Origin: an uncultured Planctomycetia bacterium
Lineage (GTDB): Bacteria; Omnitrophota; Gorgyraeia; 2-02-FULL-51-18
DNA length: 64,000 nt
Direction of reading: 5' to 3'
Assembly: GCA_964606485.1 (NCBI GenBank)
Contig: CAZSGP010000001.1
Coordinates: 289,085-353,084, forward strand
Position numbers and translations under genes: made by a program. The notes beneath the pieces were generated by a model. The model worked only from the letters and a program-made list of their open reading frames with translations, had not been told where the DNA came from and ran no database searches. This document shows, one piece after another, positions 1-64,000 of this stretch (position 1 is the first letter of the stretch; the number at the start of each line of letters is the position of its first letter).

Positions 1-260
1 ACGCAGGTGGTCATCTAACGGAGCCAATAATTGAAGCGTTGGATGACTTACAATCCGGGAGAATTAAAAAATGGTATGACGCTTTTAATTCTCACGATGA
101 TGCAAGAATGGCCGCAGGCAAGCTCTGGCACTGCACGGACATATTGGGCAGTCATATAAGGTCAATCGTCCAGGATGAATTTCATCTTGAGAAAGAACCT
201 TTTACCTATGCCCAATTATCAAGGGTTTTGCTCAATGATATGAGAACTGCCAGTGCTTGA
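1..260 (+). CDS. Hypothetical protein, 3' part of an ORF that enters from upstream of the window
   Basis: The frame is open from position 3 with no in-frame stop before the TTG-initiated track ORF at 39..260. No recognisable motif. Confidence 0.3.
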   Translation, partial: AGGHLTEPIIEALDDLQSGRIKKWYDAFNSHDDARMAAGKLWHCTDILGSHIRSIVQDEFHLEKEPFTYAQLSRVLLNDMRTASA

Positions 261-600
261 TTGAGAAAAATCCCCTGCAGGAGAAATCTTGCAGGGGTCT
301 CAATTTACCGGACGATAAATCTTCCAACGCACCACTGAGCGGTATCTTCACATCGTAGGCGAAGACCTGAAGACCGCTGTCGGAAAGATTGATCTTAAAT
401 AGGCGTTTTGCTCGATTAAAAGAACGCGTGAACAGCCCATCAGTTTGGAGTAAAATACCTCTCATTCACATGAAGAGGCCACTATTTGATGACACGTGGG
501 AATTACCCAAAAAAGAGATTTATCAACTTTTACAAGCGCCCTGAATTTCCCGCCGCTGTATTTCGTAGTTCTATTTCCCTAAAAATTTATCCGCCAATGT

Positions 601-1674
601 ATGCTAGATAACACGGCCGTGAGAAAAATCATCATCGGTCAGCTCGCCACGCTTACAGGAGATAAGTTCCAAGATTTTTGTGATCGGTATTGCTTAAAGC
701 TTCACCCAGGTGATTATCAGCCTGTAAGAGCTGCCGGAAAAGCTGGGGACGAAAAGAACGATGGGTATTGTCCAAAAGCGCGTATTTTTTATGCCGCATT
801 TGGATCACGAGGCCAAACTCTCGCCAAGATCAAACGAAAAATAAAAAGTGATTTACTTGGTTGTCTGGAGAAGCAGGTGGAAGTTCGAGAGTGGCGTTTT
901 ATTACGAACGACGATAAGTTGCCAGGCTATATTGAAAAATACATTGATAAGGAGTTTCGGACTAATAAAAAATTTTGGAAGAAATACCCGAAACTTGAAA
1001 AAGTCGAGGCTATTGGAGGCGTGCTCATTACGCAAGTAATGATTGATAAATTCACTCAACCCGAAATCTTTGAAATGCTCGATCTGCCATTAACCGAAGG
1101 GGGGACTATCGGTCAGTGGTCGGAAACAAATGAACGAACGAAAAAGATTGAAAAAATAGTTGAAGCGCTTGAGGCAAACGCGATGGCGACGACCAAGCCA
1201 ACGACCGTTTCAACAAAACCAATTATCGACGCTGAAGAAGATGAGGCATCGCAGTCAAAATATAAATCCGAATTGGATGCTGCCAAGAAGTTGCTTGACG
1301 GGGAAGAGTTTAAAGCGTGCCGAAAAATCTATGAAAAGCTTCTCAAAGAATTTAATTCTGACCAGACGGTGGCTAAGCTCATTCGATTTAAGGTTCATAA
1401 TAACCTCGGCGCATGTCTCGCGGGTATGGGCGAAGGCGATGAAGCCGCGTTTCATTTCAAAAAGGCTTACGAACTAATCGGAAAGACATCCGTCATCGCT
1501 TGCAAAAATAGAGCCGTGGCAAGCTCGCTTGAAGGTAAGCCAGCCGAAGGCCTAAGTTTTATAAATGCTGCCATTGAGCTTAGTCCAGATGATAATGGGG
1601 CGATAAACATCAAGGCTATGCTCCTAAGGGAATCGGGGCAGATAGAAGAAGCCTTAAAACTTTATCAGGAATGA
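601..1674 (+). CDS. TPR-repeat protein with an unassigned ~170-aa N-terminal domain
   Basis: 357 aa. The C-terminal half has TPR-like helical repeats (e.g. KACRKIYEKLLKEF, AAFHFKKAYELIG, ALKLYQE). Its stop lies 4 nt before the next ORF, so the two likely form an operon. Confidence 0.6.
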   Translation: MLDNTAVRKIIIGQLATLTGDKFQDFCDRYCLKLHPGDYQPVRAAGKAGDEKNDGYCPKARIFYAAFGSRGQTLAKIKRKIKSDLLGCLEKQVEVREWRFITNDDKLPGYIEKYIDKEFRTNKKFWKKYPKLEKVEAIGGVLITQVMIDKFTQPEIFEMLDLPLTEGGTIGQWSETNERTKKIEKIVEALEANAMATTKPTTVSTKPIIDAEEDEASQSKYKSELDAAKKLLDGEEFKACRKIYEKLLKEFNSDQTVAKLIRFKVHNNLGACLAGMGEGDEAAFHFKKAYELIGKTSVIACKNRAVASSLEGKPAEGLSFINAAIELSPDDNGAINIKAMLLRESGQIEEALKLYQE

Positions 1675-1677
1675 CCT

Positions 1678-4527
1678 ATGAAAATTAATAAACGATTTGA
1701 AAACGATAGCCAGGCGCTACTGAACATTGCGACGACATTCGCGGATGCAGGAGACCACCCCAAGGCGGTGGAACACTTTGATAAGGCTGTTACCTTAACG
1801 CCCCAATCGCCAGAAATCAATTTTGCGTATGGCTCGTATCTTTTGGAGCATATTCTCCAAGATCGAAAAAGAAAGTTTTCTCTCTCAGTCCAGGGTATAG
1901 GCGAACTCAAAAAATCCGAGACGCTATTATCTGCTGCTATAGAGTTATTGAGGGAATCAGATAAGAAAAAAGAACTACGGGATGCTTTAGTGAACCGATC
2001 GACCGCTCGCATTATTTTGGACAGGTTCACCGAGGCCGAAGAAGATCTTAATTTTGCTATTGGGCTGAAAGATAATTCGCCTTTAATTTATGCAAACAGG
2101 GGTCGTCTATTTAGGATTCGCAATCGCATTGATGAAGCAATCCTTGATTTCAAGAAAGCGCTTACAGTGGGTGCAAAAAAAGATGACATCTTTCCAATGC
2201 TTGCGTCTTGTTATCTTGAGAGAGAAGACGTAAAAGTCGATGAGTTTATTGAACTTCTCAAAGAGCACTACAAGGATGAAGAGACGGTTTTTTCGGAAAC
2301 TCTTCATGCCGAAAGTCTCATCCTGAAAAAAGACCTTGATGCTGCAGAGCACTTGATTAAAAAAGCATATAAGCACTTTGGTCGCGCACCTCGAATTTTG
2401 GCAACCGAAGCCAGCTTGCAAAAGGCCAGGGGAAACACTAAAGCAGTGGAAGCTTTGCTTAAAGAGGCTGCAAAGGGGAACGGGCTCGATGAAAATATGG
2501 CGAAACTTGAGCTCGCCGTGTTTTATAAGCGTTCCAAAAAATACGATGACGCGATACCGCTTTTTGAGCAATTGGCAAGCGCCGAGCTCTTTGATCAAGT
2601 TCTTATGGACTATTTGACGTGCCTTTATAACTCTAAGCAAAATCGTCGAGAAAATATAAATAAGTGTTTGGAGATATGTAAGAACCTGAGGCAAAAGGGA
2701 CAGGAGAATGTCGGGCTCCTCGAGTTGGAAGCCAGCATTTATCAGTCTCTTGATCACCTGAAAGAAGCCTCCGAGCTTTTCTATGAGCTAACGAAGATTG
2801 AAACAAAGCAGTATCGGCATAAATTAAATTATGCGACCACTCTTATTGAAATGGGTGGCGAGAAGCTCAATGAAGGCAAAAAGCTTCTTTACGAAATTAA
2901 AGACGGGATAGTTGATAAGCAGTATTTGGTTTTACTCGGCAAGTTCTTCGCTCGAGTGGGTGACTATGAGGAAGCGATCAAGACCCTTTATAAGGCTCTC
3001 GAATTAGACTATCGCGATAGCGAAACCCAGCTTATTTATATGTATACGTTTTTGAATAGGGGTGAAAAGAAAACGCCGCTATTGGATTCGGATATCATCG
3101 TAGACGATTTTTATATTCGAATTAAAAGGAATGGAAGGGAAGAGACGTTTTTTATCTCCTCTGACCCAAAGGCGAATTATTCAAAGCACGAAATATATAA
3201 AGATTCAGGGCTCGGAAAACAGCTTTTTGGTAAGCAAAAAGGCGAAATTATAAAAATTAAGACAAATGACATTGAAGACATCTACGAGGTTCTTGAGATT
3301 AAGAGTAAATATGTTAGGGCGTTTCAAGAAATTCTCGACAACTTTAATAAAGACTTCCCTGATGATAAAACTCTTCAAATGGTTAAAGCCGATCCCGCCG
3401 AGATTGCAAATCGACTTCGTTTGATGTCCGAGCGCCAGGAGCAAATTGTCGAAATGTATAAGGCTAAGCAGCTACCTATTAACCTTCTTTCAAATCTTCT
3501 AAATAGGGATATTTTTGTTACTTGGGTGGGGTTAGTTACTCAAAAAGGCTTGAGGTTGTATTGTGCATCTGGAAGCGTAGAAGAGCAGCGAAATGAACAG
3601 GACTTGGTTGAGAATTCGGATACGGTCGTTATTGATCTTATATCGCTTTTGACCCTTTCTGTATTAGAGCTACTCGATTTGCCTCAGAAGGTTTTTAAGA
3701 ATGTCTATGTTCAAAGAGCCACGGTCGATGAAATAGAGGCCCAACTACTTGAAGCAAGGGGTAGGCAAAAAGAAGGGTTTATGACACTTTTCCACCTCGA
3801 GGGTAAGACATATCGGGACGAAGTGAAACCAGAGCAAGCGCAAAAACGACTTGAGTATTTGGAGAAGCTTCGAGCCGCGGTCCAGAAAATGACGATTATG
3901 GGGTTGGACAGTCCTCTCGAAGACTCTCTCACCGAAAAAGAGAAGGTATACGGCCGATCTTACATTCACTTAATCCAGCTTTGTTTGGATAGAAAGATTC
4001 CATTATTTAGTGACGACTTTTTGCTTCGTGGTTTATTGTTTAACGAATACAAAATAAGAGGCTTTAGTATTCAAAACTTCATGGTGATAGCTGGTAAGAA
4101 GGGTCTTTTAAGCGAGATGGAGTATTGCGATAAGATCATCGAGTTATCAAAGAGGAATTACCACTACTTGTCGGTTTCAGCGCAGATGCTATTTCATGCG
4201 GTTGAAAAAAATCACTTTCAGCCCCGAAACGCAGATTTTGATGCGCTTATTGAAACTCTCGCTGAAGACACAACAATTGAGTCGCTGATTACTGTATTGA
4301 GTGATTTTATTCGGTTAATTTATATCGATAAATTGCCGCCAGATGTGAAGGCGAGATATCTGGACGTAATTCTTAACAGGTTATCGGCTGGTGGAAATCC
4401 AGAGCACATCAAGCTATTCCTGAAAGCGCTCCAAAATAAATTGCAATTCGTTGAGTTTTTAATGCCTCAGATTCAGAAAGAAATCCAGAGATGGCTGAAA
4501 TCAAGGGGAGCCTTGATAAGAGTCTGA
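1678..4527 (+). CDS. Large TPR-repeat protein (949 aa) with a possible PIN-like C-terminal region
   Basis: About 450 aa of N-terminal TPR repeats (AVEHFDKAVTL, ILDFKKALTV and others). The C-terminus has the acidic signature TVVIDLISLL ... IPLFSDDFLLRG, which resembles PIN-domain motifs. No P-loop. Confidence 0.6.
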   Translation: MKINKRFENDSQALLNIATTFADAGDHPKAVEHFDKAVTLTPQSPEINFAYGSYLLEHILQDRKRKFSLSVQGIGELKKSETLLSAAIELLRESDKKKELRDALVNRSTARIILDRFTEAEEDLNFAIGLKDNSPLIYANRGRLFRIRNRIDEAILDFKKALTVGAKKDDIFPMLASCYLEREDVKVDEFIELLKEHYKDEETVFSETLHAESLILKKDLDAAEHLIKKAYKHFGRAPRILATEASLQKARGNTKAVEALLKEAAKGNGLDENMAKLELAVFYKRSKKYDDAIPLFEQLASAELFDQVLMDYLTCLYNSKQNRRENINKCLEICKNLRQKGQENVGLLELEASIYQSLDHLKEASELFYELTKIETKQYRHKLNYATTLIEMGGEKLNEGKKLLYEIKDGIVDKQYLVLLGKFFARVGDYEEAIKTLYKALELDYRDSETQLIYMYTFLNRGEKKTPLLDSDIIVDDFYIRIKRNGREETFFISSDPKANYSKHEIYKDSGLGKQLFGKQKGEIIKIKTNDIEDIYEVLEIKSKYVRAFQEILDNFNKDFPDDKTLQMVKADPAEIANRLRLMSERQEQIVEMYKAKQLPINLLSNLLNRDIFVTWVGLVTQKGLRLYCASGSVEEQRNEQDLVENSDTVVIDLISLLTLSVLELLDLPQKVFKNVYVQRATVDEIEAQLLEARGRQKEGFMTLFHLEGKTYRDEVKPEQAQKRLEYLEKLRAAVQKMTIMGLDSPLEDSLTEKEKVYGRSYIHLIQLCLDRKIPLFSDDFLLRGLLFNEYKIRGFSIQNFMVIAGKKGLLSEMEYCDKIIELSKRNYHYLSVSAQMLFHAVEKNHFQPRNADFDALIETLAEDTTIESLITVLSDFIRLIYIDKLPPDVKARYLDVILNRLSAGGNPEHIKLFLKALQNKLQFVEFLMPQIQKEIQRWLKSRGALIRV

Positions 4528-4534
4528 CAGCCTC

Positions 4535-4759
4535 TTACTTAATTCCCTTAAAAAAATCTGATAGATTGAGCTTAAAAGCTTCAGCCACTTTGGCGATAGT
4601 GTGAATTTTAGGGTAGAAGCGAGGCGTTTTGGCCTCAAGACGCTGGACGCTTTTATAGTCCAGACCCGCTTTTTCAGCCAACTCCTGCTGGGTGAGATCC
4701 TTTTTCGCTCGTAGTTCTCGGATACGGTAACAAATCTGCTTACGGAGGTCTTTTGCCAT
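4535..4759 (-). CDS. XRE-family (Cro/CI-type) HTH transcriptional regulator
   Basis: 74 aa with the HTH_3 signature LTQQELAEKAGLDYKSVQRLE. It is convergent with the upstream TPR operon and divergent from the rightward element genes. Confidence 0.85.
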   Translation of the reverse strand: MAKDLRKQICYRIRELRAKKDLTQQELAEKAGLDYKSVQRLEAKTPRFYPKIHTIAKVAEAFKLNLSDFFKGIK

Positions 4760-4776
4760 AGAATCAGTATCTCAGA

Positions 4777-4796
4777 CGGTGTCATAAAAGACACCG
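4777..4796. promoter_or_regulatory. Perfect 7-6-7 inverted repeat (CGGTGTC-ATAAAA-GACACCG), a candidate operator for the XRE regulator
   Basis: The palindrome lies 18-37 nt upstream of the XRE start codon on the minus strand. Confidence 0.35.
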
Positions 4797-4942
4797 CACG
4801 CGTGCCCTATTTATATGGTATACTTATAGAGGGTATAAAAACCCTCCTCGACAAGGGCTAACCTGTGGTAACGCAGGGGCGCAAAGCCACAAGTCCTAAT
4901 ACGGACAGTTGGGCTACCGAGAAAGACGAGTGAATAAGTGCG

Positions 4943-4974
4943 CCCATTTCTCATTATCGAGGGATGGGTTTTTT
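4943..4974 (+). terminator. Intrinsic terminator-like hairpin followed by a T6 run
   Basis: Arms CCCATTTCTC / GAGGGATGGG give a 10-bp stem with 2 G-U pairs and a 6-nt loop, then TTTTTT. No upstream plus-strand CDS exists, so it may terminate a small RNA or attenuate the leader of the 5021 gene. Confidence 0.45.
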
Positions 4975-5020
4975 ACTGGGTGATTGATACAACGAAGAAA
5001 GCCAAGCTGGAGGATAAATT

Positions 5021-6343
5021 ATGAAAAAAATCTCACTTAAATATAATTTGCTTCCTGTTCTATTATTGGTGCTCTTCGTATTTTTACAGGTTAGGTTAGC
5101 CGGGGCTGATGAGGTGCCTGCCAAAAACTATTTTGGAAAATATGTATCAGCCGACGGTAATGGCGGTGTCGTTGAAAGCCTGGAACGCGTCGACCTTGTA
5201 AATAAGGATATATCAAAACTCAACCCACAGCATATCTATGTCGATGACAGAGGTATGCCGCTTGCGTTTTTTAATGAAAAAGGTCAGACGATCTCAAAAG
5301 ACGATATGTTACAAGGAAGCCGTCAAAGGATGGAGCGGGAACAGCAGATGGGTGGCTCGGGAACCTTTTTTAAGGATGGGTATGTTCGGGACAGTGACTA
5401 TTATGGACGGCTTACAGGTTATAACCCAAACAACAATAATCCGGGCGATGACAGCGTCTATAAGGGGCGGAATACTGCCCAATCACCGAACGTGGTTCAA
5501 TCCCAAGGGAAGCTAGAAGTAAGTGGACCATCTAGCCCTTCTGTTGGAACTGGGCTTCTTCCAACCCCAAAAACACTTAGCGGTGAAACAGTCGGCTTAA
5601 GCGGCGGCACACCCATTGACCCTAGCAAGTTAAGCGCCGATAGTATACCCGATGGTTTTGTCTTGATGAACGGCGCTTTGGTAAAGGACCCCGTCATTCG
5701 AGAAAAAGCCGTAATGCCCAAAGAACAGTGGCCTGCCGACCGTATGGAGAAATCATGGCAAAGCAACGCAGAGGGTCTTTTGAAAGTCAGAGAACAGGCC
5801 AAGGTAGACGGTCGTGAGCTTACAACAGACGAGCTTCGTCTGGCCGCTTGCCGCCTTGATATTCAAAACAGGGTGTATGTGAATCCCAACATCAAGCTAA
5901 CGCCTGAAGAAATCGAAAAAGAAGCCACAAAACAAGTCCAAGAATGGAAGCGAGACAATCTCTACATGCTGTCTGATGGCAAGATCGCCGGTTTTGGACC
6001 GGGTGGGGTCGAGGGATGGGTTCAGGAGCAAAGAGAAAACCGAGAAAAGTTTATTCGAGAAACCAGAGCTTCAGTGGAAAAAATGGCCAAAGGCGTTACG
6101 CCGGGATTGACGCCAGAGGGAAAAGAACGTGAAGATAAAGTAAGGGCCGAGACGCTTAAAAACCAAGCTGATTTTGAAAAAAGTATGCGGGAAGATTCCG
6201 AGAAGAAAATTGTACAGTTATTGAAGGATACTGGCGTAGCAGACCCCGGGCGGTCCAATTCAACGGTATCAAAGCCAGCGCTCGTGGCCTACGCATTGCC
6301 AAAGATGCTGGTGTCATACGAGAAAGCGAGCGATAAGAAATGA
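5021..6343 (+). CDS. Secreted hypothetical protein (cargo gene)
   Basis: N-terminal signal peptide MKKISLKYNLLPVLLLVLFVFLQVRLAGA. GGAGG ribosome-binding site upstream. Low-complexity Pro/Gly/Ser central region. No identifiable domain. Confidence 0.6.
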   Translation: MKKISLKYNLLPVLLLVLFVFLQVRLAGADEVPAKNYFGKYVSADGNGGVVESLERVDLVNKDISKLNPQHIYVDDRGMPLAFFNEKGQTISKDDMLQGSRQRMEREQQMGGSGTFFKDGYVRDSDYYGRLTGYNPNNNNPGDDSVYKGRNTAQSPNVVQSQGKLEVSGPSSPSVGTGLLPTPKTLSGETVGLSGGTPIDPSKLSADSIPDGFVLMNGALVKDPVIREKAVMPKEQWPADRMEKSWQSNAEGLLKVREQAKVDGRELTTDELRLAACRLDIQNRVYVNPNIKLTPEEIEKEATKQVQEWKRDNLYMLSDGKIAGFGPGGVEGWVQEQRENREKFIRETRASVEKMAKGVTPGLTPEGKEREDKVRAETLKNQADFEKSMREDSEKKIVQLLKDTGVADPGRSNSTVSKPALVAYALPKMLVSYEKASDKK

Positions 6344-6669
6344 ATACAAACATTCAAAGCCAAAAAGCCGATAAGCCAACGACGATCCACCTGACACAAA
6401 TAAAGCCAGGGATCACCAAAGAAGAACGTGGCAGGTTGGCGAAGAAGCTGGCCAATGTGCTATGGGCAGATTCTGCCAATCGCTTTCCCACCAACCAATA
6501 ATCTTAATAGATGTAAGTCGCGATTTACTTGAAGCCAAAATGATTATGGTTATTTTCTTTATCCGAGTAAAATAAGGCAAAATAGAAAACCTAATAAAAT
6601 GTTGCGTTTAAAGAATAGCGCGTTGTATTTTTTGATTGTATTGATGATCATGATGAGAGGTGATGAAGC

Positions 6670-7572
6670 GTGGCGAAGGATCAGGATGAAATACGCCAAC
6701 ATGAGGTTTTAATTGCCCTTGATAAATGGGAGTTTATAAGGATAGGCTCTCGATATCGTGGTGATTACAAAAATATTTGGCTGCCTTTTCTGAACAAGAT
6801 TAAAAATTTCCGCTTAAAGAAAGTTGATGGGCGGATAGTCAAAATTAAGCCAATAGACGACAGAGAATTTCAAAAGGTTAGCTCTCATTTTTGGAACCAA
6901 TATGGAATTGTGGAACCGGTTTGGCCTGGAATTTGTGCTTTTAATAGGAAAGGGGAGATTAACGAACAAAATATAAAAGTAATATGTAACGCTTTTGCGG
7001 ACATACCGGTCATTAGGCATGAGGATTATCTGGGTTTCGGCGGTGAGGTGCTATTCAAAAAAAACCATAGAAAAGTGACAAAAAATAAAGAATCATTCTT
7101 CATTGGGCGTGTCACCGCGCAGGACATGAGAGAACTAAAAACGTTAAAGGTTTCAGTTGATAAGACAATGAGCAAAGAACGCATTGATTACCATAACAGA
7201 AGACTCATTAGCCAGTGGAAGATCTTAATAAATCGACAGAATGAATTAAAGAGAGACGAAAAAGCGGGAGTGAGAACTATTCTTAAAAAACATCAAGACA
7301 AGATGCGGATATTCCTGCGCAGGCACAAAACGGAAATCAGGTATCGATTTAGAGATCACGCTGAGTACAGACGGGCATATCGTATCGTTGAACGGATCAA
7401 GCGAATGAAGAAGTATAGAGGGACTGAATCAGCTGTAACCATCGCAACCCTATACTTAAACCCAGGAGTTTCAGTCTCATCAAGAACATGGATCAATTGT
7501 TTTGATGATACTTGTAGAAAGTACAGAATGGGCTGTCGGTATATTGGCGGAGACTATATGAGTATAAAATGA
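6670..7572 (+). CDS. Hypothetical highly basic protein
   Basis: 300 aa, rich in Arg/Lys (RYRFRDHAEYRRAYRIVERIKRMKKYR). GTG start with an AGAGG ribosome-binding site. Followed by a strong terminator. Confidence 0.5.
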   Translation: MAKDQDEIRQHEVLIALDKWEFIRIGSRYRGDYKNIWLPFLNKIKNFRLKKVDGRIVKIKPIDDREFQKVSSHFWNQYGIVEPVWPGICAFNRKGEINEQNIKVICNAFADIPVIRHEDYLGFGGEVLFKKNHRKVTKNKESFFIGRVTAQDMRELKTLKVSVDKTMSKERIDYHNRRLISQWKILINRQNELKRDEKAGVRTILKKHQDKMRIFLRRHKTEIRYRFRDHAEYRRAYRIVERIKRMKKYRGTESAVTIATLYLNPGVSVSSRTWINCFDDTCRKYRMGCRYIGGDYMSIK

Positions 7573-7628
7573 TTACTTTATTTCCAACCGTCACAAATTG
7601 ATTAAAATATAGAACGTACTAAGATCGG

Positions 7629-7664
7629 ACCTGTAGGAAGAAAAATTCATCCTACAGGTTTTTT
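7629..7664 (+). terminator. Rho-independent terminator
   Basis: ACCTGTAGGA ... TCCTACAGGT forms a 10-bp stem with an 11-nt loop and is followed by TTTTTT. Confidence 0.6.
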
Positions 7665-7698
7665 GTGTTTCAAGGCCAAACTAAGAATCGAGAATTTG

Positions 7699-7992
7699 AT
7701 GACCGATGAAATAATGATGTCAATCGCATCCCTCATATCAGAAGTTTCCGTCACGCCGGTTCGTCCAAAAAATACCCTCGTAGCTTTTTGTTCGTTCGTC
7801 TATCGCAAGGAATTTTATTTAGGCGATATCGCGCTTCATATTGATTTGTCCGGCGATGGTTATCGACTCGCGTATCCCGAAAAAACCCTATTTAATGGCA
7901 CACGCTGCCAAATTATTTTCCCTCTCTCATCAAATATTGGCGACGCTATCAAAAATGTCATCGTGACCAAATACGAGGGAATGATCCGATGA
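7699..7992 (+). CDS. Small hypothetical protein
   Basis: The track ORF at 7663 starts inside the terminator T-run, so the internal ATG at 7699 is a more plausible start. No motif. Confidence 0.25.
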   Translation: MTDEIMMSIASLISEVSVTPVRPKNTLVAFCSFVYRKEFYLGDIALHIDLSGDGYRLAYPEKTLFNGTRCQIIFPLSSNIGDAIKNVIVTKYEGMIR

Positions 7993-8035
7993 ATAAAAAA
8001 GTGACACATAATTTTCGCACTGTCTTTTTGTCTTA

Positions 8036-10798
8036 TTGTCTTGTGTTCTTGGAGAGCAAATGAACGATTTTGAAGAAATTAAAAGCCGGGTCGTCCTGGC
8101 GGACCTGATCCATGAAGAAACGGGTCTTGCGCTTAAAAAAGCAGGAAGCAATACCCTTGGTCTTCACGAGTGTCCCTTCTGCGGAGGTCACGACTGCTTC
8201 CGGATTCAGATTAAGAATCAATTTTATAAATGCTTCCAATGTGATGAAGGGGGCGACGTATTCAGTTTTATTAAAAAAAGGCATGAGTTTAATTCACGAT
8301 TTGAAGCTCTTAAATATGTGTCCAAAAAGATCGGCTGTGAACTAAAAAACAAGAAGGAGTGCGAAGGGTATCTGCGGACACAGGAAGCAAAGCGTCATTC
8401 GGCTGAATACTACAGCCATAACTTGCTAGAGCGACTTAAAAGCCGGTCCATCCGCTACGCTGGTGGGCAGGATGACAAGGTGTTCGTCTCCACAGTTCTT
8501 GAGTATCAAACCGTGGTTCGTAAGCATGATCCTTCGGTGTTAAGAAAGCTCAAAATAGGATATGCGGATGGCGGGCTATTCGATTATCTGATCGGCAAGG
8601 GGTTTAAGAAACAAGAAATTCAGAAATCCGGACTTTTGAACTCGGCGGGGAAGGATCTTTTCAAAGATACGTATGTTTATCCGCAGTATGTGGATGGCGA
8701 GATGTCACATTTCACGCAAAAAGACCCGCTTAAAAAGCAGAAACATCAGGTAAAGAAGGAGTATTGGGATAAAAGGTGGTTTGGCTTTAACCAAGATTCG
8801 CTGGATGGGAAGGAAGTTATTCTCTGCGAGGGTGAGAATGACGTCTTGTCAGTTGTTGGTAAGGGGGGAGCCTCGGCGGCCATTGCGTTTATTGGGTCGA
8901 TATCTAATGAGCAACTTGAAGCGCTAGCCCCTCATATAAAAGGAAAGATCGCATATACGTGTTTTGACAGCGACGACACCGGCAAGAAATATGAAAAGTT
9001 AGTTTCAGGACGCTATATCGGGGATGAATATGATATACGGCTTGTGAATTTCGAGGGCGCAAAAGACATCGACGAAATTCTCAAGGCCTCACAAGATCCT
9101 AAAACACTACTTGCTTCCCTAATATCTAATGCAGTCAAACCTCCCGAAATTACATCTCCAATTGAAATCCGGAACGGACGCTATTTCGTCCAAAGACGAA
9201 GGGGCAGTGTCCAAATCACCAATTTCACTATCCGTATAAAAAACCGCATTGTGTCGAATGGCAATTCCGTGCGAGAAGTTGCGTTTGTAGACATTAACGG
9301 CGAGGAGACGCGGCCTTTCATACTCGAACCCGAGCACATGGTCACTCCGTCAAGGTTCAAAGAATTTTGTCTTTCAAAGGGAAACTTTGTTTTTGAGGGG
9401 AACGGAACCGATCTAGCCGAGATTTGGAAATATGAAATGGCCAAAGATAGAGGCCGAAAAATAATTCAGCCAGACCATATCGGCTTCCTGCAGGAGTTTC
9501 AATTATGGCTCTTTGGAAATGCCCTTTTCAAAGATGGAAAAGTAATTACAAGTGACGATGATGGGGTCTTTTGGATTGGTAATACCGGATTTAAACCAGT
9601 CTCACTTTCAATAAAAGATGAGGATCAGGCGGTCTTACCAGAACTACGTATTGAAGAGCCTGAAAAATCAAGAGAGCTTCTGAGGTTCATTGTTCAGAAA
9701 TCAAAGGAAAATATTGGAAATCACAACTCATCGTTAGCGCTTGGATATATCAAGGCGGTGATTTACAGCAGAGAAATCTTTAATCGTTTTAAATTTTTTC
9801 CTTTTCTATTTATCTATGGAAAATTTCAGTGCGGAAAAAATACGTTCGCCAGATTCCTTCTTTGGTTTTTTGGTTTGGGTGATACTGATGGAATCAGCAT
9901 TACGGAAGCAACTCAGACAGGAATTTCAAGGAAATTAGCGTATCTGTCTTGTCTTCTCGTGTGGCTGGATGAATTTCGAAACGAAGTAAAAACTTTCAGA
10001 CTGAGCAGTTTCCTAAGAAGCGTGTATAACAAAATCACTTCAGTGAAAGGTATAAAGAGTGATTTCGGTACTCGAAACGTGCCAGTTCGAGCGGCGCTTC
10101 TTCTCTCAGGGGAGCAGCTTCCGAGTGATCCTGGACTTCGCAGCCGGTGCATTCCTATTATGTTGCGTCGCAATCAGCGCAAGGATTCCGTTCTTCATGA
10201 AATCAACAACGTCGCTTATCGACTAAGCGCCATAACCTCAATGTGGATTCTCGAGAAAACACCTGAAAAGGTGAGCGAGTTCCTCGAGAATATTGAGACC
10301 ATAAAAACGCAACTTCAAGCTGACCATCAATTCGATACCCGTCTTGCCGAAAACTATGCGGTCCCAATTGCCGGATTTCGTTCAATCGCATCCAGCGAGG
10401 AGTTCGATGAGTTTTATGAATGGGTTGTTGAGGCGGCAAAGCACGATAAAGAGGCCAAGGACGAAGACCATGTCCTTCATCAATTCCTTGAGGATATCGA
10501 AGTGCTTATCTGTAACCGGGCTGTTCCATCCGATTATTTCCAGGTAGACGATGCAGCTGGAGAAGTGAAGTTTTATTTCAACGGTCTTTATAACATGTGG
10601 GCCCGAGATTTTCGACAGCGAAAAGGGGAAGAGCCTTTTCCAAAGCGAGCAATTTTGGACCATTTTCGCGAGGAAGACTACTACATCAAATATGATCGGC
10701 CTTATATCAACGGCAGGCAATTCCATGGGCTTGTGCTCGATCTAAAGAAAGCACCCGCAGACCTTGTTTCAGCTATGCGGAACCATCCAAGCCGATGA
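8036..10798 (+). CDS. DnaG-type primase (zinc ribbon plus TOPRIM) fused to a C-terminal P-loop/helicase-like domain (P4-alpha / D5-like replication protein)
   Basis: CHC2 zinc finger CPFCGGHDCFRI...YKCFQCDEGGD. TOPRIM acidic motifs ILCEGENDVLSV and CFDSDDTGKKYE. C-terminal Walker-A-like GKFQCGKNT. Confidence 0.8.
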   Translation: MSCVLGEQMNDFEEIKSRVVLADLIHEETGLALKKAGSNTLGLHECPFCGGHDCFRIQIKNQFYKCFQCDEGGDVFSFIKKRHEFNSRFEALKYVSKKIGCELKNKKECEGYLRTQEAKRHSAEYYSHNLLERLKSRSIRYAGGQDDKVFVSTVLEYQTVVRKHDPSVLRKLKIGYADGGLFDYLIGKGFKKQEIQKSGLLNSAGKDLFKDTYVYPQYVDGEMSHFTQKDPLKKQKHQVKKEYWDKRWFGFNQDSLDGKEVILCEGENDVLSVVGKGGASAAIAFIGSISNEQLEALAPHIKGKIAYTCFDSDDTGKKYEKLVSGRYIGDEYDIRLVNFEGAKDIDEILKASQDPKTLLASLISNAVKPPEITSPIEIRNGRYFVQRRRGSVQITNFTIRIKNRIVSNGNSVREVAFVDINGEETRPFILEPEHMVTPSRFKEFCLSKGNFVFEGNGTDLAEIWKYEMAKDRGRKIIQPDHIGFLQEFQLWLFGNALFKDGKVITSDDDGVFWIGNTGFKPVSLSIKDEDQAVLPELRIEEPEKSRELLRFIVQKSKENIGNHNSSLALGYIKAVIYSREIFNRFKFFPFLFIYGKFQCGKNTFARFLLWFFGLGDTDGISITEATQTGISRKLAYLSCLLVWLDEFRNEVKTFRLSSFLRSVYNKITSVKGIKSDFGTRNVPVRAALLLSGEQLPSDPGLRSRCIPIMLRRNQRKDSVLHEINNVAYRLSAITSMWILEKTPEKVSEFLENIETIKTQLQADHQFDTRLAENYAVPIAGFRSIASSEEFDEFYEWVVEAAKHDKEAKDEDHVLHQFLEDIEVLICNRAVPSDYFQVDDAAGEVKFYFNGLYNMWARDFRQRKGEEPFPKRAILDHFREEDYYIKYDRPYINGRQFHGLVLDLKKAPADLVSAMRNHPSR

Positions 10799-10889
10799 GC
10801 GACGGTCATTTTGTCTTGTTATTTGTCTTATTTAATTACTTGTGGACTAAGAGGTTAGAGCAAACAAGTCAAAAAGACAGGAATTTCTA

Positions 10890-11489
10890 ATGGGTATTCC
10901 AATATTAAAAGGCAAGGGGGATTTGGAGGGCTTAGGCAGCCAGCCCGTGGCAAATCCCATCGACCAAGACAACGCCCTTAAGGTGATGGAAAAAGACTAT
11001 CGAGAAGCTGCCCTGCGCCTTGCCGCAGCACATAAGAGCCTTCCCGCATCTGTTCGGCCCTGGTTCATATATGAAGCACAGAAATTTGATGCGAGTATCC
11101 ATGCGGCATTGACCACAAAAAATAATGACAAACTTCAAGATGTTTTGGTGGGTTTCGAAGCGCTAATCGCAGAAGTTGTGCCGCTATCCGTGAGCGGTTG
11201 GAACGAAGATCGCGAGTGGATCTTTCCATTTTGGAGTGATCGATTCAATTGTGAGGTCTGGTTTGTTTATTCAGAAAAGGAAGCAGGTTTTTTAATGCAG
11301 AAAGGTGTCTCAAGAGGGTTTATTTTTACCGAAGACGAAATCAAAAAATTATCAAAACTCAATCAATCCAGTTTCGAGTCCATTGATCTGATCAAAAAAA
11401 CTTTTAATGCCACTTTGATTGGTATTAAAGATGACCGGTCAGAATCAACGCAAGTAGAGCCACCACCTGAAAGGGCTGGCCCGAACTAA
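10890..11489 (+). CDS. Hypothetical protein
   Basis: 199-aa ORF inside the replication module. No motif. Confidence 0.45.
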   Translation: MGIPILKGKGDLEGLGSQPVANPIDQDNALKVMEKDYREAALRLAAAHKSLPASVRPWFIYEAQKFDASIHAALTTKNNDKLQDVLVGFEALIAEVVPLSVSGWNEDREWIFPFWSDRFNCEVWFVYSEKEAGFLMQKGVSRGFIFTEDEIKKLSKLNQSSFESIDLIKKTFNATLIGIKDDRSESTQVEPPPERAGPN

Positions 11490-11574
11490 TTAAAGGTGAC
11501 GAAAGCGTATTGAAAGGGAAAAAAGGAAGTAAATGGTTACTACTGTTAAATCAGAAAATCGAAGGAGATAAGAC

Positions 11575-12060
11575 ATGGGTAGATTTATTGGGAAAAAAGC
11601 AAAGTTGGTTGAGATTAAGGTTCCAACTGGGAAGAAAATCAAAGGGATAGTCACGGAAATCAAGGCCTCTGACCTGTATCCAAATTCGCTCAACATAAAA
11701 ATTGAGTGTCCGGAGCATACGGCCTGGTCGGAAGACGGACAGAAGCAATTTGTAAAAATTGCTTACTTCAGTTTTCCGATGGATTGGTCTCCAAAAAATA
11801 AAGCGGGTAAGTTTTACCTGGCCCTAACCGGCAAATTACCAACCGGTGAAGTTGACTGGGATGAACTCCTTCTGAACCGCGAGGTTGGTGTCATCTTCAA
11901 CGACGAGTTAGATCCTAGTACAGGTGAATTCAAGGGCCAACGTGTGATATGGATCGGTAGTATGGATGGAGGCCTCAAAGCACCTGAACAAAAGGCCAAA
12001 TCACCTACTAATCCACCAAAGAAAGATGAGTCAACGTTAAGTGATGAAACACCGTTCTAA
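11575..12060 (+). CDS. Hypothetical protein, possibly SSB-like
   Basis: 161 aa. The acidic C-terminal tip ...STLSDETPF recalls the SSB tail DDDIPF. It sits between the primase and helicase genes. GGAG ribosome-binding site. Confidence 0.45.
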   Translation: MGRFIGKKAKLVEIKVPTGKKIKGIVTEIKASDLYPNSLNIKIECPEHTAWSEDGQKQFVKIAYFSFPMDWSPKNKAGKFYLALTGKLPTGEVDWDELLLNREVGVIFNDELDPSTGEFKGQRVIWIGSMDGGLKAPEQKAKSPTNPPKKDESTLSDETPF

Positions 12061-12073
12061 GCATGTTCTGTTT

Positions 12074-12129
12074 AAACTCGGGCTGTTGTTACATGCTATT
12101 GAGCCCGCAATGACAGTCCGAGTTTTTTT
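12074..12129 (+). terminator. Rho-independent terminator with an unusually large loop
   Basis: A 12-bp stem AAACTCGGGCTG / CAGTCCGAGTTT (one G-U) encloses a 28-nt loop and is followed by T7. Confidence 0.5.
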
Positions 12130-12144
12130 AACTTTCAATAGGAG

Positions 12145-13479
12145 ATGATTGTTATGCCAGAAATTTCGATCGCTGCCTTGTCACTTCCGCCAGATTTTGA
12201 AGAGAGTCAAGAATTTCGGCAGGGCTACGAAATTGTCGAGAAAACCTCAAGGTCTCTATATATATCGGGTGTTCCGGGTGCTGGTAAGTCAACCTGGCTT
12301 ACATCGTTTCGGAAGAATACTAAAAAGAACCTTGTCGTTCTGACGCCAACGGGCATTGCAGCGGTCAATGTTCAAGGGCAAACCATCCACAGTTTTTTTA
12401 AGTTCCCTCATTCTTTAATCCAAAAAGAAGATATCCGACGTCATCCAACAAATGGACTTTTCAAGAAGCTCGATCTTCTGACCATAGACGAGGTCTCTAT
12501 GGTCAGGCCAGATTTGTTGGACGCAGTCGATTACTCACTCCGGCTTAACCGGAATTGTTTTAATCTCCCGTTCGGAGGTGTGCAGATTCTTTTAATCGGC
12601 GACCTCTATCAGCTTCCGCCTGTGCTGGACAAGGAGCTGGCCAAACATTATGCAGAGTTATATGAAACCCGTTACTTTTTCAGTGCAAAGGTGTTTGAGG
12701 AAGCCAAATTTCACTCATTTACGCTGACAAAAAATTTCAGGCAGAAGGACGAGAAGTTTATGTCCCTGCTCAACAGGATCAGAAACAACAACGTTAGCGA
12801 CGATGATCTGAGGTTACTGAATACACGGGTCGACCCCGAACTTGCTGAAGTGTGGAGGGACAGCATTAGGCTCGTGCCCACAAACGCCGCCGCAGACGCT
12901 GTAAACCATTCGCGCTTGTCAAAACTACCGGGCGAAGAATTTCTTTATCAAGCAACGATTAAGGGTGAATATGACCGCCGGTCATATCCTGCTGACGAAA
13001 ATCTAATACTCAAAGTCGGAGCCCAAGTTTTGATGATCAAGAATGACCCCGGAGGGAGATGGGTAAATGGGAGTATCGGGCGGGTTGTTGAATTGACACC
13101 CGACGGAATCAAGGCACAGATTGATCATGGAATATATGACGTACATCCCGTGAAATGGGACAAGATTGTATATGAGCATGGCGGTTCGTCAGGAGGCATT
13201 ACTCCCGAAGTAGTTGGTACATTTGAACAGTTTCCGGTCAAACTCGCCTGGTCGATTACGGTTCACAAAAGTCAGGGCCTTACTCTTGATAAAGTTATCG
13301 TGGATTTAGACCGTGGGGCTTTTGATCACGGGCAAACTTATGTTGCCCTTTCTCGATGCAGGACGCTTGAAGGACTAGTCCTGAAGCGTCCTGTTAAGCG
13401 CAGCGACATCATTTTTGATAGACGTATTGACCGAATTTCAGGACTGTTCATTCCGAGTGAAATAAGAAAGTTTCAATGA
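12145..13479 (+). CDS. PIF1/RecD-family ATP-dependent DNA helicase
   Basis: Walker A GVPGAGKST. Motif II LTIDEVSMV. C-terminal UvrD_C_2-like region TVHKSQGLTLDKV. Confidence 0.85.
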   Translation: MIVMPEISIAALSLPPDFEESQEFRQGYEIVEKTSRSLYISGVPGAGKSTWLTSFRKNTKKNLVVLTPTGIAAVNVQGQTIHSFFKFPHSLIQKEDIRRHPTNGLFKKLDLLTIDEVSMVRPDLLDAVDYSLRLNRNCFNLPFGGVQILLIGDLYQLPPVLDKELAKHYAELYETRYFFSAKVFEEAKFHSFTLTKNFRQKDEKFMSLLNRIRNNNVSDDDLRLLNTRVDPELAEVWRDSIRLVPTNAAADAVNHSRLSKLPGEEFLYQATIKGEYDRRSYPADENLILKVGAQVLMIKNDPGGRWVNGSIGRVVELTPDGIKAQIDHGIYDVHPVKWDKIVYEHGGSSGGITPEVVGTFEQFPVKLAWSITVHKSQGLTLDKVIVDLDRGAFDHGQTYVALSRCRTLEGLVLKRPVKRSDIIFDRRIDRISGLFIPSEIRKFQ

Positions 13480-13506
13480 GCAGGTTAATATAAAGGAGGG
13501 TATGGA

Positions 13507-14217
13507 ATGAAAGTCTTTATTTTGGATGATAAGAATTCGTATGTTTATGACGGTAGCCGCAACAGACAATTTATTGAATTGGCACCATGCTCAGATTGCA
13601 AAACTTTTCTCTGGAGCGATGATGAGCGCACATTGATTCAGGACGCTGTTCAATTTGTATGGGAACTATCAGATTTTGAACTTGATGTATGGCATGCTCT
13701 GTCAGCTACATACTGCTCAAAAGATGCTAATGATGCTATACGCTTAGGCAACCTGCTCAATCCGCTTCGCGATTTATTCGAATACGACAGTGAGGAAATA
13801 GGGTCGCTTCGCGATGTATTGCAACTTGCTGCATTTGCTGGACCCATAAGCATCAACATTGAAAAAGCTAAAATAGTTTATAAAAAAATTCGAAAATTTG
13901 TTGTGCACATCCACAACAAGCACCGAGATGAGAAGGGTAAAGTCCTGGCCCCATCAGACTGGTTTAATAATGGTTCACTTGACTGGATTGATCTTGATAG
14001 ACTGCTAAGTTTTTTGCCTGGAGTCCGGGGGAAGTCCGAATCGGAAATTGCGGCGTACTTGAAAGAAGAATGGGAGAAGCTTGATAGATGCAAGAAGTGC
14101 AACCAAATTCTTGCAATTGGTCAAGACGAAGGGAAGTTAAATGGTATCTGCTACAAATGCGAACCTCAGCAGATCTTTGAAAACAGCACGGATGGAAAAC
14201 AGGTACCTAGCCAATGA
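13507..14217 (+). CDS. Hypothetical protein with a C-terminal zinc ribbon
   Basis: CKKCNQ...CYKCEP Cys4 motif. No other recognisable domain. Confidence 0.45.
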   Translation: MKVFILDDKNSYVYDGSRNRQFIELAPCSDCKTFLWSDDERTLIQDAVQFVWELSDFELDVWHALSATYCSKDANDAIRLGNLLNPLRDLFEYDSEEIGSLRDVLQLAAFAGPISINIEKAKIVYKKIRKFVVHIHNKHRDEKGKVLAPSDWFNNGSLDWIDLDRLLSFLPGVRGKSESEIAAYLKEEWEKLDRCKKCNQILAIGQDEGKLNGICYKCEPQQIFENSTDGKQVPSQ

Positions 14218-14250
14218 ACTTTTTCAGCGCTTATTATAATCAAAAGAATC

Positions 14251-14502
14251 ATGATGAAATCAGTGACCCATGCGAGTATATTAACGGAGAGAATGCTAAA
14301 CAACCCACTGACAACATACGAAGCGGCAAAGCGCGCAGGTTTCGCAGTTCCTTATATTCGCCAGCTATTGGCGAAAGGCAAACTGAAGGGTCGGTATGCA
14401 AAGATCAACGACTCGAAAGCTATCTGGCTTATCGACAGCGCTTCTTTGAAGAAATATCTCTCTTCTTCTCGCCAACGTGGTCCCAAACCAAAGAAAAAAT
14501 AG
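14251..14502 (+). CDS. Small HTH DNA-binding protein, excisionase/RDF-like (recombination directionality factor)
   Basis: 83 aa. Its short HTH (TTYEAAKRAGFAVPYIRQLL) and basic C-terminal tail resemble excisionase/AlpA-type proteins, and it lies just upstream of the recombinase genes. Preferred over the overlapping 14214..14621 ORF. Confidence 0.55.
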   Translation: MMKSVTHASILTERMLNNPLTTYEAAKRAGFAVPYIRQLLAKGKLKGRYAKINDSKAIWLIDSASLKKYLSSSRQRGPKPKKK

Positions 14503-14775
14503 CCACTAGCTGTATCAAGCTCGTCCACGGCATACGCCTTGTATTAAATTCCTACTTCGTATATAATATAATCCAAAAGAATAGTGCCCATTGTTGCGAG
14601 GATGCCAATGGTTACGCTTGAAATATCTGTTGTCGAAACCATTCTCATAAGCGAGCCGGATGATTTTCAAATCTTAGTTTGGTGTCTCGCTGACCTAAAC
14701 TCATTTTTTTCGGTAATAGCAGCTTTATCAAATGGGGTTATTCAATACGCAGAAGAACAGGGGATTCTTAGCTAA

Positions 14776-15171
14776 ATGGGAGGGTTCAAGATGTCAGAAA
14801 ATAAAAGAATAGTGGCGTGTTATGCGAGGGTTGGTAGAAATTCAATAGAGCAAAGCGGTCACTTTAAAGAAGGTGAAGCGCTGCTTAATCAAATCGAGAA
14901 ATGTAGTTCATTTATTGCTCAAAACAGAACATGGCAAGCTGGGCCAATTTATATGGATATAGCTAGCACAGGCGATTTAGAGAGATCCGGGTATCAGCAG
15001 ATGTTGAAAGACGCGTGGAGTGGAAAATTTCATGTATTGGTTGTTACCGACTTCGATCGCCTTACGAGAAACCTCAGTGAAGGGATGCGTATGGTTCGAG
15101 CTTTTACTAAAGGCCTTGGGATAAAGATTTCGTTCGTTGCTCGGTCTCAAAGGAAGAAGAACAGATGTTAG
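14776..15171 (+). CDS. Resolvase/invertase N-terminal-domain paralogue lacking the nucleophile serine
   Basis: It aligns to the N-terminus of the downstream LSR (SGKFHVLVVTDFDRLTRN versus AGKFQVLVIWKIDRFMRN). The catalytic motif YxRVSTxxQ is replaced by YARVGRNSIEQ, with Ser changed to Gly. It overlaps the LSR start by 7 nt. Confidence 0.6.
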   Translation: MGGFKMSENKRIVACYARVGRNSIEQSGHFKEGEALLNQIEKCSSFIAQNRTWQAGPIYMDIASTGDLERSGYQQMLKDAWSGKFHVLVVTDFDRLTRNLSEGMRMVRAFTKGLGIKISFVARSQRKKNRC

Positions 15172-16811
15172 GAAAAGTAATAAAAAGAATAGCGGCAATA
15201 TATATTCGCGTTTCGACAGAGGACCAAAAGCGAGAAGGTCACTCGCTTGACACTCAACTTGAAGATTGCCAAGGCTTGATACGCCGGGACGAATCGTTAG
15301 TCGAGGGGACAATTTATAAAGAAGTTGAGAGTGGGCATAAGATCGATCGTGAGCAATATCAACAGATGTTGCGAGATGCCCAAGCGGGTAAGTTCCAGGT
15401 GCTAGTGATTTGGAAAATCGACAGATTTATGCGTAATACGCTCGAAGGATTGCGTGCGGTCGAGTTCTTGATGGGGTTGGGAATCGAAATTATGTCTCCA
15501 ACAGAGTATCTAGATTTCGTTTCTGCACGCGGAAAAAGAAATATGCGGGAAGATTTGGTCGGAGCCGAATTTGAACGCGATAGGCTAATTGAGCGTGTTA
15601 TGCCTGGTATGAAAAGGGGTGTCGCGAAGGGACATTGGCAGGGTGCACGTTCTTGTTTTTACGGTTATCGTTATGACAAACGGGATAAACTTCTTATTGA
15701 GGTTCCAGAAGAAATTAAAGTAGTGAAAATTATTTATTCACTTCGTTCTCAAGGCATGGCTATTTACTCGTTATGTATGCGACTTGCAGAAATGGGGATT
15801 CGTAACAGAATGAGGCGGCTTTTTACCACCAGACAAATAGAAATTATTTTGAACCGTGCCATTTATTATGATGGGCATCTACTCTGGAATGGTGTGCGTA
15901 GCGAACAGCCCGTTATGGTCCCTATTCTTGATAAAGATATTTGGGAAAAAGTGCAGGCGGTTAATGCTGACAGAAAACAAGAGACGAAAAATGTTTCGCC
16001 GGGCCGGGCAACTTCAAGTTATGTGCTACAAGGGGTTCTAAAGTGCGCTCTTTGCGGCGGCAATATGGTTGGTCAGCGTCGACACTCCAATCGTCCAAAA
16101 AATATAAAAGTTCCTTGGTATGTTTGCGGCACATATATTCAACGAACTCGCAAGGCATGTCCTGGGCAATGCGTTCGGGCTGATGCTGTTCATGAATTAG
16201 CATTCGATATTCTTAAAAAGATATTACGGAATCCACAGTTGATCGAGTTTACACGAGACAACTTGAAAAAAATGTTTGCGCATAGTTTTCCCCATTTGTC
16301 GCGTCGAGTTAATGATCTGCAAGCCAATTTACAACGATTAAAAAGGGAAGAAGCCAAATGCCGTGATGCATATTACCGCGAGGCACTGACATTGCAGCAA
16401 TTCAAAAATGAAAATTATCGTCTTTTGGAGGAACAGAGAGCTGCCGAAGAAGAATCAAGAGATCTGCAGACGAAGCTAAGTGGAGCGGTTGCCTACGAAG
16501 GAAAGATCGACCAGGTCTTTTCGTTATTGAGCAATTTTGAGCCCGTATGGAAAAAGATGGACCCTGTCCAACAAAGAGTAGTTTACCGGGGGATATTTAA
16601 TACGTTCTTTACAGACAGCAGAAAATACAGCAGGGAGTACAAAGTTAAGGATTTTTCACTTAAGGAACCTTTTAAAAGCTGGTATTATGATCAAGCGTGG
16701 GGAGGACCGATTCTGATCACAGAAGCGGGTGGGGCCCTTTTAATCGATAACCAAATTAAAAACAAAGACTTATGCGAAAAGTTTATATTTGCACCTTCGG
16801 ATGTCAAATGA
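15165..16811 (+). CDS. Large serine recombinase (phage-type integrase)
   Basis: Catalytic motif AAIYIRVSTEDQ. Recombinase domain. Zinc ribbon CALCGGNM...YVCGTY. Coiled-coil region. 548 aa. Its 3' end overlaps the miaB start by 40 nt. Confidence 0.9.
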   Translation: MLGKVIKRIAAIYIRVSTEDQKREGHSLDTQLEDCQGLIRRDESLVEGTIYKEVESGHKIDREQYQQMLRDAQAGKFQVLVIWKIDRFMRNTLEGLRAVEFLMGLGIEIMSPTEYLDFVSARGKRNMREDLVGAEFERDRLIERVMPGMKRGVAKGHWQGARSCFYGYRYDKRDKLLIEVPEEIKVVKIIYSLRSQGMAIYSLCMRLAEMGIRNRMRRLFTTRQIEIILNRAIYYDGHLLWNGVRSEQPVMVPILDKDIWEKVQAVNADRKQETKNVSPGRATSSYVLQGVLKCALCGGNMVGQRRHSNRPKNIKVPWYVCGTYIQRTRKACPGQCVRADAVHELAFDILKKILRNPQLIEFTRDNLKKMFAHSFPHLSRRVNDLQANLQRLKREEAKCRDAYYREALTLQQFKNENYRLLEEQRAAEEESRDLQTKLSGAVAYEGKIDQVFSLLSNFEPVWKKMDPVQQRVVYRGIFNTFFTDSRKYSREYKVKDFSLKEPFKSWYYDQAWGGPILITEAGGALLIDNQIKNKDLCEKFIFAPSDVK

Positions 16812-18085
16812 ACGAACGGGACACCGAAGCCGTCGAAGGCTTGATGCTGGATAAGGGTTACGAAAAAACAGCTGAAATTGAGCAGGCGGATCTCATTTTA
16901 TACAACACCTGCAGTGTGCGTGATCACGCCGAGCAAAAAATATTCGGACGTATGGGGCATTTTAGAAAACTAAAAGAAAATAACCCTGAACTTGTAGTGG
17001 GAATCATGGGCTGCATGGCCCAGGAGCACGCAGGAGATTTTTTTAAAAAGAATCCTCATATTGACCTCGTCTGCGGCCCAGGAAATTTAAAACAAATTCC
17101 AGCTCTTGTTGATGAAGTGCGCTCCGGAAAAAAAGCCCGGCTTGCCGTCGACCGGCTAGACGAAGAATACTCGCTCGAGGATGCGCGCTACCGATCGGGA
17201 AACCCCAAAGCGCTTGTCACGATCATGAAGGGTTGCGATCACAAGTGCACCTACTGCATCGTCCCGTTTGTGAGGGGAGTCGAGCGCTCGCGCTCCTCTG
17301 AAAGCATTTTAAATGAAATCAAAGATTTGGAAGCGCGCGGGTTTAAAGATGTGATGCTGCTTGGACAAAATGTGAATTCGTATGGAAAGGGATTGGACGA
17401 GCAAATTGATTTTGCGGGGTTACTTGAGAAAATTCAATTGCACGCGCCAAAAATTCCGCGACTTCGGTTTATCACGAGCCACCCCAAAGATGCACACACC
17501 CGGCTTTTTACGGCCATGCGCGATCTGCCCATGGTCTGCGGGCATTTGCATTTGCCGGTGCAGGCGGGGTCTGATTTTATTTTGCGCCGCATGAAGCGTG
17601 AGCACACGCGCCAGTGGTATTTGGATCAGATTGAAGAGTATCGAAGGCTTGTGCCGGAGGGGACGCTTACGACAGATTTGATTGTTGGATTTCCGGGCGA
17701 AACCGAGAAAGATTTTTTAGACACGGTGGACCTTGCCGAAAAAGCACAGTTTGACGCAGCCTACATTTTTACGTATTCGCCGCGGCCGGGAACGCCTGCG
17801 CTCAAATTAGAAGACGACGTGCCGTTTGAGGAAAAAGACCGGCGCTTGCATCATCTTTTAGCGGTGCAGCGGGCGATGGCGCTTAAAATCAATCAGGGAC
17901 TTATTGGAAAAACATTCGAAGTGCTCTTTGAATTTAAAACCCGGCGCGATGAAAGTCGTTTTTCAGGGCGCACCCGCGGTTTTAAGCGTGTAGTTGTCTC
18001 CTCAGAGGCTGATTTGACGGGGCTTTTAAGGGCTGTTAAGATCACGGGTGCTGCGGATGAAACATTGCTTGGAGAACTCATTTAA
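16772..18085 (+). CDS. miaB: tRNA-2-methylthio-N6-dimethylallyladenosine synthase (MiaB)
   Basis: MTTase N-terminal TFGCQMNE. Radical-SAM CDHKCTYC. TRAM C-terminus. Confidence 0.95.
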   Translation: MRKVYICTFGCQMNERDTEAVEGLMLDKGYEKTAEIEQADLILYNTCSVRDHAEQKIFGRMGHFRKLKENNPELVVGIMGCMAQEHAGDFFKKNPHIDLVCGPGNLKQIPALVDEVRSGKKARLAVDRLDEEYSLEDARYRSGNPKALVTIMKGCDHKCTYCIVPFVRGVERSRSSESILNEIKDLEARGFKDVMLLGQNVNSYGKGLDEQIDFAGLLEKIQLHAPKIPRLRFITSHPKDAHTRLFTAMRDLPMVCGHLHLPVQAGSDFILRRMKREHTRQWYLDQIEEYRRLVPEGTLTTDLIVGFPGETEKDFLDTVDLAEKAQFDAAYIFTYSPRPGTPALKLEDDVPFEEKDRRLHHLLAVQRAMALKINQGLIGKTFEVLFEFKTRRDESRFSGRTRGFKRVVVSSEADLTGLLRAVKITGAADETLLGELI

Positions 18086-18086
18086 A

Positions 18087-18872
18087 ATGAAAAAATATTT
18101 TTTTATACTTATAGCACTTCTTTGTGTAGCCACAGTCTCCTACGCAGACTTTGGACGCACGACGACTCGGCGCGAAAGAGGGGAGACGCTGCGCCGCGAA
18201 TTATCTTCGCCCCGCCAAGCGAGTGGCGCTTATGAAGCGATCCAGAATGCATTTTTAAATAAAAATTATTCCAAGACAGTAGAGCTTTGCGATGTTTATT
18301 TAAATTCTTTAGATTCAAAGGAACATTTGGAAGACGTGCTTAATTTTCAGGCATTTAGCCTTTTAAAATTAGGCCGCACCATGGAAGCGCGAAGCCGTTT
18401 CCGTACTTTAGAGGAGCGTTCTTCAAATCTAAATTTAAAAGCAGCCGCCTCGGCTTCACTCGGAGACACCTATTATTTTGAAAAAGATTGGCGCACGGCC
18501 CGTGAGCGCTACGAAGAAACTCTGGCCAAATACCCCACGAGCGACCAAACCATTTATATTCAGTCACGCCTGTCTGAAATGACAAGCCGTCCCGGCAGTG
18601 GAGCGACTTCCGGGTTTTATCGGCCGCTCAAGCAGGTGGGGATTGAAGAGAGTGGATTTTACAGCGTGCAAGTCGGCTCATTTTCAAAAAAGCAAAATGC
18701 GCAGGGACTTCTCGATAAAATTCTAGCGAGCCACTCGGATGCATACGTCCAAAAAGATCCTTCCGCGTCGGTTTACCGAGTTCGTGTCGGACGACTTTCT
18801 TCGCGCGAGGATGCCTTGCGTTTAGAGACTTCTCTAAAAAAAGAAGGCTACCCCACTAAAATCTCTTCGTGA
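18087..18872 (+). CDS. Secreted TPR-like / SPOR-domain protein
   Basis: Signal peptide MKKYFFILIALLCVATVSYA. C-terminal SPOR-like region YSVQVGSF...YRVRVGRLSSREDALRL. Confidence 0.7.
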   Translation: MKKYFFILIALLCVATVSYADFGRTTTRRERGETLRRELSSPRQASGAYEAIQNAFLNKNYSKTVELCDVYLNSLDSKEHLEDVLNFQAFSLLKLGRTMEARSRFRTLEERSSNLNLKAAASASLGDTYYFEKDWRTARERYEETLAKYPTSDQTIYIQSRLSEMTSRPGSGATSGFYRPLKQVGIEESGFYSVQVGSFSKKQNAQGLLDKILASHSDAYVQKDPSASVYRVRVGRLSSREDALRLETSLKKEGYPTKISS

Positions 18873-19789
18873 CCAAACCGCTTTTAATTGCCGCAATGGG
18901 TCCGACGGCTTCCGGAAAATCGGACGCGGCCCTAGAAATTTCCCGAAAGTTAAATGGCGTGGTTATTTCCTGTGATTCGATGCAGGTTTATCGCCACATG
19001 CCAGTTTTAACGCAAGGCACCCCCGGAGTTTTGCTCACCGCATTTTTAGACCCCAAAGAAGAATACAGTGCCGATCAATTCCGCAAAGACGCCGAAATAC
19101 TTATTCAAAAAGCATGGACGGAGAAAAAAATTCCTGTTCTTACGGGCGGGACCGGGCTTTATTTGCGGGCTCTCTTAGATGGATTATTTGAATCAAGCAT
19201 CGGAGCGCCTGTCAAAGACTCGGCGCTGCGAAAAAAAATTATTCAGGACCTAGACGACAATGGCGCTTTGCGTCTTCACGAGCGACTTGCGAGCGTCGAT
19301 CCTGTTTCCGCCAAAAAAATTCACCCCAACGACTCCCGGCGAGTGGTGCGCGCGCTTGAAATTTTTGAATCGACCGGAAAGCCATTTTCGGAACAAAAAT
19401 CAAACCGTTCGGGCTTGCGGCAAAGTACGGACTGCCGGGTCTTTGTTCTAGAGCGAGATAGGGCGGAGCTTTATGCGCGCATCGACACCCGTGTAGATCG
19501 AATGGTGGAACAAGGTCTCCTTGAGGAGGTGCGTTCTTTGGCTAGTCGGCCGCTTAGCCAGACTGCTGCTGGCGCGCTGGGACTAAAGGAGATAGGCGCT
19601 TATCTCCAAGGCAAAACGACGCTAGAATCAGCTGTCGAACTTTTGAAAAAAAATACACGAAATTATGCTAAACGCCAAATGTCCTGGTTTCGCTCGGAAA
19701 AAGAAACAACGAAGATTTCTGTCTCCAAAGAAGACTCGCCAGAAATGATTGCGGAGAAAATTTTAAATCACTGCAAGGATGCCTTGTGA
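18869..19789 (+). CDS. miaA: tRNA dimethylallyltransferase
   Basis: P-loop GPTASGKS. Full-length MiaA-like. GTGA start overlap. Confidence 0.95.
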   Translation: MTKPLLIAAMGPTASGKSDAALEISRKLNGVVISCDSMQVYRHMPVLTQGTPGVLLTAFLDPKEEYSADQFRKDAEILIQKAWTEKKIPVLTGGTGLYLRALLDGLFESSIGAPVKDSALRKKIIQDLDDNGALRLHERLASVDPVSAKKIHPNDSRRVVRALEIFESTGKPFSEQKSNRSGLRQSTDCRVFVLERDRAELYARIDTRVDRMVEQGLLEEVRSLASRPLSQTAAGALGLKEIGAYLQGKTTLESAVELLKKNTRNYAKRQMSWFRSEKETTKISVSKEDSPEMIAEKILNHCKDAL

Positions 19790-21009
19790 AAGAACGCGCG
19801 ATTGCCGTTACGATTCTCCTCGACCAAGAAAAAAATGAATCGGACCCCAAGGATCTTTCTGAGGAGCTTCAGGCGCTGGTTGAAGCGAGCGGCCTCGAAG
19901 TCGCAGAGAGCATGATTTACAAAGAAAAAACTCCCAATGCGCCTCACCTTATCGGCATGGGAAAGCTAGAAGAGCTTGCGCGGATTGGCAAAAAAGAAAA
20001 GGCGAATGTTTTTGTGGTGAGCCACGATCTTTCTGCAACCCAGCAGAAAAATTTAGAAGAAATCCTAGGCCAAAAAACCATCGACCGGACTCAGCTTATT
20101 TTGGATATTTTCGCTCAGCGCGCGCGTTCAAACGAGGGGAAGCTTCAGGTGGAGCTTGCGCAACTCAAATACCTGTTACCGCGGCTTGCGGGACAGGGAA
20201 TTTATTTGTCGCGTCTAGGAGGCGGTATCGGAACGCGCGGTCCGGGAGAACAAAAATTGGAAGTGGATCGTCGCCGGGCACGCGAAAAGGTTGTAAAGCT
20301 GTCAAGAGAACTTGCCACCCTTCAAAAGCGCCGGGCGCAGGCTCTAGACCGCAAAAAAGAAAAAGATTTTTCGGTGATTGCCCTTGTGGGGTATACCAAC
20401 GCCGGGAAATCACGGCTTTTCAATGCGCTGACGGATTCAAAAGTGATGGTAAAAAATCAGCTCTTCTCAACACTCGACACCACGACGAGACTGGCGGAGT
20501 TACCTCACAATCAAAAGGCGCTGATTGTCGACACCGTTGGATTTGTGCGCGACTTGCCGCATCATTTGGTTGAGTCTTTTAAAGCGACGCTTGAAGAAGC
20601 GCTTCATGCGGATATTTTGATTCACGTGATGGACTATAGCCGGGAAGACCGCGATGTTTTAGAGAAAGCTGTTGAAAGCGTACTCAAAAGCTTGGGAGCC
20701 CAAGAGAAAAAGGCTCTGCGCGTGTTTAACAAACTTGATCTCGTCTCTGATTTTAAGGAGCGTGGCGCATTTGGAATTTCGGCGCTCACTGGCCAGGGTG
20801 TTCCGGAGCTCAAAGCGCTACTTTCACGAGAATTGATGACCGGTTTTGAAGAGACTCAATTTTTTATTCCTAAAGAACGCCACGATCTTTTACCGTTTTT
20901 GTACGAACAAAGCCATGTGATTCGCCGGCAAGACACCGATCGCGGCGTTGAGATCACGACTCATATTTCACCCAAATCCGCTCAAATTTTCCGTTCAAAA
21001 TTGCGCTAA
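19786..21009 (+). CDS. hflX: GTPase HflX
   Basis: GYTNAGKS (G1), DTVGF (G3), and an HflX N-terminal domain. Confidence 0.95.
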   Translation: MKERAIAVTILLDQEKNESDPKDLSEELQALVEASGLEVAESMIYKEKTPNAPHLIGMGKLEELARIGKKEKANVFVVSHDLSATQQKNLEEILGQKTIDRTQLILDIFAQRARSNEGKLQVELAQLKYLLPRLAGQGIYLSRLGGGIGTRGPGEQKLEVDRRRAREKVVKLSRELATLQKRRAQALDRKKEKDFSVIALVGYTNAGKSRLFNALTDSKVMVKNQLFSTLDTTTRLAELPHNQKALIVDTVGFVRDLPHHLVESFKATLEEALHADILIHVMDYSREDRDVLEKAVESVLKSLGAQEKKALRVFNKLDLVSDFKERGAFGISALTGQGVPELKALLSRELMTGFEETQFFIPKERHDLLPFLYEQSHVIRRQDTDRGVEITTHISPKSAQIFRSKLR

Positions 21010-21127
21010 GCTTTAGCGCCTCCCCACAGCCATTCTCAGAGCTAAATCGTTAATAATTTAAAAAATCTAGAAATTATTTTTGGTAAAAATCGCACCCTCT
21101 GACGTCTTGTGTAGTGGGAGGAGTGAT

Positions 21128-21601
21128 ATGGAAAAGTGCATTTTTTCGGTCCGAAATCAAAAGGTTATGCTGAGCGTACACCTGGCCGAGCTTTATGGTG
21201 TTGAGCCACGAGCTTTGGTCCAAGCGGTTAAGCGTAATCGGAGTCGATTTCCAGACGATTTTATATTTCAACTTACGGTAGCCGAATTTGAAAACTTGAA
21301 ATCACAGATTGTGATTTCAAGTTGGGGAGGATTGCGGAGAGCTATGCCATATGCGTTTACAGAGCAAGGGATCGCGATGCTTTCAAGCGTTTTGAAAAGC
21401 CAAAAGGCGATTCGAGCCAATATTCAAATCATGAGAACTTTTATTAAATTCAGGCAATGGGCTCTAGCGCATAGCGATTTGCAGCTAAAAATTGAGCAGT
21501 TGGAGAAAAAATACGATCAGCAATTTCAAGTTGTGTTTAAAGCGATAAAGATGTTTTTGGAGGACACCTCAAATCCAGGAAATATGGATAAGAGATTTTA
21601 A
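21128..21601 (+). CDS. ORF6N (KilA-N-like) domain DNA-binding protein
   Basis: LAELYGVEPRALVQAVKRNRSRFPDDFIFQLT...SSWGGLRRAMPYAFTEQGIAMLSSVL matches the ORF6N signature. GGAGG ribosome-binding site before the ATG at 21128. Confidence 0.75.
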   Translation: MEKCIFSVRNQKVMLSVHLAELYGVEPRALVQAVKRNRSRFPDDFIFQLTVAEFENLKSQIVISSWGGLRRAMPYAFTEQGIAMLSSVLKSQKAIRANIQIMRTFIKFRQWALAHSDLQLKIEQLEKKYDQQFQVVFKAIKMFLEDTSNPGNMDKRF

Positions 21602-21613
21602 AAGGAGGAAACG

Positions 21614-21895
21614 ATGAACACGATGATAGACGTAGAAGTGGTGGATATCCGGAAAATCAATTCGGACAGCAAGCTGAGGGCGTACGCGGATGTGAAAGTG
21701 GCTGGCAGCTTGGTGCTTCGCGGCTTTTCGGTATTAAAAGGAGACAACGGTATTTTTGTGAGTCTTCCAGCTAAGGCCGGGAAAGATGGGAAGTGGTACG
21801 AAACCGTTATCCCAACGGATGAAAAGCTGGGTCGTTACATGAAAGACAAGGTGATGGAAGCCTACGACCGCGAAACCGACGGCGTGCGGGGTTAA
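21614..21895 (+). CDS. spoVG: SpoVG-family protein
   Basis: Full-length similarity to SpoVG (DVRKINSD...GIFVSLPAK). Confidence 0.85.
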   Translation: MNTMIDVEVVDIRKINSDSKLRAYADVKVAGSLVLRGFSVLKGDNGIFVSLPAKAGKDGKWYETVIPTDEKLGRYMKDKVMEAYDRETDGVRG

Positions 21896-21897
21896 GC

Positions 21898-22263
21898 GTG
21901 GACTATTCCAAGCAGATTCAGGGAAAGCTCGGCGAGGACTTGGCCTGTGATTATTTAAAATCACTGGGCTATAAAATTCTCATTCGAAATTATACGAGTC
22001 CGCTTGGAGAGATCGATCTTATCGCCAAGGACAGGGGGCAGTTGGTGTTTGTGGAAGTCAAATGCCGCGCGTCTTTGGCGATGGGTCATCCGTGGGAAGC
22101 GGTAACCTTTTATAAAAGACGACAGATCATTAAATGCGCCAAGGGCTATCTTAAGCGCTACGATCTTTTTGATTATCCCTGCCGTTTTGACGTGGTGAGC
22201 GTGCTCGCCGAAAGTTCCAAAGAACCCGTATTTGAACATTTTCAAAACGCCTTCGGAGAATAA
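21898..22263 (+). CDS. yraN: YraN-family (UPF0102) endonuclease
   Basis: GEDLACDYLKSLGYKIL...GEIDLIA...VFVEVKCR. Confidence 0.8.
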   Translation: MDYSKQIQGKLGEDLACDYLKSLGYKILIRNYTSPLGEIDLIAKDRGQLVFVEVKCRASLAMGHPWEAVTFYKRRQIIKCAKGYLKRYDLFDYPCRFDVVSVLAESSKEPVFEHFQNAFGE

Positions 22264-22267
22264 TAAA

Positions 22268-23803
22268 ATGCTAGCAACGGTTTTATCCAGTGCTGTGTTA
22301 GGAATTGAAGCTTTTTTGGTGGAAGCGGAAGTAGATTTGGCCAATGGATTGCCTGCTTTTAATATCGTGGGCTTGCCAGACGCAGCTTGCCGTGAAAGTT
22401 CAGACCGGGTGCGTGCGGCGATTAAAAATAGCGGAGTCGTATTTCCTTCCAAAAAAATTACTGTGAATCTTGCGCCGGCTGATCTTAAAAAGGAGGGCTC
22501 GGGTTTTGATTTGGCGATCGCGGTCGGAATTTTAGCGGCTAGCGAAGCCGTGCCGCTTGACTCGATCACCAACAAAGTTTTCTGCGGGGAGTTGTCGCTT
22601 GATGGAAGTCTCAAGCCGATAGCAGGGATTTTGCCGCGCGCTGCTTTCATTTTAAAAAATTTTCCCGAAAAGGAATTTGTGATTCCGGAGTCTAATTCCA
22701 AGGAGGCCTTGTGTCTTGAAGGTTTAAATGTGAGACCCGCTAAAAATCTTTATCAGATTATCCAGTTTTTAAAAAATGAAGCGGAGCTTAAATTAAAAAA
22801 GGGCAAGCGCGCATTTTCAGTGAGTGAAGGAAGGGTTTTGAAATATTTAGATTTTTCTGACATCAAAGGACAGCTTCAGGCGAAGCGTGCCTTGGAAATT
22901 GCCGCTGCGGGTCGGCATAATGTGCTGATGATCGGCCCGCCGGGTTCCGGGAAGACCATGCTTGCTAAGCGCATTCCGACGATTCTTTCTTCAATCACGT
23001 TTGAGGAGGCGGTTGAAACGACAAAGATTCACAGCGTGGCGGGCTTGATTGGAAAATCCAGGTCGCTCGTTGAGCAAAGGCCTTTTCGGGATCCGCATCA
23101 CACCATCTCCGACACCGCGATGGTGGGCGGGGGAACTTACCCGAAGCCTGGCGAAATCAGCCTTTCGCATAATGGAGTGCTATTTTTGGACGAACTTGCC
23201 GAATTTAAGCGAAATGTTTTGGAAGTTCTGCGTCAACCGATGGAAGAGGGGACGGTGACGATCTCGCGCGCGGCGATGACACTGACACTTCCAGCGCGAT
23301 TCATGTTAGTTGCCGCGATGAATCCGTGCCCCTGCGGAAATTACGGCGATCCCAAGCGTGAGTGCCACTGCAATGCCGTACAGGTTAAAAAATATTTGTC
23401 CAAAATTTCAGGGCCGATGCTAGACCGGATTGACATACAACTCGAAGTGCCTTGTCTTAAGTCTGGCGAGATCACTGACAAGGCCAGTGGGGAGAGTTCG
23501 GAATCCATTCGTTTGCGGGTTGAAGAGGCGCAGGATCGCCAGCGCAAGCGCTACGAAAAAGAGGGGATCTCTTCAAACTCGGAGCTGGAGGCCCGGCAAG
23601 TTGAAAAGTTTTGCGCAGCGTCGCCCCAAGCCGAGGCGCTTCTTAAGATGGCTATCGAAAGCCTTGGGTTTTCGGCGCGGTCCTATCACAAGGCGCTCAA
23701 GGTCGCGCGCACGGTCGCGGACTTAGAGCGGTCGGAAACGATTGAAGACCGGCATGTGTCAGAGGCGATTCATTACCGGTCGCTCGACCGGAATCGTCAC
23801 TAA
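22268..23803 (+). CDS. comM: YifB/ComM-family Mg-chelatase-like AAA+ ATPase
   Basis: GPPGSGKTMLAKR. Full-length family match. The start is placed at MLATVLSSAVLGIEA. Confidence 0.9.
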   Translation: MLATVLSSAVLGIEAFLVEAEVDLANGLPAFNIVGLPDAACRESSDRVRAAIKNSGVVFPSKKITVNLAPADLKKEGSGFDLAIAVGILAASEAVPLDSITNKVFCGELSLDGSLKPIAGILPRAAFILKNFPEKEFVIPESNSKEALCLEGLNVRPAKNLYQIIQFLKNEAELKLKKGKRAFSVSEGRVLKYLDFSDIKGQLQAKRALEIAAAGRHNVLMIGPPGSGKTMLAKRIPTILSSITFEEAVETTKIHSVAGLIGKSRSLVEQRPFRDPHHTISDTAMVGGGTYPKPGEISLSHNGVLFLDELAEFKRNVLEVLRQPMEEGTVTISRAAMTLTLPARFMLVAAMNPCPCGNYGDPKRECHCNAVQVKKYLSKISGPMLDRIDIQLEVPCLKSGEITDKASGESSESIRLRVEEAQDRQRKRYEKEGISSNSELEARQVEKFCAASPQAEALLKMAIESLGFSARSYHKALKVARTVADLERSETIEDRHVSEAIHYRSLDRNRH

Positions 23804-23883
23804 TTGATAAATAATCAAATAAACTTGACAAAAAACAAAGTATCGGGTAAGGTTGCCCGTACGAGTCGAGGGAGGGAGCTGTT

Positions 23884-25485
23884 TTGAAAGAGGCGAGATT
23901 TACGATCGCAGTGTTGTGTATAGGATTGGCGCTATCTAGTGTTCCCGCAGGTGCCGAATGGGTGAGCGGCTCTCAGGGCCTCGAAGACGTTCAAATGAAA
24001 TTTGTCACTCCCGACCCGTTTACGGCTAATACGGTTTATTCAGGTTCAAAAAATAAACTCTACAAAAGTTTAGACGGCGCCAAAACTTGGAAGCGAATTT
24101 TAAGCCTTCGCGGTAATCACGAACTCACCTGTGTTTTACCTGATGCCGTCACTCCGGGAATAATTTATCTTGGCATGGACAGCGGAGTGAAAGTGTCTTT
24201 AGATGGCGGGCTTCACTGGAAGGATTTGTGGAATCCCATCTCCAAGGAATCGGCGGGCGTTTTTTCACTCGCCACCTCGGCCAAGTACCCACACCTTCTT
24301 TTTATAGGAACCGCTAACGGCCTAAAAGCCATCTCGACTCAGAATGAGAAAATGGACTCGCAAAATTTTCTAGAAGGGGAGTCTGTTTGCTCAATTGATC
24401 TTGGGCAGAGTTTAAATGCCCCCGATTTTGTGATCACCGAAAAAGGAATCTACAAAAGTGAGGCGGCACATCTTTCGTGGAGCCGCGTTTTTTCATGGGT
24501 GAATCGTTCAGATGAAGAGCCTCTCCAGCAATTTGGAGTAGAAGAAATTTTCCTAAGCCCCTCTTTTTCATCGGTAGTCCGAAACGCCGAATCAAACCAG
24601 GTGTATGCTCTCACACAGAAAGGTTTGGTGGAGGGTGATGAGTTGAATGATCGTTGGGAATTTGTGGGGCGTGAAAACTTTTCCGGAAAAAGGTTGAGCT
24701 CTATTTGTCGCTCGACGCGTTCTTTCTACGTGGCTACGGATCGAGGTGTGCTGGGTTGGAATCCGGAAACGAAAGAGTTTAAAAATATTTCAGAGGGTCT
24801 TGGGTCGCTCAAGGTTACACAGCTTTCATACAGTACTCACGGAGACTATTTGATCGCTGCGACTGATCGCGGAATTTTTAAATGGAGTTATCCGGACCTA
24901 AAGATAGAAAGTGCAGATTCCGAAAAAGCAAAGAGCGTTCTACCGGAAGCTAAGAACCTGCTTTATCAGTTTTCATCCGAACCTAGCATTCGGGATATTC
25001 AAAACGCCGCCATTACCTACGCCGAAGTACATCCGGACAAAATCCAGGCGTGGAGAAAAGCTGCGGCCAAGAAAGCGATTCTTCCAAGCGTCTCGCTCGG
25101 CGGGAAAAGGGGGGAGAATCAAAATATAGATCTCGACCGCGGGGGGACCGATGACCCGGACCATTTTATTCAAGGCCCGAATGAGAAAAATTTTGATTGG
25201 TCGGTCTCGATGAGTTGGGATTTAGGTGACTTAGTATGGAATGACGACCAAACTTCGATCGACACCCGCTCGAAACTCATGACCGAACTGCGAGATGACG
25301 TGGTCAACGAGGTGACGCATCTTTACTACGAGCGACGCCGACTTCAAATTTCAATGAAGCTTGCTGCCGTGAACGATTTATCGGTTCAAATTGAAAAGGA
25401 ATTGAAGCTCGAGGAGCTTACGGCGAATATCGACGGTCTCACCGGTGGTTATTTGTCCCGAAAGCTCGCTCAACTAAAGTCCTAA
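23884..25485 (+). CDS. Secreted BNR/Asp-box-repeat protein
   Basis: Signal peptide. BNR motifs SLDGAKTW and SLDGGLHW. Confidence 0.6.
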   Translation: MKEARFTIAVLCIGLALSSVPAGAEWVSGSQGLEDVQMKFVTPDPFTANTVYSGSKNKLYKSLDGAKTWKRILSLRGNHELTCVLPDAVTPGIIYLGMDSGVKVSLDGGLHWKDLWNPISKESAGVFSLATSAKYPHLLFIGTANGLKAISTQNEKMDSQNFLEGESVCSIDLGQSLNAPDFVITEKGIYKSEAAHLSWSRVFSWVNRSDEEPLQQFGVEEIFLSPSFSSVVRNAESNQVYALTQKGLVEGDELNDRWEFVGRENFSGKRLSSICRSTRSFYVATDRGVLGWNPETKEFKNISEGLGSLKVTQLSYSTHGDYLIAATDRGIFKWSYPDLKIESADSEKAKSVLPEAKNLLYQFSSEPSIRDIQNAAITYAEVHPDKIQAWRKAAAKKAILPSVSLGGKRGENQNIDLDRGGTDDPDHFIQGPNEKNFDWSVSMSWDLGDLVWNDDQTSIDTRSKLMTELRDDVVNEVTHLYYERRRLQISMKLAAVNDLSVQIEKELKLEELTANIDGLTGGYLSRKLAQLKS

Positions 25486-25498
25486 CGACTGCAGAGCA

Positions 25499-25526
25499 TT
25501 GACTTTAGCCATTCGGTATGGATAAT
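25499..25526 (+). promoter_or_regulatory. Sigma70-like promoter TTGACT-16-GATAAT placing the transcription start about 2 nt before the coxB ATG (leaderless)
   Basis: Spacing and sequence read directly from the window. coxB has no Shine-Dalgarno sequence. Confidence 0.35.
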
Positions 25527-25534
25527 GTTCGCTC

Positions 25535-26281
25535 ATGCAGGAAAAATATTACCGTTGGGGCTTACCAATCGACGTTTCCGTCGATGGTTATCAAGTTGAT
25601 CGACTGATCAACGTCATCCATATTTTCATGGCCGTGCTATTTATTGGCTGGCTAATTTTCCTTGTTTACACACTGATCCGTTTTCGCGCGCGTCCCGGTC
25701 ATGAGGTTTCTCATAGCCACGAACATTTTAAGCTCCCCACTTATCTAGAGGTTGGTGTTGCGCTGTTTGAGGTTTTTTTGCTTTGCGCATTTGCGCTCCC
25801 AGCCTGGCATCATTTTAAAAGAGAGCTCCCACCGCGGGATCAGGCCGTTCAAATTAGAGTGGTCGCCGAACAGTACGCGTGGAATATTCGGTACACAGGG
25901 GCCGATGGGGTATTTGGAAAAACAGACGCGAAATTAATAGACGGCTCCAATCCGATCGGTCTTGACCCAAGCGACCCTGCGGGTAAGGATGATGTCGTGT
26001 CGCTCAACCAGTTGCATATCCCGGTCAACACGCCCGTCATTGTGGATTTAACCTCTAAGGATGTGATTCACAGCTTCTCGCTCCCTGTTATGCGCGTAAA
26101 ACAAGACGCTATTCCGGGTCAGACGGTTCCACTTTGGTTTCAAGCAAAAAAAACAGGAAATTTTGAAATTGCATGTGCCCAGCTTTGCGGATTAGGGCAT
26201 TATCGGATGAGAGGTTTTTTTGTAGTGGAGACAAAAGAAGAATTTCAAAATTGGCTGAAGGAGCAAAAGGCATCTCAATGA
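25535..26281 (+). CDS. coxB: Cytochrome c oxidase subunit II (CuA-containing, no fused cytochrome c domain)
   Basis: Two N-terminal transmembrane helices. Cupredoxin domain with CuA ligands H...CAQLCGLGH. Confidence 0.85.
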   Translation: MQEKYYRWGLPIDVSVDGYQVDRLINVIHIFMAVLFIGWLIFLVYTLIRFRARPGHEVSHSHEHFKLPTYLEVGVALFEVFLLCAFALPAWHHFKRELPPRDQAVQIRVVAEQYAWNIRYTGADGVFGKTDAKLIDGSNPIGLDPSDPAGKDDVVSLNQLHIPVNTPVIVDLTSKDVIHSFSLPVMRVKQDAIPGQTVPLWFQAKKTGNFEIACAQLCGLGHYRMRGFFVVETKEEFQNWLKEQKASQ

Positions 26282-28008
26282 CGCATTCCGACCACGGTTC
26301 GCACGGACACGATTTGCCATTTTGGAAAAAATATATTTTCTCGACCGATCATAAAGTGATCGGTATTCAGTACGGCATTACAGCTCTTGTGTTTTTATTA
26401 TTCGGATTTTGTTTGATGCTTCTTATGCGTTGGCAGTTGGCGTACCCGGGTCAACCGCTTCCTTTTATAGGGGGCTGGTTTCCCGATACCGCTATGATTG
26501 GCGGAATCATGCTGCCTGAGTTTTACAATCAGCTTGGAGCCATGCATGGCACGATTATGATTTTCTTAGGGGTTGTTCCGCTCGCCGTCGGCGCGTTTGG
26601 GAATTTTGTCATGCCGCTTCAAATCGGAGCGCCTGATATGGCGTTTCCTAAGCTTAATATGATGAGTTACTGGCTTTATTTTATCGGCGGCGTCATTATG
26701 CTTGCTAGTTTTTTTGTGCCACAGGGCGCGGCTCAGTCGGGATGGACGTCGTATCCGCCGCTGTCGGACATTGCGCCACTCGGTCAGACGTTCTGGCTGA
26801 TTGGAATGGCGTTTTTAATCAACTCGTCGCTACTCGGGTCGGTTAATTTTATTGTCACCATCGTTCATTTACGGGCTGACGGAATGTCCTTTTTTAGACT
26901 TCCATTTTTTGTGTGGGCACAGTTTGTTACATCCTTTTTACTTTTGTTGGCGTTTCCTCCGCTCATGGCGGCCGCAACACTTCAGCTCATGGACCGTTTG
27001 GCGGGCTCCAGTTTCTTCTTGCCGTCGGGTCTTGTGGTGAATGGGGCGGCTCTTGGCAATGCCGGCGGCGGAAGCCCGGTTCTCTGGCAGCATTTGTTTT
27101 GGTTTTTGGCGCATCCAGAAGTGTATGTTTTGATTTTGCCGGCAATTGGAATTATCGCCGAAGTCATCGCCGCCAATACTCGCAAGCCGCTGTACGGCTA
27201 CAAGACGCTTGTTTATTCGGTGATCTTTTTAGGATTTATGTCGTTTATTGTTTGGGCGCATCACATGTATCTCACCAACATGGGCGACAAGATGAATACC
27301 TTTTTTCAGATCACGACAATGATTATTTCCATTCCGTCGGTGGTGATTTTGACGACGCTCGTTTTGACGCTTTGGGGTGGGTCCATTCGATTTAACACTC
27401 CGATGCTTTTTGCGCTCGCTTTTCTACCCATGTTTGCAATTGGGGGGCTCACGGGTTTACCGCTTGGACTTTCCGCGCCGGATATTCATTTGCACGACAC
27501 CTATTACGTGATCGGTCATTTCCATTACGTGGTCGCACCCGGAACCCTTTTTGCGCTCTTTGCGGGGATTTATTATTGGTTTCCCAAAGCCACGGGACGC
27601 AAAATGTCCGAGTTTTTGGGCAAACTTCATTTTTGGGGCTCATTTATTTTTATCAACGGTGTTTTTATGCCAATGTTTATCATGGGTTTAGCCGGGGTTT
27701 CGCGCCGCTTGTACGACCCGATGCAATACGCACACGCTCAAGTGGTTCAGCCGCTCAATGTGGTGATGTCGATTTCGGCTTGGCTTTTGGGACTCGCGCA
27801 AATCCCATTTATTCTAAATTTTTTCTGGAGTATTTTTGCAGGAAAGAAAGTCGACAAAAATCCATGGCAGGCGACGACGCTTGAGTGGAGTGCTGTGTCA
27901 CCGCCTCCGCATGGCAACTTCGACCATCCGCCCGTGGTTTACCGCGGTGCGTACGATTACAGCCTGAAAGGGCAGAAGGCGGACTTTGTTCCGCAGGACG
28001 TAAAATGA
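26278..28008 (+). CDS. ctaD: Cytochrome c oxidase subunit I
   Basis: 12-helix heme-copper oxidase with VWAHHMY and other His ligands. ATGA overlap with the coxB stop. Confidence 0.95.
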   Translation: MTHSDHGSHGHDLPFWKKYIFSTDHKVIGIQYGITALVFLLFGFCLMLLMRWQLAYPGQPLPFIGGWFPDTAMIGGIMLPEFYNQLGAMHGTIMIFLGVVPLAVGAFGNFVMPLQIGAPDMAFPKLNMMSYWLYFIGGVIMLASFFVPQGAAQSGWTSYPPLSDIAPLGQTFWLIGMAFLINSSLLGSVNFIVTIVHLRADGMSFFRLPFFVWAQFVTSFLLLLAFPPLMAAATLQLMDRLAGSSFFLPSGLVVNGAALGNAGGGSPVLWQHLFWFLAHPEVYVLILPAIGIIAEVIAANTRKPLYGYKTLVYSVIFLGFMSFIVWAHHMYLTNMGDKMNTFFQITTMIISIPSVVILTTLVLTLWGGSIRFNTPMLFALAFLPMFAIGGLTGLPLGLSAPDIHLHDTYYVIGHFHYVVAPGTLFALFAGIYYWFPKATGRKMSEFLGKLHFWGSFIFINGVFMPMFIMGLAGVSRRLYDPMQYAHAQVVQPLNVVMSISAWLLGLAQIPFILNFFWSIFAGKKVDKNPWQATTLEWSAVSPPPHGNFDHPPVVYRGAYDYSLKGQKADFVPQDVK

Positions 28009-28601
28009 GCGAAATGATCCGTTTTATTTCAAAACCCCACCCGGTGACCGGTATCACCAACTCCAAGCTTGGTGTGTGGTGCTTTTTAGCCTCGGAAGTG
28101 ATGTTGTTCGGCGGTCTTTTTTCGGCGTATATTTTTCTGCGCACCGCTTCAACGAGTTGGCCGCATGGCTGGGAGCATTTGAATGTGCCACTTGCGACGC
28201 TAAACACCATGGTTCTCATCACCTCGAGCGTCACAATGGTGATGGCGTGGGCGAGTCTTAAGATGAATCAATTTTCGAAATTTAAGCTCCACATGACGCT
28301 GACTATTTTATTGTCGTTTGTATTTTTAATCATAAAATATTTCGAATACGCCCACAAATTTGAGCACCATCATTTCCCGAGCACTGATAATTTTTACGCA
28401 ATCTACTTCACGATGACTGGGCTTCACGGTTTGCACATCATCGGCGGAATCATCGTCAATGCGTATCTGTTGCTTCCGGGTTCTAAGATGTGGAAGGCGA
28501 GCCCTGAGCAGTTTACCGGACGCGTGGAAGCGGCCGGTCTTTACTGGCATTTTGTGGATTTGGTCTGGATTTTTCTTTTTCCGTCACTTTATTTACTGTA
28601 G
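28005..28601 (+). CDS. ctaE: Cytochrome c oxidase subunit III
   Basis: Polytopic subunit-III-like sequence. ATGA overlap with the subunit I stop. Confidence 0.8.
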   Translation: MSEMIRFISKPHPVTGITNSKLGVWCFLASEVMLFGGLFSAYIFLRTASTSWPHGWEHLNVPLATLNTMVLITSSVTMVMAWASLKMNQFSKFKLHMTLTILLSFVFLIIKYFEYAHKFEHHHFPSTDNFYAIYFTMTGLHGLHIIGGIIVNAYLLLPGSKMWKASPEQFTGRVEAAGLYWHFVDLVWIFLFPSLYLL

Positions 28602-28610
28602 GGGATTCGC

Positions 28611-28895
28611 ATGGACGCGGGACACGACGACATTAAAAAGCACGTGAAGGTGTACATCAGCGTATTTGTTGCGCTGGCTTTTCTCACCGTGGTCACGGTG
28701 GCCGTTTCGTACTTGCATCTTCCGATTCACATGGCCGTCATCGTGGCCCTAATCATCGCCACCATCAAAGGAACGCTGGTGGCAGGCTACTTCATGCACC
28801 TTTTCTCAGAAAAACAAATTATCACCTCAATCTTAGCTTTGACGGTCGCTTTTTTTGTCGTCTTATTGCTCCTGCCTGTTTTTTCGCATCACTAA
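28611..28895 (+). CDS. Cytochrome c oxidase subunit IV (prokaryotic CtaF-like)
   Basis: 94-aa protein with 2-3 transmembrane helices (HVKVYISVFVALAFLTV) immediately after subunit III. Confidence 0.55.
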   Translation: MDAGHDDIKKHVKVYISVFVALAFLTVVTVAVSYLHLPIHMAVIVALIIATIKGTLVAGYFMHLFSEKQIITSILALTVAFFVVLLLLPVFSHH

Positions 28896-28915
28896 TCTGG
28901 TAGAATAGTTCCACC

Positions 28916-29119
28916 ATGTCGCTCAAATACATCCACTTATTCTTTATTATGGCCGCAGTCTCCATCAGTCTTTATTTTGGCGCATGGGCCGTCCACCGGT
29001 ATTTTGTGACGAAAGACGTCTGGATGTTTGTTTGGGGTGTCATGTCGCTCGTTGTGGCACAGGTGCTTGTGCCTTACGGGGTTTGGTTTTGGAAGAAATC
29101 CAAAAAAGAGGGCTTATAA
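28916..29119 (+). CDS. Small two-helix membrane protein
   Basis: 67 aa. Two hydrophobic helices. Sits within the cox operon. Confidence 0.35.
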   Translation: MSLKYIHLFFIMAAVSISLYFGAWAVHRYFVTKDVWMFVWGVMSLVVAQVLVPYGVWFWKKSKKEGL

Positions 29120-29295
29120 TGAATTTGAGCTCTATTTTTATGGCGTGCTCGGTGTGCACGGGTGATCCCCAGTCTCCGATTTCAAAGGCTCTAATTGCAG
29201 CTGTGGTGCTGATGATTCTCGTTGTGGGCGGAGTGCTCGGTGGAATAGCCGGAACCGCTGTTGTTTGGGCGCGCCGCGCCAAAAATATTTCGTGA
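29119..29295 (+). CDS. Small Cys-rich single-pass membrane protein
   Basis: 58 aa with a CSVCTGD motif then one transmembrane helix. TAATG overlap with the previous ORF. Confidence 0.3.
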   Translation: MNLSSIFMACSVCTGDPQSPISKALIAAVVLMILVVGGVLGGIAGTAVVWARRAKNIS

Positions 29296-29651
29296 ACGTC
29301 GCGGTGATCGGCGCGTCGAACGATCCCGAAAAATACTCCTACAAAGCCGTTAAACTTCTCCAAGAAAAAGGGCATACCGTTTTTCCAGTTCACCCGACGC
29401 TGAAAGATATCGAAGGAACTCCTGTCTACTCTTCGGTGAAGTTGGTTCCTCAAAAAATGGACACGGTCACGGTTTACTTGAATCCTAAAGTGTCCTCTTC
29501 GATTTCTGATGAGATCATCGCAATCGCTCCCCGGAGAATTATTTTTAATCCGGGTGCCGAAAACCCAGAGTTTGAGCAAAAAGCCAAATCAAGGGGTATT
29601 GAGACGCTTGAGGCGTGTACGCTCGTATTGCTTAAAACCCGCCAATTCTAG
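29292..29651 (+). CDS. CoA-binding domain protein (YccU-like)
   Basis: VNVAVIGASNDPEKYSYKAV Rossmann-type CoA-binding motif. GTGA start overlap. Confidence 0.75.
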   Translation: MNVAVIGASNDPEKYSYKAVKLLQEKGHTVFPVHPTLKDIEGTPVYSSVKLVPQKMDTVTVYLNPKVSSSISDEIIAIAPRRIIFNPGAENPEFEQKAKSRGIETLEACTLVLLKTRQF

Positions 29652-29700
29652 GCTTTATTGCAGTTTTAATTTCGCTGTGTTAGATTACGCCTTACCCCTT

Positions 29701-30396
29701 ATGGTTAAAGATATTGTGAACATCCAAGATCGCGTCAAAATAGTTCGTGAAAAAATTGCAGCCGCAGCGCTCAAAACTGGGCGCAAGGCCGACGATGTGG
29801 CGCTTGTTGCCGTGACAAAGATGAGCACTGTTGCTCAAATTTTAGAGGCGAGGAGCGCTGGGATCACGCTTTTTGCTGAAAACCGCGTGCAAGACGCTCA
29901 GGAAAAAGTGCCGCAGGTGCAGGGCGAGGGGACTAGTTGGCAAATGATTGGCCATTTGCAAACCAATAAAGTAAAGACAGCTCTCTCTCTTTTTAGTTTA
30001 ATTCAATCGGTGGACACGGTGCGCCTTGCTGAAACGATCAGCAAGGCGAGTGTCGAAGAAAATCGAGTGACGCCCATACTACTTGAGGTGAACATTGCGG
30101 AACAGACTCAGAAATATGGCTTTAAATCCGAAGACCTTTACAGTGCAATTGATGAAATTGCGCAGTTTCCGGGTGTCACGGTGCAGGGGCTGATGGGAAT
30201 CGCGCCTCACCCGGCTGACGAAGCGGCCAAGCGCAAAGCGTTTAAAAATTTAAAAGGAATGTTCGGCGTCTGCAAATCTCTCAAGCATGCGAATGTTTCG
30301 ATGAAAATTTTATCGATGGGGATGAGCGATGATTATGAGATAGCTATCGAAGAAGGCTCAAACATGGTGCGTCTCGGGAGAGCGATTTTTTCATGA
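29701..30396 (+). CDS. yggS: YggS-family PLP homeostasis protein
   Basis: VAVTKMSTV (PLP lysine)...HLQTNK. Alanine-racemase N-terminal fold. Upstream of proC and yggT as in many bacteria. Confidence 0.9.
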   Translation: MVKDIVNIQDRVKIVREKIAAAALKTGRKADDVALVAVTKMSTVAQILEARSAGITLFAENRVQDAQEKVPQVQGEGTSWQMIGHLQTNKVKTALSLFSLIQSVDTVRLAETISKASVEENRVTPILLEVNIAEQTQKYGFKSEDLYSAIDEIAQFPGVTVQGLMGIAPHPADEAAKRKAFKNLKGMFGVCKSLKHANVSMKILSMGMSDDYEIAIEEGSNMVRLGRAIFS

Positions 30397-31235
30397 GTAA
30401 AAATGCGGTTTTGTCCGGTCTTAAGATCGGGGTGATTGGTTCGGGTAATATGGGCACGGCTTTGATTCGCGGCCTTGTCGAGAAATCGGTTTACCCGCAA
30501 AACATTTCGGTTTATGACGTGGATTTGAAGAAGCTCAATCTTCTCAAAAAAGAAGTGCACGTAAAAATTGCCAAATCAAACCGTCTCTGCGTGTCGCTCG
30601 CCGATGTTTTGATTCTTGCGGTAAAGCCTCAGACCCTCCAACAGGTTTGCGAGGAGGTGGCAACCTCTCTGAATGATGGGGCGCTCGTCATTTCCATTGC
30701 TGCCGGCGTGCCGATTCAAAAAATTGAATCCTTTTTAGCGAAGGCCGGTAAGAAAAATGCGGCGATTATCCGCGTCATGCCGAATATGCCAGCCCTTGTC
30801 GGAGCGGGGATGTCGGCATTTAGTTTGGGGCGTCACGCCACTGGGAAGCACAAGAAAATAGCAGAAAATATTCTAAGCGCGTTTGGAGAAATTGCGCAGG
30901 TCCCCGAAAAAACATTGGATCTTGTGACGGCCATTAGCGGATCGGGCCCAGCTTACTTTTTTCTCTTGGCCGAAAAGTTAATCGAGGCCGCTTACGAGCA
31001 GGGTATGAAAGTAGATATTGCCAAGAAACTTGTTTATCAAACGGCCTTCGGAAGCGGTAAAATCATGGCTGACGGCCAGGAAGACCCGGAAGTGCTGATT
31101 GAGCGCGTCGCTTCTAAAAAGGGGACCACTGAGGCCGCACTTCTGACGTTTAAGCGAATGGGTTTTGGAAAAATAGTGCAGGACGCAGTCAAATCGGCTC
31201 ATAAAAGAGCCAAAGAAATTAGTCAGGGGCAATAA
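30393..31235 (+). CDS. proC: Pyrroline-5-carboxylate reductase
   Basis: IGVIGSGNMGTALIRGL NADP-binding motif. Full-length ProC. Confidence 0.95.
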   Translation: MSKNAVLSGLKIGVIGSGNMGTALIRGLVEKSVYPQNISVYDVDLKKLNLLKKEVHVKIAKSNRLCVSLADVLILAVKPQTLQQVCEEVATSLNDGALVISIAAGVPIQKIESFLAKAGKKNAAIIRVMPNMPALVGAGMSAFSLGRHATGKHKKIAENILSAFGEIAQVPEKTLDLVTAISGSGPAYFFLLAEKLIEAAYEQGMKVDIAKKLVYQTAFGSGKIMADGQEDPEVLIERVASKKGTTEAALLTFKRMGFGKIVQDAVKSAHKRAKEISQGQ

Positions 31236-31534
31236 TGTTTGTCGCAGGAAATTTATTACAAGCGGTTGCTGGGGTGCTCGACATGGCCATCACCTTTTTC
31301 TGGTGGCTTGTGATCATTCGTGCGCTCTTAAGCTGGGTGAACCCGGACCCTTACAACATGATTGTTCAGTTTATCGAGCGTGTCACCGAGCCTTTGCTTT
31401 ACCCATTCAGGAAGCTGCTCCCGGTTTATAAATTTGGAATCGATTTATCGCCGTTACTCGCCATTTTATTTCTTTATTTCCTGAGAATTTTTGTGGTGCG
31501 CTCGATTTTTGATTTAGCGGCTAGGCTCTCTTAA
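31235..31534 (+). CDS. yggT: YggT-family membrane protein
   Basis: ITFFWWLVIIRALLSWVNPDPYN signature. Confidence 0.75.
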   Translation: MFVAGNLLQAVAGVLDMAITFFWWLVIIRALLSWVNPDPYNMIVQFIERVTEPLLYPFRKLLPVYKFGIDLSPLLAILFLYFLRIFVVRSIFDLAARLS

Positions 31535-31542
31535 GACCAGCC

Positions 31543-34326
31543 ATGGAATACAAACAAACACTCAATTTGCCCGTCAGCGATTTTCCCATGAAGGCCGATC
31601 TGCCTGCGAGAGAACCGAAGGTTTTGGAGCGCTGGGAAAAAGAGGGGCTCTACCAAAAAATCCGCAGTGCGGCCTTGGGGCGCAAAAAATACATCCTGCA
31701 CGACGGCCCGCCTTACGCCAATGGCGACATTCACATCGGACATGCGCTGAATAAAATTTTAAAAGATATGATTGTAAAGTTCAAAACCATGAAAGGTTTT
31801 GATTCGCCATATATCCCCGGATGGGATTGTCACGGTCTGCCGGTGGAACACCAACTTTTCAAAGAGCTTAAGATCACGAAACACCAGATTGATGCGCCGA
31901 CTTTTCGTAAAAAAGCCCACGACTACGCGATGGGATTTGTCGAAAAGCAAAAAAATCAGTTTAAACGTTTAGGAATTTTGGCGCAGTGGGAGAAGCCGTA
32001 TCTGACGTTGAACCCGGAGTTCGAAGCCGCCAGCATCGACGCATTTGCCACACTTGTCGAAAAGGGAATGATCTACCAAAGCTTAAAGCCGGTGCATTGG
32101 TGCGTGTCTTGCGAAACTGCACTCGCCGAAGCGGAACTCGAGTACAACGAAAACCACATCTCGCCCTCAATTTATATTCTCTTTCCAGTAGAGGCTTCCG
32201 AATTTTTAAAGTTGGGGATTTCAATTCCGGCGGGGCAGAAAGTTTCGTTCTCAGTCTGGACGACAACACCGTGGACGCTTCTTGCGAACGTTGCCGTAGC
32301 TCTCAACCCCGAATTTCAATACGTTTTTGTGCAAACTAAAAATCATGGCATCGTGATAGCGGTGGAAGAGTTAGTGGATGGAGTGATGAAGAGCGCGGGA
32401 TACGAAAATCCATCCGACACTCAGATTCTCTTTAAGAAAACCGGAAAAGAGCTCGATGGAATTATGGCAGAGCACCCTTTTATTAAGCGCCCTTCACGCG
32501 TGGTGCTGGCAGACTACGTGTCGCGCACCGACGGAACCGGTTGCGTGCACACCGCTCCCGGTCACGGCGTGGATGACTACCGCACCGGTGTTAAAAATAA
32601 ATTAGAAACACTGATGCCCGTGAATGAAAAGGGCGTCTTCAAAGAAGAGGCTGGTGATTTTAAAGGACAATTTATTTTTAAAGCCAACCCCAAAATTATT
32701 GAAGTGCTGGAGCAAAATGGAAATCTGCTTCAAGCCGGACAAATTAAGCATTCGTACCCGACTTGCTGGCGCTGCAAGACGCCGGTGATCACGCGTGCGA
32801 CGCGCCAATGGTTTATGAGCGTTGATAAATTTGAGTTGCGGCACAAGTTGCTTGAAACCATCCGTAAGGTAAAGTGGGTTCCCGAGGTCGGTCAAAATCG
32901 CATTTCAGGAATGGTGGAGCAACGGCCAGACTGGTGCTTGTCGCGCCAACGTTACTGGGGAATTCCGGTGCCCGCATTTTATTGTCAGGCATGTCACGAG
33001 GCGGTGGTAGACGCAGCGCTCATTCGCCACGTGCGCGACGTGTTTAAAAAACACGGCTCGGACGCGTGGTTTACGATGTCGACGCTTGAGCTCACCGGCG
33101 GAAAATTTACATGCCCCAAATGTTCGCGCAAAGATTTGAAAAAAGGTGAAGATATTTTAGATGTGTGGTTTGAGTCGGGCACGAGCCACGTTTCGGTTTT
33201 AATTGAAAACGAAGCTCAAAAATTCCCGGCCGATCTGTATTTGGAAGGAAGCGATCAGCACCGCGGCTGGTTCCAGAGTTCGCTGCTCGTGTCTGTTGGG
33301 ATGTCCGGTAGGGCTCCTTACGAAACGGTGCTGACACACGGCTTTATCGTCGACGGGGAAGGGAAGAAAATGTCCAAGTCCGTGGGCAATGTCATTTCCC
33401 CTCAAGACGTGATGAAAGAATTTGGCGCGGACATTTTGCGGCTTTGGGTTGCGTCGAGTGACACATCAGATGACATTCGTATTTCTAAAGAATCCATCGC
33501 GCGTCTGGCTGATGGTTACCGCAAGATTCGCAATACCTTTAAGTACTTGCTTGGCAATATTCACGGTTTTAACCCCGAAAAAGATGCGTTAAAGCCAAAC
33601 GAGCTACTCGAGGTAGATGCTTGGGCGTTGTCTCGTTTTGAGGCGCTCAAAGAAGAGGTGAATTCCTCATTCGAGAGCTTTGCTTTCCACCGGGCGTATC
33701 ACGCCGTGTATAACTTTTGCGTCAAAGACCTATCTTCGTTCTACCTGGACGTGTTAAAGGACCGGCTTTACACCGATTCCCGGCATTCGATTTCGGGGCG
33801 TTCGAGCCGCACTGTATTGCACGAAATTTTAACTGGTCTTGCGAAGATTCTAGCTCCCGTTTTAAGCTTCACCTCAGAAGAGGTGTGGCAGTTTCTGGGG
33901 AAGACCGAGAGTATACATTTGGAAGCTTGGCCTAAGCCTCAGACTGGAAATCGTCGGATAGATCTAGAACAAAAATACGAGAAATTTCTAGGAATTCGCG
34001 ACCAGGTTTTGAAGGCATTGGAAGAAAAACGCGAGAAAAAAGAGATTGGTAATTCGCTAGAGGCTGAGGTAGAATTAGCTGTTTCAAAAGCCGATAATTT
34101 TGATTTTTTGAAAAGTTTTAAGGAAAATTTACCGTCTCTCTTTTTAGTTTCAGGCGTTGAGCTTGCTCATCGCGCCGGACTCACCGAAGCAGAATTTACG
34201 GTCACGGTTCGGTCGGCTAGCGGTCAGAAATGCGAACGTTGCTGGAATTGGCGAAAAGATGTGGGCAGTGTGAAGGCTCATCCAACCATTTGTCGTCGTT
34301 GTGCGGAAGCAGTAGAAGGAGTTTAG
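31543..34326 (+). CDS. ileS: Isoleucine--tRNA ligase
   Basis: HIGHAL and KMSKS motifs. 927 aa. C-terminal Zn cysteines. Confidence 0.97.
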   Translation: MEYKQTLNLPVSDFPMKADLPAREPKVLERWEKEGLYQKIRSAALGRKKYILHDGPPYANGDIHIGHALNKILKDMIVKFKTMKGFDSPYIPGWDCHGLPVEHQLFKELKITKHQIDAPTFRKKAHDYAMGFVEKQKNQFKRLGILAQWEKPYLTLNPEFEAASIDAFATLVEKGMIYQSLKPVHWCVSCETALAEAELEYNENHISPSIYILFPVEASEFLKLGISIPAGQKVSFSVWTTTPWTLLANVAVALNPEFQYVFVQTKNHGIVIAVEELVDGVMKSAGYENPSDTQILFKKTGKELDGIMAEHPFIKRPSRVVLADYVSRTDGTGCVHTAPGHGVDDYRTGVKNKLETLMPVNEKGVFKEEAGDFKGQFIFKANPKIIEVLEQNGNLLQAGQIKHSYPTCWRCKTPVITRATRQWFMSVDKFELRHKLLETIRKVKWVPEVGQNRISGMVEQRPDWCLSRQRYWGIPVPAFYCQACHEAVVDAALIRHVRDVFKKHGSDAWFTMSTLELTGGKFTCPKCSRKDLKKGEDILDVWFESGTSHVSVLIENEAQKFPADLYLEGSDQHRGWFQSSLLVSVGMSGRAPYETVLTHGFIVDGEGKKMSKSVGNVISPQDVMKEFGADILRLWVASSDTSDDIRISKESIARLADGYRKIRNTFKYLLGNIHGFNPEKDALKPNELLEVDAWALSRFEALKEEVNSSFESFAFHRAYHAVYNFCVKDLSSFYLDVLKDRLYTDSRHSISGRSSRTVLHEILTGLAKILAPVLSFTSEEVWQFLGKTESIHLEAWPKPQTGNRRIDLEQKYEKFLGIRDQVLKALEEKREKKEIGNSLEAEVELAVSKADNFDFLKSFKENLPSLFLVSGVELAHRAGLTEAEFTVTVRSASGQKCERCWNWRKDVGSVKAHPTICRRCAEAVEGV

Positions 34327-34328
34327 CT

Positions 34329-34703
34329 GTGGAAAAAAAAGACCTGCAGATGTTCAAAGAACTACTCACGAAGAAAAAAGAGCAGCTAGCCAAGGGAATT
34401 GAGCATATCACCGAAGACACTTTAAAAACGTCCCAGCGCGATGCCGCGGGCGATCTTTCGGCTTACAGTCTTCATATGGCGGATGTGGCCACAGACAATT
34501 ACGACCGCGAATTTTCGCTAGGTCTTGCCGGCAACGAACAGAAAATTTTAAACCGCATTGATACCGCCCTCGATAAAATCGAGGACAAAACGTTTGGTCT
34601 CTGCGAGTCCTGCAATAAGAAAATTTCAAAAGTAAGACTCAAAGCCGTTCCTTACGCAGAATTGTGCGTTCCCTGCCAGGAAAAACAAGAGAAGAAGCGA
34701 TAA
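34329..34703 (+). CDS. DksA/TraR-family C4 zinc-finger regulator
   Basis: CESCNKKI...CVPCQ C4 motif. Coiled-coil N-terminal region. The start is uncertain: GTG at 34329 or ATG near 34350. Confidence 0.7.
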   Translation: MEKKDLQMFKELLTKKKEQLAKGIEHITEDTLKTSQRDAAGDLSAYSLHMADVATDNYDREFSLGLAGNEQKILNRIDTALDKIEDKTFGLCESCNKKISKVRLKAVPYAELCVPCQEKQEKKR

Positions 34704-35158
34704 AAAAGTCGCTTTTTATTTTCTGCGCGGCTGGAATATTTCTGGCTGATCGAATCTCCAAGCTTGTCGTGATTCATTTTTTTTCAGTTGGAGAAAGCTT
34801 CCCGCTTTTACCCGGTTTTTTTCATCTGACGCGCGTGAGCAATGCTGGCGCGGCTTTTGGAATTCTAAAACATCAAATTCTTTTTTTGAACGCCGTTTCG
34901 CTTATTTTTATCGGGGCGTTTATAGTATTTTTTTTACAGCCATACGATTGCTCAAAGCGGATCTTATTTTGGGCGTGGTCGCTTGTGTTCGCGGGTGCGC
35001 TTGGAAATTTGGTGGACCGGCTCCAGTTTGGTTATGTGATTGATTTCTTGGATTTTAGAATTTGGCCGGTGTTTAATTTGGCCGATAGTAGTATTTGTAT
35101 TGGAGTGGGGCTCATGATGCTACAAATGTTCCGGAAGCCATCTAGCGATGCATCCTGA
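34664..35158 (+). CDS. lspA: Lipoprotein signal peptidase II
   Basis: Four transmembrane helices. VIDFLDF and FNLADS motifs. Confidence 0.9.
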   Translation: MRSLPGKTREEAIKKSLFIFCAAGIFLADRISKLVVIHFFSVGESFPLLPGFFHLTRVSNAGAAFGILKHQILFLNAVSLIFIGAFIVFFLQPYDCSKRILFWAWSLVFAGALGNLVDRLQFGYVIDFLDFRIWPVFNLADSSICIGVGLMMLQMFRKPSSDAS

Positions 35159-35837
35159 ACTGTGCCGGATAGGCCCACTCACGGTTTATACTTATGGTTT
35201 CTTTTCGGCGCTGGCCATGCTGCTCGTTTACGCGGTGAGTTTATCCCGGGCAGAGGCTAAGGGTTTTTCGAAGGATTTTATTTCTGATTTTATTTTTTGG
35301 GTTTTTGTAGCTGGTATTGCTGGGGCGCGCCTTGAGTATGTTTTGCAGAATGGGGCCGAATTCCAAAGCCATCCTTTGACCGCCTTATGGATTTGGCAGG
35401 GGGGATTGGTTTGGTATGGCGGAATGATCGCCGCCACTCTGACAGGGTGGGGTCTAGCTCATTTTCGCAGACAAAAAATAGCGAAACTCGCCGATTTTTT
35501 AGCGCCGGTTTTAGCGCTCGCGCACGGGGTTGGACGGATTGGATGTTTTTTTAACGGCTGTTGCGGCGGAAAAATTCTTTTTGGGTTTCAGCAGCCGGTT
35601 CAGCTTTATGAAAGTGTGGGTTTATTTCTTTTGGCGGGAATTTTATTTTGGATGTCAAAGCGTCCGCTAAAAGCGGGAAGTGTTTTTGTGAGTTATCTAG
35701 CTTGCTACGGTCTTCTTCGGTTTTTGCTCGAGTTTTGGAGACAGGGGCAAACGATTTTAGCTGGCCTCACCGTTCCACAGTGGATTAGCGTTGGACTCAT
35801 TGTTTTGTCAGGAGTTTTATGGAAAAAATTAAAATAA
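35148..35837 (+). CDS. lgt: Prolipoprotein diacylglyceryl transferase
   Basis: GRIGCFFNGCCGG signature. Polytopic. Confidence 0.9.
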   Translation: MHPELCRIGPLTVYTYGFFSALAMLLVYAVSLSRAEAKGFSKDFISDFIFWVFVAGIAGARLEYVLQNGAEFQSHPLTALWIWQGGLVWYGGMIAATLTGWGLAHFRRQKIAKLADFLAPVLALAHGVGRIGCFFNGCCGGKILFGFQQPVQLYESVGLFLLAGILFWMSKRPLKAGSVFVSYLACYGLLRFLLEFWRQGQTILAGLTVPQWISVGLIVLSGVLWKKLK

Positions 35838-36736
35838 CCGTTCCCGAAGTTCTTATTTCTAAACGGCTTGATCTTTATTTAACTGAACGTCTGGACGGCC
35901 GTTTCTCGCGCGAAGAAATTAAGGCAGCGATTGAAGCTAAAAAAGTGCTCGTAAACTCAAAGCCCGCCAAACCAAGTCTAAGACCCGTGCAGGGCGACGT
36001 GGTGGAAGCAGAGCTTGAAGAAAAGAAGCCGTTTACGCTGGAGGCTGAGAAAATTGCGCTGAATATTATTTTTGAAGACGCCTCGATTATCGCCATTGAT
36101 AAGCCGGTCGGACTCGTGGTGCATCCGGGTGCGGGGAATTCGAGCGGAACGCTTGTGAACGCGCTGCTGGGTCAGGCGAAGCATTTGTCGGATGTTGGCG
36201 GGTCGGAGCGGCCAGGCATTGTGCACAGACTTGATAAAGATACGTCTGGAATTTTACTGGTCGCCAAAACAAATATCGCTCACCGCAAACTTCAGGCGCA
36301 ATTTGCCGCGCGCTCGCTCACCAAAATTTACACCGCGCTCGTAAAAGGGAGCGTGGAGTTTGAAGAAGGTCATTTAGACGGCGCCATCGGTCGTGATCCG
36401 AAAGTCCGTGAAAAAATGGCGGTTCGTCATCCGGATGACAAAGCGGGTCGACAAGCTCAGTCGCGTTACCGGGTGATCGAGCGTTACCGCTATAGCACGC
36501 TTTTAGAAGTGCAGATCATGACGGGTCGTACGCATCAAATCCGCGTTCACATGCAACACCTGGGTCATCCGGTGGTGGGGGACGTGTTGTACGGAACGCC
36601 GTCCGGAAGCCGGCTTATGCTGCACGCCTCGAAAATTATTTTCACGCACCCTAGAACTGGTAAAATGGTGCAACTCGAAAGTCCTTTACCCAAAGAATTC
36701 AAGAAGGTGCTTGAACTTGAAAAAAGTAGAAGTTAA
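35819..36736 (+). CDS. rluD: RluA-family 23S rRNA pseudouridine synthase (RluD-like)
   Basis: S4 domain followed by HRLDKDTSG catalytic motif. Confidence 0.9.
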   Translation: MEKIKITVPEVLISKRLDLYLTERLDGRFSREEIKAAIEAKKVLVNSKPAKPSLRPVQGDVVEAELEEKKPFTLEAEKIALNIIFEDASIIAIDKPVGLVVHPGAGNSSGTLVNALLGQAKHLSDVGGSERPGIVHRLDKDTSGILLVAKTNIAHRKLQAQFAARSLTKIYTALVKGSVEFEEGHLDGAIGRDPKVREKMAVRHPDDKAGRQAQSRYRVIERYRYSTLLEVQIMTGRTHQIRVHMQHLGHPVVGDVLYGTPSGSRLMLHASKIIFTHPRTGKMVQLESPLPKEFKKVLELEKSRS

Positions 36737-38030
36737 AAGAGCCACGAAACCCGTTTCGGGGGAATTGTCCTTTCCGGGAGATAAGTCTTTGTCGCACCGG
36801 GCGATAATTTTCGGTTCACTTTCCGAAGGTGTTTCTCATTTTACAAATGTGCTCACTTCCGAAGACTGCGAATGCACGCGCAAAGCGTTTGAGGCGATGG
36901 GAGTCTCAATTCATTCCCAAAATCCGTCCGAACTTGAAATCAAAGGTCTTGGGCTTCACTCGCTTAAAAAACCTGCCGAGCCGCTCTACTTAGGAAATTC
37001 CGGAACGTCGATGCGGATTTTATCAGGCATCCTGGCGGGACAAAAATTTGAAAGTGTTCTAACAGGCGACCCATCGCTTTCGTCGCGCCCCATGAAGCGC
37101 GTGACGAGTTACTTAAAACAGATGGGGGCTCGGATTGACGGGCGTGACGACGGAAATTTTGCGCCGCTTACGATTCATGGAGCGGCGCTCAAACCAATTT
37201 CGGTGAGCTTGGTCGTTTCGAGCGCTCAGGTGAAGTCAGCCATTTTACTTGCTGGGCTATACGCATCGGGAAAAACGTCGGTGTCGGAGCCTGAAAAATC
37301 CCGCGATCACACAGAGCTCTTTTTGAAATATTTTGGCGCCAAGATCGAAGAAAAAGGAACCCTGGTTTCGATGGAGGGCGGCCAAGCGCTCAAAGCGCAG
37401 AGCTTTTCGATTGCGGGGGATATTTCGAGTGCCGCGTTTTTTATGGCGATTGCGGCACTCTTACCGGGCGCTAAAATTCATTTTAAATCGGTGCTGTGGA
37501 ATCCCACCCGCGTGGGCGTTGTGGATGTGCTGCGCCGGATGGGTGCGAAGATCACCGTTGAAAAAGTGTACTCGGAGGGTCCTGAAGAAGTGGCGGATTT
37601 TTGGATAGAGTCGGGGCCTCTTAAAGCGTTTCGAATTGAAAAAGAAGAGCTCCCTCGTTTAATTGATGAAATTCCAATTCTAAGTATCTTGGCCTCTCAG
37701 GCGACGGGTGAGAGCGCGGTGCTCGATGCCGACGAACTGCGTGTTAAGGAGACGGACCGCATTGCCTCAATGGCCAAAGGTTTGAAAGCGATGGGAGCAA
37801 ATGTTCGGGTGGAGGGAAATTCCATGTTTATCAAAGGCCCCACCAAGCTCGTGGGCGCGGAAATAGACTCCTTTAAGGATCACCGCACGGCCATGTCGTT
37901 TATTGTGGCGGGTCTTGTGGCCGATGGGAAGACGGTGGTCAAGGACTTGGACTGCATCAACACGTCTTTTCCCAATTTCTTTGAACTTTTGAAGAAAGTC
38001 GGGGTGGATTATCGAATTGACAGCGTTTAA
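36711..38030 (+). CDS. aroA: 3-phosphoshikimate 1-carboxyvinyltransferase
   Basis: LGNSGTSMRIL. Full-length EPSP synthase. TTG start. Confidence 0.95.
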   Translation: MNLKKVEVKRATKPVSGELSFPGDKSLSHRAIIFGSLSEGVSHFTNVLTSEDCECTRKAFEAMGVSIHSQNPSELEIKGLGLHSLKKPAEPLYLGNSGTSMRILSGILAGQKFESVLTGDPSLSSRPMKRVTSYLKQMGARIDGRDDGNFAPLTIHGAALKPISVSLVVSSAQVKSAILLAGLYASGKTSVSEPEKSRDHTELFLKYFGAKIEEKGTLVSMEGGQALKAQSFSIAGDISSAAFFMAIAALLPGAKIHFKSVLWNPTRVGVVDVLRRMGAKITVEKVYSEGPEEVADFWIESGPLKAFRIEKEELPRLIDEIPILSILASQATGESAVLDADELRVKETDRIASMAKGLKAMGANVRVEGNSMFIKGPTKLVGAEIDSFKDHRTAMSFIVAGLVADGKTVVKDLDCINTSFPNFFELLKKVGVDYRIDSV

Positions 38031-38062
38031 AAATCACTGTTATAATGCCGCCTTCGACTTAA

Positions 38063-39151
<1,089 letters not shown>

Positions 39152-39172
39152 CGATTTGAATTTAGCCCCAGT

Positions 39173-39952
39173 GTGCTAAGGCCAGCGCGCATTTTTTTTG
39201 GCGTTATTGTTGTTACAGCGGTTTTAGCCGCAGTCCCTCTGTCCCAATCCGTAGAATTAAAAGCCCGGATCTATTCTTTGCTCAAAGGACCTCTTTCTTT
39301 TTCGGCCACCATTTCCGGGCGCGCTATGGACCTGTTTGCTTTTGCCCAAAATGCGGATCGTGCTAGAGAGATGGAGCGTGTTTCCTCAAAAAAGGTGATT
39401 GCCCAGTTTGACGCCCAACAGCTTTCGATTGAAAATGAACGTCTCACCCGACTTCTATCTTTAAAAAAGCAAATTGCTTCCGGAGATCGGAACGTTATTT
39501 TTTCGCGTGTGATCGGGCGTTCTGCTGCTTCCTGGAACCGGGCCTGTCTAATTGATAAAGGATTTAAGCAGGGCGTTCGGGTAAACATGGCGGTGCTGTC
39601 AGAGTATTCTTTAGTCGGAAAAATTGTGGAATGTGGACCGTCGGTCTCAAAAGTGCTTTTTGTCACGGACCCGAACTCTAAAATTGGGGTGGTGGTCGGC
39701 CGCACGCGTCAGCACGGCGTGTTGTATGGAACGTCTGGCGGCCAATGCCGGGTGAAATATTTGTCCATCGAACAAGAAATTAAGCCAGGGGATGAGGTTT
39801 TGACCGCGGGTTTTGGAAATGTGTTTCCCAAGGGCCTAAAGATCGGCGTACTTACGCGGGCGTGGAAAGAGCCGGGGCAAATTTATCAAGTTGCGGAATT
39901 AAAGCCCGCCACAGACTTTAGCACGATCGAAGAGGTGGCCTGTGTTCAGTAG
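39173..39952 (+). CDS. mreC: Rod shape-determining protein MreC
   Basis: N-terminal transmembrane helix, coiled coil and beta-domain. Position after mreB. Confidence 0.8.
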   Translation: MLRPARIFFGVIVVTAVLAAVPLSQSVELKARIYSLLKGPLSFSATISGRAMDLFAFAQNADRAREMERVSSKKVIAQFDAQQLSIENERLTRLLSLKKQIASGDRNVIFSRVIGRSAASWNRACLIDKGFKQGVRVNMAVLSEYSLVGKIVECGPSVSKVLFVTDPNSKIGVVVGRTRQHGVLYGTSGGQCRVKYLSIEQEIKPGDEVLTAGFGNVFPKGLKIGVLTRAWKEPGQIYQVAELKPATDFSTIEEVACVQ

Positions 39953-40322
39953 TCAAAAAATAAAAATATTTTTTTGGTTGTTTGCGGCTTATTTTTTACA
40001 AAATAGTCTCAATTTTGTACTACCCTTTAAAATCATTTTTTTAGTGACGATTTGTGTGGTCCTGGGAGCAATTCAGGAGGGGCCTGGGTTCGGAGCGTTG
40101 CTCGGAGCTTTGGCGGGACTATTGCTCGACTTGTACGGAGTGGGGCGGCTAGGGCCTTGGATATTTGTATTATCGATCACGGGACTTACGACGGGGATGG
40201 CCTCTCGAAAGCTTTTTAAAGACAGTTTTCTCACGCGCTTTTCCTTGAGTATGCTTGGAATTTTTTTAAGTCATTTTTTAAGCATCACCCTCTTTCATGG
40301 CCACGAGCTTTTCGGCTTCTAG
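39942..40322 (+). CDS. mreD: Rod shape-determining protein MreD
   Basis: Small polytopic protein between mreC and mrdA. Confidence 0.6.
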   Translation: MFSSQKIKIFFWLFAAYFLQNSLNFVLPFKIIFLVTICVVLGAIQEGPGFGALLGALAGLLLDLYGVGRLGPWIFVLSITGLTTGMASRKLFKDSFLTRFSLSMLGIFLSHFLSITLFHGHELFGF

Positions 40323-42039
40323 GGCGAAGCATCTGTGGATTTTCGCGCTGGTGGGCCTTTGCGCGCTTTTAATAAATCTTTACCGCATGCAGGTTCTGCG
40401 TGGGGATTATTACCGATCACTTTCTGAAAAAAATAGACTGCGCGCGATTTTTTTAGAAGGGCCGCGCGGCGTCATTACTGATCGCAATGGAAAGATTCTT
40501 GCTCAAAATCGTCTTAGTTTTAACTGCTCCGCAATGGTGCGCGAAGCGAAGAAAACATTTCCAAAAACAAGCCAGGTTTTAGCTCCGCTACTGGACGTCC
40601 AGCCGGAAGAGTTGCAGAAAAATTTTAAAAAACGCAAACCCGGAATTTATAACAGCGTTCTACTGGCTGAAGATATTTCTTTAGAGCAAGCCGTTCAAAT
40701 CGAAGAACTTTCCGATCGAATGCCGGGCGTGATGGTGGAAACGCGGCCACGCAGGGAATACCCTTTAGCCGAAGCAACGGCGCATCTTTTGGGTTTTATT
40801 GGGCCGCTCAACCGCGATGAGATTGACGAGCTTGAAGATTTTGGCTATCGCGCTCAGGACTGGGTGGGTCGGGACGGTGTCGAAAAAAGTTATGAGAGTT
40901 ATTTGCGCGGCCGGTCGGGCGGCGTGCAAATGGAAGTGGATTCTCGCGGCAAGCCCGTCCGCACACTGGGCGTTCAGGAGCCTCAAGAAGGTAAGCCGCT
41001 CATGTTGACCGTGGATGCGCGTCTTCAAAAATTTGTGCAGAATTTACTAGAAGGCCAGCGTGGTGCGGTGATGGTGATGGAATTGGAAGAGGGCGGAATT
41101 TTATCGATCAATAGCTCGCCGTCATTTGACTCCAACTTATTTGCCTCTGAGCGCGGCCGAAAAGATGTGGGGCAGTACTTGACCGATAGTTCGGCTCCGA
41201 TGGTGGATCGCGCGGTGCGGGGCCAGTACCCGCCGGGATCCATTTTTAAAATTATTACGGCGCTTGCGGCCATTGATAAAGGTCGCGTGACCGCGGACAC
41301 TACATTTAATTGCGCGGGATATTCGATGTTTGGCGGAATTCGTTTCGGATGCTGGAACGAAAAAGGCCACGGGCCGCAAAGCATGACCGAAGGGTTTTCT
41401 CATTCTTGCAACGTGTATTTTTTTAATGTTGGGCTTTTGGCGGGCGTGGACGCGATTGTTGAAAAAGCATTTTTATTTGGATTTAGCCGTTTGACGCAAA
41501 TTGATTTGCCCGGAGAAAAGCCCGGGTTTGTGCCCTCCAAGGAATGGAAGCGAAAAACGCGCAAGGAAGGTTGGTATGAAGGGGAGACGGCGAATCTTTC
41601 GATCGGCCAGGGTTATTTGCAAGTCACTCCAGTACAAGCGCTCGTGATGATTGCTGCTGCGGCAACCGAGGGCGATGTGATTTTACCTCACGTCATTTTG
41701 AAAATAGGCGACGTAAAAGTTTCCGAAAAACGCGCAAAGCGCGTGGCCGTCAAAGAAGGTTCTTGGAAAATGGTGCGCGATGGGCTCGACGCAGTTGTGA
41801 ACTCCGACACCGGTACCGGCCGCTTGTCTAAAGTGCCGGGGCTTCACATTGCCGGAAAAACAGGGACCGCCCAGTCCGGACAAGACAAAACGCATGCCTG
41901 GTTTGTGGGTTTTGCGCCGTTCGACCGGCCAAAAGTGGCGGTCGTGGTCTTTTTGGAAAATGGCGGCCGCGGAGGAGTGGCTGCCGCAAGATTAGCGTCC
42001 GCCGTTTTTGGTCAGCTGAAGGAAATGGCTTACGTATAA
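40297..42039 (+). CDS. mrdA: Penicillin-binding protein 2 (elongasome transpeptidase)
   Basis: SIFK (SxxK), SCN (SxN) and KTGT motifs. N-terminal transmembrane helix plus dimerisation domain. Confidence 0.9.
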   Translation: MATSFSASRAKHLWIFALVGLCALLINLYRMQVLRGDYYRSLSEKNRLRAIFLEGPRGVITDRNGKILAQNRLSFNCSAMVREAKKTFPKTSQVLAPLLDVQPEELQKNFKKRKPGIYNSVLLAEDISLEQAVQIEELSDRMPGVMVETRPRREYPLAEATAHLLGFIGPLNRDEIDELEDFGYRAQDWVGRDGVEKSYESYLRGRSGGVQMEVDSRGKPVRTLGVQEPQEGKPLMLTVDARLQKFVQNLLEGQRGAVMVMELEEGGILSINSSPSFDSNLFASERGRKDVGQYLTDSSAPMVDRAVRGQYPPGSIFKIITALAAIDKGRVTADTTFNCAGYSMFGGIRFGCWNEKGHGPQSMTEGFSHSCNVYFFNVGLLAGVDAIVEKAFLFGFSRLTQIDLPGEKPGFVPSKEWKRKTRKEGWYEGETANLSIGQGYLQVTPVQALVMIAAAATEGDVILPHVILKIGDVKVSEKRAKRVAVKEGSWKMVRDGLDAVVNSDTGTGRLSKVPGLHIAGKTGTAQSGQDKTHAWFVGFAPFDRPKVAVVVFLENGGRGGVAAARLASAVFGQLKEMAYV

Positions 42040-42041
42040 AT

Positions 42042-43136
42042 ATGCGAAAAAAATTTAATTTTAGAAATTTTGATAGAACCCTATTTCTCTTGCCGATTCT
42101 TATTTTTTTAATCGGCTTAGCGAGTATTTACAGCGCCTCATTTCGCGTGGGGCAGCCCTTAGATCAAAGTTTAGCGGTGCGCCAGATTTTATGGATGGGG
42201 ATTGGGGTTTTGCTTGTTTTCCTTACGGTGCGCGTGGATTATTTCAGGCTTCAAGATTGGGCTTGGCCGCTTTATTTTGCGAGCCTTTTCTTTTTAGTTG
42301 TTGTTCTTTTTATGCCCAGCCGCCTAGGGGCGCATCGCTGGATTCAAGTCGGTGGCTTTAATTTCCAGCCGTCCGAGTTTGCGAAGCTAACCTGCATTTT
42401 TGTGCTCAGCAGTTTTTTCTCCAATAACCGTATTGAAAATATCTCGCGAGCTAAAATGTGCGTCCCGTTCATTGTGGTTGGCGTCCCATTTTTGCTGATT
42501 TTAAAAGAGCCTGATTTGGGGACAGGGCTTTTACTGATCCCCATTTTATTTTCGATGCTTTATCTGTGGGGATTTAAAAAGAGATATTTGTTTGCACTTT
42601 TTCTCGTGGCATTGGTTTCCACTCCTATCCTTTTCCATTTTTTAAAAGACTATCAGAAATCGCGGCTACTTGTTTTTATTAACCCCAACGCGGACCCCCT
42701 GGGAACGGGGTATACGATTATTCAATCCAAGATCGCCATCGGCTCCGGAGGTCTCTTTGGAAAAGGCTTTATGGGGGGGACTCAAAATCAGCTTAATTTT
42801 ATCCCTGAGCGGCACACGGATTTTATCTTTCCCGTCATCGCCGAAGAGGGCGGACTTTTTGTTTCATTAATTGTTATGGTTTTGTTTGGATGGATGATTA
42901 AGAAGGGGTTTAAAATTGCCTCCCAGACTCCCGACCGTTTTGGGTCGGAACTTGCCTGCGGAATTTCCGTTTTTCTTGCCTGCCAGATCATCATGAATCT
43001 GGGTATGACGATGGGCCTCTTGCCAGTGGTAGGGGTGCCGCTTCCACTTGTCAGCTACGGGGGGACGTCTGTGGTGATTACCATGCTTTCCGTAGGCCTT
43101 CTTTTAAATATAAAGATGCATAGGCCTATATTCTAA
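42042..43136 (+). CDS. rodA: Peptidoglycan glycosyltransferase RodA (SEDS family)
   Basis: FtsW/RodA/SpoVE-family polytopic protein following mrdA. Confidence 0.9.
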   Translation: MRKKFNFRNFDRTLFLLPILIFLIGLASIYSASFRVGQPLDQSLAVRQILWMGIGVLLVFLTVRVDYFRLQDWAWPLYFASLFFLVVVLFMPSRLGAHRWIQVGGFNFQPSEFAKLTCIFVLSSFFSNNRIENISRAKMCVPFIVVGVPFLLILKEPDLGTGLLLIPILFSMLYLWGFKKRYLFALFLVALVSTPILFHFLKDYQKSRLLVFINPNADPLGTGYTIIQSKIAIGSGGLFGKGFMGGTQNQLNFIPERHTDFIFPVIAEEGGLFVSLIVMVLFGWMIKKGFKIASQTPDRFGSELACGISVFLACQIIMNLGMTMGLLPVVGVPLPLVSYGGTSVVITMLSVGLLLNIKMHRPIF

Positions 43137-43208
43137 TAAATATTTAAGCATCCTTGACTAATAATAATTCATAATATATACTTCTTATCAATAGAGGACA
43201 AAAATATC

Positions 43209-44105
43209 ATGTCAACATTTGATAAGCTTTCAGTTATGCCCACAAAGTTAAGGTATAAAATTTTAACGGCTTTTTGTTTGATGTCTCTCGTTCCGATCCT
43301 GGTCGGTCTCTACGTGGCGTCTCTTTTTGTGAAATTTCCATTTCTCGTGACTCCTCAAAATTTAATGACGATTTCTGCGGTGATGCTGTTTAGTCTCGTG
43401 CTATCGATTCTGGGTTATATCGTTACCCAGCAGCTAGTGGGTCCCATTGTGAACGCGGCGCTAGCGGCGCGACAAATTGCTTCGGGCCGCGTCGAATCGA
43501 TGAAAGAAATTAAAATTGAAAAAGGCGCCGATGAGCTAGAGGATTTGTCTAGAAGCCTTCAGATTATTTCAAGCAACGCTAAAGCGCTGATCAACGAGGT
43601 CGAAAAGCTTTCGCTACGCGACCGGCTGACCGGTCTTTATAATTTGTCGTATATTCGGGAGCGTCTAGGAGAGGAGATTCAGCGGGCGTACCATTTCCAG
43701 AAGCCATGTGCGTTCAGTTGTATCGCTGTGGAAAATCTTCAAGCTTACCGTGTTAAATATGGGGAAGCTGCTGCGGATGAGATTCTTAAAAAAATAGCGG
43801 GCATTATTCGGAAACATCTAGAAGTTTTCCAGCCCGCCGCTAAAATTTCAGATGATGACTTTGCGCTGATTTTGGCAGGGGCCAATTCCAAAAAAGCAGT
43901 GGAGGTTGCGGAGCTTATTCAAAGAGAAGTGGATGGGCTTCCTCAGGTCCAAACGGAACGTTCAGAAAATTTAAAAATCGGTTTAAGTGTGGGTGTTAGC
44001 GCAAACCCCATTGATGGGAATAATGCGGACGAACTATTTCTAAAGGCGCAAGTTCGGATGAAGACTGCTCGCTCTAAGGGCAGAAACGCAATAGAAGCTT
44101 TTTAG
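43209..44105 (+). CDS. Membrane-anchored GGDEF-domain protein with a degenerate active site (SDDDF in place of GG[D/E]EF)
   Basis: Two N-terminal transmembrane helices. RDRLTGLYNLSY and RSKGRNA flank the degenerate motif KISDDDFALIL. No RxxD I-site. Confidence 0.75.
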   Translation: MSTFDKLSVMPTKLRYKILTAFCLMSLVPILVGLYVASLFVKFPFLVTPQNLMTISAVMLFSLVLSILGYIVTQQLVGPIVNAALAARQIASGRVESMKEIKIEKGADELEDLSRSLQIISSNAKALINEVEKLSLRDRLTGLYNLSYIRERLGEEIQRAYHFQKPCAFSCIAVENLQAYRVKYGEAAADEILKKIAGIIRKHLEVFQPAAKISDDDFALILAGANSKKAVEVAELIQREVDGLPQVQTERSENLKIGLSVGVSANPIDGNNADELFLKAQVRMKTARSKGRNAIEAF

Positions 44106-44117
44106 GAGACCTGAGAA

Positions 44118-45194
44118 ATGGCGACAAAATTTGCATCAATGACGGAACTTCTCCGATACACGCTTTCGAAACGCGCGTCGGACGTGCATATCGGCGAAAA
44201 TATGGCTCCCATGATGCGGGTAGACTCGGAGCTTGTGCAGATTGAAGACGCGACGGTTTACACTAAAGATGAAATTATGAAATTCATCATGGAGTTTTTA
44301 AGTGAAGAGCGTTTCAAAGTGTTTGAGCAGGAGCGAGAGCTTGATTATTCGTTCGGCATCAAAGACCTTGGACGCTTTCGCGCGAACCTTTATTTTCACA
44401 AAGGTTCGATTGGGGCCGCTGTCCGCGCGCTGCCGTTCGTGCCGATGAATTTTGAAAAAATTGGTTTTCCAGCCGCAGTTGCCGAAAACTTGGCATGCAA
44501 GCCTTCGGGTATGGTTTTGGTTTGCGGGGCAACCGGCTCCGGTAAAACGACGACGCTTGCTGCGATGATTGATTACATCAATCAAACGGACCCAGTTCAT
44601 ATCGTGACCATGGAAGATCCGATTGAATTTGTTTTTCAAGACAAGCGGGCGGTAATTTCTCAGCGCGAAGTGGGTTCGGACACGCACTCGTTTAACCAGT
44701 CATTGAAACATGTGCTGCGCCAAGATCCGGACGTGATACTCGTGGGTGAGCTGCGCGACTTGGAGACCATTGAAATGGCCATGACGGCGGCTGAAACGGG
44801 TCACTTGGTTTTTGCAACCCTTCACACGCCGGACGCGGTGCAGTCCATTAATCGTATCATTGACGTTTTTCCGGCGCATCAACAACAGCAGGTGCGCGTT
44901 CAGTTGTCGTTCGTCATTCAGGCCGTCATTTGTCAGCAGCTCATTCCTCGCGTGGGCGGCGGGTTGTCGCTGGCTCCAGAAATCATGATTGCGACGCCGG
45001 CTATTCGCACACTGATCCGCGATTCGAAGTCTCATCAGATTTATTCTTCGATTCAGATGGGTCAAAAAGAAGGCATGAGAACGATGAATATGAGTTTAGC
45101 AGAGCTTGTGAAGGCGAACCGGATTACAAGGGAAGACGCGTACAATCGCTCCAATGATATTCCGGAACTAGAAAGGTTAATTAATAATCGGTAG
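44118..45194 (+). CDS. pilT: Type IV pilus retraction ATPase PilT
   Basis: GATGSGKTTT Walker A. PilT-length protein (358 aa) lacking the GspE N-domain. Confidence 0.9.
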   Translation: MATKFASMTELLRYTLSKRASDVHIGENMAPMMRVDSELVQIEDATVYTKDEIMKFIMEFLSEERFKVFEQERELDYSFGIKDLGRFRANLYFHKGSIGAAVRALPFVPMNFEKIGFPAAVAENLACKPSGMVLVCGATGSGKTTTLAAMIDYINQTDPVHIVTMEDPIEFVFQDKRAVISQREVGSDTHSFNQSLKHVLRQDPDVILVGELRDLETIEMAMTAAETGHLVFATLHTPDAVQSINRIIDVFPAHQQQQVRVQLSFVIQAVICQQLIPRVGGGLSLAPEIMIATPAIRTLIRDSKSHQIYSSIQMGQKEGMRTMNMSLAELVKANRITREDAYNRSNDIPELERLINNR

Positions 45195-45199
45195 AGACA

Positions 45200-45640
45200 A
45201 TGCCACCTAGAAAAGTTATTCAAAAAAATTTAGGTCAAATCTTGATGGATTCCAAAATCATCACCCAAGAGCAATTGGACAATGCTCTTAAAACGCAGGA
45301 TGAGAAGGGTGGTCTGATCGGACAAATTTTGGTCTCGTTTGGGTTTACGACAGAAGATGCGATTGCCCGTGCGCTGACGGCGCAGTATGGTTTCCCGTAC
45401 ATGCCGCTTGCCGGTTATGAAATGGATGCGCAGGTGGTGAAGCTGATTCCTGAAAACGTCGCCCAACAGTACGAAATCGTGGCGGTGGACCGGATGGGCA
45501 ATGTTTTGACCGTGGCCATGTCTAATCCGCTGAATTATCAGGCCATCGAAGACATTGAAATGCTTACGAAATGCCGCATTCAAACTTTTGTTTCCACTTC
45601 GACAGATATTAAGGAAGCAATCGCAAAGTATTATAAATAG
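45200..45640 (+). CDS. Standalone GspE/MshE N-terminal (MshEN) domain protein, a putative c-di-GMP receptor
   Basis: Two copies of the MshEN-type motif: LGQILMDSKIITQEQLDNALKTQ and IGQILVSFGFTTEDAIARALTAQ. No ATPase domain. Confidence 0.75.
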   Translation: MPPRKVIQKNLGQILMDSKIITQEQLDNALKTQDEKGGLIGQILVSFGFTTEDAIARALTAQYGFPYMPLAGYEMDAQVVKLIPENVAQQYEIVAVDRMGNVLTVAMSNPLNYQAIEDIEMLTKCRIQTFVSTSTDIKEAIAKYYK

Positions 45641-45649
45641 AGGTTTCCA

Positions 45650-47386
45650 ATGCCTTCGATTTCGAAAGAAAAAATTGGCCAGCTGCTGGTTGAAAATAAT
45701 TTCATCACCCAGGAAAAATTAAACGAAGCGCTGGAACTGCAAAAGCAGAAAAAAGAAAATCTGGCGGACATTCTGATTCGCCTGGGCTATATTTCCCGCG
45801 ACAATTTGATGGAAGTGCTCAGTATTGAGCTCGGTATTCCGGCCATCCATCTTTCGAAATATAAAATCACGCCCGAAATTCTTCAGGGTATTCCGAAACG
45901 CATGGCTGAAAACCATTGCATGATGCCTATCTCGCGATTTGGGAACACCATCACCGTTGCCATGGCCGACCCGATGAATGTGATGGCGATCGATGACATT
46001 AAGCGGTTGACCAAAATGGAAGTGAGGCCGGTGCTCGCAAACGAGCTCGACATCAAACAATCGATCGAACAATACTACGGTGTTGGAACAGGGATTGGCG
46101 CAACGGCGACGGGGATTGCGGTTAAAGCCGGGAAAATGGCGGTGGAAGCGGCAGCGCCCGAGCCGGCAGCCAGCGTTTCGGAGTCGCTTTCTGCGCTCGA
46201 TAATGAACCGGTTGTGAAACTGACCAACTCCATTATTGTGGACGGTGTGCTCAGGCGTTCGAGCGATATTTTTATCGAGCCCGAAGAAGCAAGTATGCGC
46301 GTGCGTTACCGCGTCGACGGACTTCTGCAGGAAGGTGTGACGGACGCGAAAGTCATGCATTTGGGAGTGGTTTCAAGAATCAAAGTCATGTCAAAGCTCG
46401 ACATTGCCGAGCACCGTGTTCCTCAAGATGGTCGGTTTAAGGCGAAAGTAAAAGACAAGGAAGTGGATTTCCGTGTTTCGGTTTTGCCAACTTATTTTGG
46501 CGAAAAAATTGTTTTGCGCGTGCTAGATAAGCAATCTTCGGTTCTCGATTTAGAAAAATCTGGATTTGAGCCGGAGCCACTCGCGGCGATCAAAAAAGCT
46601 TCAGAGCATCCACACGGCATGATTGCCATCTGCGGCCCGACGGGTTCTGGAAAAACAACAACACTTTACTCCACCTTAAAATTAATTGATAAGCCTGAAA
46701 CCAATATTGTGACCGTTGAAGACCCGGTCGAATTTCAATTGCCCGGAATCAATCAGGTGGCGGTCCGCTCCGAAGTGAAGCTGACGTTTGCCGCGGCGCT
46801 CCGGTCGATTTTACGCCAAGACCCAGATGTCATCATGGTGGGTGAAATCCGCGATTCTGAAACAGCGGACGTGGCGGTCAAGGCGGCCTTAACGGGACAT
46901 TTGGTTTTGAGCACGCTTCACGCGACCACGGCACCCGGAGCGATTACGCGTCTTGTGAATATGGGCATCGAGCCGTTTCTGATAACGTCAAGCTTGCTGC
47001 TCGCCGGTTCACAGAGACTCGTTCGAAAAGTGTGTGAGAAATGCAAAGAGGGCTACGAGCCTTCCAATGAACTCATTCAACAGCTTGGAATGACCGAAAA
47101 ACAAATCGCCGGAAAAAAATTAGTGTTTTACCGCGGTAAAGGGTGCGATGCCTGTAAAAATAAAGGCTACTCTGGTCGCGCGGTGCTGCTTGAAACGCTC
47201 ACAATTTCTCAGGCCGTCAAAGCGCTGATCTTGAAGGGCGCTCCCGAATACCAACTCAAAGTTCAAGGCCGCAAGGAAGGGATGCTCACCCTCCGGGAAA
47301 ATGGAAACGCTAAAATTTTACAAGGTATCACGACTCCCGAAGAGGTTATGCGCGTGACGGTTCGAGACACGGAAGGCAAGGCATGA
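45650..47386 (+). CDS. pilB: PilB/GspE-family extension ATPase (paralogue 1) with an N-terminal MshEN-like domain
   Basis: GPTGSGKTTT. N-terminal IGQLLVENNFITQEKLNEALELQ. C-terminal Cys4 (CEKCKEGY...CDACKNKGYSGR). Confidence 0.9.
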   Translation: MPSISKEKIGQLLVENNFITQEKLNEALELQKQKKENLADILIRLGYISRDNLMEVLSIELGIPAIHLSKYKITPEILQGIPKRMAENHCMMPISRFGNTITVAMADPMNVMAIDDIKRLTKMEVRPVLANELDIKQSIEQYYGVGTGIGATATGIAVKAGKMAVEAAAPEPAASVSESLSALDNEPVVKLTNSIIVDGVLRRSSDIFIEPEEASMRVRYRVDGLLQEGVTDAKVMHLGVVSRIKVMSKLDIAEHRVPQDGRFKAKVKDKEVDFRVSVLPTYFGEKIVLRVLDKQSSVLDLEKSGFEPEPLAAIKKASEHPHGMIAICGPTGSGKTTTLYSTLKLIDKPETNIVTVEDPVEFQLPGINQVAVRSEVKLTFAAALRSILRQDPDVIMVGEIRDSETADVAVKAALTGHLVLSTLHATTAPGAITRLVNMGIEPFLITSSLLLAGSQRLVRKVCEKCKEGYEPSNELIQQLGMTEKQIAGKKLVFYRGKGCDACKNKGYSGRAVLLETLTISQAVKALILKGAPEYQLKVQGRKEGMLTLRENGNAKILQGITTPEEVMRVTVRDTEGKA

Positions 47387-49155
47387 AAAACCTAAACGAA
47401 TTCTTAATGGACGGTCTCAAAAAATTCACCAAGGTCACCGAGGCGGATGTCCGAAAAGCCGTGGCACTTTATTCCAACAAAGAGAGCGGAAAAATCGGAG
47501 AGGCTCTCATTCAAATGGGGCTTGTCACTGAAAAGGATCTGCGGCTGCTTTTAAGTGTAGAATTAAAAATTACAACGGTAAGCCTTGCGGACAAAAAAAT
47601 AAGCTCTGAGATCGGAAAAATGGTGCCAGAGCGCTACGCGAAGCGGTATTTATTTGTCCCGCTTTCAAACGTGGGCAACACTCTAACGCTCGCGATGGTG
47701 GACCCGCTCAATATTTTTGCGCTCGACGACGTTTCGGTTCTTAAAAATAATCGCGTCGAGTGCGTGATGTGTTCGGAGGGAGATGTTCAGCTGGCGTTCG
47801 ACCGTATTTATGGACGCGTGAAGGATAAGCCTGTAACACCAGAGACGGGAGTAAAGCCTCTGACGGCTGCGGCTGCTGCGGCTAAAGTGGCCAATACGAT
47901 TGGGGATGTTCGCGTTCAGGACGAGACTGACTCCGGCATGTTCGCAGGGGAGACTAATCAGGCGCCAGTGGTTAAAATCGTGGACGCTATCCTGCAAGAG
48001 GCGTTGAGGCGTCGGGCAAGCGACATTCACATTGAGCCCTACGAAGAAAAAGTTCGGGTTCGCTTCCGTATCGACGGAGGACTGCAGGAAGCTCAGGGCG
48101 TTGAAGTTCCAAAGAAAAATCAAAACGCGGTTTTGACTCGTTTAAAGATCATGTCAAAGCTGGACATTACTGAAAACCGAATTCCACAGGACGGTCGTTT
48201 TAAAATTAAATTTCAACAAGACGGCAAAGAAAAGGAAATTGATTTTCGCGTATCAATCCTTCCGATTCACCACGGCAGTAAAGTGGTTATGCGTATTTTA
48301 GATAAAAGTGCTCTGAGTTTGGGACTGGATAATCTTGGATTTTTGCCTGAAACGTTGAATGCCTTTAAAGATGCCGTGGCAAAGCCCTTTGGAATGATAT
48401 TAATCACCGGCCCAACTGGAAGTGGAAAGTCCACCACACTTTACTCCATTTTAAATCAGCTCAACACGCCCGATAAAAATATTATCACCGTCGAAGAGCC
48501 GATCGAATACCAGGTTCGGGGGATTAGCCAGATTCAGGTGCGCCAGGAAATTGGTCTTGATTTTGCCAGCGGCCTTCGCGCTATTTTGCGTCAGAGCCCG
48601 GATGTGGTGATGGTGGGTGAAATCCGCGACGGAGAAACAGCCGACATCGCGATCAAAGCGTCGCTGACGGGACAAATTGTGCTCAGCACGCTTCACACCA
48701 ACGATGCGTCGGGTGCCGTCACCCGCTTGGCGGATATGGGCATCGAGCCCTTCTTAATCGCGTCCAGCGTAATTTTAGTCGCTGCACAACGCCTATGCCG
48801 AAAAGTTTGTTCACAATGCAAACAGCCGATTGATATTCCCAGAGAGGTGTTCGAGCGCATGGGTCTAAACCCCGATACAATGTTCCCGGATATCAAAGAA
48901 AAAAAATTCATGAAAGGCGTCGGATGCGAAAACTGCAGTTTTACCGGGTATCGCGGACGCATGGGGGTGCTTGAGACGCTGATGATTGACGACGAGCTCC
49001 GCGAACTCATCGTTAAACGCGCATCGTCTTATGAAATCAAAGATTATGCCGTCAAGCATGGCATGACAACCTTGAGAGAAGATGCGCTTAAAAAATTTTG
49101 TTTGGGTTCTACGACGCTCGACGAAGTGATTCGCATAACTGCAGAGGACGAATAA
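47383..49155 (+). CDS. PilB/GspE-family extension ATPase (paralogue 2)
   Basis: GPTGSGKSTT. C-terminal Cys4 (CSQCKQ...CENCSFTGYRGR). ATGA overlap with paralogue 1. Confidence 0.9.
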   Translation: MKNLNEFLMDGLKKFTKVTEADVRKAVALYSNKESGKIGEALIQMGLVTEKDLRLLLSVELKITTVSLADKKISSEIGKMVPERYAKRYLFVPLSNVGNTLTLAMVDPLNIFALDDVSVLKNNRVECVMCSEGDVQLAFDRIYGRVKDKPVTPETGVKPLTAAAAAAKVANTIGDVRVQDETDSGMFAGETNQAPVVKIVDAILQEALRRRASDIHIEPYEEKVRVRFRIDGGLQEAQGVEVPKKNQNAVLTRLKIMSKLDITENRIPQDGRFKIKFQQDGKEKEIDFRVSILPIHHGSKVVMRILDKSALSLGLDNLGFLPETLNAFKDAVAKPFGMILITGPTGSGKSTTLYSILNQLNTPDKNIITVEEPIEYQVRGISQIQVRQEIGLDFASGLRAILRQSPDVVMVGEIRDGETADIAIKASLTGQIVLSTLHTNDASGAVTRLADMGIEPFLIASSVILVAAQRLCRKVCSQCKQPIDIPREVFERMGLNPDTMFPDIKEKKFMKGVGCENCSFTGYRGRMGVLETLMIDDELRELIVKRASSYEIKDYAVKHGMTTLREDALKKFCLGSTTLDEVIRITAEDE

Positions 49156-49156
49156 C

Positions 49157-50368
49157 ATGCCAAATTATCGTTATGTTGCACGAGATAAAACCGGAAAAAG
49201 TATTACGGCCGTTATGGACGCTAATGATGAGAAAGCTGTCATCGATTTTGCCCGCCAACAAGGCTTGATTCTGACCTCCATCAAGATAGACGCTCAGGAA
49301 ACCAAGAAGGTTGCCAAGCCCAAAACCGGCAAAAAAATAAAATTAACCGATTTGGTTCTTTTTTCAAGACAGCTGGCAACCATGATTGATAGCGGTATCC
49401 CACTTTTGCAGGCGCTTGAAATTTTATCGGAACAATCTGAAAATCCCGCCTTTGTGAATATATTGAATATCGTTAAAAACGATGTGGCCACCGGAACTGC
49501 CTTTTACGAGGCGCTCGCAAAACATCCGGGCGCATTTACTCCTTTATTTGTGAACATGGTGAAAGCAGGGGAGTCGAGCGGCGCGCTCGATGACATTATG
49601 GAGCGCTTGGCATCCTATCTTGAAAAAACGGATGCACTCATCCGAAAAGTGAAATCCGCCATGACGTATCCGATCGTTGTATCGACCATGGCGCTTAGCA
49701 TTACACTGGTTATGTTGCTTAAAGTAGTGCCTGTGTTTAAGAGTATGTTCGCGGATTTCGGAGCCGCACTCCCGCTCCCGACACAAATCTTAGTCACCAT
49801 CAGCGATAATTTGATCAGCACTTTCTTTCTGTGGTTTTTTGGAGCCATAGCCGGATTTGTAATGTTGGGCAAGTACATCAAGACACCTAAGGGGAGATTA
49901 CGATTCGATCACTTTAAGCTCAACATGCCTGTTTTCGGAGTCATTATGCGAAAAGTTTCGGTGAGCAAGTTTTGCCGCACACTCGCAACACTCGTTAAGA
50001 GCGGCGTGCCGATTTTAGCCGCGCTTGAAATCGTTGGAAAAACCGCCGGAAATAAAGTGATTGAAAACGCCGTCGACAGCGTTAAGTCGAGCATCCGTGA
50101 AGGAGAAAATATCTCCGAGCCTCTTGCCAAATCAAAAGTATTTCCGCCCATGGTGGTGCGCATGATCGCGGTCGGTGAGCAGACCGGAGAACTTGAAAAA
50201 ATGTTGAGCAAGGTTTCTGATTTTTACGACGACCAGGTGGACGCCGCTATTTCAGGGATCACTAGTTTGATCGAGCCGCTCATTATTGCCTTCTTGGGTA
50301 TCGTGATCGGCGGTATCGTGATTTGTATGTTTCTCCCAATCTTTAAGATCGCGAACATGGTTAGCTAG
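49157..50368 (+). CDS. pilC: Type IV pilus / T2SS platform protein PilC/GspF
   Basis: 403 aa. Two GspF repeats. Polytopic. Confidence 0.9.
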   Translation: MPNYRYVARDKTGKSITAVMDANDEKAVIDFARQQGLILTSIKIDAQETKKVAKPKTGKKIKLTDLVLFSRQLATMIDSGIPLLQALEILSEQSENPAFVNILNIVKNDVATGTAFYEALAKHPGAFTPLFVNMVKAGESSGALDDIMERLASYLEKTDALIRKVKSAMTYPIVVSTMALSITLVMLLKVVPVFKSMFADFGAALPLPTQILVTISDNLISTFFLWFFGAIAGFVMLGKYIKTPKGRLRFDHFKLNMPVFGVIMRKVSVSKFCRTLATLVKSGVPILAALEIVGKTAGNKVIENAVDSVKSSIREGENISEPLAKSKVFPPMVVRMIAVGEQTGELEKMLSKVSDFYDDQVDAAISGITSLIEPLIIAFLGIVIGGIVICMFLPIFKIANMVS

Positions 50369-50370
50369 AT

Positions 50371-51849
50371 TTGAAAACACGCCCACACTTTTTTTATATC
50401 ACCTTTATTTGCCTTGCAGGGTTTCTTGCGTATTCCAGCATTTTAAGCGGCGCATTTTTATGGGATGACATTAATTTAGTCCGCGACAATATCTTGATCC
50501 GCAGTTTTAAAAACCTCCCTCTCATTTTTTCTCACAACATCGGCGAGGGTTCCGCCGTGAGCTATATTTTTTACCGCCCCATGCAAGTCTTTAGTTATAT
50601 GTTGGATTTTTCGTGGTGGGGACTGAATCCGGATGGGTACCATTTGACGAACATCGTATGGCATCTTCTGGCTGCGAGTCTTGTTTATTTTGCTGCCTTT
50701 GAAATACTCAAAGATAAAACCGCTTCTTTTTTGACGGCACTTTTATTTGCGCTTCATCCGGTTCACACGGAGGCGGTGGCTTATATTTCAGGGCGCGCCG
50801 ATTCTCTTGCCCTTGTTTTTTTGCTGGCGGCTTTTTTAGGTTACCTGAAATCACTGGAATCTCGCAGGATTGGCATCCAAATAGCGTCAATAGCATTTTT
50901 TTTAATGGCCATTCTTTCAAAGGAAAGTGCGCTTATTTTTCCGGTGCTTATTTTTTTGCATCACCGCGTTTTTAAAACAAAATTTCCAGGACTCCTCTTT
51001 TGGTTATCGGTAGGGATCACCCTAGCCTACGGAGCGCTCCGGCTGACGCTCTTAAGGAGCTTCATGATTTTTGAGTCCGGACACGGAAATATTTTTGAAA
51101 GAATACCCGGATTTTTCGCGTCATATTTGAACTATCTCAAACTGCTCGTGTGGCCGTCGCCCTTGCACATGGAATATGGTTTTACGATTTACAAATGGTC
51201 CGATCCATTTGTCTGGGGCGGCGCTGTGGCGATGACCATTCTTTTACTAGTCATGGTTCAATTGTGGAGGCGAGGGGAACGCGCCATTTTTTTTGGGTGC
51301 GCCTGGTTTCTCGTTGCACTAATCCCTGTATCCAATTTATTTTTACTAAACGCCTCAATGGCGGAGCACTGGCTTTATGTTCCGTCGATTGGAGTTTTTC
51401 TAGCGTTGTCTGAGTGGACAGCACCTCTCTTCAAAAAGTCAAAATTAAAGGAATTGGCGGTGATCAGTGTTGCCGCAATTTTAGCAGGCTATGGACTCGC
51501 CACATTTGAACAGTCCAAAACATGGAAAGACCCGGTTATTTTTTACGAAAGAACGCTAGATTATGCCCCCAATAGTCTTGCCGTGAATGTAAATTTAGGG
51601 CTCGCACTTTATGAGAGAGGTGAAATTTCAAAAGCGTATCTTGTTTTTAAAAAAGCGGTGGAGCTTGGGCCGAATCAGTATTTCCCGTACTTTGGTCTGG
51701 GGTTGTGCGCAAATTCCTTGGGTAAACACCCGGAGGCGATAGCTGCCTACAACCGTTGCCTGGAGCTAAAGCCAGACTTGGTTCAGGCGCATAATAATTT
51801 ATCGGAAATTTATTACCCTAAAACTTTAAAAGGGGGAAGAGGTGAATAG
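50371..51849 (+). CDS. TMTC/PMT-like GT-C fold glycosyltransferase homologue (DUF1736-type) with C-terminal TPR repeats
   Basis: N-terminal FLWDDINLVRDN (acidic loop-1 motif) and GYHLTNIVWHLL resemble TMTC O-mannosyltransferases. Polytopic. C-terminal TPRs. Overlaps the pilin start. Confidence 0.65.
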   Translation: MKTRPHFFYITFICLAGFLAYSSILSGAFLWDDINLVRDNILIRSFKNLPLIFSHNIGEGSAVSYIFYRPMQVFSYMLDFSWWGLNPDGYHLTNIVWHLLAASLVYFAAFEILKDKTASFLTALLFALHPVHTEAVAYISGRADSLALVFLLAAFLGYLKSLESRRIGIQIASIAFFLMAILSKESALIFPVLIFLHHRVFKTKFPGLLFWLSVGITLAYGALRLTLLRSFMIFESGHGNIFERIPGFFASYLNYLKLLVWPSPLHMEYGFTIYKWSDPFVWGGAVAMTILLLVMVQLWRRGERAIFFGCAWFLVALIPVSNLFLLNASMAEHWLYVPSIGVFLALSEWTAPLFKKSKLKELAVISVAAILAGYGLATFEQSKTWKDPVIFYERTLDYAPNSLAVNVNLGLALYERGEISKAYLVFKKAVELGPNQYFPYFGLGLCANSLGKHPEAIAAYNRCLELKPDLVQAHNNLSEIYYPKTLKGGRGE

Positions 51850-52213
51850 AAGTTTAAGCGAGGCCGGATTTACACTCGTCGAAATTATGATCGTCGTAGC
51901 TATTATTGGATTGCTGGCTGCTATAGCGGTCCCTAACTTTGTCAGAGCCAGAGAATCCGCTCGCAGTAGCGCCTGCGTGAATAACTTGCGCCTAATTGAT
52001 GCGTCCAAAGAGCAGTATGCTTTGGAAAATAACATCGCGCATGGCGGGGCTACCACCTCTGATAGCCTGACGCCCTATCTGAAAAATAATGCATTTCCGC
52101 AGTGTCCGGCTACAAGTTCTACGTACGCCACGAATGCTGTGGGGACCTATCCTAGTTGCGACCTGTCAGGAGCCTCTTCCGGGCAAACCCCGCTGAGCCA
52201 TCGACTCAATTAA
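51842..52213 (+). CDS. Type IV pilin / pseudopilin (prepilin N-terminal methylation motif)
   Basis: Leader MNRSLSEAG followed by FTLVEIMIVVAIIGLLAAIAVPNF. Ser/Thr-rich C-terminal third. Confidence 0.8.
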   Translation: MNRSLSEAGFTLVEIMIVVAIIGLLAAIAVPNFVRARESARSSACVNNLRLIDASKEQYALENNIAHGGATTSDSLTPYLKNNAFPQCPATSSTYATNAVGTYPSCDLSGASSGQTPLSHRLN

Positions 52214-52334
52214 GTTCAGCTTGTTAATAGTGTAAATATATAAGTCTATAATGTTGATATTATTGATAACTATGTTATATTATAGTATATAAATAGTAAT
52301 TAATGATAAATTTAAAGCTAATTTTTCCTTAACT
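52214..52334. promoter_or_regulatory. AT-rich tract (>80% AT) separating the pilin gene from the downstream block. It contains TTGATA / TATATA-like promoter elements.
   Basis: Composition is sharply different from the flanking ~50% GC coding sequence. Confidence 0.3.
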
Positions 52335-53555
52335 GTGCAGTTGGTGCCGATGAGAAACTCATATCATTTATACGCTCCGGGAGATCAGTTTCAGATTGAT
52401 ATTAAATATCTCTCGGCCGGCGGTGAGCAGGCGAGTGAGAGTAAGGTTGTCAATGTGGCGGATGTGAGAGGCGGGGGTTTTTTTGGAAAAGTGCTGATCC
52501 TTCGGGGTGAGGGCTTTGTGATTAAAACAACTCAGCCCGATCCGTGGCAGCATTTTTGGAGAATTGTGAATTGGGATTTTAAGCCATTTCCAGCCCAGCA
52601 GGATGAATTATCCGCTCAGATCGAACACCTATCCACTCAGATCATTCACCTGACTCTCCCCATTGTTTCTGGGGGAAAGTTTTATAGTCCTCGGTCCATT
52701 GGCTACACGCTTTTAGCGAATGGATTCGCTCAAGTGATAGAGAAAATGAGCGGTCGAGGACCTCGTTTTGACAAGGCGGGCAATGAGTATGAGTTATTTC
52801 GCCAGGCGCAGTCGGAGCTCGCCACAATTGCTCTGAGTCTTGGATTGGAGGCTGTTGGACAAATTCATCCGGACAACCCTTTTAGTATGGCGAACCTGTG
52901 GTTAGACGAGAGCCGGAATCGCTTTGTCTGGCTGGATACAAACGCGGCAATTCGTCATACCGGTTGGGTGAAACCAATATTTTATTTCAAATTTCATAAG
53001 CGTATTCGAAATGAGTTTGGGGGTAAAGAGCTTACGTTTAATAAGATTCATGCTGACCGATTTCGCGCAACGCTTAAGCGGAAGCAAGGCGAATTTGATG
53101 AAAAAATTTACGCGATGATTATGAATTATTTAGATTTGTACGAACGTTTATGGAATAGACGAAAGGTTCGGCATGAAAATCAATCCTTTGATGTGGAGAA
53201 TGTCTTTCTTGTGCTGAGGCAGCTAGCCCTAAACATAGTCCCGGGTATTGTGCATGCGTTACGGAAGACGCTGATGTGTCCCATGCAGTTGGTGTTTAAG
53301 AGCCGGTTCGGTCATCAGCTACGACTTCAGTCCGCATTGCAGGCTTTGCAGTGTGGATTGCTATCGCAGGATGAATATTGCCAGGCTATAGATGGTGATC
53401 GAACGCTGCTTCGGCACTGTGTTATCCGAAAATTTATTCGTGATCTCTCTAAAATTAGTCCAGCCGGAGGTGTGGGGTCCCAGTTGGATGCGCAGCTTTG
53501 GCTCAAGTTAGGAAGTCGGATAGAGAAGATATTGGAAAGCCGGCAATGCGCTTAA
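52335..53555 (+). CDS. Atypical kinase-fold protein (eukaryotic-like kinase / APH / Kdo-kinase type)
   Basis: Gly-rich loop plus Lys (GGGFFGKVLILRGEGFVIK). Brenner-type catalytic motif HPDNPFSMANLW. WLDTN (DFG-like). GTG start at 52335 or ATG at 52350. Confidence 0.45.
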   Translation: MQLVPMRNSYHLYAPGDQFQIDIKYLSAGGEQASESKVVNVADVRGGGFFGKVLILRGEGFVIKTTQPDPWQHFWRIVNWDFKPFPAQQDELSAQIEHLSTQIIHLTLPIVSGGKFYSPRSIGYTLLANGFAQVIEKMSGRGPRFDKAGNEYELFRQAQSELATIALSLGLEAVGQIHPDNPFSMANLWLDESRNRFVWLDTNAAIRHTGWVKPIFYFKFHKRIRNEFGGKELTFNKIHADRFRATLKRKQGEFDEKIYAMIMNYLDLYERLWNRRKVRHENQSFDVENVFLVLRQLALNIVPGIVHALRKTLMCPMQLVFKSRFGHQLRLQSALQALQCGLLSQDEYCQAIDGDRTLLRHCVIRKFIRDLSKISPAGGVGSQLDAQLWLKLGSRIEKILESRQCA

Positions 53556-56500
53556 TAGAGAAGGAGGGGCAAGGGAGAAATTTTGTGAGACTTTGCGTTA
53601 AGCTTCTTTTGATTTTTGATGTGATTCTTTGCTTGCTGCACCAGCTATTTCCGCATTATCAATGGGGTCAGGGCAGGAGCTCCTATTTCACTCTCTCAAG
53701 TGCAATGACACTGAGTTCTTGGTTTATCAGTATGCAGTTAATCGGGATATCGATCTTCTCATTGCTAACTCTTCTTAAGAGGTGGGACTGGGGGCGACGG
53801 GGTACTTTTCAATGGGTTTGGTTTTTATTGGTATCGGCCGCGTTATCCGTGGCGGAGTTTACGCGATTTCATATCAAAATGAACTTTCTCAATCCCCTTG
53901 ATTCAAACATCTTTCATTCGATTGGAGTCTATCTGCTTGGGGGTATGTTTTTAGGTGTAAGCGGCACACTCATCTGGATGACGCCTGGAGCCTCGTTGCG
54001 GACGAAAATCTTGAGCTTTGGGTGGCTTCTATCGTGGTTGGGCGCAGGCTTATTAACACTGGGTAGCGCATGGGCGCCCGCTGATTGGATGGGCGCGGTT
54101 GCCTATTTATTTGGCACTACGTTGTGGCTAGCGGTAGCTTCAGAACTCTATTTTCAAGAACCAAGTCAGGAGCATCGTGCCGATAACGCCAAAGAAGCTC
54201 CTCCTGTTTCAATTGGCTCAACATGGCTGCTGCTGGGAGTTGCGGGAAGCTCATTTACGATGATTTTTTTACAAGTACTACACTTTCAAATTTTGACCGT
54301 TGCGGTGGATACCCTGGCCGCGCACTCTGTGCTTCCGCTCGCACTCATTGGAATTGCCGTGGGAGGAATTCTGGGGTTGAGAATATCGAGAATGGATTCG
54401 GCGGGGCAATTGAGCGTCGGACTTGCGGCGCTACTGCCAATTTCAATTTGTGCTAGTTTTGCTGTGGCGTCAAATGAGCCCTCACATTTAGCGCTTGGTT
54501 TGGCGCTACTTTTTATTCCGTTTATGATTTGCGGCGCACTCATCACATTAGGTCTCGTATGGTTGCAACCGAGCGTTGTGTATTGTGTGGATTTATTGGG
54601 AGCGGCGCTAGGCGCTTTTTGTCTTCCCTTTTGTTTGGCTTATTTTCAAGAGGAGGGTAGTCTTTGGTTTTTAGCGGCAATCGCTTGCTTGGTAGCCGTT
54701 TGTTTTGCAAAGGCTTATCGAATGTTCGGCCGCCGATTCTCCGTAATCCCCTATCTGGCGCTCGCTGGGTTTATGGCGTTCACGGCAATGGCTTATACGC
54801 AAAAACAGGGGCAGGGGCTGAATATCGTAGCCCCTAAAATCCAGGCGAGCTTTCCCGGCTCAGAAATCATTTTTTCAAAGTCATCTTTTGTAGGGCGGGT
54901 TGATTTGGTACGACGAAGCCGTAAAAGCGATTTGCTAAAGGCCTATGAGAACGGTTTTACCATTGATACGATTCGCAAAAATATCCCTGAGCAGTATCAA
55001 ATCGATCCGCGGATACCCAGCCGGCTGGCAACGAACCCAAAAATTCTTATTCTAGGTCTTGCTGGAGATGGGGTTACTAAAACGGCCAAACAACTGAGCA
55101 ACTCCGTCACGGGAGTAGAGATAAACCCTGCCATGGTTGCTTTACAGAAGAGTGAAGCCTCTGAATTTAACGCAAACAGTTACCAGGGCATCGATGTCAA
55201 GGTTATGGATGCCCGCAGCTTTCTTCAAACTAGTTCCGAACAATATGACGTCCTTACTCTATTAAACGCGCACACTGCTCGCGGCCGGGCGCATTATAGC
55301 GGGGTCAGTGCTGAGTATCTCCATACCAAAGAGGCGGTGCGAGAGTATTGGGATCATATGACTCCAAGAGGATTTCTAAGCATTGAGGAGCCCGCTGATC
55401 GCCCATCAAAGGAGCCTGGCATCTGGAAGTTTCTGGTAACCATGCGGGGCGCTCTGTTGGATGCGGGAGCACAGAACCCTGAAAATCATTTTTTTGTTTT
55501 TCAATGGAAGACAAAATCAAATAATTACATCCAGATCATCCTAAAGAAGTCTCCCTTTACGCAAGAGCAAATCTCCGATTTAAAAAAATGGCTCGATGAG
55601 ATTGATCGGTTGCGAGAAATAGAGAAAATCCAGCAGAGGCGTCTAGGACCCATAGACTGCAAAACAACTTTGCTTTACTCGCCCGGGGAGAATGTTCAAA
55701 CCACCTATGCCAACCTGATTCGCGGAACTGCTAACCCGCAATTGCACAAACAGCGCAACCTAGTTCCGGCGACTGATGACCGGCCATTTTTGTTTAACAC
55801 CGATCCTCGGCAGGGGGCTTTGTACAGTGTTTATCTGCGAACGCTTCTATTGGTTTTACTTCTGGGAGCTTGGTTGATAGGGTTGATGAGAAAACAAAAT
55901 GCCAAGTCATTTGAAGTTCTATCAGTGCTGTGCATGGCATCGTTAACAGGCGTTGGGTATTTATTGGTAGAGCTTGTCTTGATGCAGCGGTATCAAATTT
56001 TTTTAGGGTCTCCCGTCACGGTGTTTTGCGTGGTTTTAGGATCTATGCTGGTATTCTCAGGTTTAGGCAGTTTGTGGGGTGCCCGCCACGGTTTGAGGGC
56101 TATGGTGTTTTCAATTATTGGCGTGGTGGTGAATTTATGGATGCACCAGCAGTTTGCCCCCATTTTTTTGGATAAATTTTCCAATCAAGCATTGATCATA
56201 AAGTGCTTTATTACCATAGCGAGTTTAGCCCCGTTATCATTTTTTATGGGAGTTCCATTTCCTTACCTTATCCAGAATATTAAAGAGCGTTTAAACGCCT
56301 CATTTGCCGGGGCGGCGGTTGCCGCAAATGCAGGGGCAAGTGCGCTTGGTGTCCCCCTAGCATTGATGCTTTCGATGAAACTAGGTTTTAACGGTGCATT
56401 TGCCTGCGCTATGCTTATTTATGGTGCGGTTGCCGTTTCGTTTTTTTGGATGAACCGGAATAGGTTTGCTATAGCAGGATTTTTTTCTTTGACGATTCTC

Positions 56501-57343
56501 GCGGTAACGTTGGCCAGCCCAACCTTGATTAATTTGTGTTCCGGTGATTTGAAAGACAAAAATAATGGATACCAGGTTTATGGAATTCGTTACGGACGAT
56601 CACTCATGGCTGAACGACAGCTGATTCGCGGGGGGGATAAAAATAAGAAGGTTTCTTTGGATTGGAGATTTTGGCTCGTTCAGGGGTCTGGTAAAAATAT
56701 ACTGGTTGATACGGGTTTTGAAAATCCATCTTTGGCGCGCCAGAAGCATTTTTCAAAGTATGTTCGCCCATCAAAAAAACTTTCCGATCTTGGAATAGAG
56801 CCTTCTGAAATTACGGATGTGATTTTGACTCATGCGCATTGGGATCACGCGGGCGGTGTGCGGATGTACCCGAATGCCGTTATCTGGATGCAGAGCCGAG
56901 AGTGGGAGCATATGCTCCAGCTAAAAGTGAGCAATCAAAAAAAGGTTAAGGGTATGCGATACAAGGATTTCGAGGCGCTAGAACAAGCTTATGAGCAAGG
57001 CCGTTTACGATTGTTGAGCGGAGATGCGGATGTAGCTAGCGGCATTCGTGTTGAACTGGGTGGCGGACACACGCCCGGGTCTCAGGCGGTGATCGTCAAG
57101 GGCTTGGAAGGCAATTTTATTATCGCGGGGGACACCACTTATCTTTATCGAAACAGCCAATGGCATCAACCGATTGGGGGCGGTGCGGATTCCGAAGAAA
57201 ATTTACGAATGATTCGGCGTTTTCACGCAGACTCAGCGTCCCCTTACTATATTTTACCCGGACACGATCCATTGATTGGCCGGTGTTTTCCGGAGGTTGC
57301 CAAAGGAATTGTTGAGATCACCTCCGCGGCGGAGCGTCGATGA
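53546..57343 (+). CDS. Giant polytopic membrane protein fusing a spermidine-synthase-like domain and a C-terminal MBL-fold (lactonase-like) domain
   Basis: About 440 aa of transmembrane helices. PABS-like region ILILGLAGDG...VTGVEINPAMVAL...DVKVMDARSFL...YDVLTLL. A second transmembrane block. C-terminal HAHWDHAGG (HxHxDH, AiiA-like). The start could instead be the track's 53498. Confidence 0.7.
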   Translation: MRLIEKEGQGRNFVRLCVKLLLIFDVILCLLHQLFPHYQWGQGRSSYFTLSSAMTLSSWFISMQLIGISIFSLLTLLKRWDWGRRGTFQWVWFLLVSAALSVAEFTRFHIKMNFLNPLDSNIFHSIGVYLLGGMFLGVSGTLIWMTPGASLRTKILSFGWLLSWLGAGLLTLGSAWAPADWMGAVAYLFGTTLWLAVASELYFQEPSQEHRADNAKEAPPVSIGSTWLLLGVAGSSFTMIFLQVLHFQILTVAVDTLAAHSVLPLALIGIAVGGILGLRISRMDSAGQLSVGLAALLPISICASFAVASNEPSHLALGLALLFIPFMICGALITLGLVWLQPSVVYCVDLLGAALGAFCLPFCLAYFQEEGSLWFLAAIACLVAVCFAKAYRMFGRRFSVIPYLALAGFMAFTAMAYTQKQGQGLNIVAPKIQASFPGSEIIFSKSSFVGRVDLVRRSRKSDLLKAYENGFTIDTIRKNIPEQYQIDPRIPSRLATNPKILILGLAGDGVTKTAKQLSNSVTGVEINPAMVALQKSEASEFNANSYQGIDVKVMDARSFLQTSSEQYDVLTLLNAHTARGRAHYSGVSAEYLHTKEAVREYWDHMTPRGFLSIEEPADRPSKEPGIWKFLVTMRGALLDAGAQNPENHFFVFQWKTKSNNYIQIILKKSPFTQEQISDLKKWLDEIDRLREIEKIQQRRLGPIDCKTTLLYSPGENVQTTYANLIRGTANPQLHKQRNLVPATDDRPFLFNTDPRQGALYSVYLRTLLLVLLLGAWLIGLMRKQNAKSFEVLSVLCMASLTGVGYLLVELVLMQRYQIFLGSPVTVFCVVLGSMLVFSGLGSLWGARHGLRAMVFSIIGVVVNLWMHQQFAPIFLDKFSNQALIIKCFITIASLAPLSFFMGVPFPYLIQNIKERLNASFAGAAVAANAGASALGVPLALMLSMKLGFNGAFACAMLIYGAVAVSFFWMNRNRFAIAGFFSLTILAVTLASPTLINLCSGDLKDKNNGYQVYGIRYGRSLMAERQLIRGGDKNKKVSLDWRFWLVQGSGKNILVDTGFENPSLARQKHFSKYVRPSKKLSDLGIEPSEITDVILTHAHWDHAGGVRMYPNAVIWMQSREWEHMLQLKVSNQKKVKGMRYKDFEALEQAYEQGRLRLLSGDADVASGIRVELGGGHTPGSQAVIVKGLEGNFIIAGDTTYLYRNSQWHQPIGGGADSEENLRMIRRFHADSASPYYILPGHDPLIGRCFPEVAKGIVEITSAAERR

Positions 57344-59907
57344 TGAGACCATCCGAGCGGCTTTTGAACATTTTGTTGTTTAGCCTGTTTGCCGCGGCAG
57401 TTATTTTTGGTGTGCTGCACGGCGTGTACCAGGATTGGCAGGTGGGTGGAGTGGAGTGGTTTAATCTGGACCGGGAGAGAAATTTTCCAACATGGTTTTC
57501 AGGTTTTGTGCTTTTTTTGATGGGTTGCTCCTCTGTGGTTGCCTACTACTGGGAAAAGAAGCGATTGGCTGAGGGGGTTAAGCACTTTAAGCTGCCGGTG
57601 CTATGGTTAGGAGTGGCGTTTTTAAGCTTTTTAATGTCACTAGATGAAATGACCGCGCTTCACGAGAATATTTGCTGGCGCGAGATTCGTCAGTTTTCCG
57701 CTTCAAAAGGCGGGGGCTTCGAGCATGTCACCCAATGGCAAATTCTTTTTATCCCGCTTCTATTGATCATCTTTTCTTACTTCGCCGTGTTTTTTTTAAA
57801 TCGATTTGCTTCTAGCGCCCGCATGCGCTTTTGGGGTCTGTCGGGCCTAGGGTGCCTGCTGTTTTCTATCGCTTTGGAGGGGCTAAGAAATTGGTTTAAA
57901 CATCATGGGCACGACTTTTACAGCGCACAGGTTTTGGGTGAGGAATTATTAGAAATGTTTGGGATGTTGTTTATTTTTGGAGCCATTCAGTTCTACGTGA
58001 AAGATATTTCTAACAGCTCCGCGGGCTTAAACCCAAAGAGACTGCCAGTAGGACCTGCTTTTTTTACTCGCAAATCCGCGGGAGCTCTTTTAATACTATT
58101 TGTCGCCTTTACGTTACTCGCACTGCTTGCGTATAAAACAGCTGCGAGCTTATCGAAAAAAGGGGTGGGGGCACCCAAATTGTTTGATCAAGCTCTTCGT
58201 TCCAACTTAAAGGAGACAAACGAAAAATCGGTGGTATGGTTTGAAAATGTTGAAGGTGTTGGCAATACCTTAACTTTCGAACAGGGGGCTCAAATGGTTC
58301 GCTCCGCGCACCTAGCGCTGAAATCACCTGGCGAGACTGCTCATAGTTGGCCGCTAGATCTATCGAATGATCAAGCCCCTAGAATCGCATTTCTTTCAGT
58401 AACCACTGGTAAGTCTAGGGCCCGAGTTTTTTCTGGGACGGGCCTCGGTTACACAAAGGCTCTGGAGCAATCGATAGTAAAGGCTCGCAAGGTTTTTAAA
58501 AACTCTCAGAAAAATTTATGGGTTAAGCTGGATATCGTTTCAGAGGTCAGAGTTGCGGCTTCTAATAACCCGGATGATTTTGAAGGGCTTAGTTTTGGTC
58601 TAGAGGGTATTGCCACCGGCAAACCGTCGCCTTCCGCGCTTATACCGGAAGTTCTTTCCTCGCGCGGTTACATCAGTTCCGCGGGCCGCCCCACCTCAAA
58701 GCTTACGGAATGGATCTCCAATAGAAAAGAAGCCCAAAACATTTTCCGCTTTAAAACAAAAAGTTATTTTAGCGACAAAGATACGGTTGTGGAGCTCTAT
58801 AGGGGTCATCGGGTGTACGATCAGCTGAGTCGAGAGATTTTGATGGATTCAGCAAAACGCGCAGGCGAATACCTTGTGAGAAATACGGATGAGAACGGAC
58901 GATTTAATTATATTTATAAGCCCGAAGTGAACCGGGTGATAAATTCATATAACGTGGTGCGTCATGCGGGAACCCTCTATTCAATGATGGAGCTTTATGA
59001 GGCGGCACCGGATCCAGAGCTTTTATCGGCCGCCACCCGCGCTATTAGCCACTTATTGAGTTATGCGCGACCTGTGGAGACTCGTTTGGGCAATGCGCTT
59101 GCAATTGTGGACGGGACGAGTGTGAAACTTGGAGCCAATGCTCTGACGGTTGTTGCATTATCAAAGTATATGCAAGTCACCGGAGACCGTAAAGAGGCGG
59201 ATAAGTTAATCAAGCTCGGCCTTTATATTCGAGATTCACAACTAGAATCTGGCGAGTTTATTTGTAAACGAGAGCACCCTAGCGGCAATCAAATTCCATT
59301 TCAATCGGAGTACTACCCCGGCGAAGCTATATTGGCCATGGTCAGGCTCTATGAACATGATCCGCAACCTTACTGGCTAGACAGCGCCCAAAAAGCTACC
59401 GATTTTCTGATTCATGTCAGGGATAAGGGTTTAGCGACGGAAAAGCTCATCCATGATCATTGGCTTATTATGGGATTAAATGCTCTGGCTGAACACAGAC
59501 CGGACGCTAGTCATACCCAGCATGCCCTTCGAATTGCGGAGGCTATTATGAAGAGCCAGATTCAACATTCAGCCATAGAAGATTATATCGGGGGATGGGG
59601 CGAGCCCCCGCGGGCTACGCCTGCCGCTACTCGAAGCGAAGGTTTGATAGCGGCTTATCGAATAGCCGAGCGGCAAGGAATGAATGATTTTAAAATTAAG
59701 GTAATGGACTCGCTGGGGAAGGCTGTCAAATTTCAGCTAGGAAACCAATTTGGGTCCGAATCTTCCATGTATATGCCATTCCCAAAAAAATCAATCGGCG
59801 CCTATCGCCGTAGTCATTTATCCTACGAGACACGAATTGACTATAGCCAACATAACATCTCTAGTTTAATAGGGTTATGTAGTATTCTTAATAAGTTAGA
59901 AGATTAA
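57340..59907 (+). CDS. Membrane protein with a large C-terminal soluble alpha-helical (toroid-like) domain
   Basis: About 280 aa N-terminal transmembrane region. ATGA overlap with the upstream ORF. No confident domain assignment. Confidence 0.5.
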   Translation: MMRPSERLLNILLFSLFAAAVIFGVLHGVYQDWQVGGVEWFNLDRERNFPTWFSGFVLFLMGCSSVVAYYWEKKRLAEGVKHFKLPVLWLGVAFLSFLMSLDEMTALHENICWREIRQFSASKGGGFEHVTQWQILFIPLLLIIFSYFAVFFLNRFASSARMRFWGLSGLGCLLFSIALEGLRNWFKHHGHDFYSAQVLGEELLEMFGMLFIFGAIQFYVKDISNSSAGLNPKRLPVGPAFFTRKSAGALLILFVAFTLLALLAYKTAASLSKKGVGAPKLFDQALRSNLKETNEKSVVWFENVEGVGNTLTFEQGAQMVRSAHLALKSPGETAHSWPLDLSNDQAPRIAFLSVTTGKSRARVFSGTGLGYTKALEQSIVKARKVFKNSQKNLWVKLDIVSEVRVAASNNPDDFEGLSFGLEGIATGKPSPSALIPEVLSSRGYISSAGRPTSKLTEWISNRKEAQNIFRFKTKSYFSDKDTVVELYRGHRVYDQLSREILMDSAKRAGEYLVRNTDENGRFNYIYKPEVNRVINSYNVVRHAGTLYSMMELYEAAPDPELLSAATRAISHLLSYARPVETRLGNALAIVDGTSVKLGANALTVVALSKYMQVTGDRKEADKLIKLGLYIRDSQLESGEFICKREHPSGNQIPFQSEYYPGEAILAMVRLYEHDPQPYWLDSAQKATDFLIHVRDKGLATEKLIHDHWLIMGLNALAEHRPDASHTQHALRIAEAIMKSQIQHSAIEDYIGGWGEPPRATPAATRSEGLIAAYRIAERQGMNDFKIKVMDSLGKAVKFQLGNQFGSESSMYMPFPKKSIGAYRRSHLSYETRIDYSQHNISSLIGLCSILNKLED

Positions 59908-59950
59908 AAATTAACAATACTTATAATTTAATAAATATTATAATTGAATA

Positions 59951-59978
59951 TTGACATTTATTAAATATAATATATAAT
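59951..59978 (+). promoter_or_regulatory. Consensus sigma70 promoter TTGACA-16-TATAAT inside an AT-rich tract, upstream of the minor-pilin operon
   Basis: Exact -35 and -10 hexamers with a 16-nt spacer. About 65 nt upstream of ATG 60046, which has an AAGGAGA ribosome-binding site. Confidence 0.5.
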
Positions 59979-60045
59979 TTAATTAGAATTGATGCAATAA
60001 TAGGTTTGAGATTTTGATGTCAAAAAACTGTCCAAGGAGAGTCAT

Positions 60046-60612
<567 letters not shown>

Positions 60613-60641
60613 TTATGAGCAGTAGAAGAAAAGGAGTTTTT

Positions 60642-61130
60642 GTGAAAAGCGCAGATAGATCGGGATTCACGTTGGTAGAGGTACTGCTTGCATCGGTGCT
60701 AGCGATCGTGGCCCTTACGGCTGTAGGGCTCCTGATTACCGACAGCGGTGTTTTTGCTTCGCGAAACAACCGATCGAATGTATATGCGTTAAACGCTGTT
60801 CGTGAGCAAATTGAAGATATTCGCAACACCAACTTCGATACTCTCATCGGTTATGGTAGCCCCTATTCGTTTACCAACGCTCAGTTGGCTATGATCCCTG
60901 GGGCAATTGGGAGTGTTGTTTTGGCTGATGCGGCAGGAAGTGATATTAAAAAGATCACCGTCTCTGTTACCTGGGTTGGAGCGAAAGGAGAAAGCCTTTC
61001 TACGAGTGCAACGACTCAAATTTCTCGCTCCGGGATCAATAGTGGATCCGGTGTTGCAAGAAGCCCATCTGGCGGCGATGATGACGATGACGATGATGAC
61101 GACGATGACGGCGATGACGACGATGATTAG
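60642..61130 (+). CDS. Paralogous GspI/PilV-like minor pilin with a shorter poly-Asp tail
   Basis: GTG start with an AAGGAG ribosome-binding site. RSGFTLVEVLLASVLAIV. About 60% identical to the upstream paralogue. Tail D11-G-D5. Confidence 0.8.
   Translation: MKSADRSGFTLVEVLLASVLAIVALTAVGLLITDSGVFASRNNRSNVYALNAVREQIEDIRNTNFDTLIGYGSPYSFTNAQLAMIPGAIGSVVLADAAGSDIKKITVSVTWVGAKGESLSTSATTQISRSGINSGSGVARSPSGGDDDDDDDDDDDGDDDDD
61077..61127 (+). repeat. In-frame (GAY)n repeat encoding D11-G-D5
   Basis: Direct reading. Confidence 0.9.
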
Positions 61131-61172
61131 TCCTAGAAAAGAGGGCGGCTCTTTTGGTGCGTGCGTGGTTAG

Positions 61173-61787
61173 GTGGATGGTTTTGTGGAGGTGAGAGGCC
61201 GTAGTGGGTTTACAGTAGTTCAAACCCTAACCGCTTTGTCTCTGAGCGTACTGGTGCTAGGGGCATTTCTGACCGCATTTTTTGGAATGAGAAACTCATT
61301 GTTTGCTCAAGACAGTTATTTTACCTCCAACCGAACCGGTTATTACGCAATCAACGTACTTTCGAAGGATGTTCGAGAGGCTATTGCAATTGAAAGTAGC
61401 TATGGAAGCGACACAACCGGAACATCCGTGCTGATTCTTCGGTTACCGAGTATTAGCGCCTTAGAGATTCCTACGGATATTACGAGTCAATATGACTACG
61501 TTACTTATAAGTTAAGCGGCACGAATCTTACGCGCACATTGGATGTTTTGGGAGGCACAAGCAACCGTAACGGCGGTAGTGACATTAGCGGAAAAATTAT
61601 CGCGAGGAATATTACGGCGTTTACACTTTCCACATCATCTGGCACGGCGTTTAGCAGCTTGAGCTCGTCACAGATAGAAGCATTAAGTTTTTTTAATGTG
61701 GCGTTGACGTCATCCGAAACAATCGCCGGAAGGGCCCGAACTATGGTTGCCGACTCCAATATGAAACTCATGAATTATGGCACATAA
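61173..61787 (+). CDS. Minor pilin (GspJ/PilW-like) with a prepilin-like N-terminus
   Basis: RGRSGFTVVQTLTALSLSVLVL has a hydrophobic N-terminal helix but Gln in place of Glu5. Ser/Thr-rich. Alternative GTG starts at 61185 and 61191. Confidence 0.55.
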   Translation: MDGFVEVRGRSGFTVVQTLTALSLSVLVLGAFLTAFFGMRNSLFAQDSYFTSNRTGYYAINVLSKDVREAIAIESSYGSDTTGTSVLILRLPSISALEIPTDITSQYDYVTYKLSGTNLTRTLDVLGGTSNRNGGSDISGKIIARNITAFTLSTSSGTAFSSLSSSQIEALSFFNVALTSSETIAGRARTMVADSNMKLMNYGT

Positions 61788-63063
61788 GCAGCCTTGTCCC
61801 ATGTTTAAAAAAATGAATAATCAAAGCGGAATGACACTTTTAACGGTAATTATTTTTACTATTTTTTTGTTTGTGCTTTGTGCGACGTACATGGAGAAGT
61901 TGGCCGGAGAGAAGCGGATGACTCTTGCCACCCAAGAGGGGTTTAACGCAACCAATATTGCAGACGCGGTGGCTGAAGAAGTATTCTGGAGATACAATTA
62001 TAATAATTTTTCCACCAACGCCTCAGGGAACGGATGGTCGACGGGGGCGGGGTCGTGCGGCTCTGCCACCTCCGCTTGCACCGGATCGGTAAGTACGCCA
62101 ATCACTTTTACAGACACCAGCGGGACAACGGTCGGGAATTATTATGCCACCATTGCTGCTTATGCGACTGCTCCCATTTTGACGGTCAACACAACCTATA
62201 CCGGCGGAACTGAGAAACGCATCGGCAATACAGCTCAGATCCTGGTCGCTTACCAGGCCAAGCCAAAATATCCGGGTGCTGTTTTGGCAAAGGGACTCGT
62301 TACCTTGAGTGGGAATGGATATACCGACAGCTATGATTCTGCCGCAGGTGTGTACGGCGGCAGTAATATTAATGCCAATGGCGATATTGTTACGAATAGC
62401 GCGTCAAGCACGGCAGTCTCATGGAATGGATCATGCCACATAGAGGGAGACGCGGTTGTTGGTGTTGGCGGCGGTGTTACAGATTCATCTGACGTGAGCG
62501 GCATAGTGTCTGCCTCAGCCAATGAAACCATAAGTGATGTGACCTACTCTACTTCGGCGGTTGATGCTGGGACTCTGACTACTGATCGCGCATTCACTGC
62601 CGGCACCTATCAGTACACAGCGTGGTCGCTTGGAGGGGGGGACGATATCACGATCACCGGAGATGTTATTGTTTATTTATCCACTACCGGAACGGCACTT
62701 TCAACGACGGGCAATGCCAATGTGACGATTGCCAGCGGGTCAACGCTCACTATATATACGAAAGGAAACATTGATATGGGGGGCACCGGCATTGTTAATA
62801 ACAATGGTTCCAGTAACCCCGATACGTTGATTATAAATGGGACTAGTACCTGCACGAGTGTATCCCTTGGCGGGAACAGTGCGCTGACAGGCCTCATTAA
62901 TACTCCATATGCCGCCGTGAGTACAAGCGGTAGCACGACTCTCAACGGCGCTATTATTTGCGATACGGCCAGCTTGGGACAGCCGGTTCACTATGACGAA
63001 GATTTGTTGATTAATGGCCCAACGAATGGTTGGGAGCTTAAATGGTATCGTAAAATACGTTGA
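61777..63063 (+). CDS. Large minor pilin / tip-associated protein (GspK/PilX-like), rich in Thr/Gly/Ser
   Basis: NQSGMTLLTVIIFTIFLFVL prepilin-like helix without Glu5. 428 aa with an adhesin-like low-complexity body. Confidence 0.5.
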   Translation: MAHKQPCPMFKKMNNQSGMTLLTVIIFTIFLFVLCATYMEKLAGEKRMTLATQEGFNATNIADAVAEEVFWRYNYNNFSTNASGNGWSTGAGSCGSATSACTGSVSTPITFTDTSGTTVGNYYATIAAYATAPILTVNTTYTGGTEKRIGNTAQILVAYQAKPKYPGAVLAKGLVTLSGNGYTDSYDSAAGVYGGSNINANGDIVTNSASSTAVSWNGSCHIEGDAVVGVGGGVTDSSDVSGIVSASANETISDVTYSTSAVDAGTLTTDRAFTAGTYQYTAWSLGGGDDITITGDVIVYLSTTGTALSTTGNANVTIASGSTLTIYTKGNIDMGGTGIVNNNGSSNPDTLIINGTSTCTSVSLGGNSALTGLINTPYAAVSTSGSTTLNGAIICDTASLGQPVHYDEDLLINGPTNGWELKWYRKIR

Positions 63064-64000
63064 CCCTGATTAAAAGCATTTTAATTGTTGTTTTAACGAC
63101 TTTATCGCTATGTCCAGTCCTTAGAGCTGAGGTTGAGCTCGTCGGTAAGGGTGCTATTTTGGCCGATGCGACGGATTTATCCGGCTTGACGGGAGCTTAT
63201 GAGGATGGCACGCCGAAGAATCGTTTAGGTTCGGCCGGGTCTGGCATCACTTATACGGGCCGATCCAATCGTTATCTTTTCTTGTCAGATCGCGGGCCCG
63301 GAAACGGATCATTGGACTATCAAGCTCGTTTTCATGAGGTGGATCTGAAGTTGTCGGGCGCAGAAGTGGCAATTAATCTAAAGGCCACGACGCTTCTTAA
63401 AAGCTCTACTTCTAAGCCATACTCAGGGCTATCTTCGTCTAAGCGTCGATTGGATCCAGAATCTTTACGATTGGATTCGAGAGGCATTGTTTATATCGCA
63501 GATGAATACGGTCCCTCCATATTAAAATTTGAGCGCAAAACCGGAAAAATTATTGATCGACTCGCTATTCCCCAAAAGTTTTTGCCTTTGTATCCCGATC
63601 GCTCGCACTCCAAAGAGTTGCCGCCTCACAACACGGTTGGTCGTCAGCCGGGTCGGGGTTTTGAGGGTCTTGCGATCAGCCCAAACGGTAAAAAAATCTA
63701 CGCAATTTTACAGAATCCGCTATTGCAAGATCGGGCACTTGACGAAAAAAATAAGCGCATTGGGAAAAGTGTGAGACTGCTTGAGATTCATTTGAAAACG
63801 AGAGTTACGAAAGAATATTTGTATCTTTTAGACCATGCTCGGGGAGGGATTAGCGATATGGTTGCGGTCAGCGATACTCAGTTTCTCGTTATCGAACAAG
63901 ATTCGAAACCGGGAAATCGGGCAGAGTTTAAAAGAATTTACAAAATTGATGTCTCCGGCGCATCTGACATTTCCTCGCTGGGAGGACTTCGAAAGAGATC
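63060..64000 (+). CDS. Secreted phytase-like / esterase-like family protein (3' end outside the window)
   Basis: The frame is open from the TTG at 63060 to the window end and is absent from the ORF track because no stop occurs. Signal-peptide-like MTLIKSILIVVLTTLSLCPVLRA. The similarity to the phytase-like beta-propeller family is a call from memory. Confidence 0.45.
   Translation, partial: MTLIKSILIVVLTTLSLCPVLRAEVELVGKGAILADATDLSGLTGAYEDGTPKNRLGSAGSGITYTGRSNRYLFLSDRGPGNGSLDYQARFHEVDLKLSGAEVAINLKATTLLKSSTSKPYSGLSSSKRRLDPESLRLDSRGIVYIADEYGPSILKFERKTGKIIDRLAIPQKFLPLYPDRSHSKELPPHNTVGRQPGRGFEGLAISPNGKKIYAILQNPLLQDRALDEKNKRIGKSVRLLEIHLKTRVTKEYLYLLDHARGGISDMVAVSDTQFLVIEQDSKPGNRAEFKRIYKIDVSGASDISSLGGLRKR

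Follow-up and report, generated by a model that had tools for sequence, protein, structure and literature searches.

The window, the whole stretch of 64,000 nucleotides that was analysed, contains three co-directional, overlapping ORFs (52335-59907) between a major type IV pilin and four minor-pilin genes. The genes and features of this region are:

51842-52213, + strand: major type IV pilin, 123 aa, with an N_methyl motif and a PilA/GspG-type N-terminus
52214-52334, no strand: spacer 1, 121 bp, GC 0.182, with sigma-70-like sites
52335-53555, + strand: ORF1, 406 aa (401 aa from the gene-caller start at 52350)
53498-57343, + strand: ORF2, TTG start, 1281 aa (1265 aa from the gene caller's ATG at 53546)
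53585-54172, + strand: ORF2 N-terminal 6-TM module, aa 30-225, paralogous to the ORF3 N-terminal module
54833-55822, + strand: ORF2 SpeE/class-I methyltransferase-like domain, aa 446-775
56558-57343, + strand: ORF2 C-terminal metallo-beta-lactamase (MBL)-fold hydrolase domain, aa 1021-1281 (Pfam Lactamase_B)
57340-59907, + strand: ORF3, 855 aa, overlapping ORF2 by 4 nt
57340-58044, + strand: ORF3 N-terminal membrane module, aa 1-235, paralogous to the ORF2 module
58831-59904, + strand: ORF3 (alpha/alpha)6 barrel, aa 498-855, six-hairpin fold
59908-60045, no strand: spacer 2, 138 bp, GC 0.181, with a consensus promoter
60046-60612, + strand: minor pilin mp1, 188 aa, pilin leader GFTLVE, starting 139 bp 3' of ORF3
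60609-61130, + strand: minor pilin mp2, 173 aa, starting 702 bp 3' of ORF3
61173-63063, + strand: mp3 (204 aa) and mp4 (428 aa), the remainder of the minor-pilin operon

The coordinates given for the pilin, spacers, ORFs and minor pilins in an earlier, sequence-only reading were all confirmed, as was the tight packing of the upstream pilus genes (GGDEF, PilT, MshEN, PilB, PilB, PilC, TM-TPR and pilin), which overlap by 4-8 nt. The pilin is 52-64% identical to the pilins 3' of PilC in related Omnitrophota loci, and mp4 is a DUF7305 protein in a PilX-like position. The flanking genes match filament families in Pfam or NCBIfam but ORF1-3 do not; assignment of the three proteins as type IV pilus or T2SS components was rejected, in line with the earlier statement that none is a characterised pilus component.

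Both spacers are approximately 82% AT. Spacer 1 has two promoter-like sequences, each matching at 10 of 12 positions (52224-52252 and 52254-52281), and no terminator-like site was found within it. Spacer 2 carries TTGACA-16-TATAAT at 59951-59978, a 12/12 match, and thus the AT-rich flanks and textbook promoter previously described are both present. Of the 19 intergenic gaps in the window, the two spacers and the gap at 43137-43208 (GC 0.208), which heads the pilus operon, are the richest in AT, the other 16 having a GC of 0.28-0.55. The tracts are promoter-type spacers like that at 43137 rather than insertion scars. There would therefore be three transcription units, each behind an AT-rich spacer: the pilus machinery with the pilin, ORF1-3, and the minor pilins. 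As ORF2 and ORF3 lie behind a promoter-like spacer of their own, they need not be co-regulated with the minor pilins.

The GC (0.46-0.47) and GC3 (0.47-0.48) of the block are the same as those of the neighbouring genes. A search for direct or inverted repeats flanking it gave only chance-level matches, and no integrase, recombinase or transposase gene was found by domain search in 52214-60045. On these grounds an integrated mobile element was rejected.

The encoded proteins

The descriptions of the three products as kinase-like, a spermidine-synthase-like/MBL fusion and an alpha-domain protein are all supported by domain and structure comparison. ORF1 is an atypical protein-kinase-fold protein, with the fold, Gly-rich loop, HxD...N catalytic loop and metal-binding Asp of the protein-kinase-like superfamily. 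It belongs to a family of ~530-aa proteins (~40 clusters, the named members being from CPR (Microgenomates) bacteria) but has an internal deletion, and is without the ~150-aa hydrophobic segment of that family. Unlike the UbiB/ABC1-type atypical kinases it has no Pfam ABC1 match, nor a match to any Pfam family at E<=0.01, and assignment to UbiB/ABC1 was rejected. We regard ORF1 as a kinase-fold addition specific to this lineage, coupled to ORF2 in translation and with no conserved link to the ORF2-ORF3 pair.

ORF2 is a polytopic membrane protein of three recognisable modules and at least 20 TM helices, conserved from end to end in ten loci from different phyla with a mean column identity of 60%. 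Its N-terminal 6-TM module, which is covered by no Pfam family, aligns with that of ORF3 in hhalign over 183 columns (probability 98.4%, E 4e-15). The SpeE-like domain has ~7 TM helices on either side. It shows the Gly-rich motif I and acidic beta-2 end of the class I SAM-dependent methyltransferase fold; GL(S/A)GDG and V-E-I-N-P are invariant in the ten orthologues and MD(G/A)R is also conserved. The match to NCBIfam PRK03612 (E 7e-14, model positions 151-379) scores 51 bits against a cut-off of 472, that to Pfam Spermine_synth 12.5 bits against 22.9, and those to Methyltransf_25, _11 and _12 are also sub-threshold. The acidic substrate-binding motif that follows beta-4 in SpeE is D-S-[ST]-D-P; at this position all ten orthologues have T-L-(L/M)-N-(A/T)-H (TLMNAH in the window). 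With all scores below the cut-offs and the acidic motif replaced, identification of ORF2 as a spermidine synthase was rejected. The succession of a TM bundle and a Rossmann SAM/dcSAM-type domain resembles the membrane-anchored, PRK03612-type spermidine-synthase-like proteins, although in addition to the low score and the missing aminopropyltransferase motif ORF2 differs in having an extra N-terminal module, a second TM bundle and the MBL domain. Were the SpeE-like domain periplasmic, use of SAM or dcSAM would be impossible.

The C-terminal domain belongs to the metallo-beta-lactamase superfamily (Lactamase_B, 74.2 bits, cut-off 22.7) with its metal-site ligands intact: H1112-A-H1114-W-D1116-H1117 (THAHWDH), H1191, D1212 and H1256 are invariant in the ten orthologues. 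Like the lactonases of the AiiA, GcL and methyl parathion hydrolase group it has a complete HxHxDH site and strong profile matches (PDB 8x78, E 6e-41; AHL lactonases, ~1e-17). Unlike them it is tethered to a protein of at least 20 TM helices, and it falls below every lactonase equivalog cut-off; a quorum-quenching AHL lactonase (AiiA, AidB, YtnP) was rejected, the best NCBIfam score being 63.6 bits against 375.

ORF3 consists of a 7-TM N-terminal region, an alpha/beta domain and an (alpha/alpha)6 barrel (pLDDT of the AF2 model 87.6). Its homologues (n=28) are 32-48% identical, and the soluble part is found in >587 species-representative genomes. In the membrane module D102-E103, H108-E109-N110 and E201-E202-x-x-E205 are invariant; the family of this module comprises 4375 clusters (E<=0.001), many of them stand-alone proteins of ~230 aa; in a sample of 60 members, 13 carried a TPR-repeat fusion. 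The barrel, predicted from the positive-inside rule to face the periplasm, has the six-hairpin fold of the AGE epimerases, GH76 and GH88. R541-H542 and D706-H707-W708 are invariant and E662, R765 and E767 conserved, all at helix starts. The catalytic residues of these families are family-specific, a two-His acid/base pair in AGE and Asp-Asp in GH76. Compared with the six-hairpin enzymes the barrel is only 11-15% identical and matches no Pfam family above threshold. It also differs in being joined to an alpha/beta domain and a 7-TM anchor, and in having an acidic peptide tract, described below, as its genomic partner in place of a sugar pathway. Against an action on such peptide tails, the nearest structural neighbours of the barrel act on sugars, not peptides. 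The pI of the soluble part spans 4.5-10.3 across the family, and this wide variation in charge likewise speaks against an action on the tails.

Distribution of the pair and of poly-Asp tracts

Beyond the window, at least 14 loci from approximately ten bacterial groups have ORF2 next to ORF3 (L002, L003/4, L005, L006, L008/43, L011, L013, L014, L018, L023, L172, L174 and L175), and ORF2 always has ORF3 as a neighbour; L007 and L173 are partial, the contig end having truncated ORF2 or left it without annotation. L023 has ORF3 as two genes, one for the membrane module beside ORF2 and a divergent one for the soluble part. The genes around the pair otherwise differ between loci. ORF2-ORF3 is a conserved, horizontally spread, uncharacterised membrane-protein pair. 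The sequence-only reading had treated the three genes as one unit, which does not hold, since only ORF2 and ORF3 are conserved together and ORF1 never accompanies them elsewhere.

All 80 of the related Omnitrophota pilus loci compared, which share the order PBP2-RodA-GGDEF-PilT-MshEN-PilB-PilB-PilC, are without the block, and in L166, L169 and L170 the minor pilins lie directly 3' of the pilin, across a spacer of 125-205 bp with a GC of 0.30-0.31. This indicates a lineage-specific addition. The synteny comparison thus bears out the idea that the block separates genes that adjoin elsewhere, but the pair recurs in other settings and the block is not one unit. In about half of its loci, from at least five phyla, the pair has type IV filament genes as neighbours (the window, L013, L023, L172, L174, L011, L006 with CpaB-TadZ-A24 peptidase-TadB-TadC, and L002 with TadE).

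The first two minor pilins carry poly-Asp tracts, defined as at least 10 D in 12 residues, and are the only genes in the window to do so. The C-terminal tail of mp1 is D13-G-D9-(HG)4-D7-E, with the tract at 60487-60576; mp2, 65% identical to mp1, ends in D11-G-D5. The tail DNA mixes GAT and GAC codons, indicating selection at the protein level, and in Omnitrophota loci that do not have the pair the homologous minor pilins carry no such tail. Poly-Asp genes lie beside the pair in 10 of 15 loci (the window and nine of 14 others) and in none of 84 control loci, which total 861 kb and are almost all Omnitrophota pilus loci rather than random loci from pair-carrying genomes (p = 2e-10). Tracts are also found in two of six loci with full-length ORF3 only and in 12 of 66 loci with a stand-alone barrel; Fisher tests of the poly-Asp link gave p = 2e-10, as above, and 3e-5. 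The median distance between the pair or barrel gene and the nearest poly-Asp gene is 434 bp, and in 18 of 24 loci it is within 2 kb (p = 1e-8). No poly-Asp gene is present in the available sequence of L003/4, L008/43, L173, L174 and L175, the sequence of L173 and L175 stopping at the pair; five pair loci without a visible poly-Asp gene count against a tail-acting pair.

The tract of the partners is usually at the extreme C-terminus. In L011, from Planctomycetota, ORF2 and ORF3 are followed by a pilin-like gene ending in poly-D, and in L013 the adjacent operon encodes a FimU-like minor pilin whose poly-D tail is 60 residues long. In L172 the order is a D/HG-tailed protein, a DUF7305 protein that is a homologue of mp4 (phmmer E 8e-14), and then ORF2 and ORF3. 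Outside the tract the partners are unrelated, with pilin, SdrD_B/DUF11, cadherin/Big_9, LTD and lipoprotein types among them, and all look to be exported.

A possible role on acidic tails

The pair and its poly-Asp partners point to a putative, as yet undescribed system acting on acidic tails. We put at about even the chance that ORF2-ORF3 is an accessory module whose targets are surface proteins with poly-Asp tails, in this Omnitrophota genome mp1 and mp2, with ORF1 a separate add-on. As these partners lie directly downstream, the pair would be an accessory of the minor-pilin operon rather than a random interruption of the pilus locus, and mp1 and mp2 are likely to be its clients. Of the two possibilities originally raised, an insertion or an accessory module, the evidence favours the latter for ORF2-ORF3, with the qualification that the conserved partner is a poly-Asp secreted protein and not the pilus itself. 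ORF2 and ORF3 would come together in the inner membrane by way of their paralogous modules, and once the client has been exported the periplasm-facing alpha/beta and barrel part of ORF3 would engage its acidic tail or a group that the tail carries. ORF2 would supply transferase and hydrolase chemistry, the outcome being covalent modification or processing of the tail. If so, the modification may tune the binding of a poly-anionic His-Gly pilus tip to, for example, cations, minerals, surfaces or polycations. Against this reading, neither ORF2 nor ORF3 resembles any enzyme known to act on poly-Asp.

It seems unlikely that ORF1-3 are instead an unrelated, horizontally acquired envelope-metabolism cassette (glycan or polyamine) that landed in the AT-rich spacer separating pilin and minor pilins, with no functional tie to the pilus, the co-occurrence with poly-Asp reflecting only that both reside in variable cell-surface islands. 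The absence of the block from the 80 related loci, the abutting pilin and minor pilins in L166, L169 and L170 and the block's own promoter-like spacer would fit such a cassette, as would the patchy spread of the pair across phyla, the transposase or conjugation genes beside it in L002 and L005 and the glycosyltransferase, PMT and Wzy genes, with strain-variable flanks, in L003/L004. However, the block shows no compositional anomaly, flanking repeats or recombinase, poly-Asp is lacking from a control that includes surface-protein-rich pilus loci yet lies so close to the pair or barrel, and L011, from another phylum, repeats the order of pair then poly-D pilin. The patchiness of the pair and its mobile-element neighbours in L002 and L005 could also suggest anti-phage defence or other mobile-element cargo, with weak PADLOC matches of ORF2 to mad2 (E 1e-5, in the methyltransferase-like stretch) and LmuA (E 0.008); this is very improbable, as no PADLOC defence-system model is matched significantly, there is no nuclease or NTPase core, and both are polytopic in the membrane, with an extracytoplasmic domain that resembles carbohydrate enzymes.

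Two further explanations retain a link to the tails or to the filament. The pair could make a polycationic or glycan envelope component, such as a polyamine-modified lipid or wall polymer produced via the SpeE-like domain, on which the poly-anionic tails dock electrostatically while themselves remaining untouched. L172 has two more genes with bona fide Spermine_synth matches directly 3' of ORF3, the barrel resembles carbohydrate-active enzymes, and in alkaliphilic Bacillaceae the stand-alone barrel has ATP-grasp and CapA-like neighbours of the kind usual where acidic wall polymers are made. The replacement of the SpeE catalytic motif by TLMNAH, the scores far below threshold for all spermidine-synthase models and the lack of conserved polyamine precursor genes near the pair make this improbable. 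A generic accessory of type IV filaments (pili or Tad), acting for example in pilin glycosylation or wall remodelling, with the tails incidental, would account for the filament genes within a few kb of the pair and for the frequent TPR fusions of the membrane-module family, which are reminiscent of GT-C protein glycosyltransferases. It is, though, quite improbable given that many poly-Asp partners are not pilins, that most stand-alone barrel loci are without filament genes, and that 80 related pilus loci do without the pair.

Comparison with systems acting on surface proteins

A tail-acting ORF2-ORF3 pair would share features with the sortase/LPXTG, exosortase/PEP-CTERM and rhombosortase/GlyGly-CTERM systems, in which unrelated exported proteins have a common C-terminal tag, the gene for a polytopic membrane enzyme lies beside the gene or genes for tagged proteins, and the distribution is patchy across phyla. 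The known sorting tags consist of a short motif, a TM helix and a basic cluster. The poly-Asp tails (with or without Gly or His) differ in having no hydrophobic or TM segment, and a sortase-type system was rejected because ORF2 and ORF3 match no sortase-type family and the tripartite signal is missing from the tails. Another parallel is provided by the staphylococcal SDR (serine-aspartate-repeat) adhesins and their dedicated glycosyltransferases SdgA and SdgB (PMC3794999, PMC8561734), where likewise an acidic low-complexity tract is found on exported surface proteins and the genes for the modifying enzymes adjoin those of their clients. The likeness extends in part to the tracts, with SD repeats as well as poly-D in the partners of L015, L057 and L085 and an SdrD_B domain in that of L018. 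In contrast to SdgA and SdgB, which are soluble GT-B enzymes acting on Ser, the polytopic membrane proteins ORF2 and ORF3 are homologous to neither, and the pure-Asp tracts here offer no hydroxyl acceptor. The resemblance lies in the logic and does not extend to the protein families.

Place of the block in the pilus locus

The earlier description of the block agrees with its ORF map, the sequences of the two flanking spacers and a composition profile.

Features of the block and its borders
52213 (+): end of the major pilin gene in the ORF map
52214-52334: spacer 1, 121 bp, GC 0.18
52335-53555 (+): ORF1, a kinase-fold protein, co-directional with ORF2 and ORF3; gene caller's start 52350
53498-57343 (+): ORF2, a SpeE-like and MBL-fold membrane protein; gene caller's start 53546
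57340-59907 (+): ORF3, with seven TM helices, an alpha/beta domain and an (alpha/alpha)6 barrel; co-directional with and overlapping ORF2
59908-60045: spacer 2, 138 bp, GC 0.18

With the gene caller's starts ORF1 and ORF2 overlap by 10 nt and ORF2 and ORF3 by 4 nt. Spacer 2, which is followed by the four genes of the minor-pilin operon (mp1 to mp4), had been credited with a textbook promoter, and a perfect TTGACA-16-TATAAT is indeed located at 59951-59978. The window has 19 intergenic gaps, and the three richest in AT are the two block spacers and 43137-43208, the latter at the head of the pilus operon. Good sigma-70-like hexamers are present in all three of these gaps and terminator-like hairpins in none of them, and from their sequence they are read as probable promoter spacers delimiting three transcription units.

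Upstream of the block the genes run in the order PBP2, RodA, a GGDEF protein, PilT, a stand-alone MshEN protein, two PilB paralogues, PilC and a membrane/TPR protein (TM-TPR, 50371-51849), the homologues of which carry the names Candidatus Omnitrophota or Omnitrophica. The contig that carries the locus is 546 kb long and comes from a metagenome. TM-TPR could not serve as a synteny anchor, since Omnitrophota hold very many paralogues of it and searches with it fell twice in paralogue arrays; PilC was used instead, giving 80 metagenomic loci with a PilC 52-70% identical to that of the window. The order from PBP2 to PilC is common to these 80 loci, and ORF1, ORF2 and ORF3 are absent from all of them. 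On the 3' side of PilC the closest relatives have one or more pilins, TM-TPR, PilMNOQ-like and RNase G-like genes and then ribosomal L21, L27 and Obg-like genes, these names being tentative assignments made from sequence alone; unlike these relatives, the window has no PilMNOQ genes 3' of PilC. Three less closely related loci (L166, L169 and L170) have, directly after the pilin, an mp1/mp2 homologue, a second minor pilin and a PilX-like gene, with a spacer of 125-205 bp and GC 0.30-0.31 between the pilin and the first minor pilin.

The sequence-only reading had asked whether the pilin lies beside the minor pilins elsewhere, and in these three loci it does. The uninterrupted arrangement thus exists within the phylum, and the block, missing from all 80 PilC-anchored loci, has been added to the pilus locus in a lineage-specific way. 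It does not stand out by composition: in the GC and codon-usage profile that had been proposed as a check, its GC and GC3 are no different from those of its neighbours, which rules out a compositional island. Insertion scars and flanking repeats were looked for around the block and none were found.

Several other features of the window were recorded. Beyond the minor pilins (63060-64000, and 15721-22568 of locus L001) lie a Phytase-like gene (PF13449), a second pilin gene of 123 aa, two TM-TPR genes and a YfhO-like gene. The TM-TPR family is massively expanded in Omnitrophota, with at least six paralogues on one 1.8-Mb contig and tandem arrays of 5-6 (loci L090 and L091); some members match PMT_2, a GT-C glycosyltransferase family, and the protein may glycosylate pilins or other surface proteins. 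The pilus operon (43209-49155) opens with a HAMP-GGDEF diguanylate cyclase and includes the stand-alone MshEN (c-di-GMP-binding) protein and the two PilB paralogues, each with MshEN, in an order kept in the 80 related loci; this gene content suggests that c-di-GMP may control pilus assembly. Shortly upstream of a 440-aa ORF with no Pfam match (5021-6343) is a c-di-GMP-I-GGC riboswitch (4847-4922, +), which at 65 bits exceeds the gathering score of Rfam RF03167. A probable integrated mobile element (8036-16811) holds a 920-aa primase-like protein with a CHC2 zinc finger and Toprim, a PIF1-type helicase (12145-13479) and a large serine recombinase (15165-16811). The gene at 1678-4527 encodes a TPR protein of 949 aa that has GreA/GreB as its C-terminal domain and carries a PIN domain of the 'TPR-GreAB-C-PIN system' type (PF20698).

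The ORF2-ORF3 pair and its shared membrane module

ORF3 has 28 close homologues, and its soluble part is found in more than 587 species-representative genomes. Provided that the contig is long enough, full-length ORF3 is nearly always preceded immediately by an ORF2 orthologue, loci L012, L015 and L027 being the exceptions. ORF2 is conserved over its full length, with a mean column identity of 60%. The lineage labels of the pair include Anaerolineae, Lentisphaerae, Planctomycetota (including Scalindua), Nitrospinaceae, Acidobacteriota/Thermoanaerobaculia and Syntrophaceae, among others, and the genes flanking it vary between loci. At L023 ORF3 is split, with a membrane-module gene beside ORF2 and the soluble part encoded divergently. 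No homologue of ORF1 was found beside any other pair, and the small ORFs upstream of ORF2 at two pair loci (L003 and L006) are unrelated to it, so that a conserved three-gene operon was rejected. The block had been treated as one unit of three ORFs; since ORF1 never accompanies other pairs, the conserved unit is ORF2-ORF3.

The pair is built on a shared membrane module and three enzyme-like domains. ORF2 consists, in order, of a 6-TM N-terminal module, about seven more TM helices, a Rossmann SAM-type domain, a second TM bundle and an MBL-fold hydrolase domain in which the metal site is complete. Hydropathy and the positive-inside rule gave a TM count of 13-14 before the SpeE-like domain, which fits a position of that domain on either side of the membrane. 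The Rossmann domain aligns with membrane-anchored spermidine synthases at a score far below threshold, and TLMNAH occupies the place of the aminopropyltransferase acidic motif. The model of ORF3 (pLDDT 87.6) shows seven TM helices followed by the alpha/beta domain, and the positive-inside rule, applied by eye, predicts that the rest of the protein lies outside the cytoplasm. The structural neighbours of the ORF3 barrel are sugar-acting. A basic surface on ORF3 that might bind poly-anions was also looked for; the charge of its soluble part varies widely, with pI from 4.5 to 10.3. When the separated domains were searched against Pfam at E<=10 no family reached threshold, the sub-threshold hints being Acyl_transf_3 for the ORF2 N-terminal module (E 0.0014), PspC-TM for that of ORF3, and GH88 and Pectate_lyase_2 for the barrel. 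A defence system was considered and no match was obtained.

At their N-termini ORF2 and ORF3 carry paralogous modules (hhalign probability 98.4%, E 4e-15), and D-E, H-E-N and E-E-x-x-E motifs are invariant in the shared region of about 220 aa. A full HMMER scan found the module in 4375 clusters, many of them stand-alone proteins of about 230 aa, and it is covered by no Pfam family. It occurs alone, in tandem, or fused to TPR (13 of 60 sampled members), Peptidase_MA_2, FG-GAP or MBL.

The barrel also occurs without the pair, including in cultured organisms: the filamentous cyanobacterium ESFC-1, Spirulina subsalsa and alkaliphilic Bacillaceae. In the Bacillaceae (L067, L073, L077, L068, L069, L074 and L075) the barrel gene lies amid 3-5 ATP-grasp genes, some acylphosphatase-like at their ends, in clusters that also hold a CapA-like/ATP-grasp fusion and very large peptidoglycan-binding/glucosaminidase proteins; these clusters may be acidic wall polymer loci. 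One ORF3 homologue is fused to a PGA_cap domain. Together this fusion and the ATP-grasp/CapA context fit a wider theme of poly-acidic peptides or polymers, which we regard only as a lead.

The pair often lies beside genes for poly-Asp-tailed exported proteins

A tblastn search with the pilus proteins of the window had suggested that the pair is never near pilus genes elsewhere. This was contradicted by Pfam scans of the neighbours at nine pair loci, which gave unexpected N_methyl and T2SSF matches.

Type IV filament genes at loci carrying the pair
L013: FimU-PilX-PilW-PilV operon, divergent and adjoining ORF2
L023: three pilin-like genes
L006: CpaB-TadZ-prepilin peptidase-TadB-TadC, immediately downstream of the pair
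L002: TadE and a VWA protein
L172: DUF7305 homologue of the window's mp4, directly upstream of ORF2
L174: pilin-like gene
L011: pilin-like gene, right after ORF3

It was in the alignments behind several weak neighbour matches that poly-Asp tracts were noticed. All six frames were scanned for stretches of 12 residues with 10 or more D. In the window only two genes have such tracts, mp1 and mp2, both C-terminal: D13-G-D9-(HG)4-D7-E in mp1 (60487-60609) and D11-G-D5 in mp2 (61071-61127). The two proteins are paralogues, 65% identical, and GAT and GAC codons are mixed in their tract DNA. Where Omnitrophota loci lack the pair, the homologues of mp1 and mp2 have no tail.

Loci with a poly-Asp tract
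Other pair loci: 9 of 14
Loci with full-length ORF3 only: 2 of 6
Stand-alone-barrel loci: 12 of 66
Control, Omnitrophota pilus loci: 0 of 80
Control, other loci: 0 of 4

The five remaining pair loci have no poly-Asp gene within the sequence available there, and a laxer filter for D/E-rich tracts gave zero matches in 861 kb of controls. Against these controls, which are phylogenetically narrow (80 of the 84 are Omnitrophota pilus loci), Fisher p is 2e-10 for the pair loci and 3e-5 for the stand-alone loci. The association is position-specific as well as statistically strong: the median distance from the pair or barrel gene to the nearest poly-Asp gene is 434 bp, and in 18 of 24 loci it is below 2 kb, as against 20% expected if placement were uniform (p = 1e-8). 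In ESFC-1 the two genes directly adjoin. The tract proteins are otherwise unrelated (pilins, SdrD_B/DUF11, cadherin/Big_9, LTD, a TPR lipoprotein and DUF7467); nearly all have a signal peptide or pilin leader, and in most cases the tract sits at the very end of the protein, C-terminally. In the window the partners are minor pilins, and the order seen here, the pair and then a poly-D pilin, recurs in Planctomycetota (L011), while L172 has a D/HG-rich tail resembling that of mp1.

A possible tail-directed envelope system

The sequence-only reading had offered the block as either an insertion or a co-regulated accessory module. Something of each stands: the addition is lineage-specific, and its core, ORF2-ORF3, most likely serves the neighbouring minor pilins with their poly-Asp tails as a dedicated accessory module. 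The system of which this core is part is widespread and undescribed; in a literature search of incomplete coverage no description was found of bacterial poly-Asp-tailed pilins or of the pair. ORF2 and ORF3 would form a membrane complex, with the periplasmic part of ORF3 engaging the tails and the complex modifying or processing them. Candidate chemistries are esterification or amidation of the carboxylates, attachment of glycans or polyamines, trimming, and synthesis of a docking polymer. Directly 3' of ORF3 at L172 (7822-11959) are two further genes, for proteins of 478 and 902 aa with bona fide Spermine_synth domains, a hint that some versions of the system do carry out polyamine chemistry.

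We put forward tentatively, and at somewhat less than even strength, the broader proposal that C-terminal poly-Asp is an unrecognised tag on exported surface proteins, minor pilins included, which is read and chemically processed by a dedicated, undescribed enzyme system: an ORF3-family alpha/beta-plus-six-hairpin protein, teamed in its full form with ORF2 through the shared novel membrane module. Such a system would be spread over at least 10 bacterial groups as well as cultured cyanobacteria and alkaliphilic Bacillaceae. Should the link prove real, it would account for the 20-60 terminal aspartates on some minor pilins and adhesins, and the pilus tips of uncultured, host-associated Omnitrophota would be strongly poly-anionic and bind metals or cations, with these properties under enzymatic control. 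It would also represent a new class of protein-tail-directed envelope machinery, one component of which is a membrane module present in more than 4000 protein clusters with no Pfam family, and the domains of which are without characterised relatives.

What the first reader, a model, noticed from the sequence alone, without database searches (positions are those of the whole stretch)
53546..57343. A 1266-aa polytopic protein fuses a spermidine-synthase-like fold to an AiiA-like metallo-beta-lactamase domain
Read directly from the sequence, the protein has an N-terminal transmembrane block of about 440 aa. A region then aligns along the PABS/spermidine-synthase fold (GLAGDG dcSAM-like loop, VEINP, VKVMDARSFL, YDVLTLL). 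A second transmembrane block follows, and then a C-terminal MBL domain with HAHWDHAGG, the HxHxDH zinc motif typical of N-acyl-homoserine lactonases. Fused MFS/spermidine-synthase proteins are known from genome annotations. The additional lactonase-like domain and the overall size are unusual. They suggest a membrane-embedded enzyme that couples an aminopropyl or methyl transfer to a hydrolytic step on an unknown substrate at the envelope.
Basis: partly seen in the sequence, partly recalled or inferred. Interest (0 to 1): 0.62.

Follow-up and report, generated by a model that had tools for sequence, protein, structure and literature searches.

The report
Periplasm-facing spermidine-synthase-like/lactonase-like membrane fusion protein
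This is a real, conserved 21-helix inner-membrane protein that most likely displays a remodelled spermidine-synthase-like domain and a lactonase-type zinc hydrolase on the outer (periplasmic) face and works with the sugar-enzyme-like membrane protein encoded next to it; nobody has studied this system, so its substrate is unknown.

Summary
The ORF (53546-57343, +, 1265 aa) is real and uninterrupted. Collinear full-length homologues (about 40% identity) occur in Planctomycetota, Acidobacteriota, Nitrospinaceae and Calditrichaceae MAGs, so it is not a frameshift or an assembly join.

Both domain calls hold:
- The centre is homologous to polyamine aminopropyltransferases (family profile vs 1uir, E 4e-16). 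The two active-site Asp are replaced by L573 and an invariant H576, so it is not a canonical spermidine synthase. It is nevertheless the most conserved part (61% pairwise identity).
- The C-terminus is an AiiA-clade metallo-beta-lactamase (MBL) with every zinc ligand and the catalytic Tyr.

New findings:
1. Four lines of evidence place both soluble domains in the periplasm: charge bias, TM parity, signal peptides on free-standing MBL relatives, and signal anchors on split partner genes.
2. The downstream 855-aa gene is a conserved partner. It shares a paralogous 6-TM N-terminal module with the fusion and carries an (alpha/alpha)6 sugar-enzyme-like domain.
3. The module lies beside pilin or minor-pilin genes in 4 of about 11 loci (a fifth, L008, has one pilin-like gene 4.6 kb away).

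Best reading: an extracytoplasmic envelope, glycan or pilin tailoring complex with an unknown substrate. It is a new variant of known kinds. Interest 0.6.

The parts
53546..57343 (+). Fusion gene, 1265 aa, about 21 TM helices
   Evidence: ORF and translation. Collinear homologues P0002-P0010 and L002-L017. AF2 model of residues 215-1265: pLDDT 89.7, pTM 0.90.
53546..54190 (+). N-module (residues 1-215): 6 TM helices, paralogous to the N-terminus of the downstream partner. Signature LH..(W/Y)F..(T/S)W ... S..E.T
   Evidence: hhalign gives Prob 98%, E 1.8e-13 over 196 columns. Controls against the other TM blocks give Prob <=2.5%. Shared invariant columns H, F, W, W, E, T.
54212..54805 (+). 7-TM unit A (residues 223-420, TM7-13). 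Its end resembles the membrane domain of PRK03612-type membrane-bound SpeE
   Evidence: Hydropathy. NCBIfam PRK03612 match spans residues 344-570. Alternating K/R-rich loops.
54833..55810 (+). PABS/spermidine-synthase-like domain (residues 430-755), predicted periplasmic. It has GLAGDG, E525, D555/R557 and Y567-D568. L573 and H576 stand where the two active-site Asp residues of SpeE lie. An invariant TDDRPF motif lies at 743-748
   Evidence: DSSP shows an N-terminal beta sub-domain followed by a Rossmann core. It is the most conserved region: 61% pairwise identity, 28% invariant columns.
55823..56536 (+). Linker helix TM14 plus 7-TM unit B (residues 760-997, TM14-21)
   Evidence: Hydropathy. 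Weak similarity of unit A to unit B: hhalign E 1.3e-3, Prob 18.5%, 161 columns.
56573..57340 (+). AiiA-clade metallo-beta-lactamase domain (residues 1010-1265), predicted periplasmic. Key residues: D1055, H1096-x-H1098-x-D1100-H1101, H1175, D1196, Y1199, H1240
   Evidence: Pfam PF00753 E 1.7e-20. PDB sequence hits 8x78, MPH, AiiA. Foldseek TM-score up to 0.80. The key residues are invariant in 10 homologues. Free-standing relatives carry signal peptides.
57340..59907 (+). Partner gene, 855 aa. Its start overlaps the fusion's stop (ATGA). Layout: N-module (6 TM) + TM7 + alpha/beta domain + (alpha/alpha)6 barrel
   Evidence: 36-41% identical proteins lie directly downstream of the fusion in L002, L006, L008, L010 and L011, and split versions in L003, L009, L014, L015 and L017. 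AF2 pLDDT 88.2. Foldseek finds cellobiose 2-epimerase, GH76 and GH88 at E 3e-8.
52335..53555 (+). Orphan 406-aa soluble ORF whose stop overlaps the fusion's start. It is probably co-transcribed and is not conserved in other loci
52224..52283 (+). Promoter-like sites ahead of the 406-aa ORF. Consensus matches only
51842..52213 (+). Type IV pilin-like gene (GFTLVE) directly upstream of the operon
   Evidence: Pfam N_methyl. Motif scan.
60046..61130 (+). Two paralogous minor-pilin-like genes (GFTLVE) directly downstream, behind a perfect sigma-70 consensus at 59951-59978

Best explanation
The gene encodes an inner-membrane protein whose N-terminus is cytoplasmic and which crosses the membrane about 21 times. 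It consists of a 6-TM N-module, a 7-TM unit followed by a periplasmic spermidine-synthase-fold domain, a linker helix, and a second 7-TM unit followed by a periplasmic dizinc MBL hydrolase of the lactonase (AiiA) clade. It works together with the co-translated downstream protein. That partner carries a paralogous 6-TM N-module, which I infer is the contact between the two proteins, and it displays an alpha/beta domain and an (alpha/alpha)6 sugar-enzyme-like domain on the same side of the membrane. Together they form an extracytoplasmic tailoring or processing complex for an envelope or secreted glycoconjugate. In the genomes where the module lies in a minor-pilin operon, as here, the substrate is plausibly a type IV pilus component or its glycan.

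The MBL domain is catalytically competent and hydrolyses a lactone or ester-type bond. This is inferred from the complete metal site plus the Tyr. The spermidine-synthase-like domain is strongly constrained and functional, but it is not a canonical aminopropyltransferase. It most likely binds an adenosyl-type ligand and acts as a methyl or alkyl transferase, or as a substrate-holding module. The precedent is the fungal 7TM-SpdS-like methyltransferase NHMT, which acts on secretory-pathway proteins.

Shown here: the fusion, the domain identities, the lost Asp pair, the conserved partner and the shared N-module. Well supported but computational: the periplasmic orientation. Inferred: complex formation, the substrate class and the chemistry.
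For: The fusion is real and conserved.

Domain identities.

Topology:
- Mean K+R is 23.5 in the predicted inside loops against 6.8 in the outside loops of the fusion family. The same alternation appears in 28 distant core-family proteins.
- The N-module alternates in the same way in the partner family, with a basic N-terminus.
- In split systems the partner's soluble domain carries a signal anchor (L015) or a lipoprotein-like signal (L009).
- Six of seven complete free-standing MBL relatives (33-44% identity) have lipobox or Sec signal peptides, and the seventh has a hydrophobic N-terminal anchor or signal.
- The parity 6+7 TM and then 8 TM puts both domains on the side opposite the N-terminus.

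Partner: the partner or its N-module lies directly downstream in every locus that extends far enough, except the L004/L005 pair. N-module homology has Prob 98% with clean controls. The partner has a six-hairpin fold.

The SpeE-like domain is the most conserved part.

Related core proteins carry other envelope-type or hydrolase modules: AT3 acyltransferase, Amidohydro_2 + PGA_cap, Lactamase_B_3.

Pilin or minor-pilin genes lie adjacent in WIN, L006, L011 and L015.

NHMT precedent: PMC10349129.
Against: No experiment exists for any member of the family. SAM and dcSAM are not known to be available in the bacterial periplasm, yet the nucleotide-binding positions (Gly-rich loop, E525, D555) are kept, and this tension is unresolved. 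The DSSP string of the model shows three very long continuous helices where I count helical hairpins (TM11-12, TM16-17, TM19-20). I could not inspect coordinates, so the TM count rests on hydropathy, charge bias and the external signal-peptide evidence. The segment just after the partner's TM7 is also K/R-rich. The pilin neighbourhood is absent from more than half of the loci, and its excess over chance was not tested statistically. Complex formation through the N-modules is an inference.
Confidence: 0.55

Rival explanations
1. Membrane-anchored quorum-quenching enzyme. The periplasmic AiiA-like domain hydrolyses incoming N-acyl-homoserine lactones, and the rest of the protein is an anchor or transporter, as in QsdH, where a lactonase domain is fused to an RND membrane protein.
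For: The best PDB matches are AHL lactonases, and the HxHxDH/H/D/Y/H set is complete. A precedent exists for a membrane-fused AHL-degrading domain (PMC3466314). Its closest free-standing relatives are exported.
Against: Scores are far below every NCBIfam lactonase equivalog cut-off, for example AiiA 63.7 against 375. The same MBL clade also holds methyl parathion hydrolase and pyridoxolactonase. This reading does not explain the strongly conserved SpeE-like domain or the obligatory six-hairpin partner. In related core proteins the MBL is replaced by Amidohydro_2 + PGA_cap.
Confidence: 0.12
2. A cytoplasm-facing aminopropyl (dcSAM) or methyl (SAM) transferase is fused to a transporter-like (MFS) membrane domain and a hydrolase, and it makes and exports a modified polyamine or similar small molecule.
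For: There is homology to SpeE, and the ribose- and adenine-binding acids E525 and D555 are retained. Relatives are named 'spermidine synthase' by their sources. NCBIfam PRK03612 matches at E 6.5e-14.
Against: The two active-site Asp residues are replaced by L573 and H576 in all ten fusion homologues. No MFS family matches even at E<=1. Four lines of evidence place the domains outside the cytoplasm.
Confidence: 0.1
3. Dedicated type IV pilin or pseudopilin post-translational modification enzyme, analogous in logic to TfpO/PglL, TfpW or PptA. It would be a polytopic inner-membrane enzyme with periplasmic catalytic domains, encoded among the pilin genes, that decorates or trims a pilin modification.
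For: The module sits between a pilin gene and minor-pilin genes in the window. It is divergent from a FimT/PilV/PilW/PilX operon in L011, lies next to three pilin-like genes in L015, and is followed by a T2SSG-like pilin in L006. The orientation is periplasmic. NHMT shows that 7TM-SpdS-like enzymes can modify exported proteins.
Against: No pilin genes lie within 10 kb in L002, L003, L004, L007 or L009, and only one distant gene in L008. Pilin-like genes are numerous in Planctomycetota (own knowledge), so some adjacency is expected by chance.
Confidence: 0.18
4. Artefact: two or three genes joined by a frameshift or a chimeric assembly.
For: None found. A few relatives are split or truncated (L004 copy 2, L012-L014), as expected for fragmentary MAG contigs.
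Against: Single ORF with even composition. More than 20 representative clusters contain 1230-1330-aa proteins aligned end to end. Collinear genes occur in MAGs of at least four phyla. The identical protein is on record from two sources. The AF2 model packs all domains with pTM 0.90.
Confidence: 0.01

Closest known systems
Membrane-bound 'polyamine aminopropyltransferase' family (NCBIfam PRK03612; the JGI name given to P0008 pairs a glyoxylase-like metal-dependent hydrolase with a 'predicted membrane-bou...' entry (name truncated), which I take, from own knowledge, to be COG4262 'predicted spermidine synthase with an N-terminal membrane domain'), and the roughly 750-830-aa TM-SpeE-like-TM proteins
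   Same: A 7-TM unit is followed by a PABS-fold domain. PRK03612 matches residues 344-570. Hundreds of roughly 760-800-aa relatives align over residues 226-970.
   Different: The score is 51 bits against a cut-off of 472. The two active-site Asp residues are absent. There is an extra 6-TM N-module and an extra C-terminal MBL domain. No member of the double-TM family has been characterised (searches found no literature).
Soluble spermidine synthase / polyamine aminopropyltransferase (SpeE; PDB 1uir, 1inl, 3o4f)
   Same: The fold has an N-terminal beta sub-domain plus a Rossmann core. There is profile-level homology. The acidic residues at the ends of beta2 and beta3 and the D(A/G)R.F(L/V) motif resemble those of T. 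thermophilus SpeE.
   Different: L573 and H576 replace D158 and D161 of 1uir. The acid of GGGEG aligns with G507, and D508 lies one position later. The domain is embedded between membrane blocks and predicted to be periplasmic.
Fungal NHMT (A. nidulans AN4663), a 7TM + SpdS-like N-terminal histidine methyltransferase of secreted LPMOs (PMC10349129)
   Same: Both have seven TM helices followed by a spermidine-synthase-like domain that is not a spermidine synthase. Both act on substrates of the secretory pathway, that is, on the trans side of the membrane. In NHMT the TM domain is required for activity.
   Different: NHMT is eukaryotic and resides in the ER, has a single 7-TM unit, and lacks an MBL domain and a partner. 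Sequence relatedness of the TM domains could not be tested here. NHMT has Ile at the GxG(D/E)G acid position, whereas this family has G-D.
MBL-fold lactonases (AiiA, AiiB, GcL/AaL, P. poae 8x78) and their relatives methyl parathion hydrolase and 4-pyridoxolactonase
   Same: The alpha-beta/beta-alpha fold matches (TM-score up to 0.80). HxHxDH, H, D, H and the Tyr three residues after the bridging Asp are all retained.
   Different: Identity is 17-24%, and scores are far below the equivalog cut-offs. The domain is tethered to a 21-TM protein, whereas AiiA is cytoplasmic (own knowledge). Its closest relatives are uncharacterised exported lipoproteins.
QsdH of Pseudoalteromonas (AHL-degrading domain fused to an RND-type inner-membrane protein; PMC3466314)
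   Same: The concept is the same: a lactone-hydrolysing domain built into a polytopic inner-membrane protein (abstract only).
   Different: QsdH uses a GDSL hydrolase rather than an MBL, and an RND scaffold. There is no homology.

Membership tests
PABS / polyamine aminopropyltransferase (SpeE) | Two-domain PABS fold (N-terminal beta sub-domain plus class-I Rossmann core) and profile-level homology | tested here: met
   Family profile A2 against PDB: 1uir E 4.2e-16, 3o4f 3.7e-12, 1inl 1.1e-10, while generic methyltransferases score E >= 0.01. Foldseek finds 1uir and 1inl at E 3-4e-7. Four beta strands precede the Rossmann core in the model.
PABS / polyamine aminopropyltransferase (SpeE) | Curated family thresholds (Pfam PF01564, NCBIfam PRK03612 / TIGR00417) | tested here: not met
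   PF01564 is not reported for the query at E<=1. Only weak Methyltransf_25 and Methyltransf_11 matches appear. PRK03612 scores 51.2 bits against a cut-off of 472.
PABS / polyamine aminopropyltransferase (SpeE) | The two active-site Asp residues of the D-x-x-D-P motif after beta4 (D158 and D161 in 1uir), one the catalytic base and the other an amine-binding residue | tested here: not met
   YDVVIID-LTDP of 1uir aligns with YDVLTLL-NAHT. That gives L573 and H576, with N574 and H576 invariant in the 10 fusion homologues.
PABS / polyamine aminopropyltransferase (SpeE) | Acidic residue in GxG(D/E)G that selects dcSAM over SAM | tested here: inconclusive
   The profile alignment puts G507 opposite the Glu of GGGEG and the invariant D508 one position later. 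Coordinates could not be inspected to decide whether D508 takes that role.
PABS / polyamine aminopropyltransferase (SpeE) | Catalytic domain in the cytoplasm, where dcSAM is made | tested here: not met
   The domain is predicted to be periplasmic from charge bias, TM parity and exported split or free-standing relatives. This is computational only.
AHL lactonase (AiiA-type MBL) | MBL fold with the dinuclear site HxHxDH ... H ... D ... H | tested here: met
   PF00753 E 1.7e-20. H1096, H1098, D1100, H1101, H1175, D1196 and H1240 are invariant. Foldseek finds 8x78 at E 4.6e-14 with TMt 0.79-0.80.
AHL lactonase (AiiA-type MBL) | Catalytic Tyr three residues after the bridging Asp (AiiA D191/Y194, numbering from own knowledge) | tested here: met
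   GDTTY aligns with IDASY of AiiA (4j5f) and with GDIVY of 8x78. Y1199 is invariant.
AHL lactonase (AiiA-type MBL) | Equivalog-level similarity to a characterised lactonase family (AiiA, AidB, YtnP, AttM, AhlS) | tested here: not met
   Scores are 63.7, 52.9, 47.9, 38.7 and 37.6 bits against cut-offs of 360-475.
AHL lactonase (AiiA-type MBL) | Hydrolysis of N-acyl-homoserine lactones | not testable with these tools
   This needs an enzyme assay.
Fused MFS / spermidine synthase (MFS transporter fold) | MFS-type membrane domain (12 TM as 6+6, with MFS profile matches) | tested here: not met
   No MFS family appears in Pfam or NCBIfam at E<=1. The layout is 6 + 7 + 1 + 7 TM segments.
7TM-SpdS-like methyltransferase (NHMT type) | Seven TM helices directly followed by a SpdS-fold domain that lacks spermidine-synthase catalytic features and faces the trans side | tested here: met
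   TM7-13 are followed by the domain at 430-755. The Asp pair is absent. The orientation is predicted periplasmic. The comparison rests on the paper's description.
7TM-SpdS-like methyltransferase (NHMT type) | Sequence or structure homology of the TM domain to NHMT, and SAM-dependent methyl transfer | not tested
Activity needs an experiment.

The most novel reading that the evidence does not exclude
Bacteria possess an extracytoplasmic adenosyl-cofactor (SAM-type) transferase system. The paired 7-TM units of this protein would convey or present the cofactor across the inner membrane to a periplasmic, re-tooled spermidine-synthase domain. That domain, together with a lactonase-type hydrolase and a six-hairpin sugar-enzyme partner, would install or edit a so far unknown modification on type IV pilus subunits or envelope glycans.
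Probability: 0.12. Interest if true: 0.85.

Novelty: new variant of a known kind. Interest (0 to 1): 0.6.

Why it matters
Spermidine-synthase-fold enzymes are regarded as cytoplasmic and dependent on SAM or dcSAM. Here a very strongly conserved member of that fold, with a rewritten catalytic motif, is predicted to sit in the periplasm. It is welded to a complete lactonase-type zinc hydrolase and paired with a sugar-enzyme-like partner through a shared, undescribed 6-TM module. The system is spread over several poorly studied phyla: Planctomycetota including the anammox genus Scalindua, Acidobacteriota, Nitrospinaceae and Calditrichaceae. If the orientation and activity are confirmed, this would define a new class of envelope or pilus tailoring machinery. 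It would also give the large, unannotated family of 'membrane spermidine synthases' its first functional handle, and it would raise the question of how an adenosyl cofactor could be used outside the cytoplasm. At a practical level, it warns that 'spermidine synthase' annotations on these membrane proteins are probably wrong.

Tried and rejected
- BLASTP of the two N-terminal membrane modules against each other found nothing. Only profile-profile comparison revealed the homology.
- A single-sequence search of the central domain against PDB gave only E 0.11 to a methyltransferase. The family profile was needed.
- Literature searches for 'fused MFS' + 'spermidine synthase', 'membrane-bound spermidine synthase' and 'spermidine synthase-like' + 'transmembrane' found nothing relevant.
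- The organism of the window could not be named.
- The upstream 406-aa ORF has no match in Pfam, NCBIfam, PHROGs or PDB and no counterpart in other loci.
- An all-against-all comparison of neighbouring ORFs in the loci then in hand (the window and L002-L014) found no further conserved gene beyond the fusion and the partner. The other clusters were shadow ORFs.
- The idea that the type IV pilus context is universal was rejected.
- The MFS idea was rejected.
- The frameshift or assembly-artefact idea was rejected.


Full report
**1. Observation**

An uninterrupted ORF runs from ATG 53546 to the stop at 57341-57343 on the + strand. It has 1266 codons including the stop, so the protein is 1265 aa. 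An alternative TTG start lies 48 nt upstream. I re-derived their coordinates: GLAGDG at 55055-55072, LLNAHT at 55259-55276 and HAHWDH at 56831-56848. GC content is even across the gene. The exact protein is on record from two sources, a 546-kb NCBI contig and a Logan assembly of SRR12487046.

**2. Is the fusion real?**

A word-indexed search of 5.8 billion proteins returned nine further proteins of 1051-1303 aa. They are 39-46% identical over 82-100% of the query. A ten-sequence alignment is collinear from end to end.

An exhaustive HMMER scan of 1.84 billion cluster representatives found roughly 20-25 clusters of 1230-1330-aa proteins aligned over essentially the whole query. It also found three other kinds of relative:
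- many proteins of about 750-800 aa that match only residues around 226-970 (the 'core': TM block, SpeE-like domain, TM block);
- a few proteins with the N-terminal part but no MBL domain;
- free-standing MBL proteins of 250-320 aa that are 33-44% identical to the C-terminus.

A scan of one genome per species found the full fusion in MAGs labelled Candidatus Scalindua, Planctomycetales, Acidobacteriota, Nitrospinaceae and Calditrichaceae. A frameshift or a chimeric join is therefore excluded.

**3. Domain identities**

*C-terminal domain*
- Pfam reports Lactamase_B at residues 1043-1212 (E 1.7e-20).
- The best PDB sequence matches are a P. poae AHL lactonase (8x78), methyl parathion hydrolase and AiiA.
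- AlphaFold2 on residues 215-1265, using a 38-sequence alignment, gave pLDDT 89.7 and pTM 0.90. Foldseek against PDB put AHL lactonases first (8x78 at E 4.6e-14, TM-score 0.79-0.80; then GcL, AaL, AiiA, AiiB).
- All MBL metal ligands are invariant in the family: D1055, H1096-x-H1098-x-D1100-H1101, H1175, D1196 and H1240. Y1199 aligns with the Tyr that follows the bridging Asp in AiiA and 8x78 (GDTTY against IDASY and GDIVY).
- The domain is nevertheless far below every NCBIfam lactonase equivalog cut-off. It belongs to the lactonase clade of the MBL fold, but its substrate is unknown.

*Central domain*
- For the query alone, Pfam shows only weak methyltransferase matches for the central region.
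- NCBIfam matches PRK03612, the membrane-bound polyamine aminopropyltransferase family, at E 6.5e-14 over residues 344-570. That stretch covers the last TM helices and the start of the soluble domain.
- A profile of the 38-member core family hits T. thermophilus SpeE (1uir) at E 4.2e-16. About twenty further spermidine and thermospermine synthase entries also rank ahead of the first generic methyltransferase (E 0.011).
- Foldseek independently finds 1uir and 1inl at E 3-4e-7.
- The model shows the PABS-typical N-terminal beta sub-domain ahead of the Rossmann core.

**4.

In the profile alignment, YDVVIID-LTDP of 1uir corresponds to YDVLTLL-NAHT in this protein. D158 and D161, the two active-site Asp residues, are therefore L573 and H576 here. 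N574 and H576 are invariant in all ten fusion homologues. The roughly 800-aa core relatives mostly keep only the second Asp.

The acid of the GGGEG loop aligns with G507, and the invariant D508 follows one position later. That point is unresolved.

The residues that bind ribose and adenine in this fold are kept: E525 in VEINP, and D555 in MDARSF, a motif very like DDARAY of 1uir.

The domain is not a decaying relic. It is the most conserved part of the protein, with 61% mean pairwise identity and 28% invariant columns, against 51% and 22% for the MBL domain and 38-49% for the membrane parts. It is a constrained, functional domain with a rewritten catalytic motif. It is not a canonical spermidine synthase.

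**5. Membrane architecture**

Family-averaged hydropathy gives 21 TM segments: 6 (residues 14-205), 7 (227-418) and 8 (763-995). No MFS family matches even at E<=1.

Profile-profile comparison aligns TM7-12 with TM15-20 weakly (E 1.3e-3, Prob 18.5%, 161 columns; both share an E-x4-(Q/R)-R motif in the first helix). This suggests two 7-TM units joined by a linker helix, TM14, with each unit followed by a soluble domain. This internal repeat is tentative.

**6. Which side do the domains face?**

Four independent lines agree.

- (a) *Positive-inside rule.* In the ten fusion proteins the loops alternate cleanly. Mean K+R sums to 23.5 in the loops predicted to be cytoplasmic and 6.8 in the others. 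The same alternation holds in the 28 distant core proteins, at about 11.5 against 2.5. The N-terminus is then cytoplasmic. The loops flanking the SpeE-like domain (TM12-13 and TM14-15) are both K/R-rich and hence cytoplasmic, which places the domain outside.
- (b) *Parity.* Eight TM segments separate the SpeE-like and MBL domains, so both lie on the same side.
- (c) *Free-standing MBL relatives.* Of the seven complete free-standing relatives of this MBL domain, five have lipoprotein-type signal peptides (P0163, P0164, P0200, P0205, P0206), one has a Sec signal (P0213) and one has a hydrophobic anchor (P0214). This MBL clade is exported.
- (d) *Split partner genes.* The partner protein (section 7) occurs in split form in some genomes. 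There its soluble part carries an N-terminal signal anchor (L015: MVWPKVYRK-TVLLIIFFLLVIGGMVYLF) or a lipoprotein-like signal (L009). In the fused form that part follows 7 TM segments. So the homologous N-module starts and ends in the cytoplasm, as in the fusion.

One caveat applies. The DSSP string of the model shows TM11-12, TM16-17 and TM19-20 as continuous helices, and I could not inspect coordinates. I read these as tight helical hairpins, because each contains two hydrophobic stretches of 20 or more residues and a short polar turn.

**7. A conserved partner and a shared membrane module**

The next gene (57340-59907, 855 aa) starts at an ATGA overlap with the fusion's stop. Proteins 36-41% identical to it lie directly downstream of the fusion in L002, L006, L008, L010 and L011.

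In L003, L009, L015/L016 and L017 only its first roughly 300 aa are encoded there. In L009, L015 and L017 the rest is a separate gene nearby. In L014 the partner is present downstream but broken into pieces.

An all-against-all comparison of neighbouring ORFs found no other conserved gene.

AlphaFold2 (pLDDT 88.2) plus Foldseek shows that the partner's C-terminal half is an (alpha/alpha)6 barrel. It resembles cellobiose 2-epimerase and AGE-family isomerases, GH76 and GH88 (E 3e-8 and weaker).

Its N-terminal roughly 230 aa (6 TM) are homologous to the fusion's first roughly 210 aa. hhalign gives Prob 98% and E 1.8e-13 over 196 columns, whereas the same profiles against the other TM blocks give Prob <=2.5%. 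A joint alignment shows the shared invariant residues H, F, W, W, E and T (LH ... (W/Y)F ... (T/S)W ... S..E.T).

The module also exists as free-standing proteins of about 295 aa. The two whose contexts were examined (P0218 and P0222) lie directly next to a fusion gene. No Pfam or NCBIfam model covers it.

**8. Wider context**

*In the window.* The genes 52335-59907 overlap at both junctions: an orphan 406-aa ORF, the fusion and the partner. They sit between promoter-like sites at 52224-52283 and a perfect TTGACA-16-TATAAT at 59951-59978 (consensus matches only). They are embedded in a type IV pilus cluster:
- a PilT-like ATPase, an MshEN protein, two PilB-like ATPases, PilC and a TPR protein;
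- a pilin immediately upstream;
- two minor-pilin-like genes, a DUF7305 protein, a phytase-like protein and a second pilin downstream.

*In other loci.* This context is not universal. It does recur:
- a FimT/GspH-PilX-PilW-PilV operon lies divergently upstream in the Nitrospinaceae locus L011;
- three pilin-like genes flank the module in L015;
- a T2SSG-like pilin follows the partner in L006;
- in the Scalindua locus L008 a single pilin-like gene lies 4.6 kb upstream, a much weaker link.

*Other fusions of the core family.* Other members are fused to different modules: Amidohydro_2 + PGA_cap, Lactamase_B_3, or an N-terminal AT3 acyltransferase. A partner-family member is fused to PGA_cap. These are metal hydrolases, or modules known from extracytoplasmic polymer modification (own knowledge for AT3 and CapA).

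**9. Literature**

No paper on bacterial TM-SpeE-like-TM proteins was found.

The closest characterised analogue is fungal NHMT (AN4663). It has a 7-TM domain followed by a spermidine-synthase-like domain, is not a spermidine synthase, and methylates the N-terminal His of secreted LPMOs in the ER. Its TM domain is required for activity, and the authors note that SAM supply in that compartment may be limiting (PMC10349129).

QsdH is a precedent for a lactone-hydrolysing domain built into a polytopic inner-membrane protein (PMC3466314, abstract only).

**10. Interpretation**

*Best explanation (0.55).* This is a heteromeric, periplasm-facing tailoring or processing complex for an envelope or secreted glycoconjugate.
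- The MBL domain is an active lactone or ester hydrolase.
- The partner's six-hairpin domain handles a sugar.
- The SpeE-like domain is either a re-tooled transferase (methyl or alkyl, by analogy with NHMT) or a substrate-holding domain.
- The two paralogous N-modules are the likely interface.
- Where the module sits in a minor-pilin operon, the target may be a pilus component. This sub-hypothesis is listed separately at 0.18.

*Rivals.* A periplasmic quorum-quenching lactonase (0.12), a cytoplasmic aminopropyl or methyl transferase coupled to export (0.10), and an artefact (0.01).

*Unresolved.* The main puzzle is how a domain that keeps its adenosyl-binding positions would obtain a cofactor in the periplasm.

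**11. Novelty and score**

Each domain belongs to a known fold family. IMG's automatic annotation has already given at least one homologue (P0008) a dual hydrolase / 'predicted membrane-bound ...' name (truncated in the output). Three things appear to be undescribed:
- the architecture (N-module + 7 TM + SpeE-like + 8 TM + MBL);
- its predicted orientation;
- the obligatory partner with a shared, unannotated membrane module.

I rate it a new variant of known kinds, with interest 0.6.

Noticed in passing
window 4847-4922 (+): A c-di-GMP-I (GGC variant) riboswitch aptamer scores above the Rfam gathering threshold (65.2 bits, E 3.9e-13). It is the only Rfam hit in the window.
   Followed up: no
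window 43209-49155 (+): A GGDEF/HAMP diguanylate cyclase is followed by a PilT-like ATPase, a free-standing 146-aa MshEN-domain protein and two tandem PilB/GspE-type ATPases that each carry an MshEN domain. This looks like a c-di-GMP-controlled, MSHA-like pilus system with duplicated assembly ATPases.
   Followed up: no
window 52335-53555 (+): An orphan 406-aa soluble ORF has a stop that overlaps the fusion's start. It has no match in Pfam, NCBIfam, PHROGs or PDB and no counterpart in other loci. By eye it has a Gly-rich GGGFFGKV...IKT stretch and an HPDN...N...D pattern reminiscent of kinase-like folds. That reading is mine and untested.
   Followed up: partly
window 59951-59978 (+): A perfect sigma-70 consensus (TTGACA, 16 nt, TATAAT; 12 of 12) lies in the 138-nt gap between the partner gene and the first minor-pilin gene. 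This suggests that the minor pilins are transcribed separately.
   Followed up: no
window 51842-52213, 60046-60612 and 60609-61130; L001 20981-21352: Pilin genes are duplicated around the module. The 123-aa pilin has a 73.5%-identical copy about 12 kb downstream, beyond the window. The two adjacent minor-pilin-like genes are 64% identical to each other.
   Followed up: no
L009 10001-13738 and 20019-23717; L004 23-3517 and 10001-13156: Some genomes carry two copies of the fusion within 10-15 kb. One is the Planctomycetales MAG L009. In the other, L004, one copy is split into two ORFs.
   Followed up: no
P0126, P0203, P0143, P0156, P0062 (proteins): Relatives of the TM-SpeE-like-TM core carry other add-ons: Amidohydro_2 + PGA_cap at the C-terminus, Lactamase_B_3 at the C-terminus, or an N-terminal AT3 acyltransferase. 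A partner-family protein is fused to PGA_cap. The core seems to be a platform for exchangeable hydrolase or modification domains.
   Followed up: partly
L002 4879-9801; L007 556-3975 and 4960-9075: Very large repeat proteins (1139-1640 aa), partly SdrD_B-like and otherwise without Pfam matches, lie directly upstream of the fusion in two loci and are related to each other.
   Followed up: no
L011 4219-5025 (-) and 16262-19834 (-): In the Nitrospinaceae locus the module is also flanked by a PAP2 phosphatase, a divergent polysaccharide deacetylase (PF04748) and a hybrid histidine kinase with a PilJ N-terminal domain. These are envelope and pilus-signalling genes.
   Followed up: no
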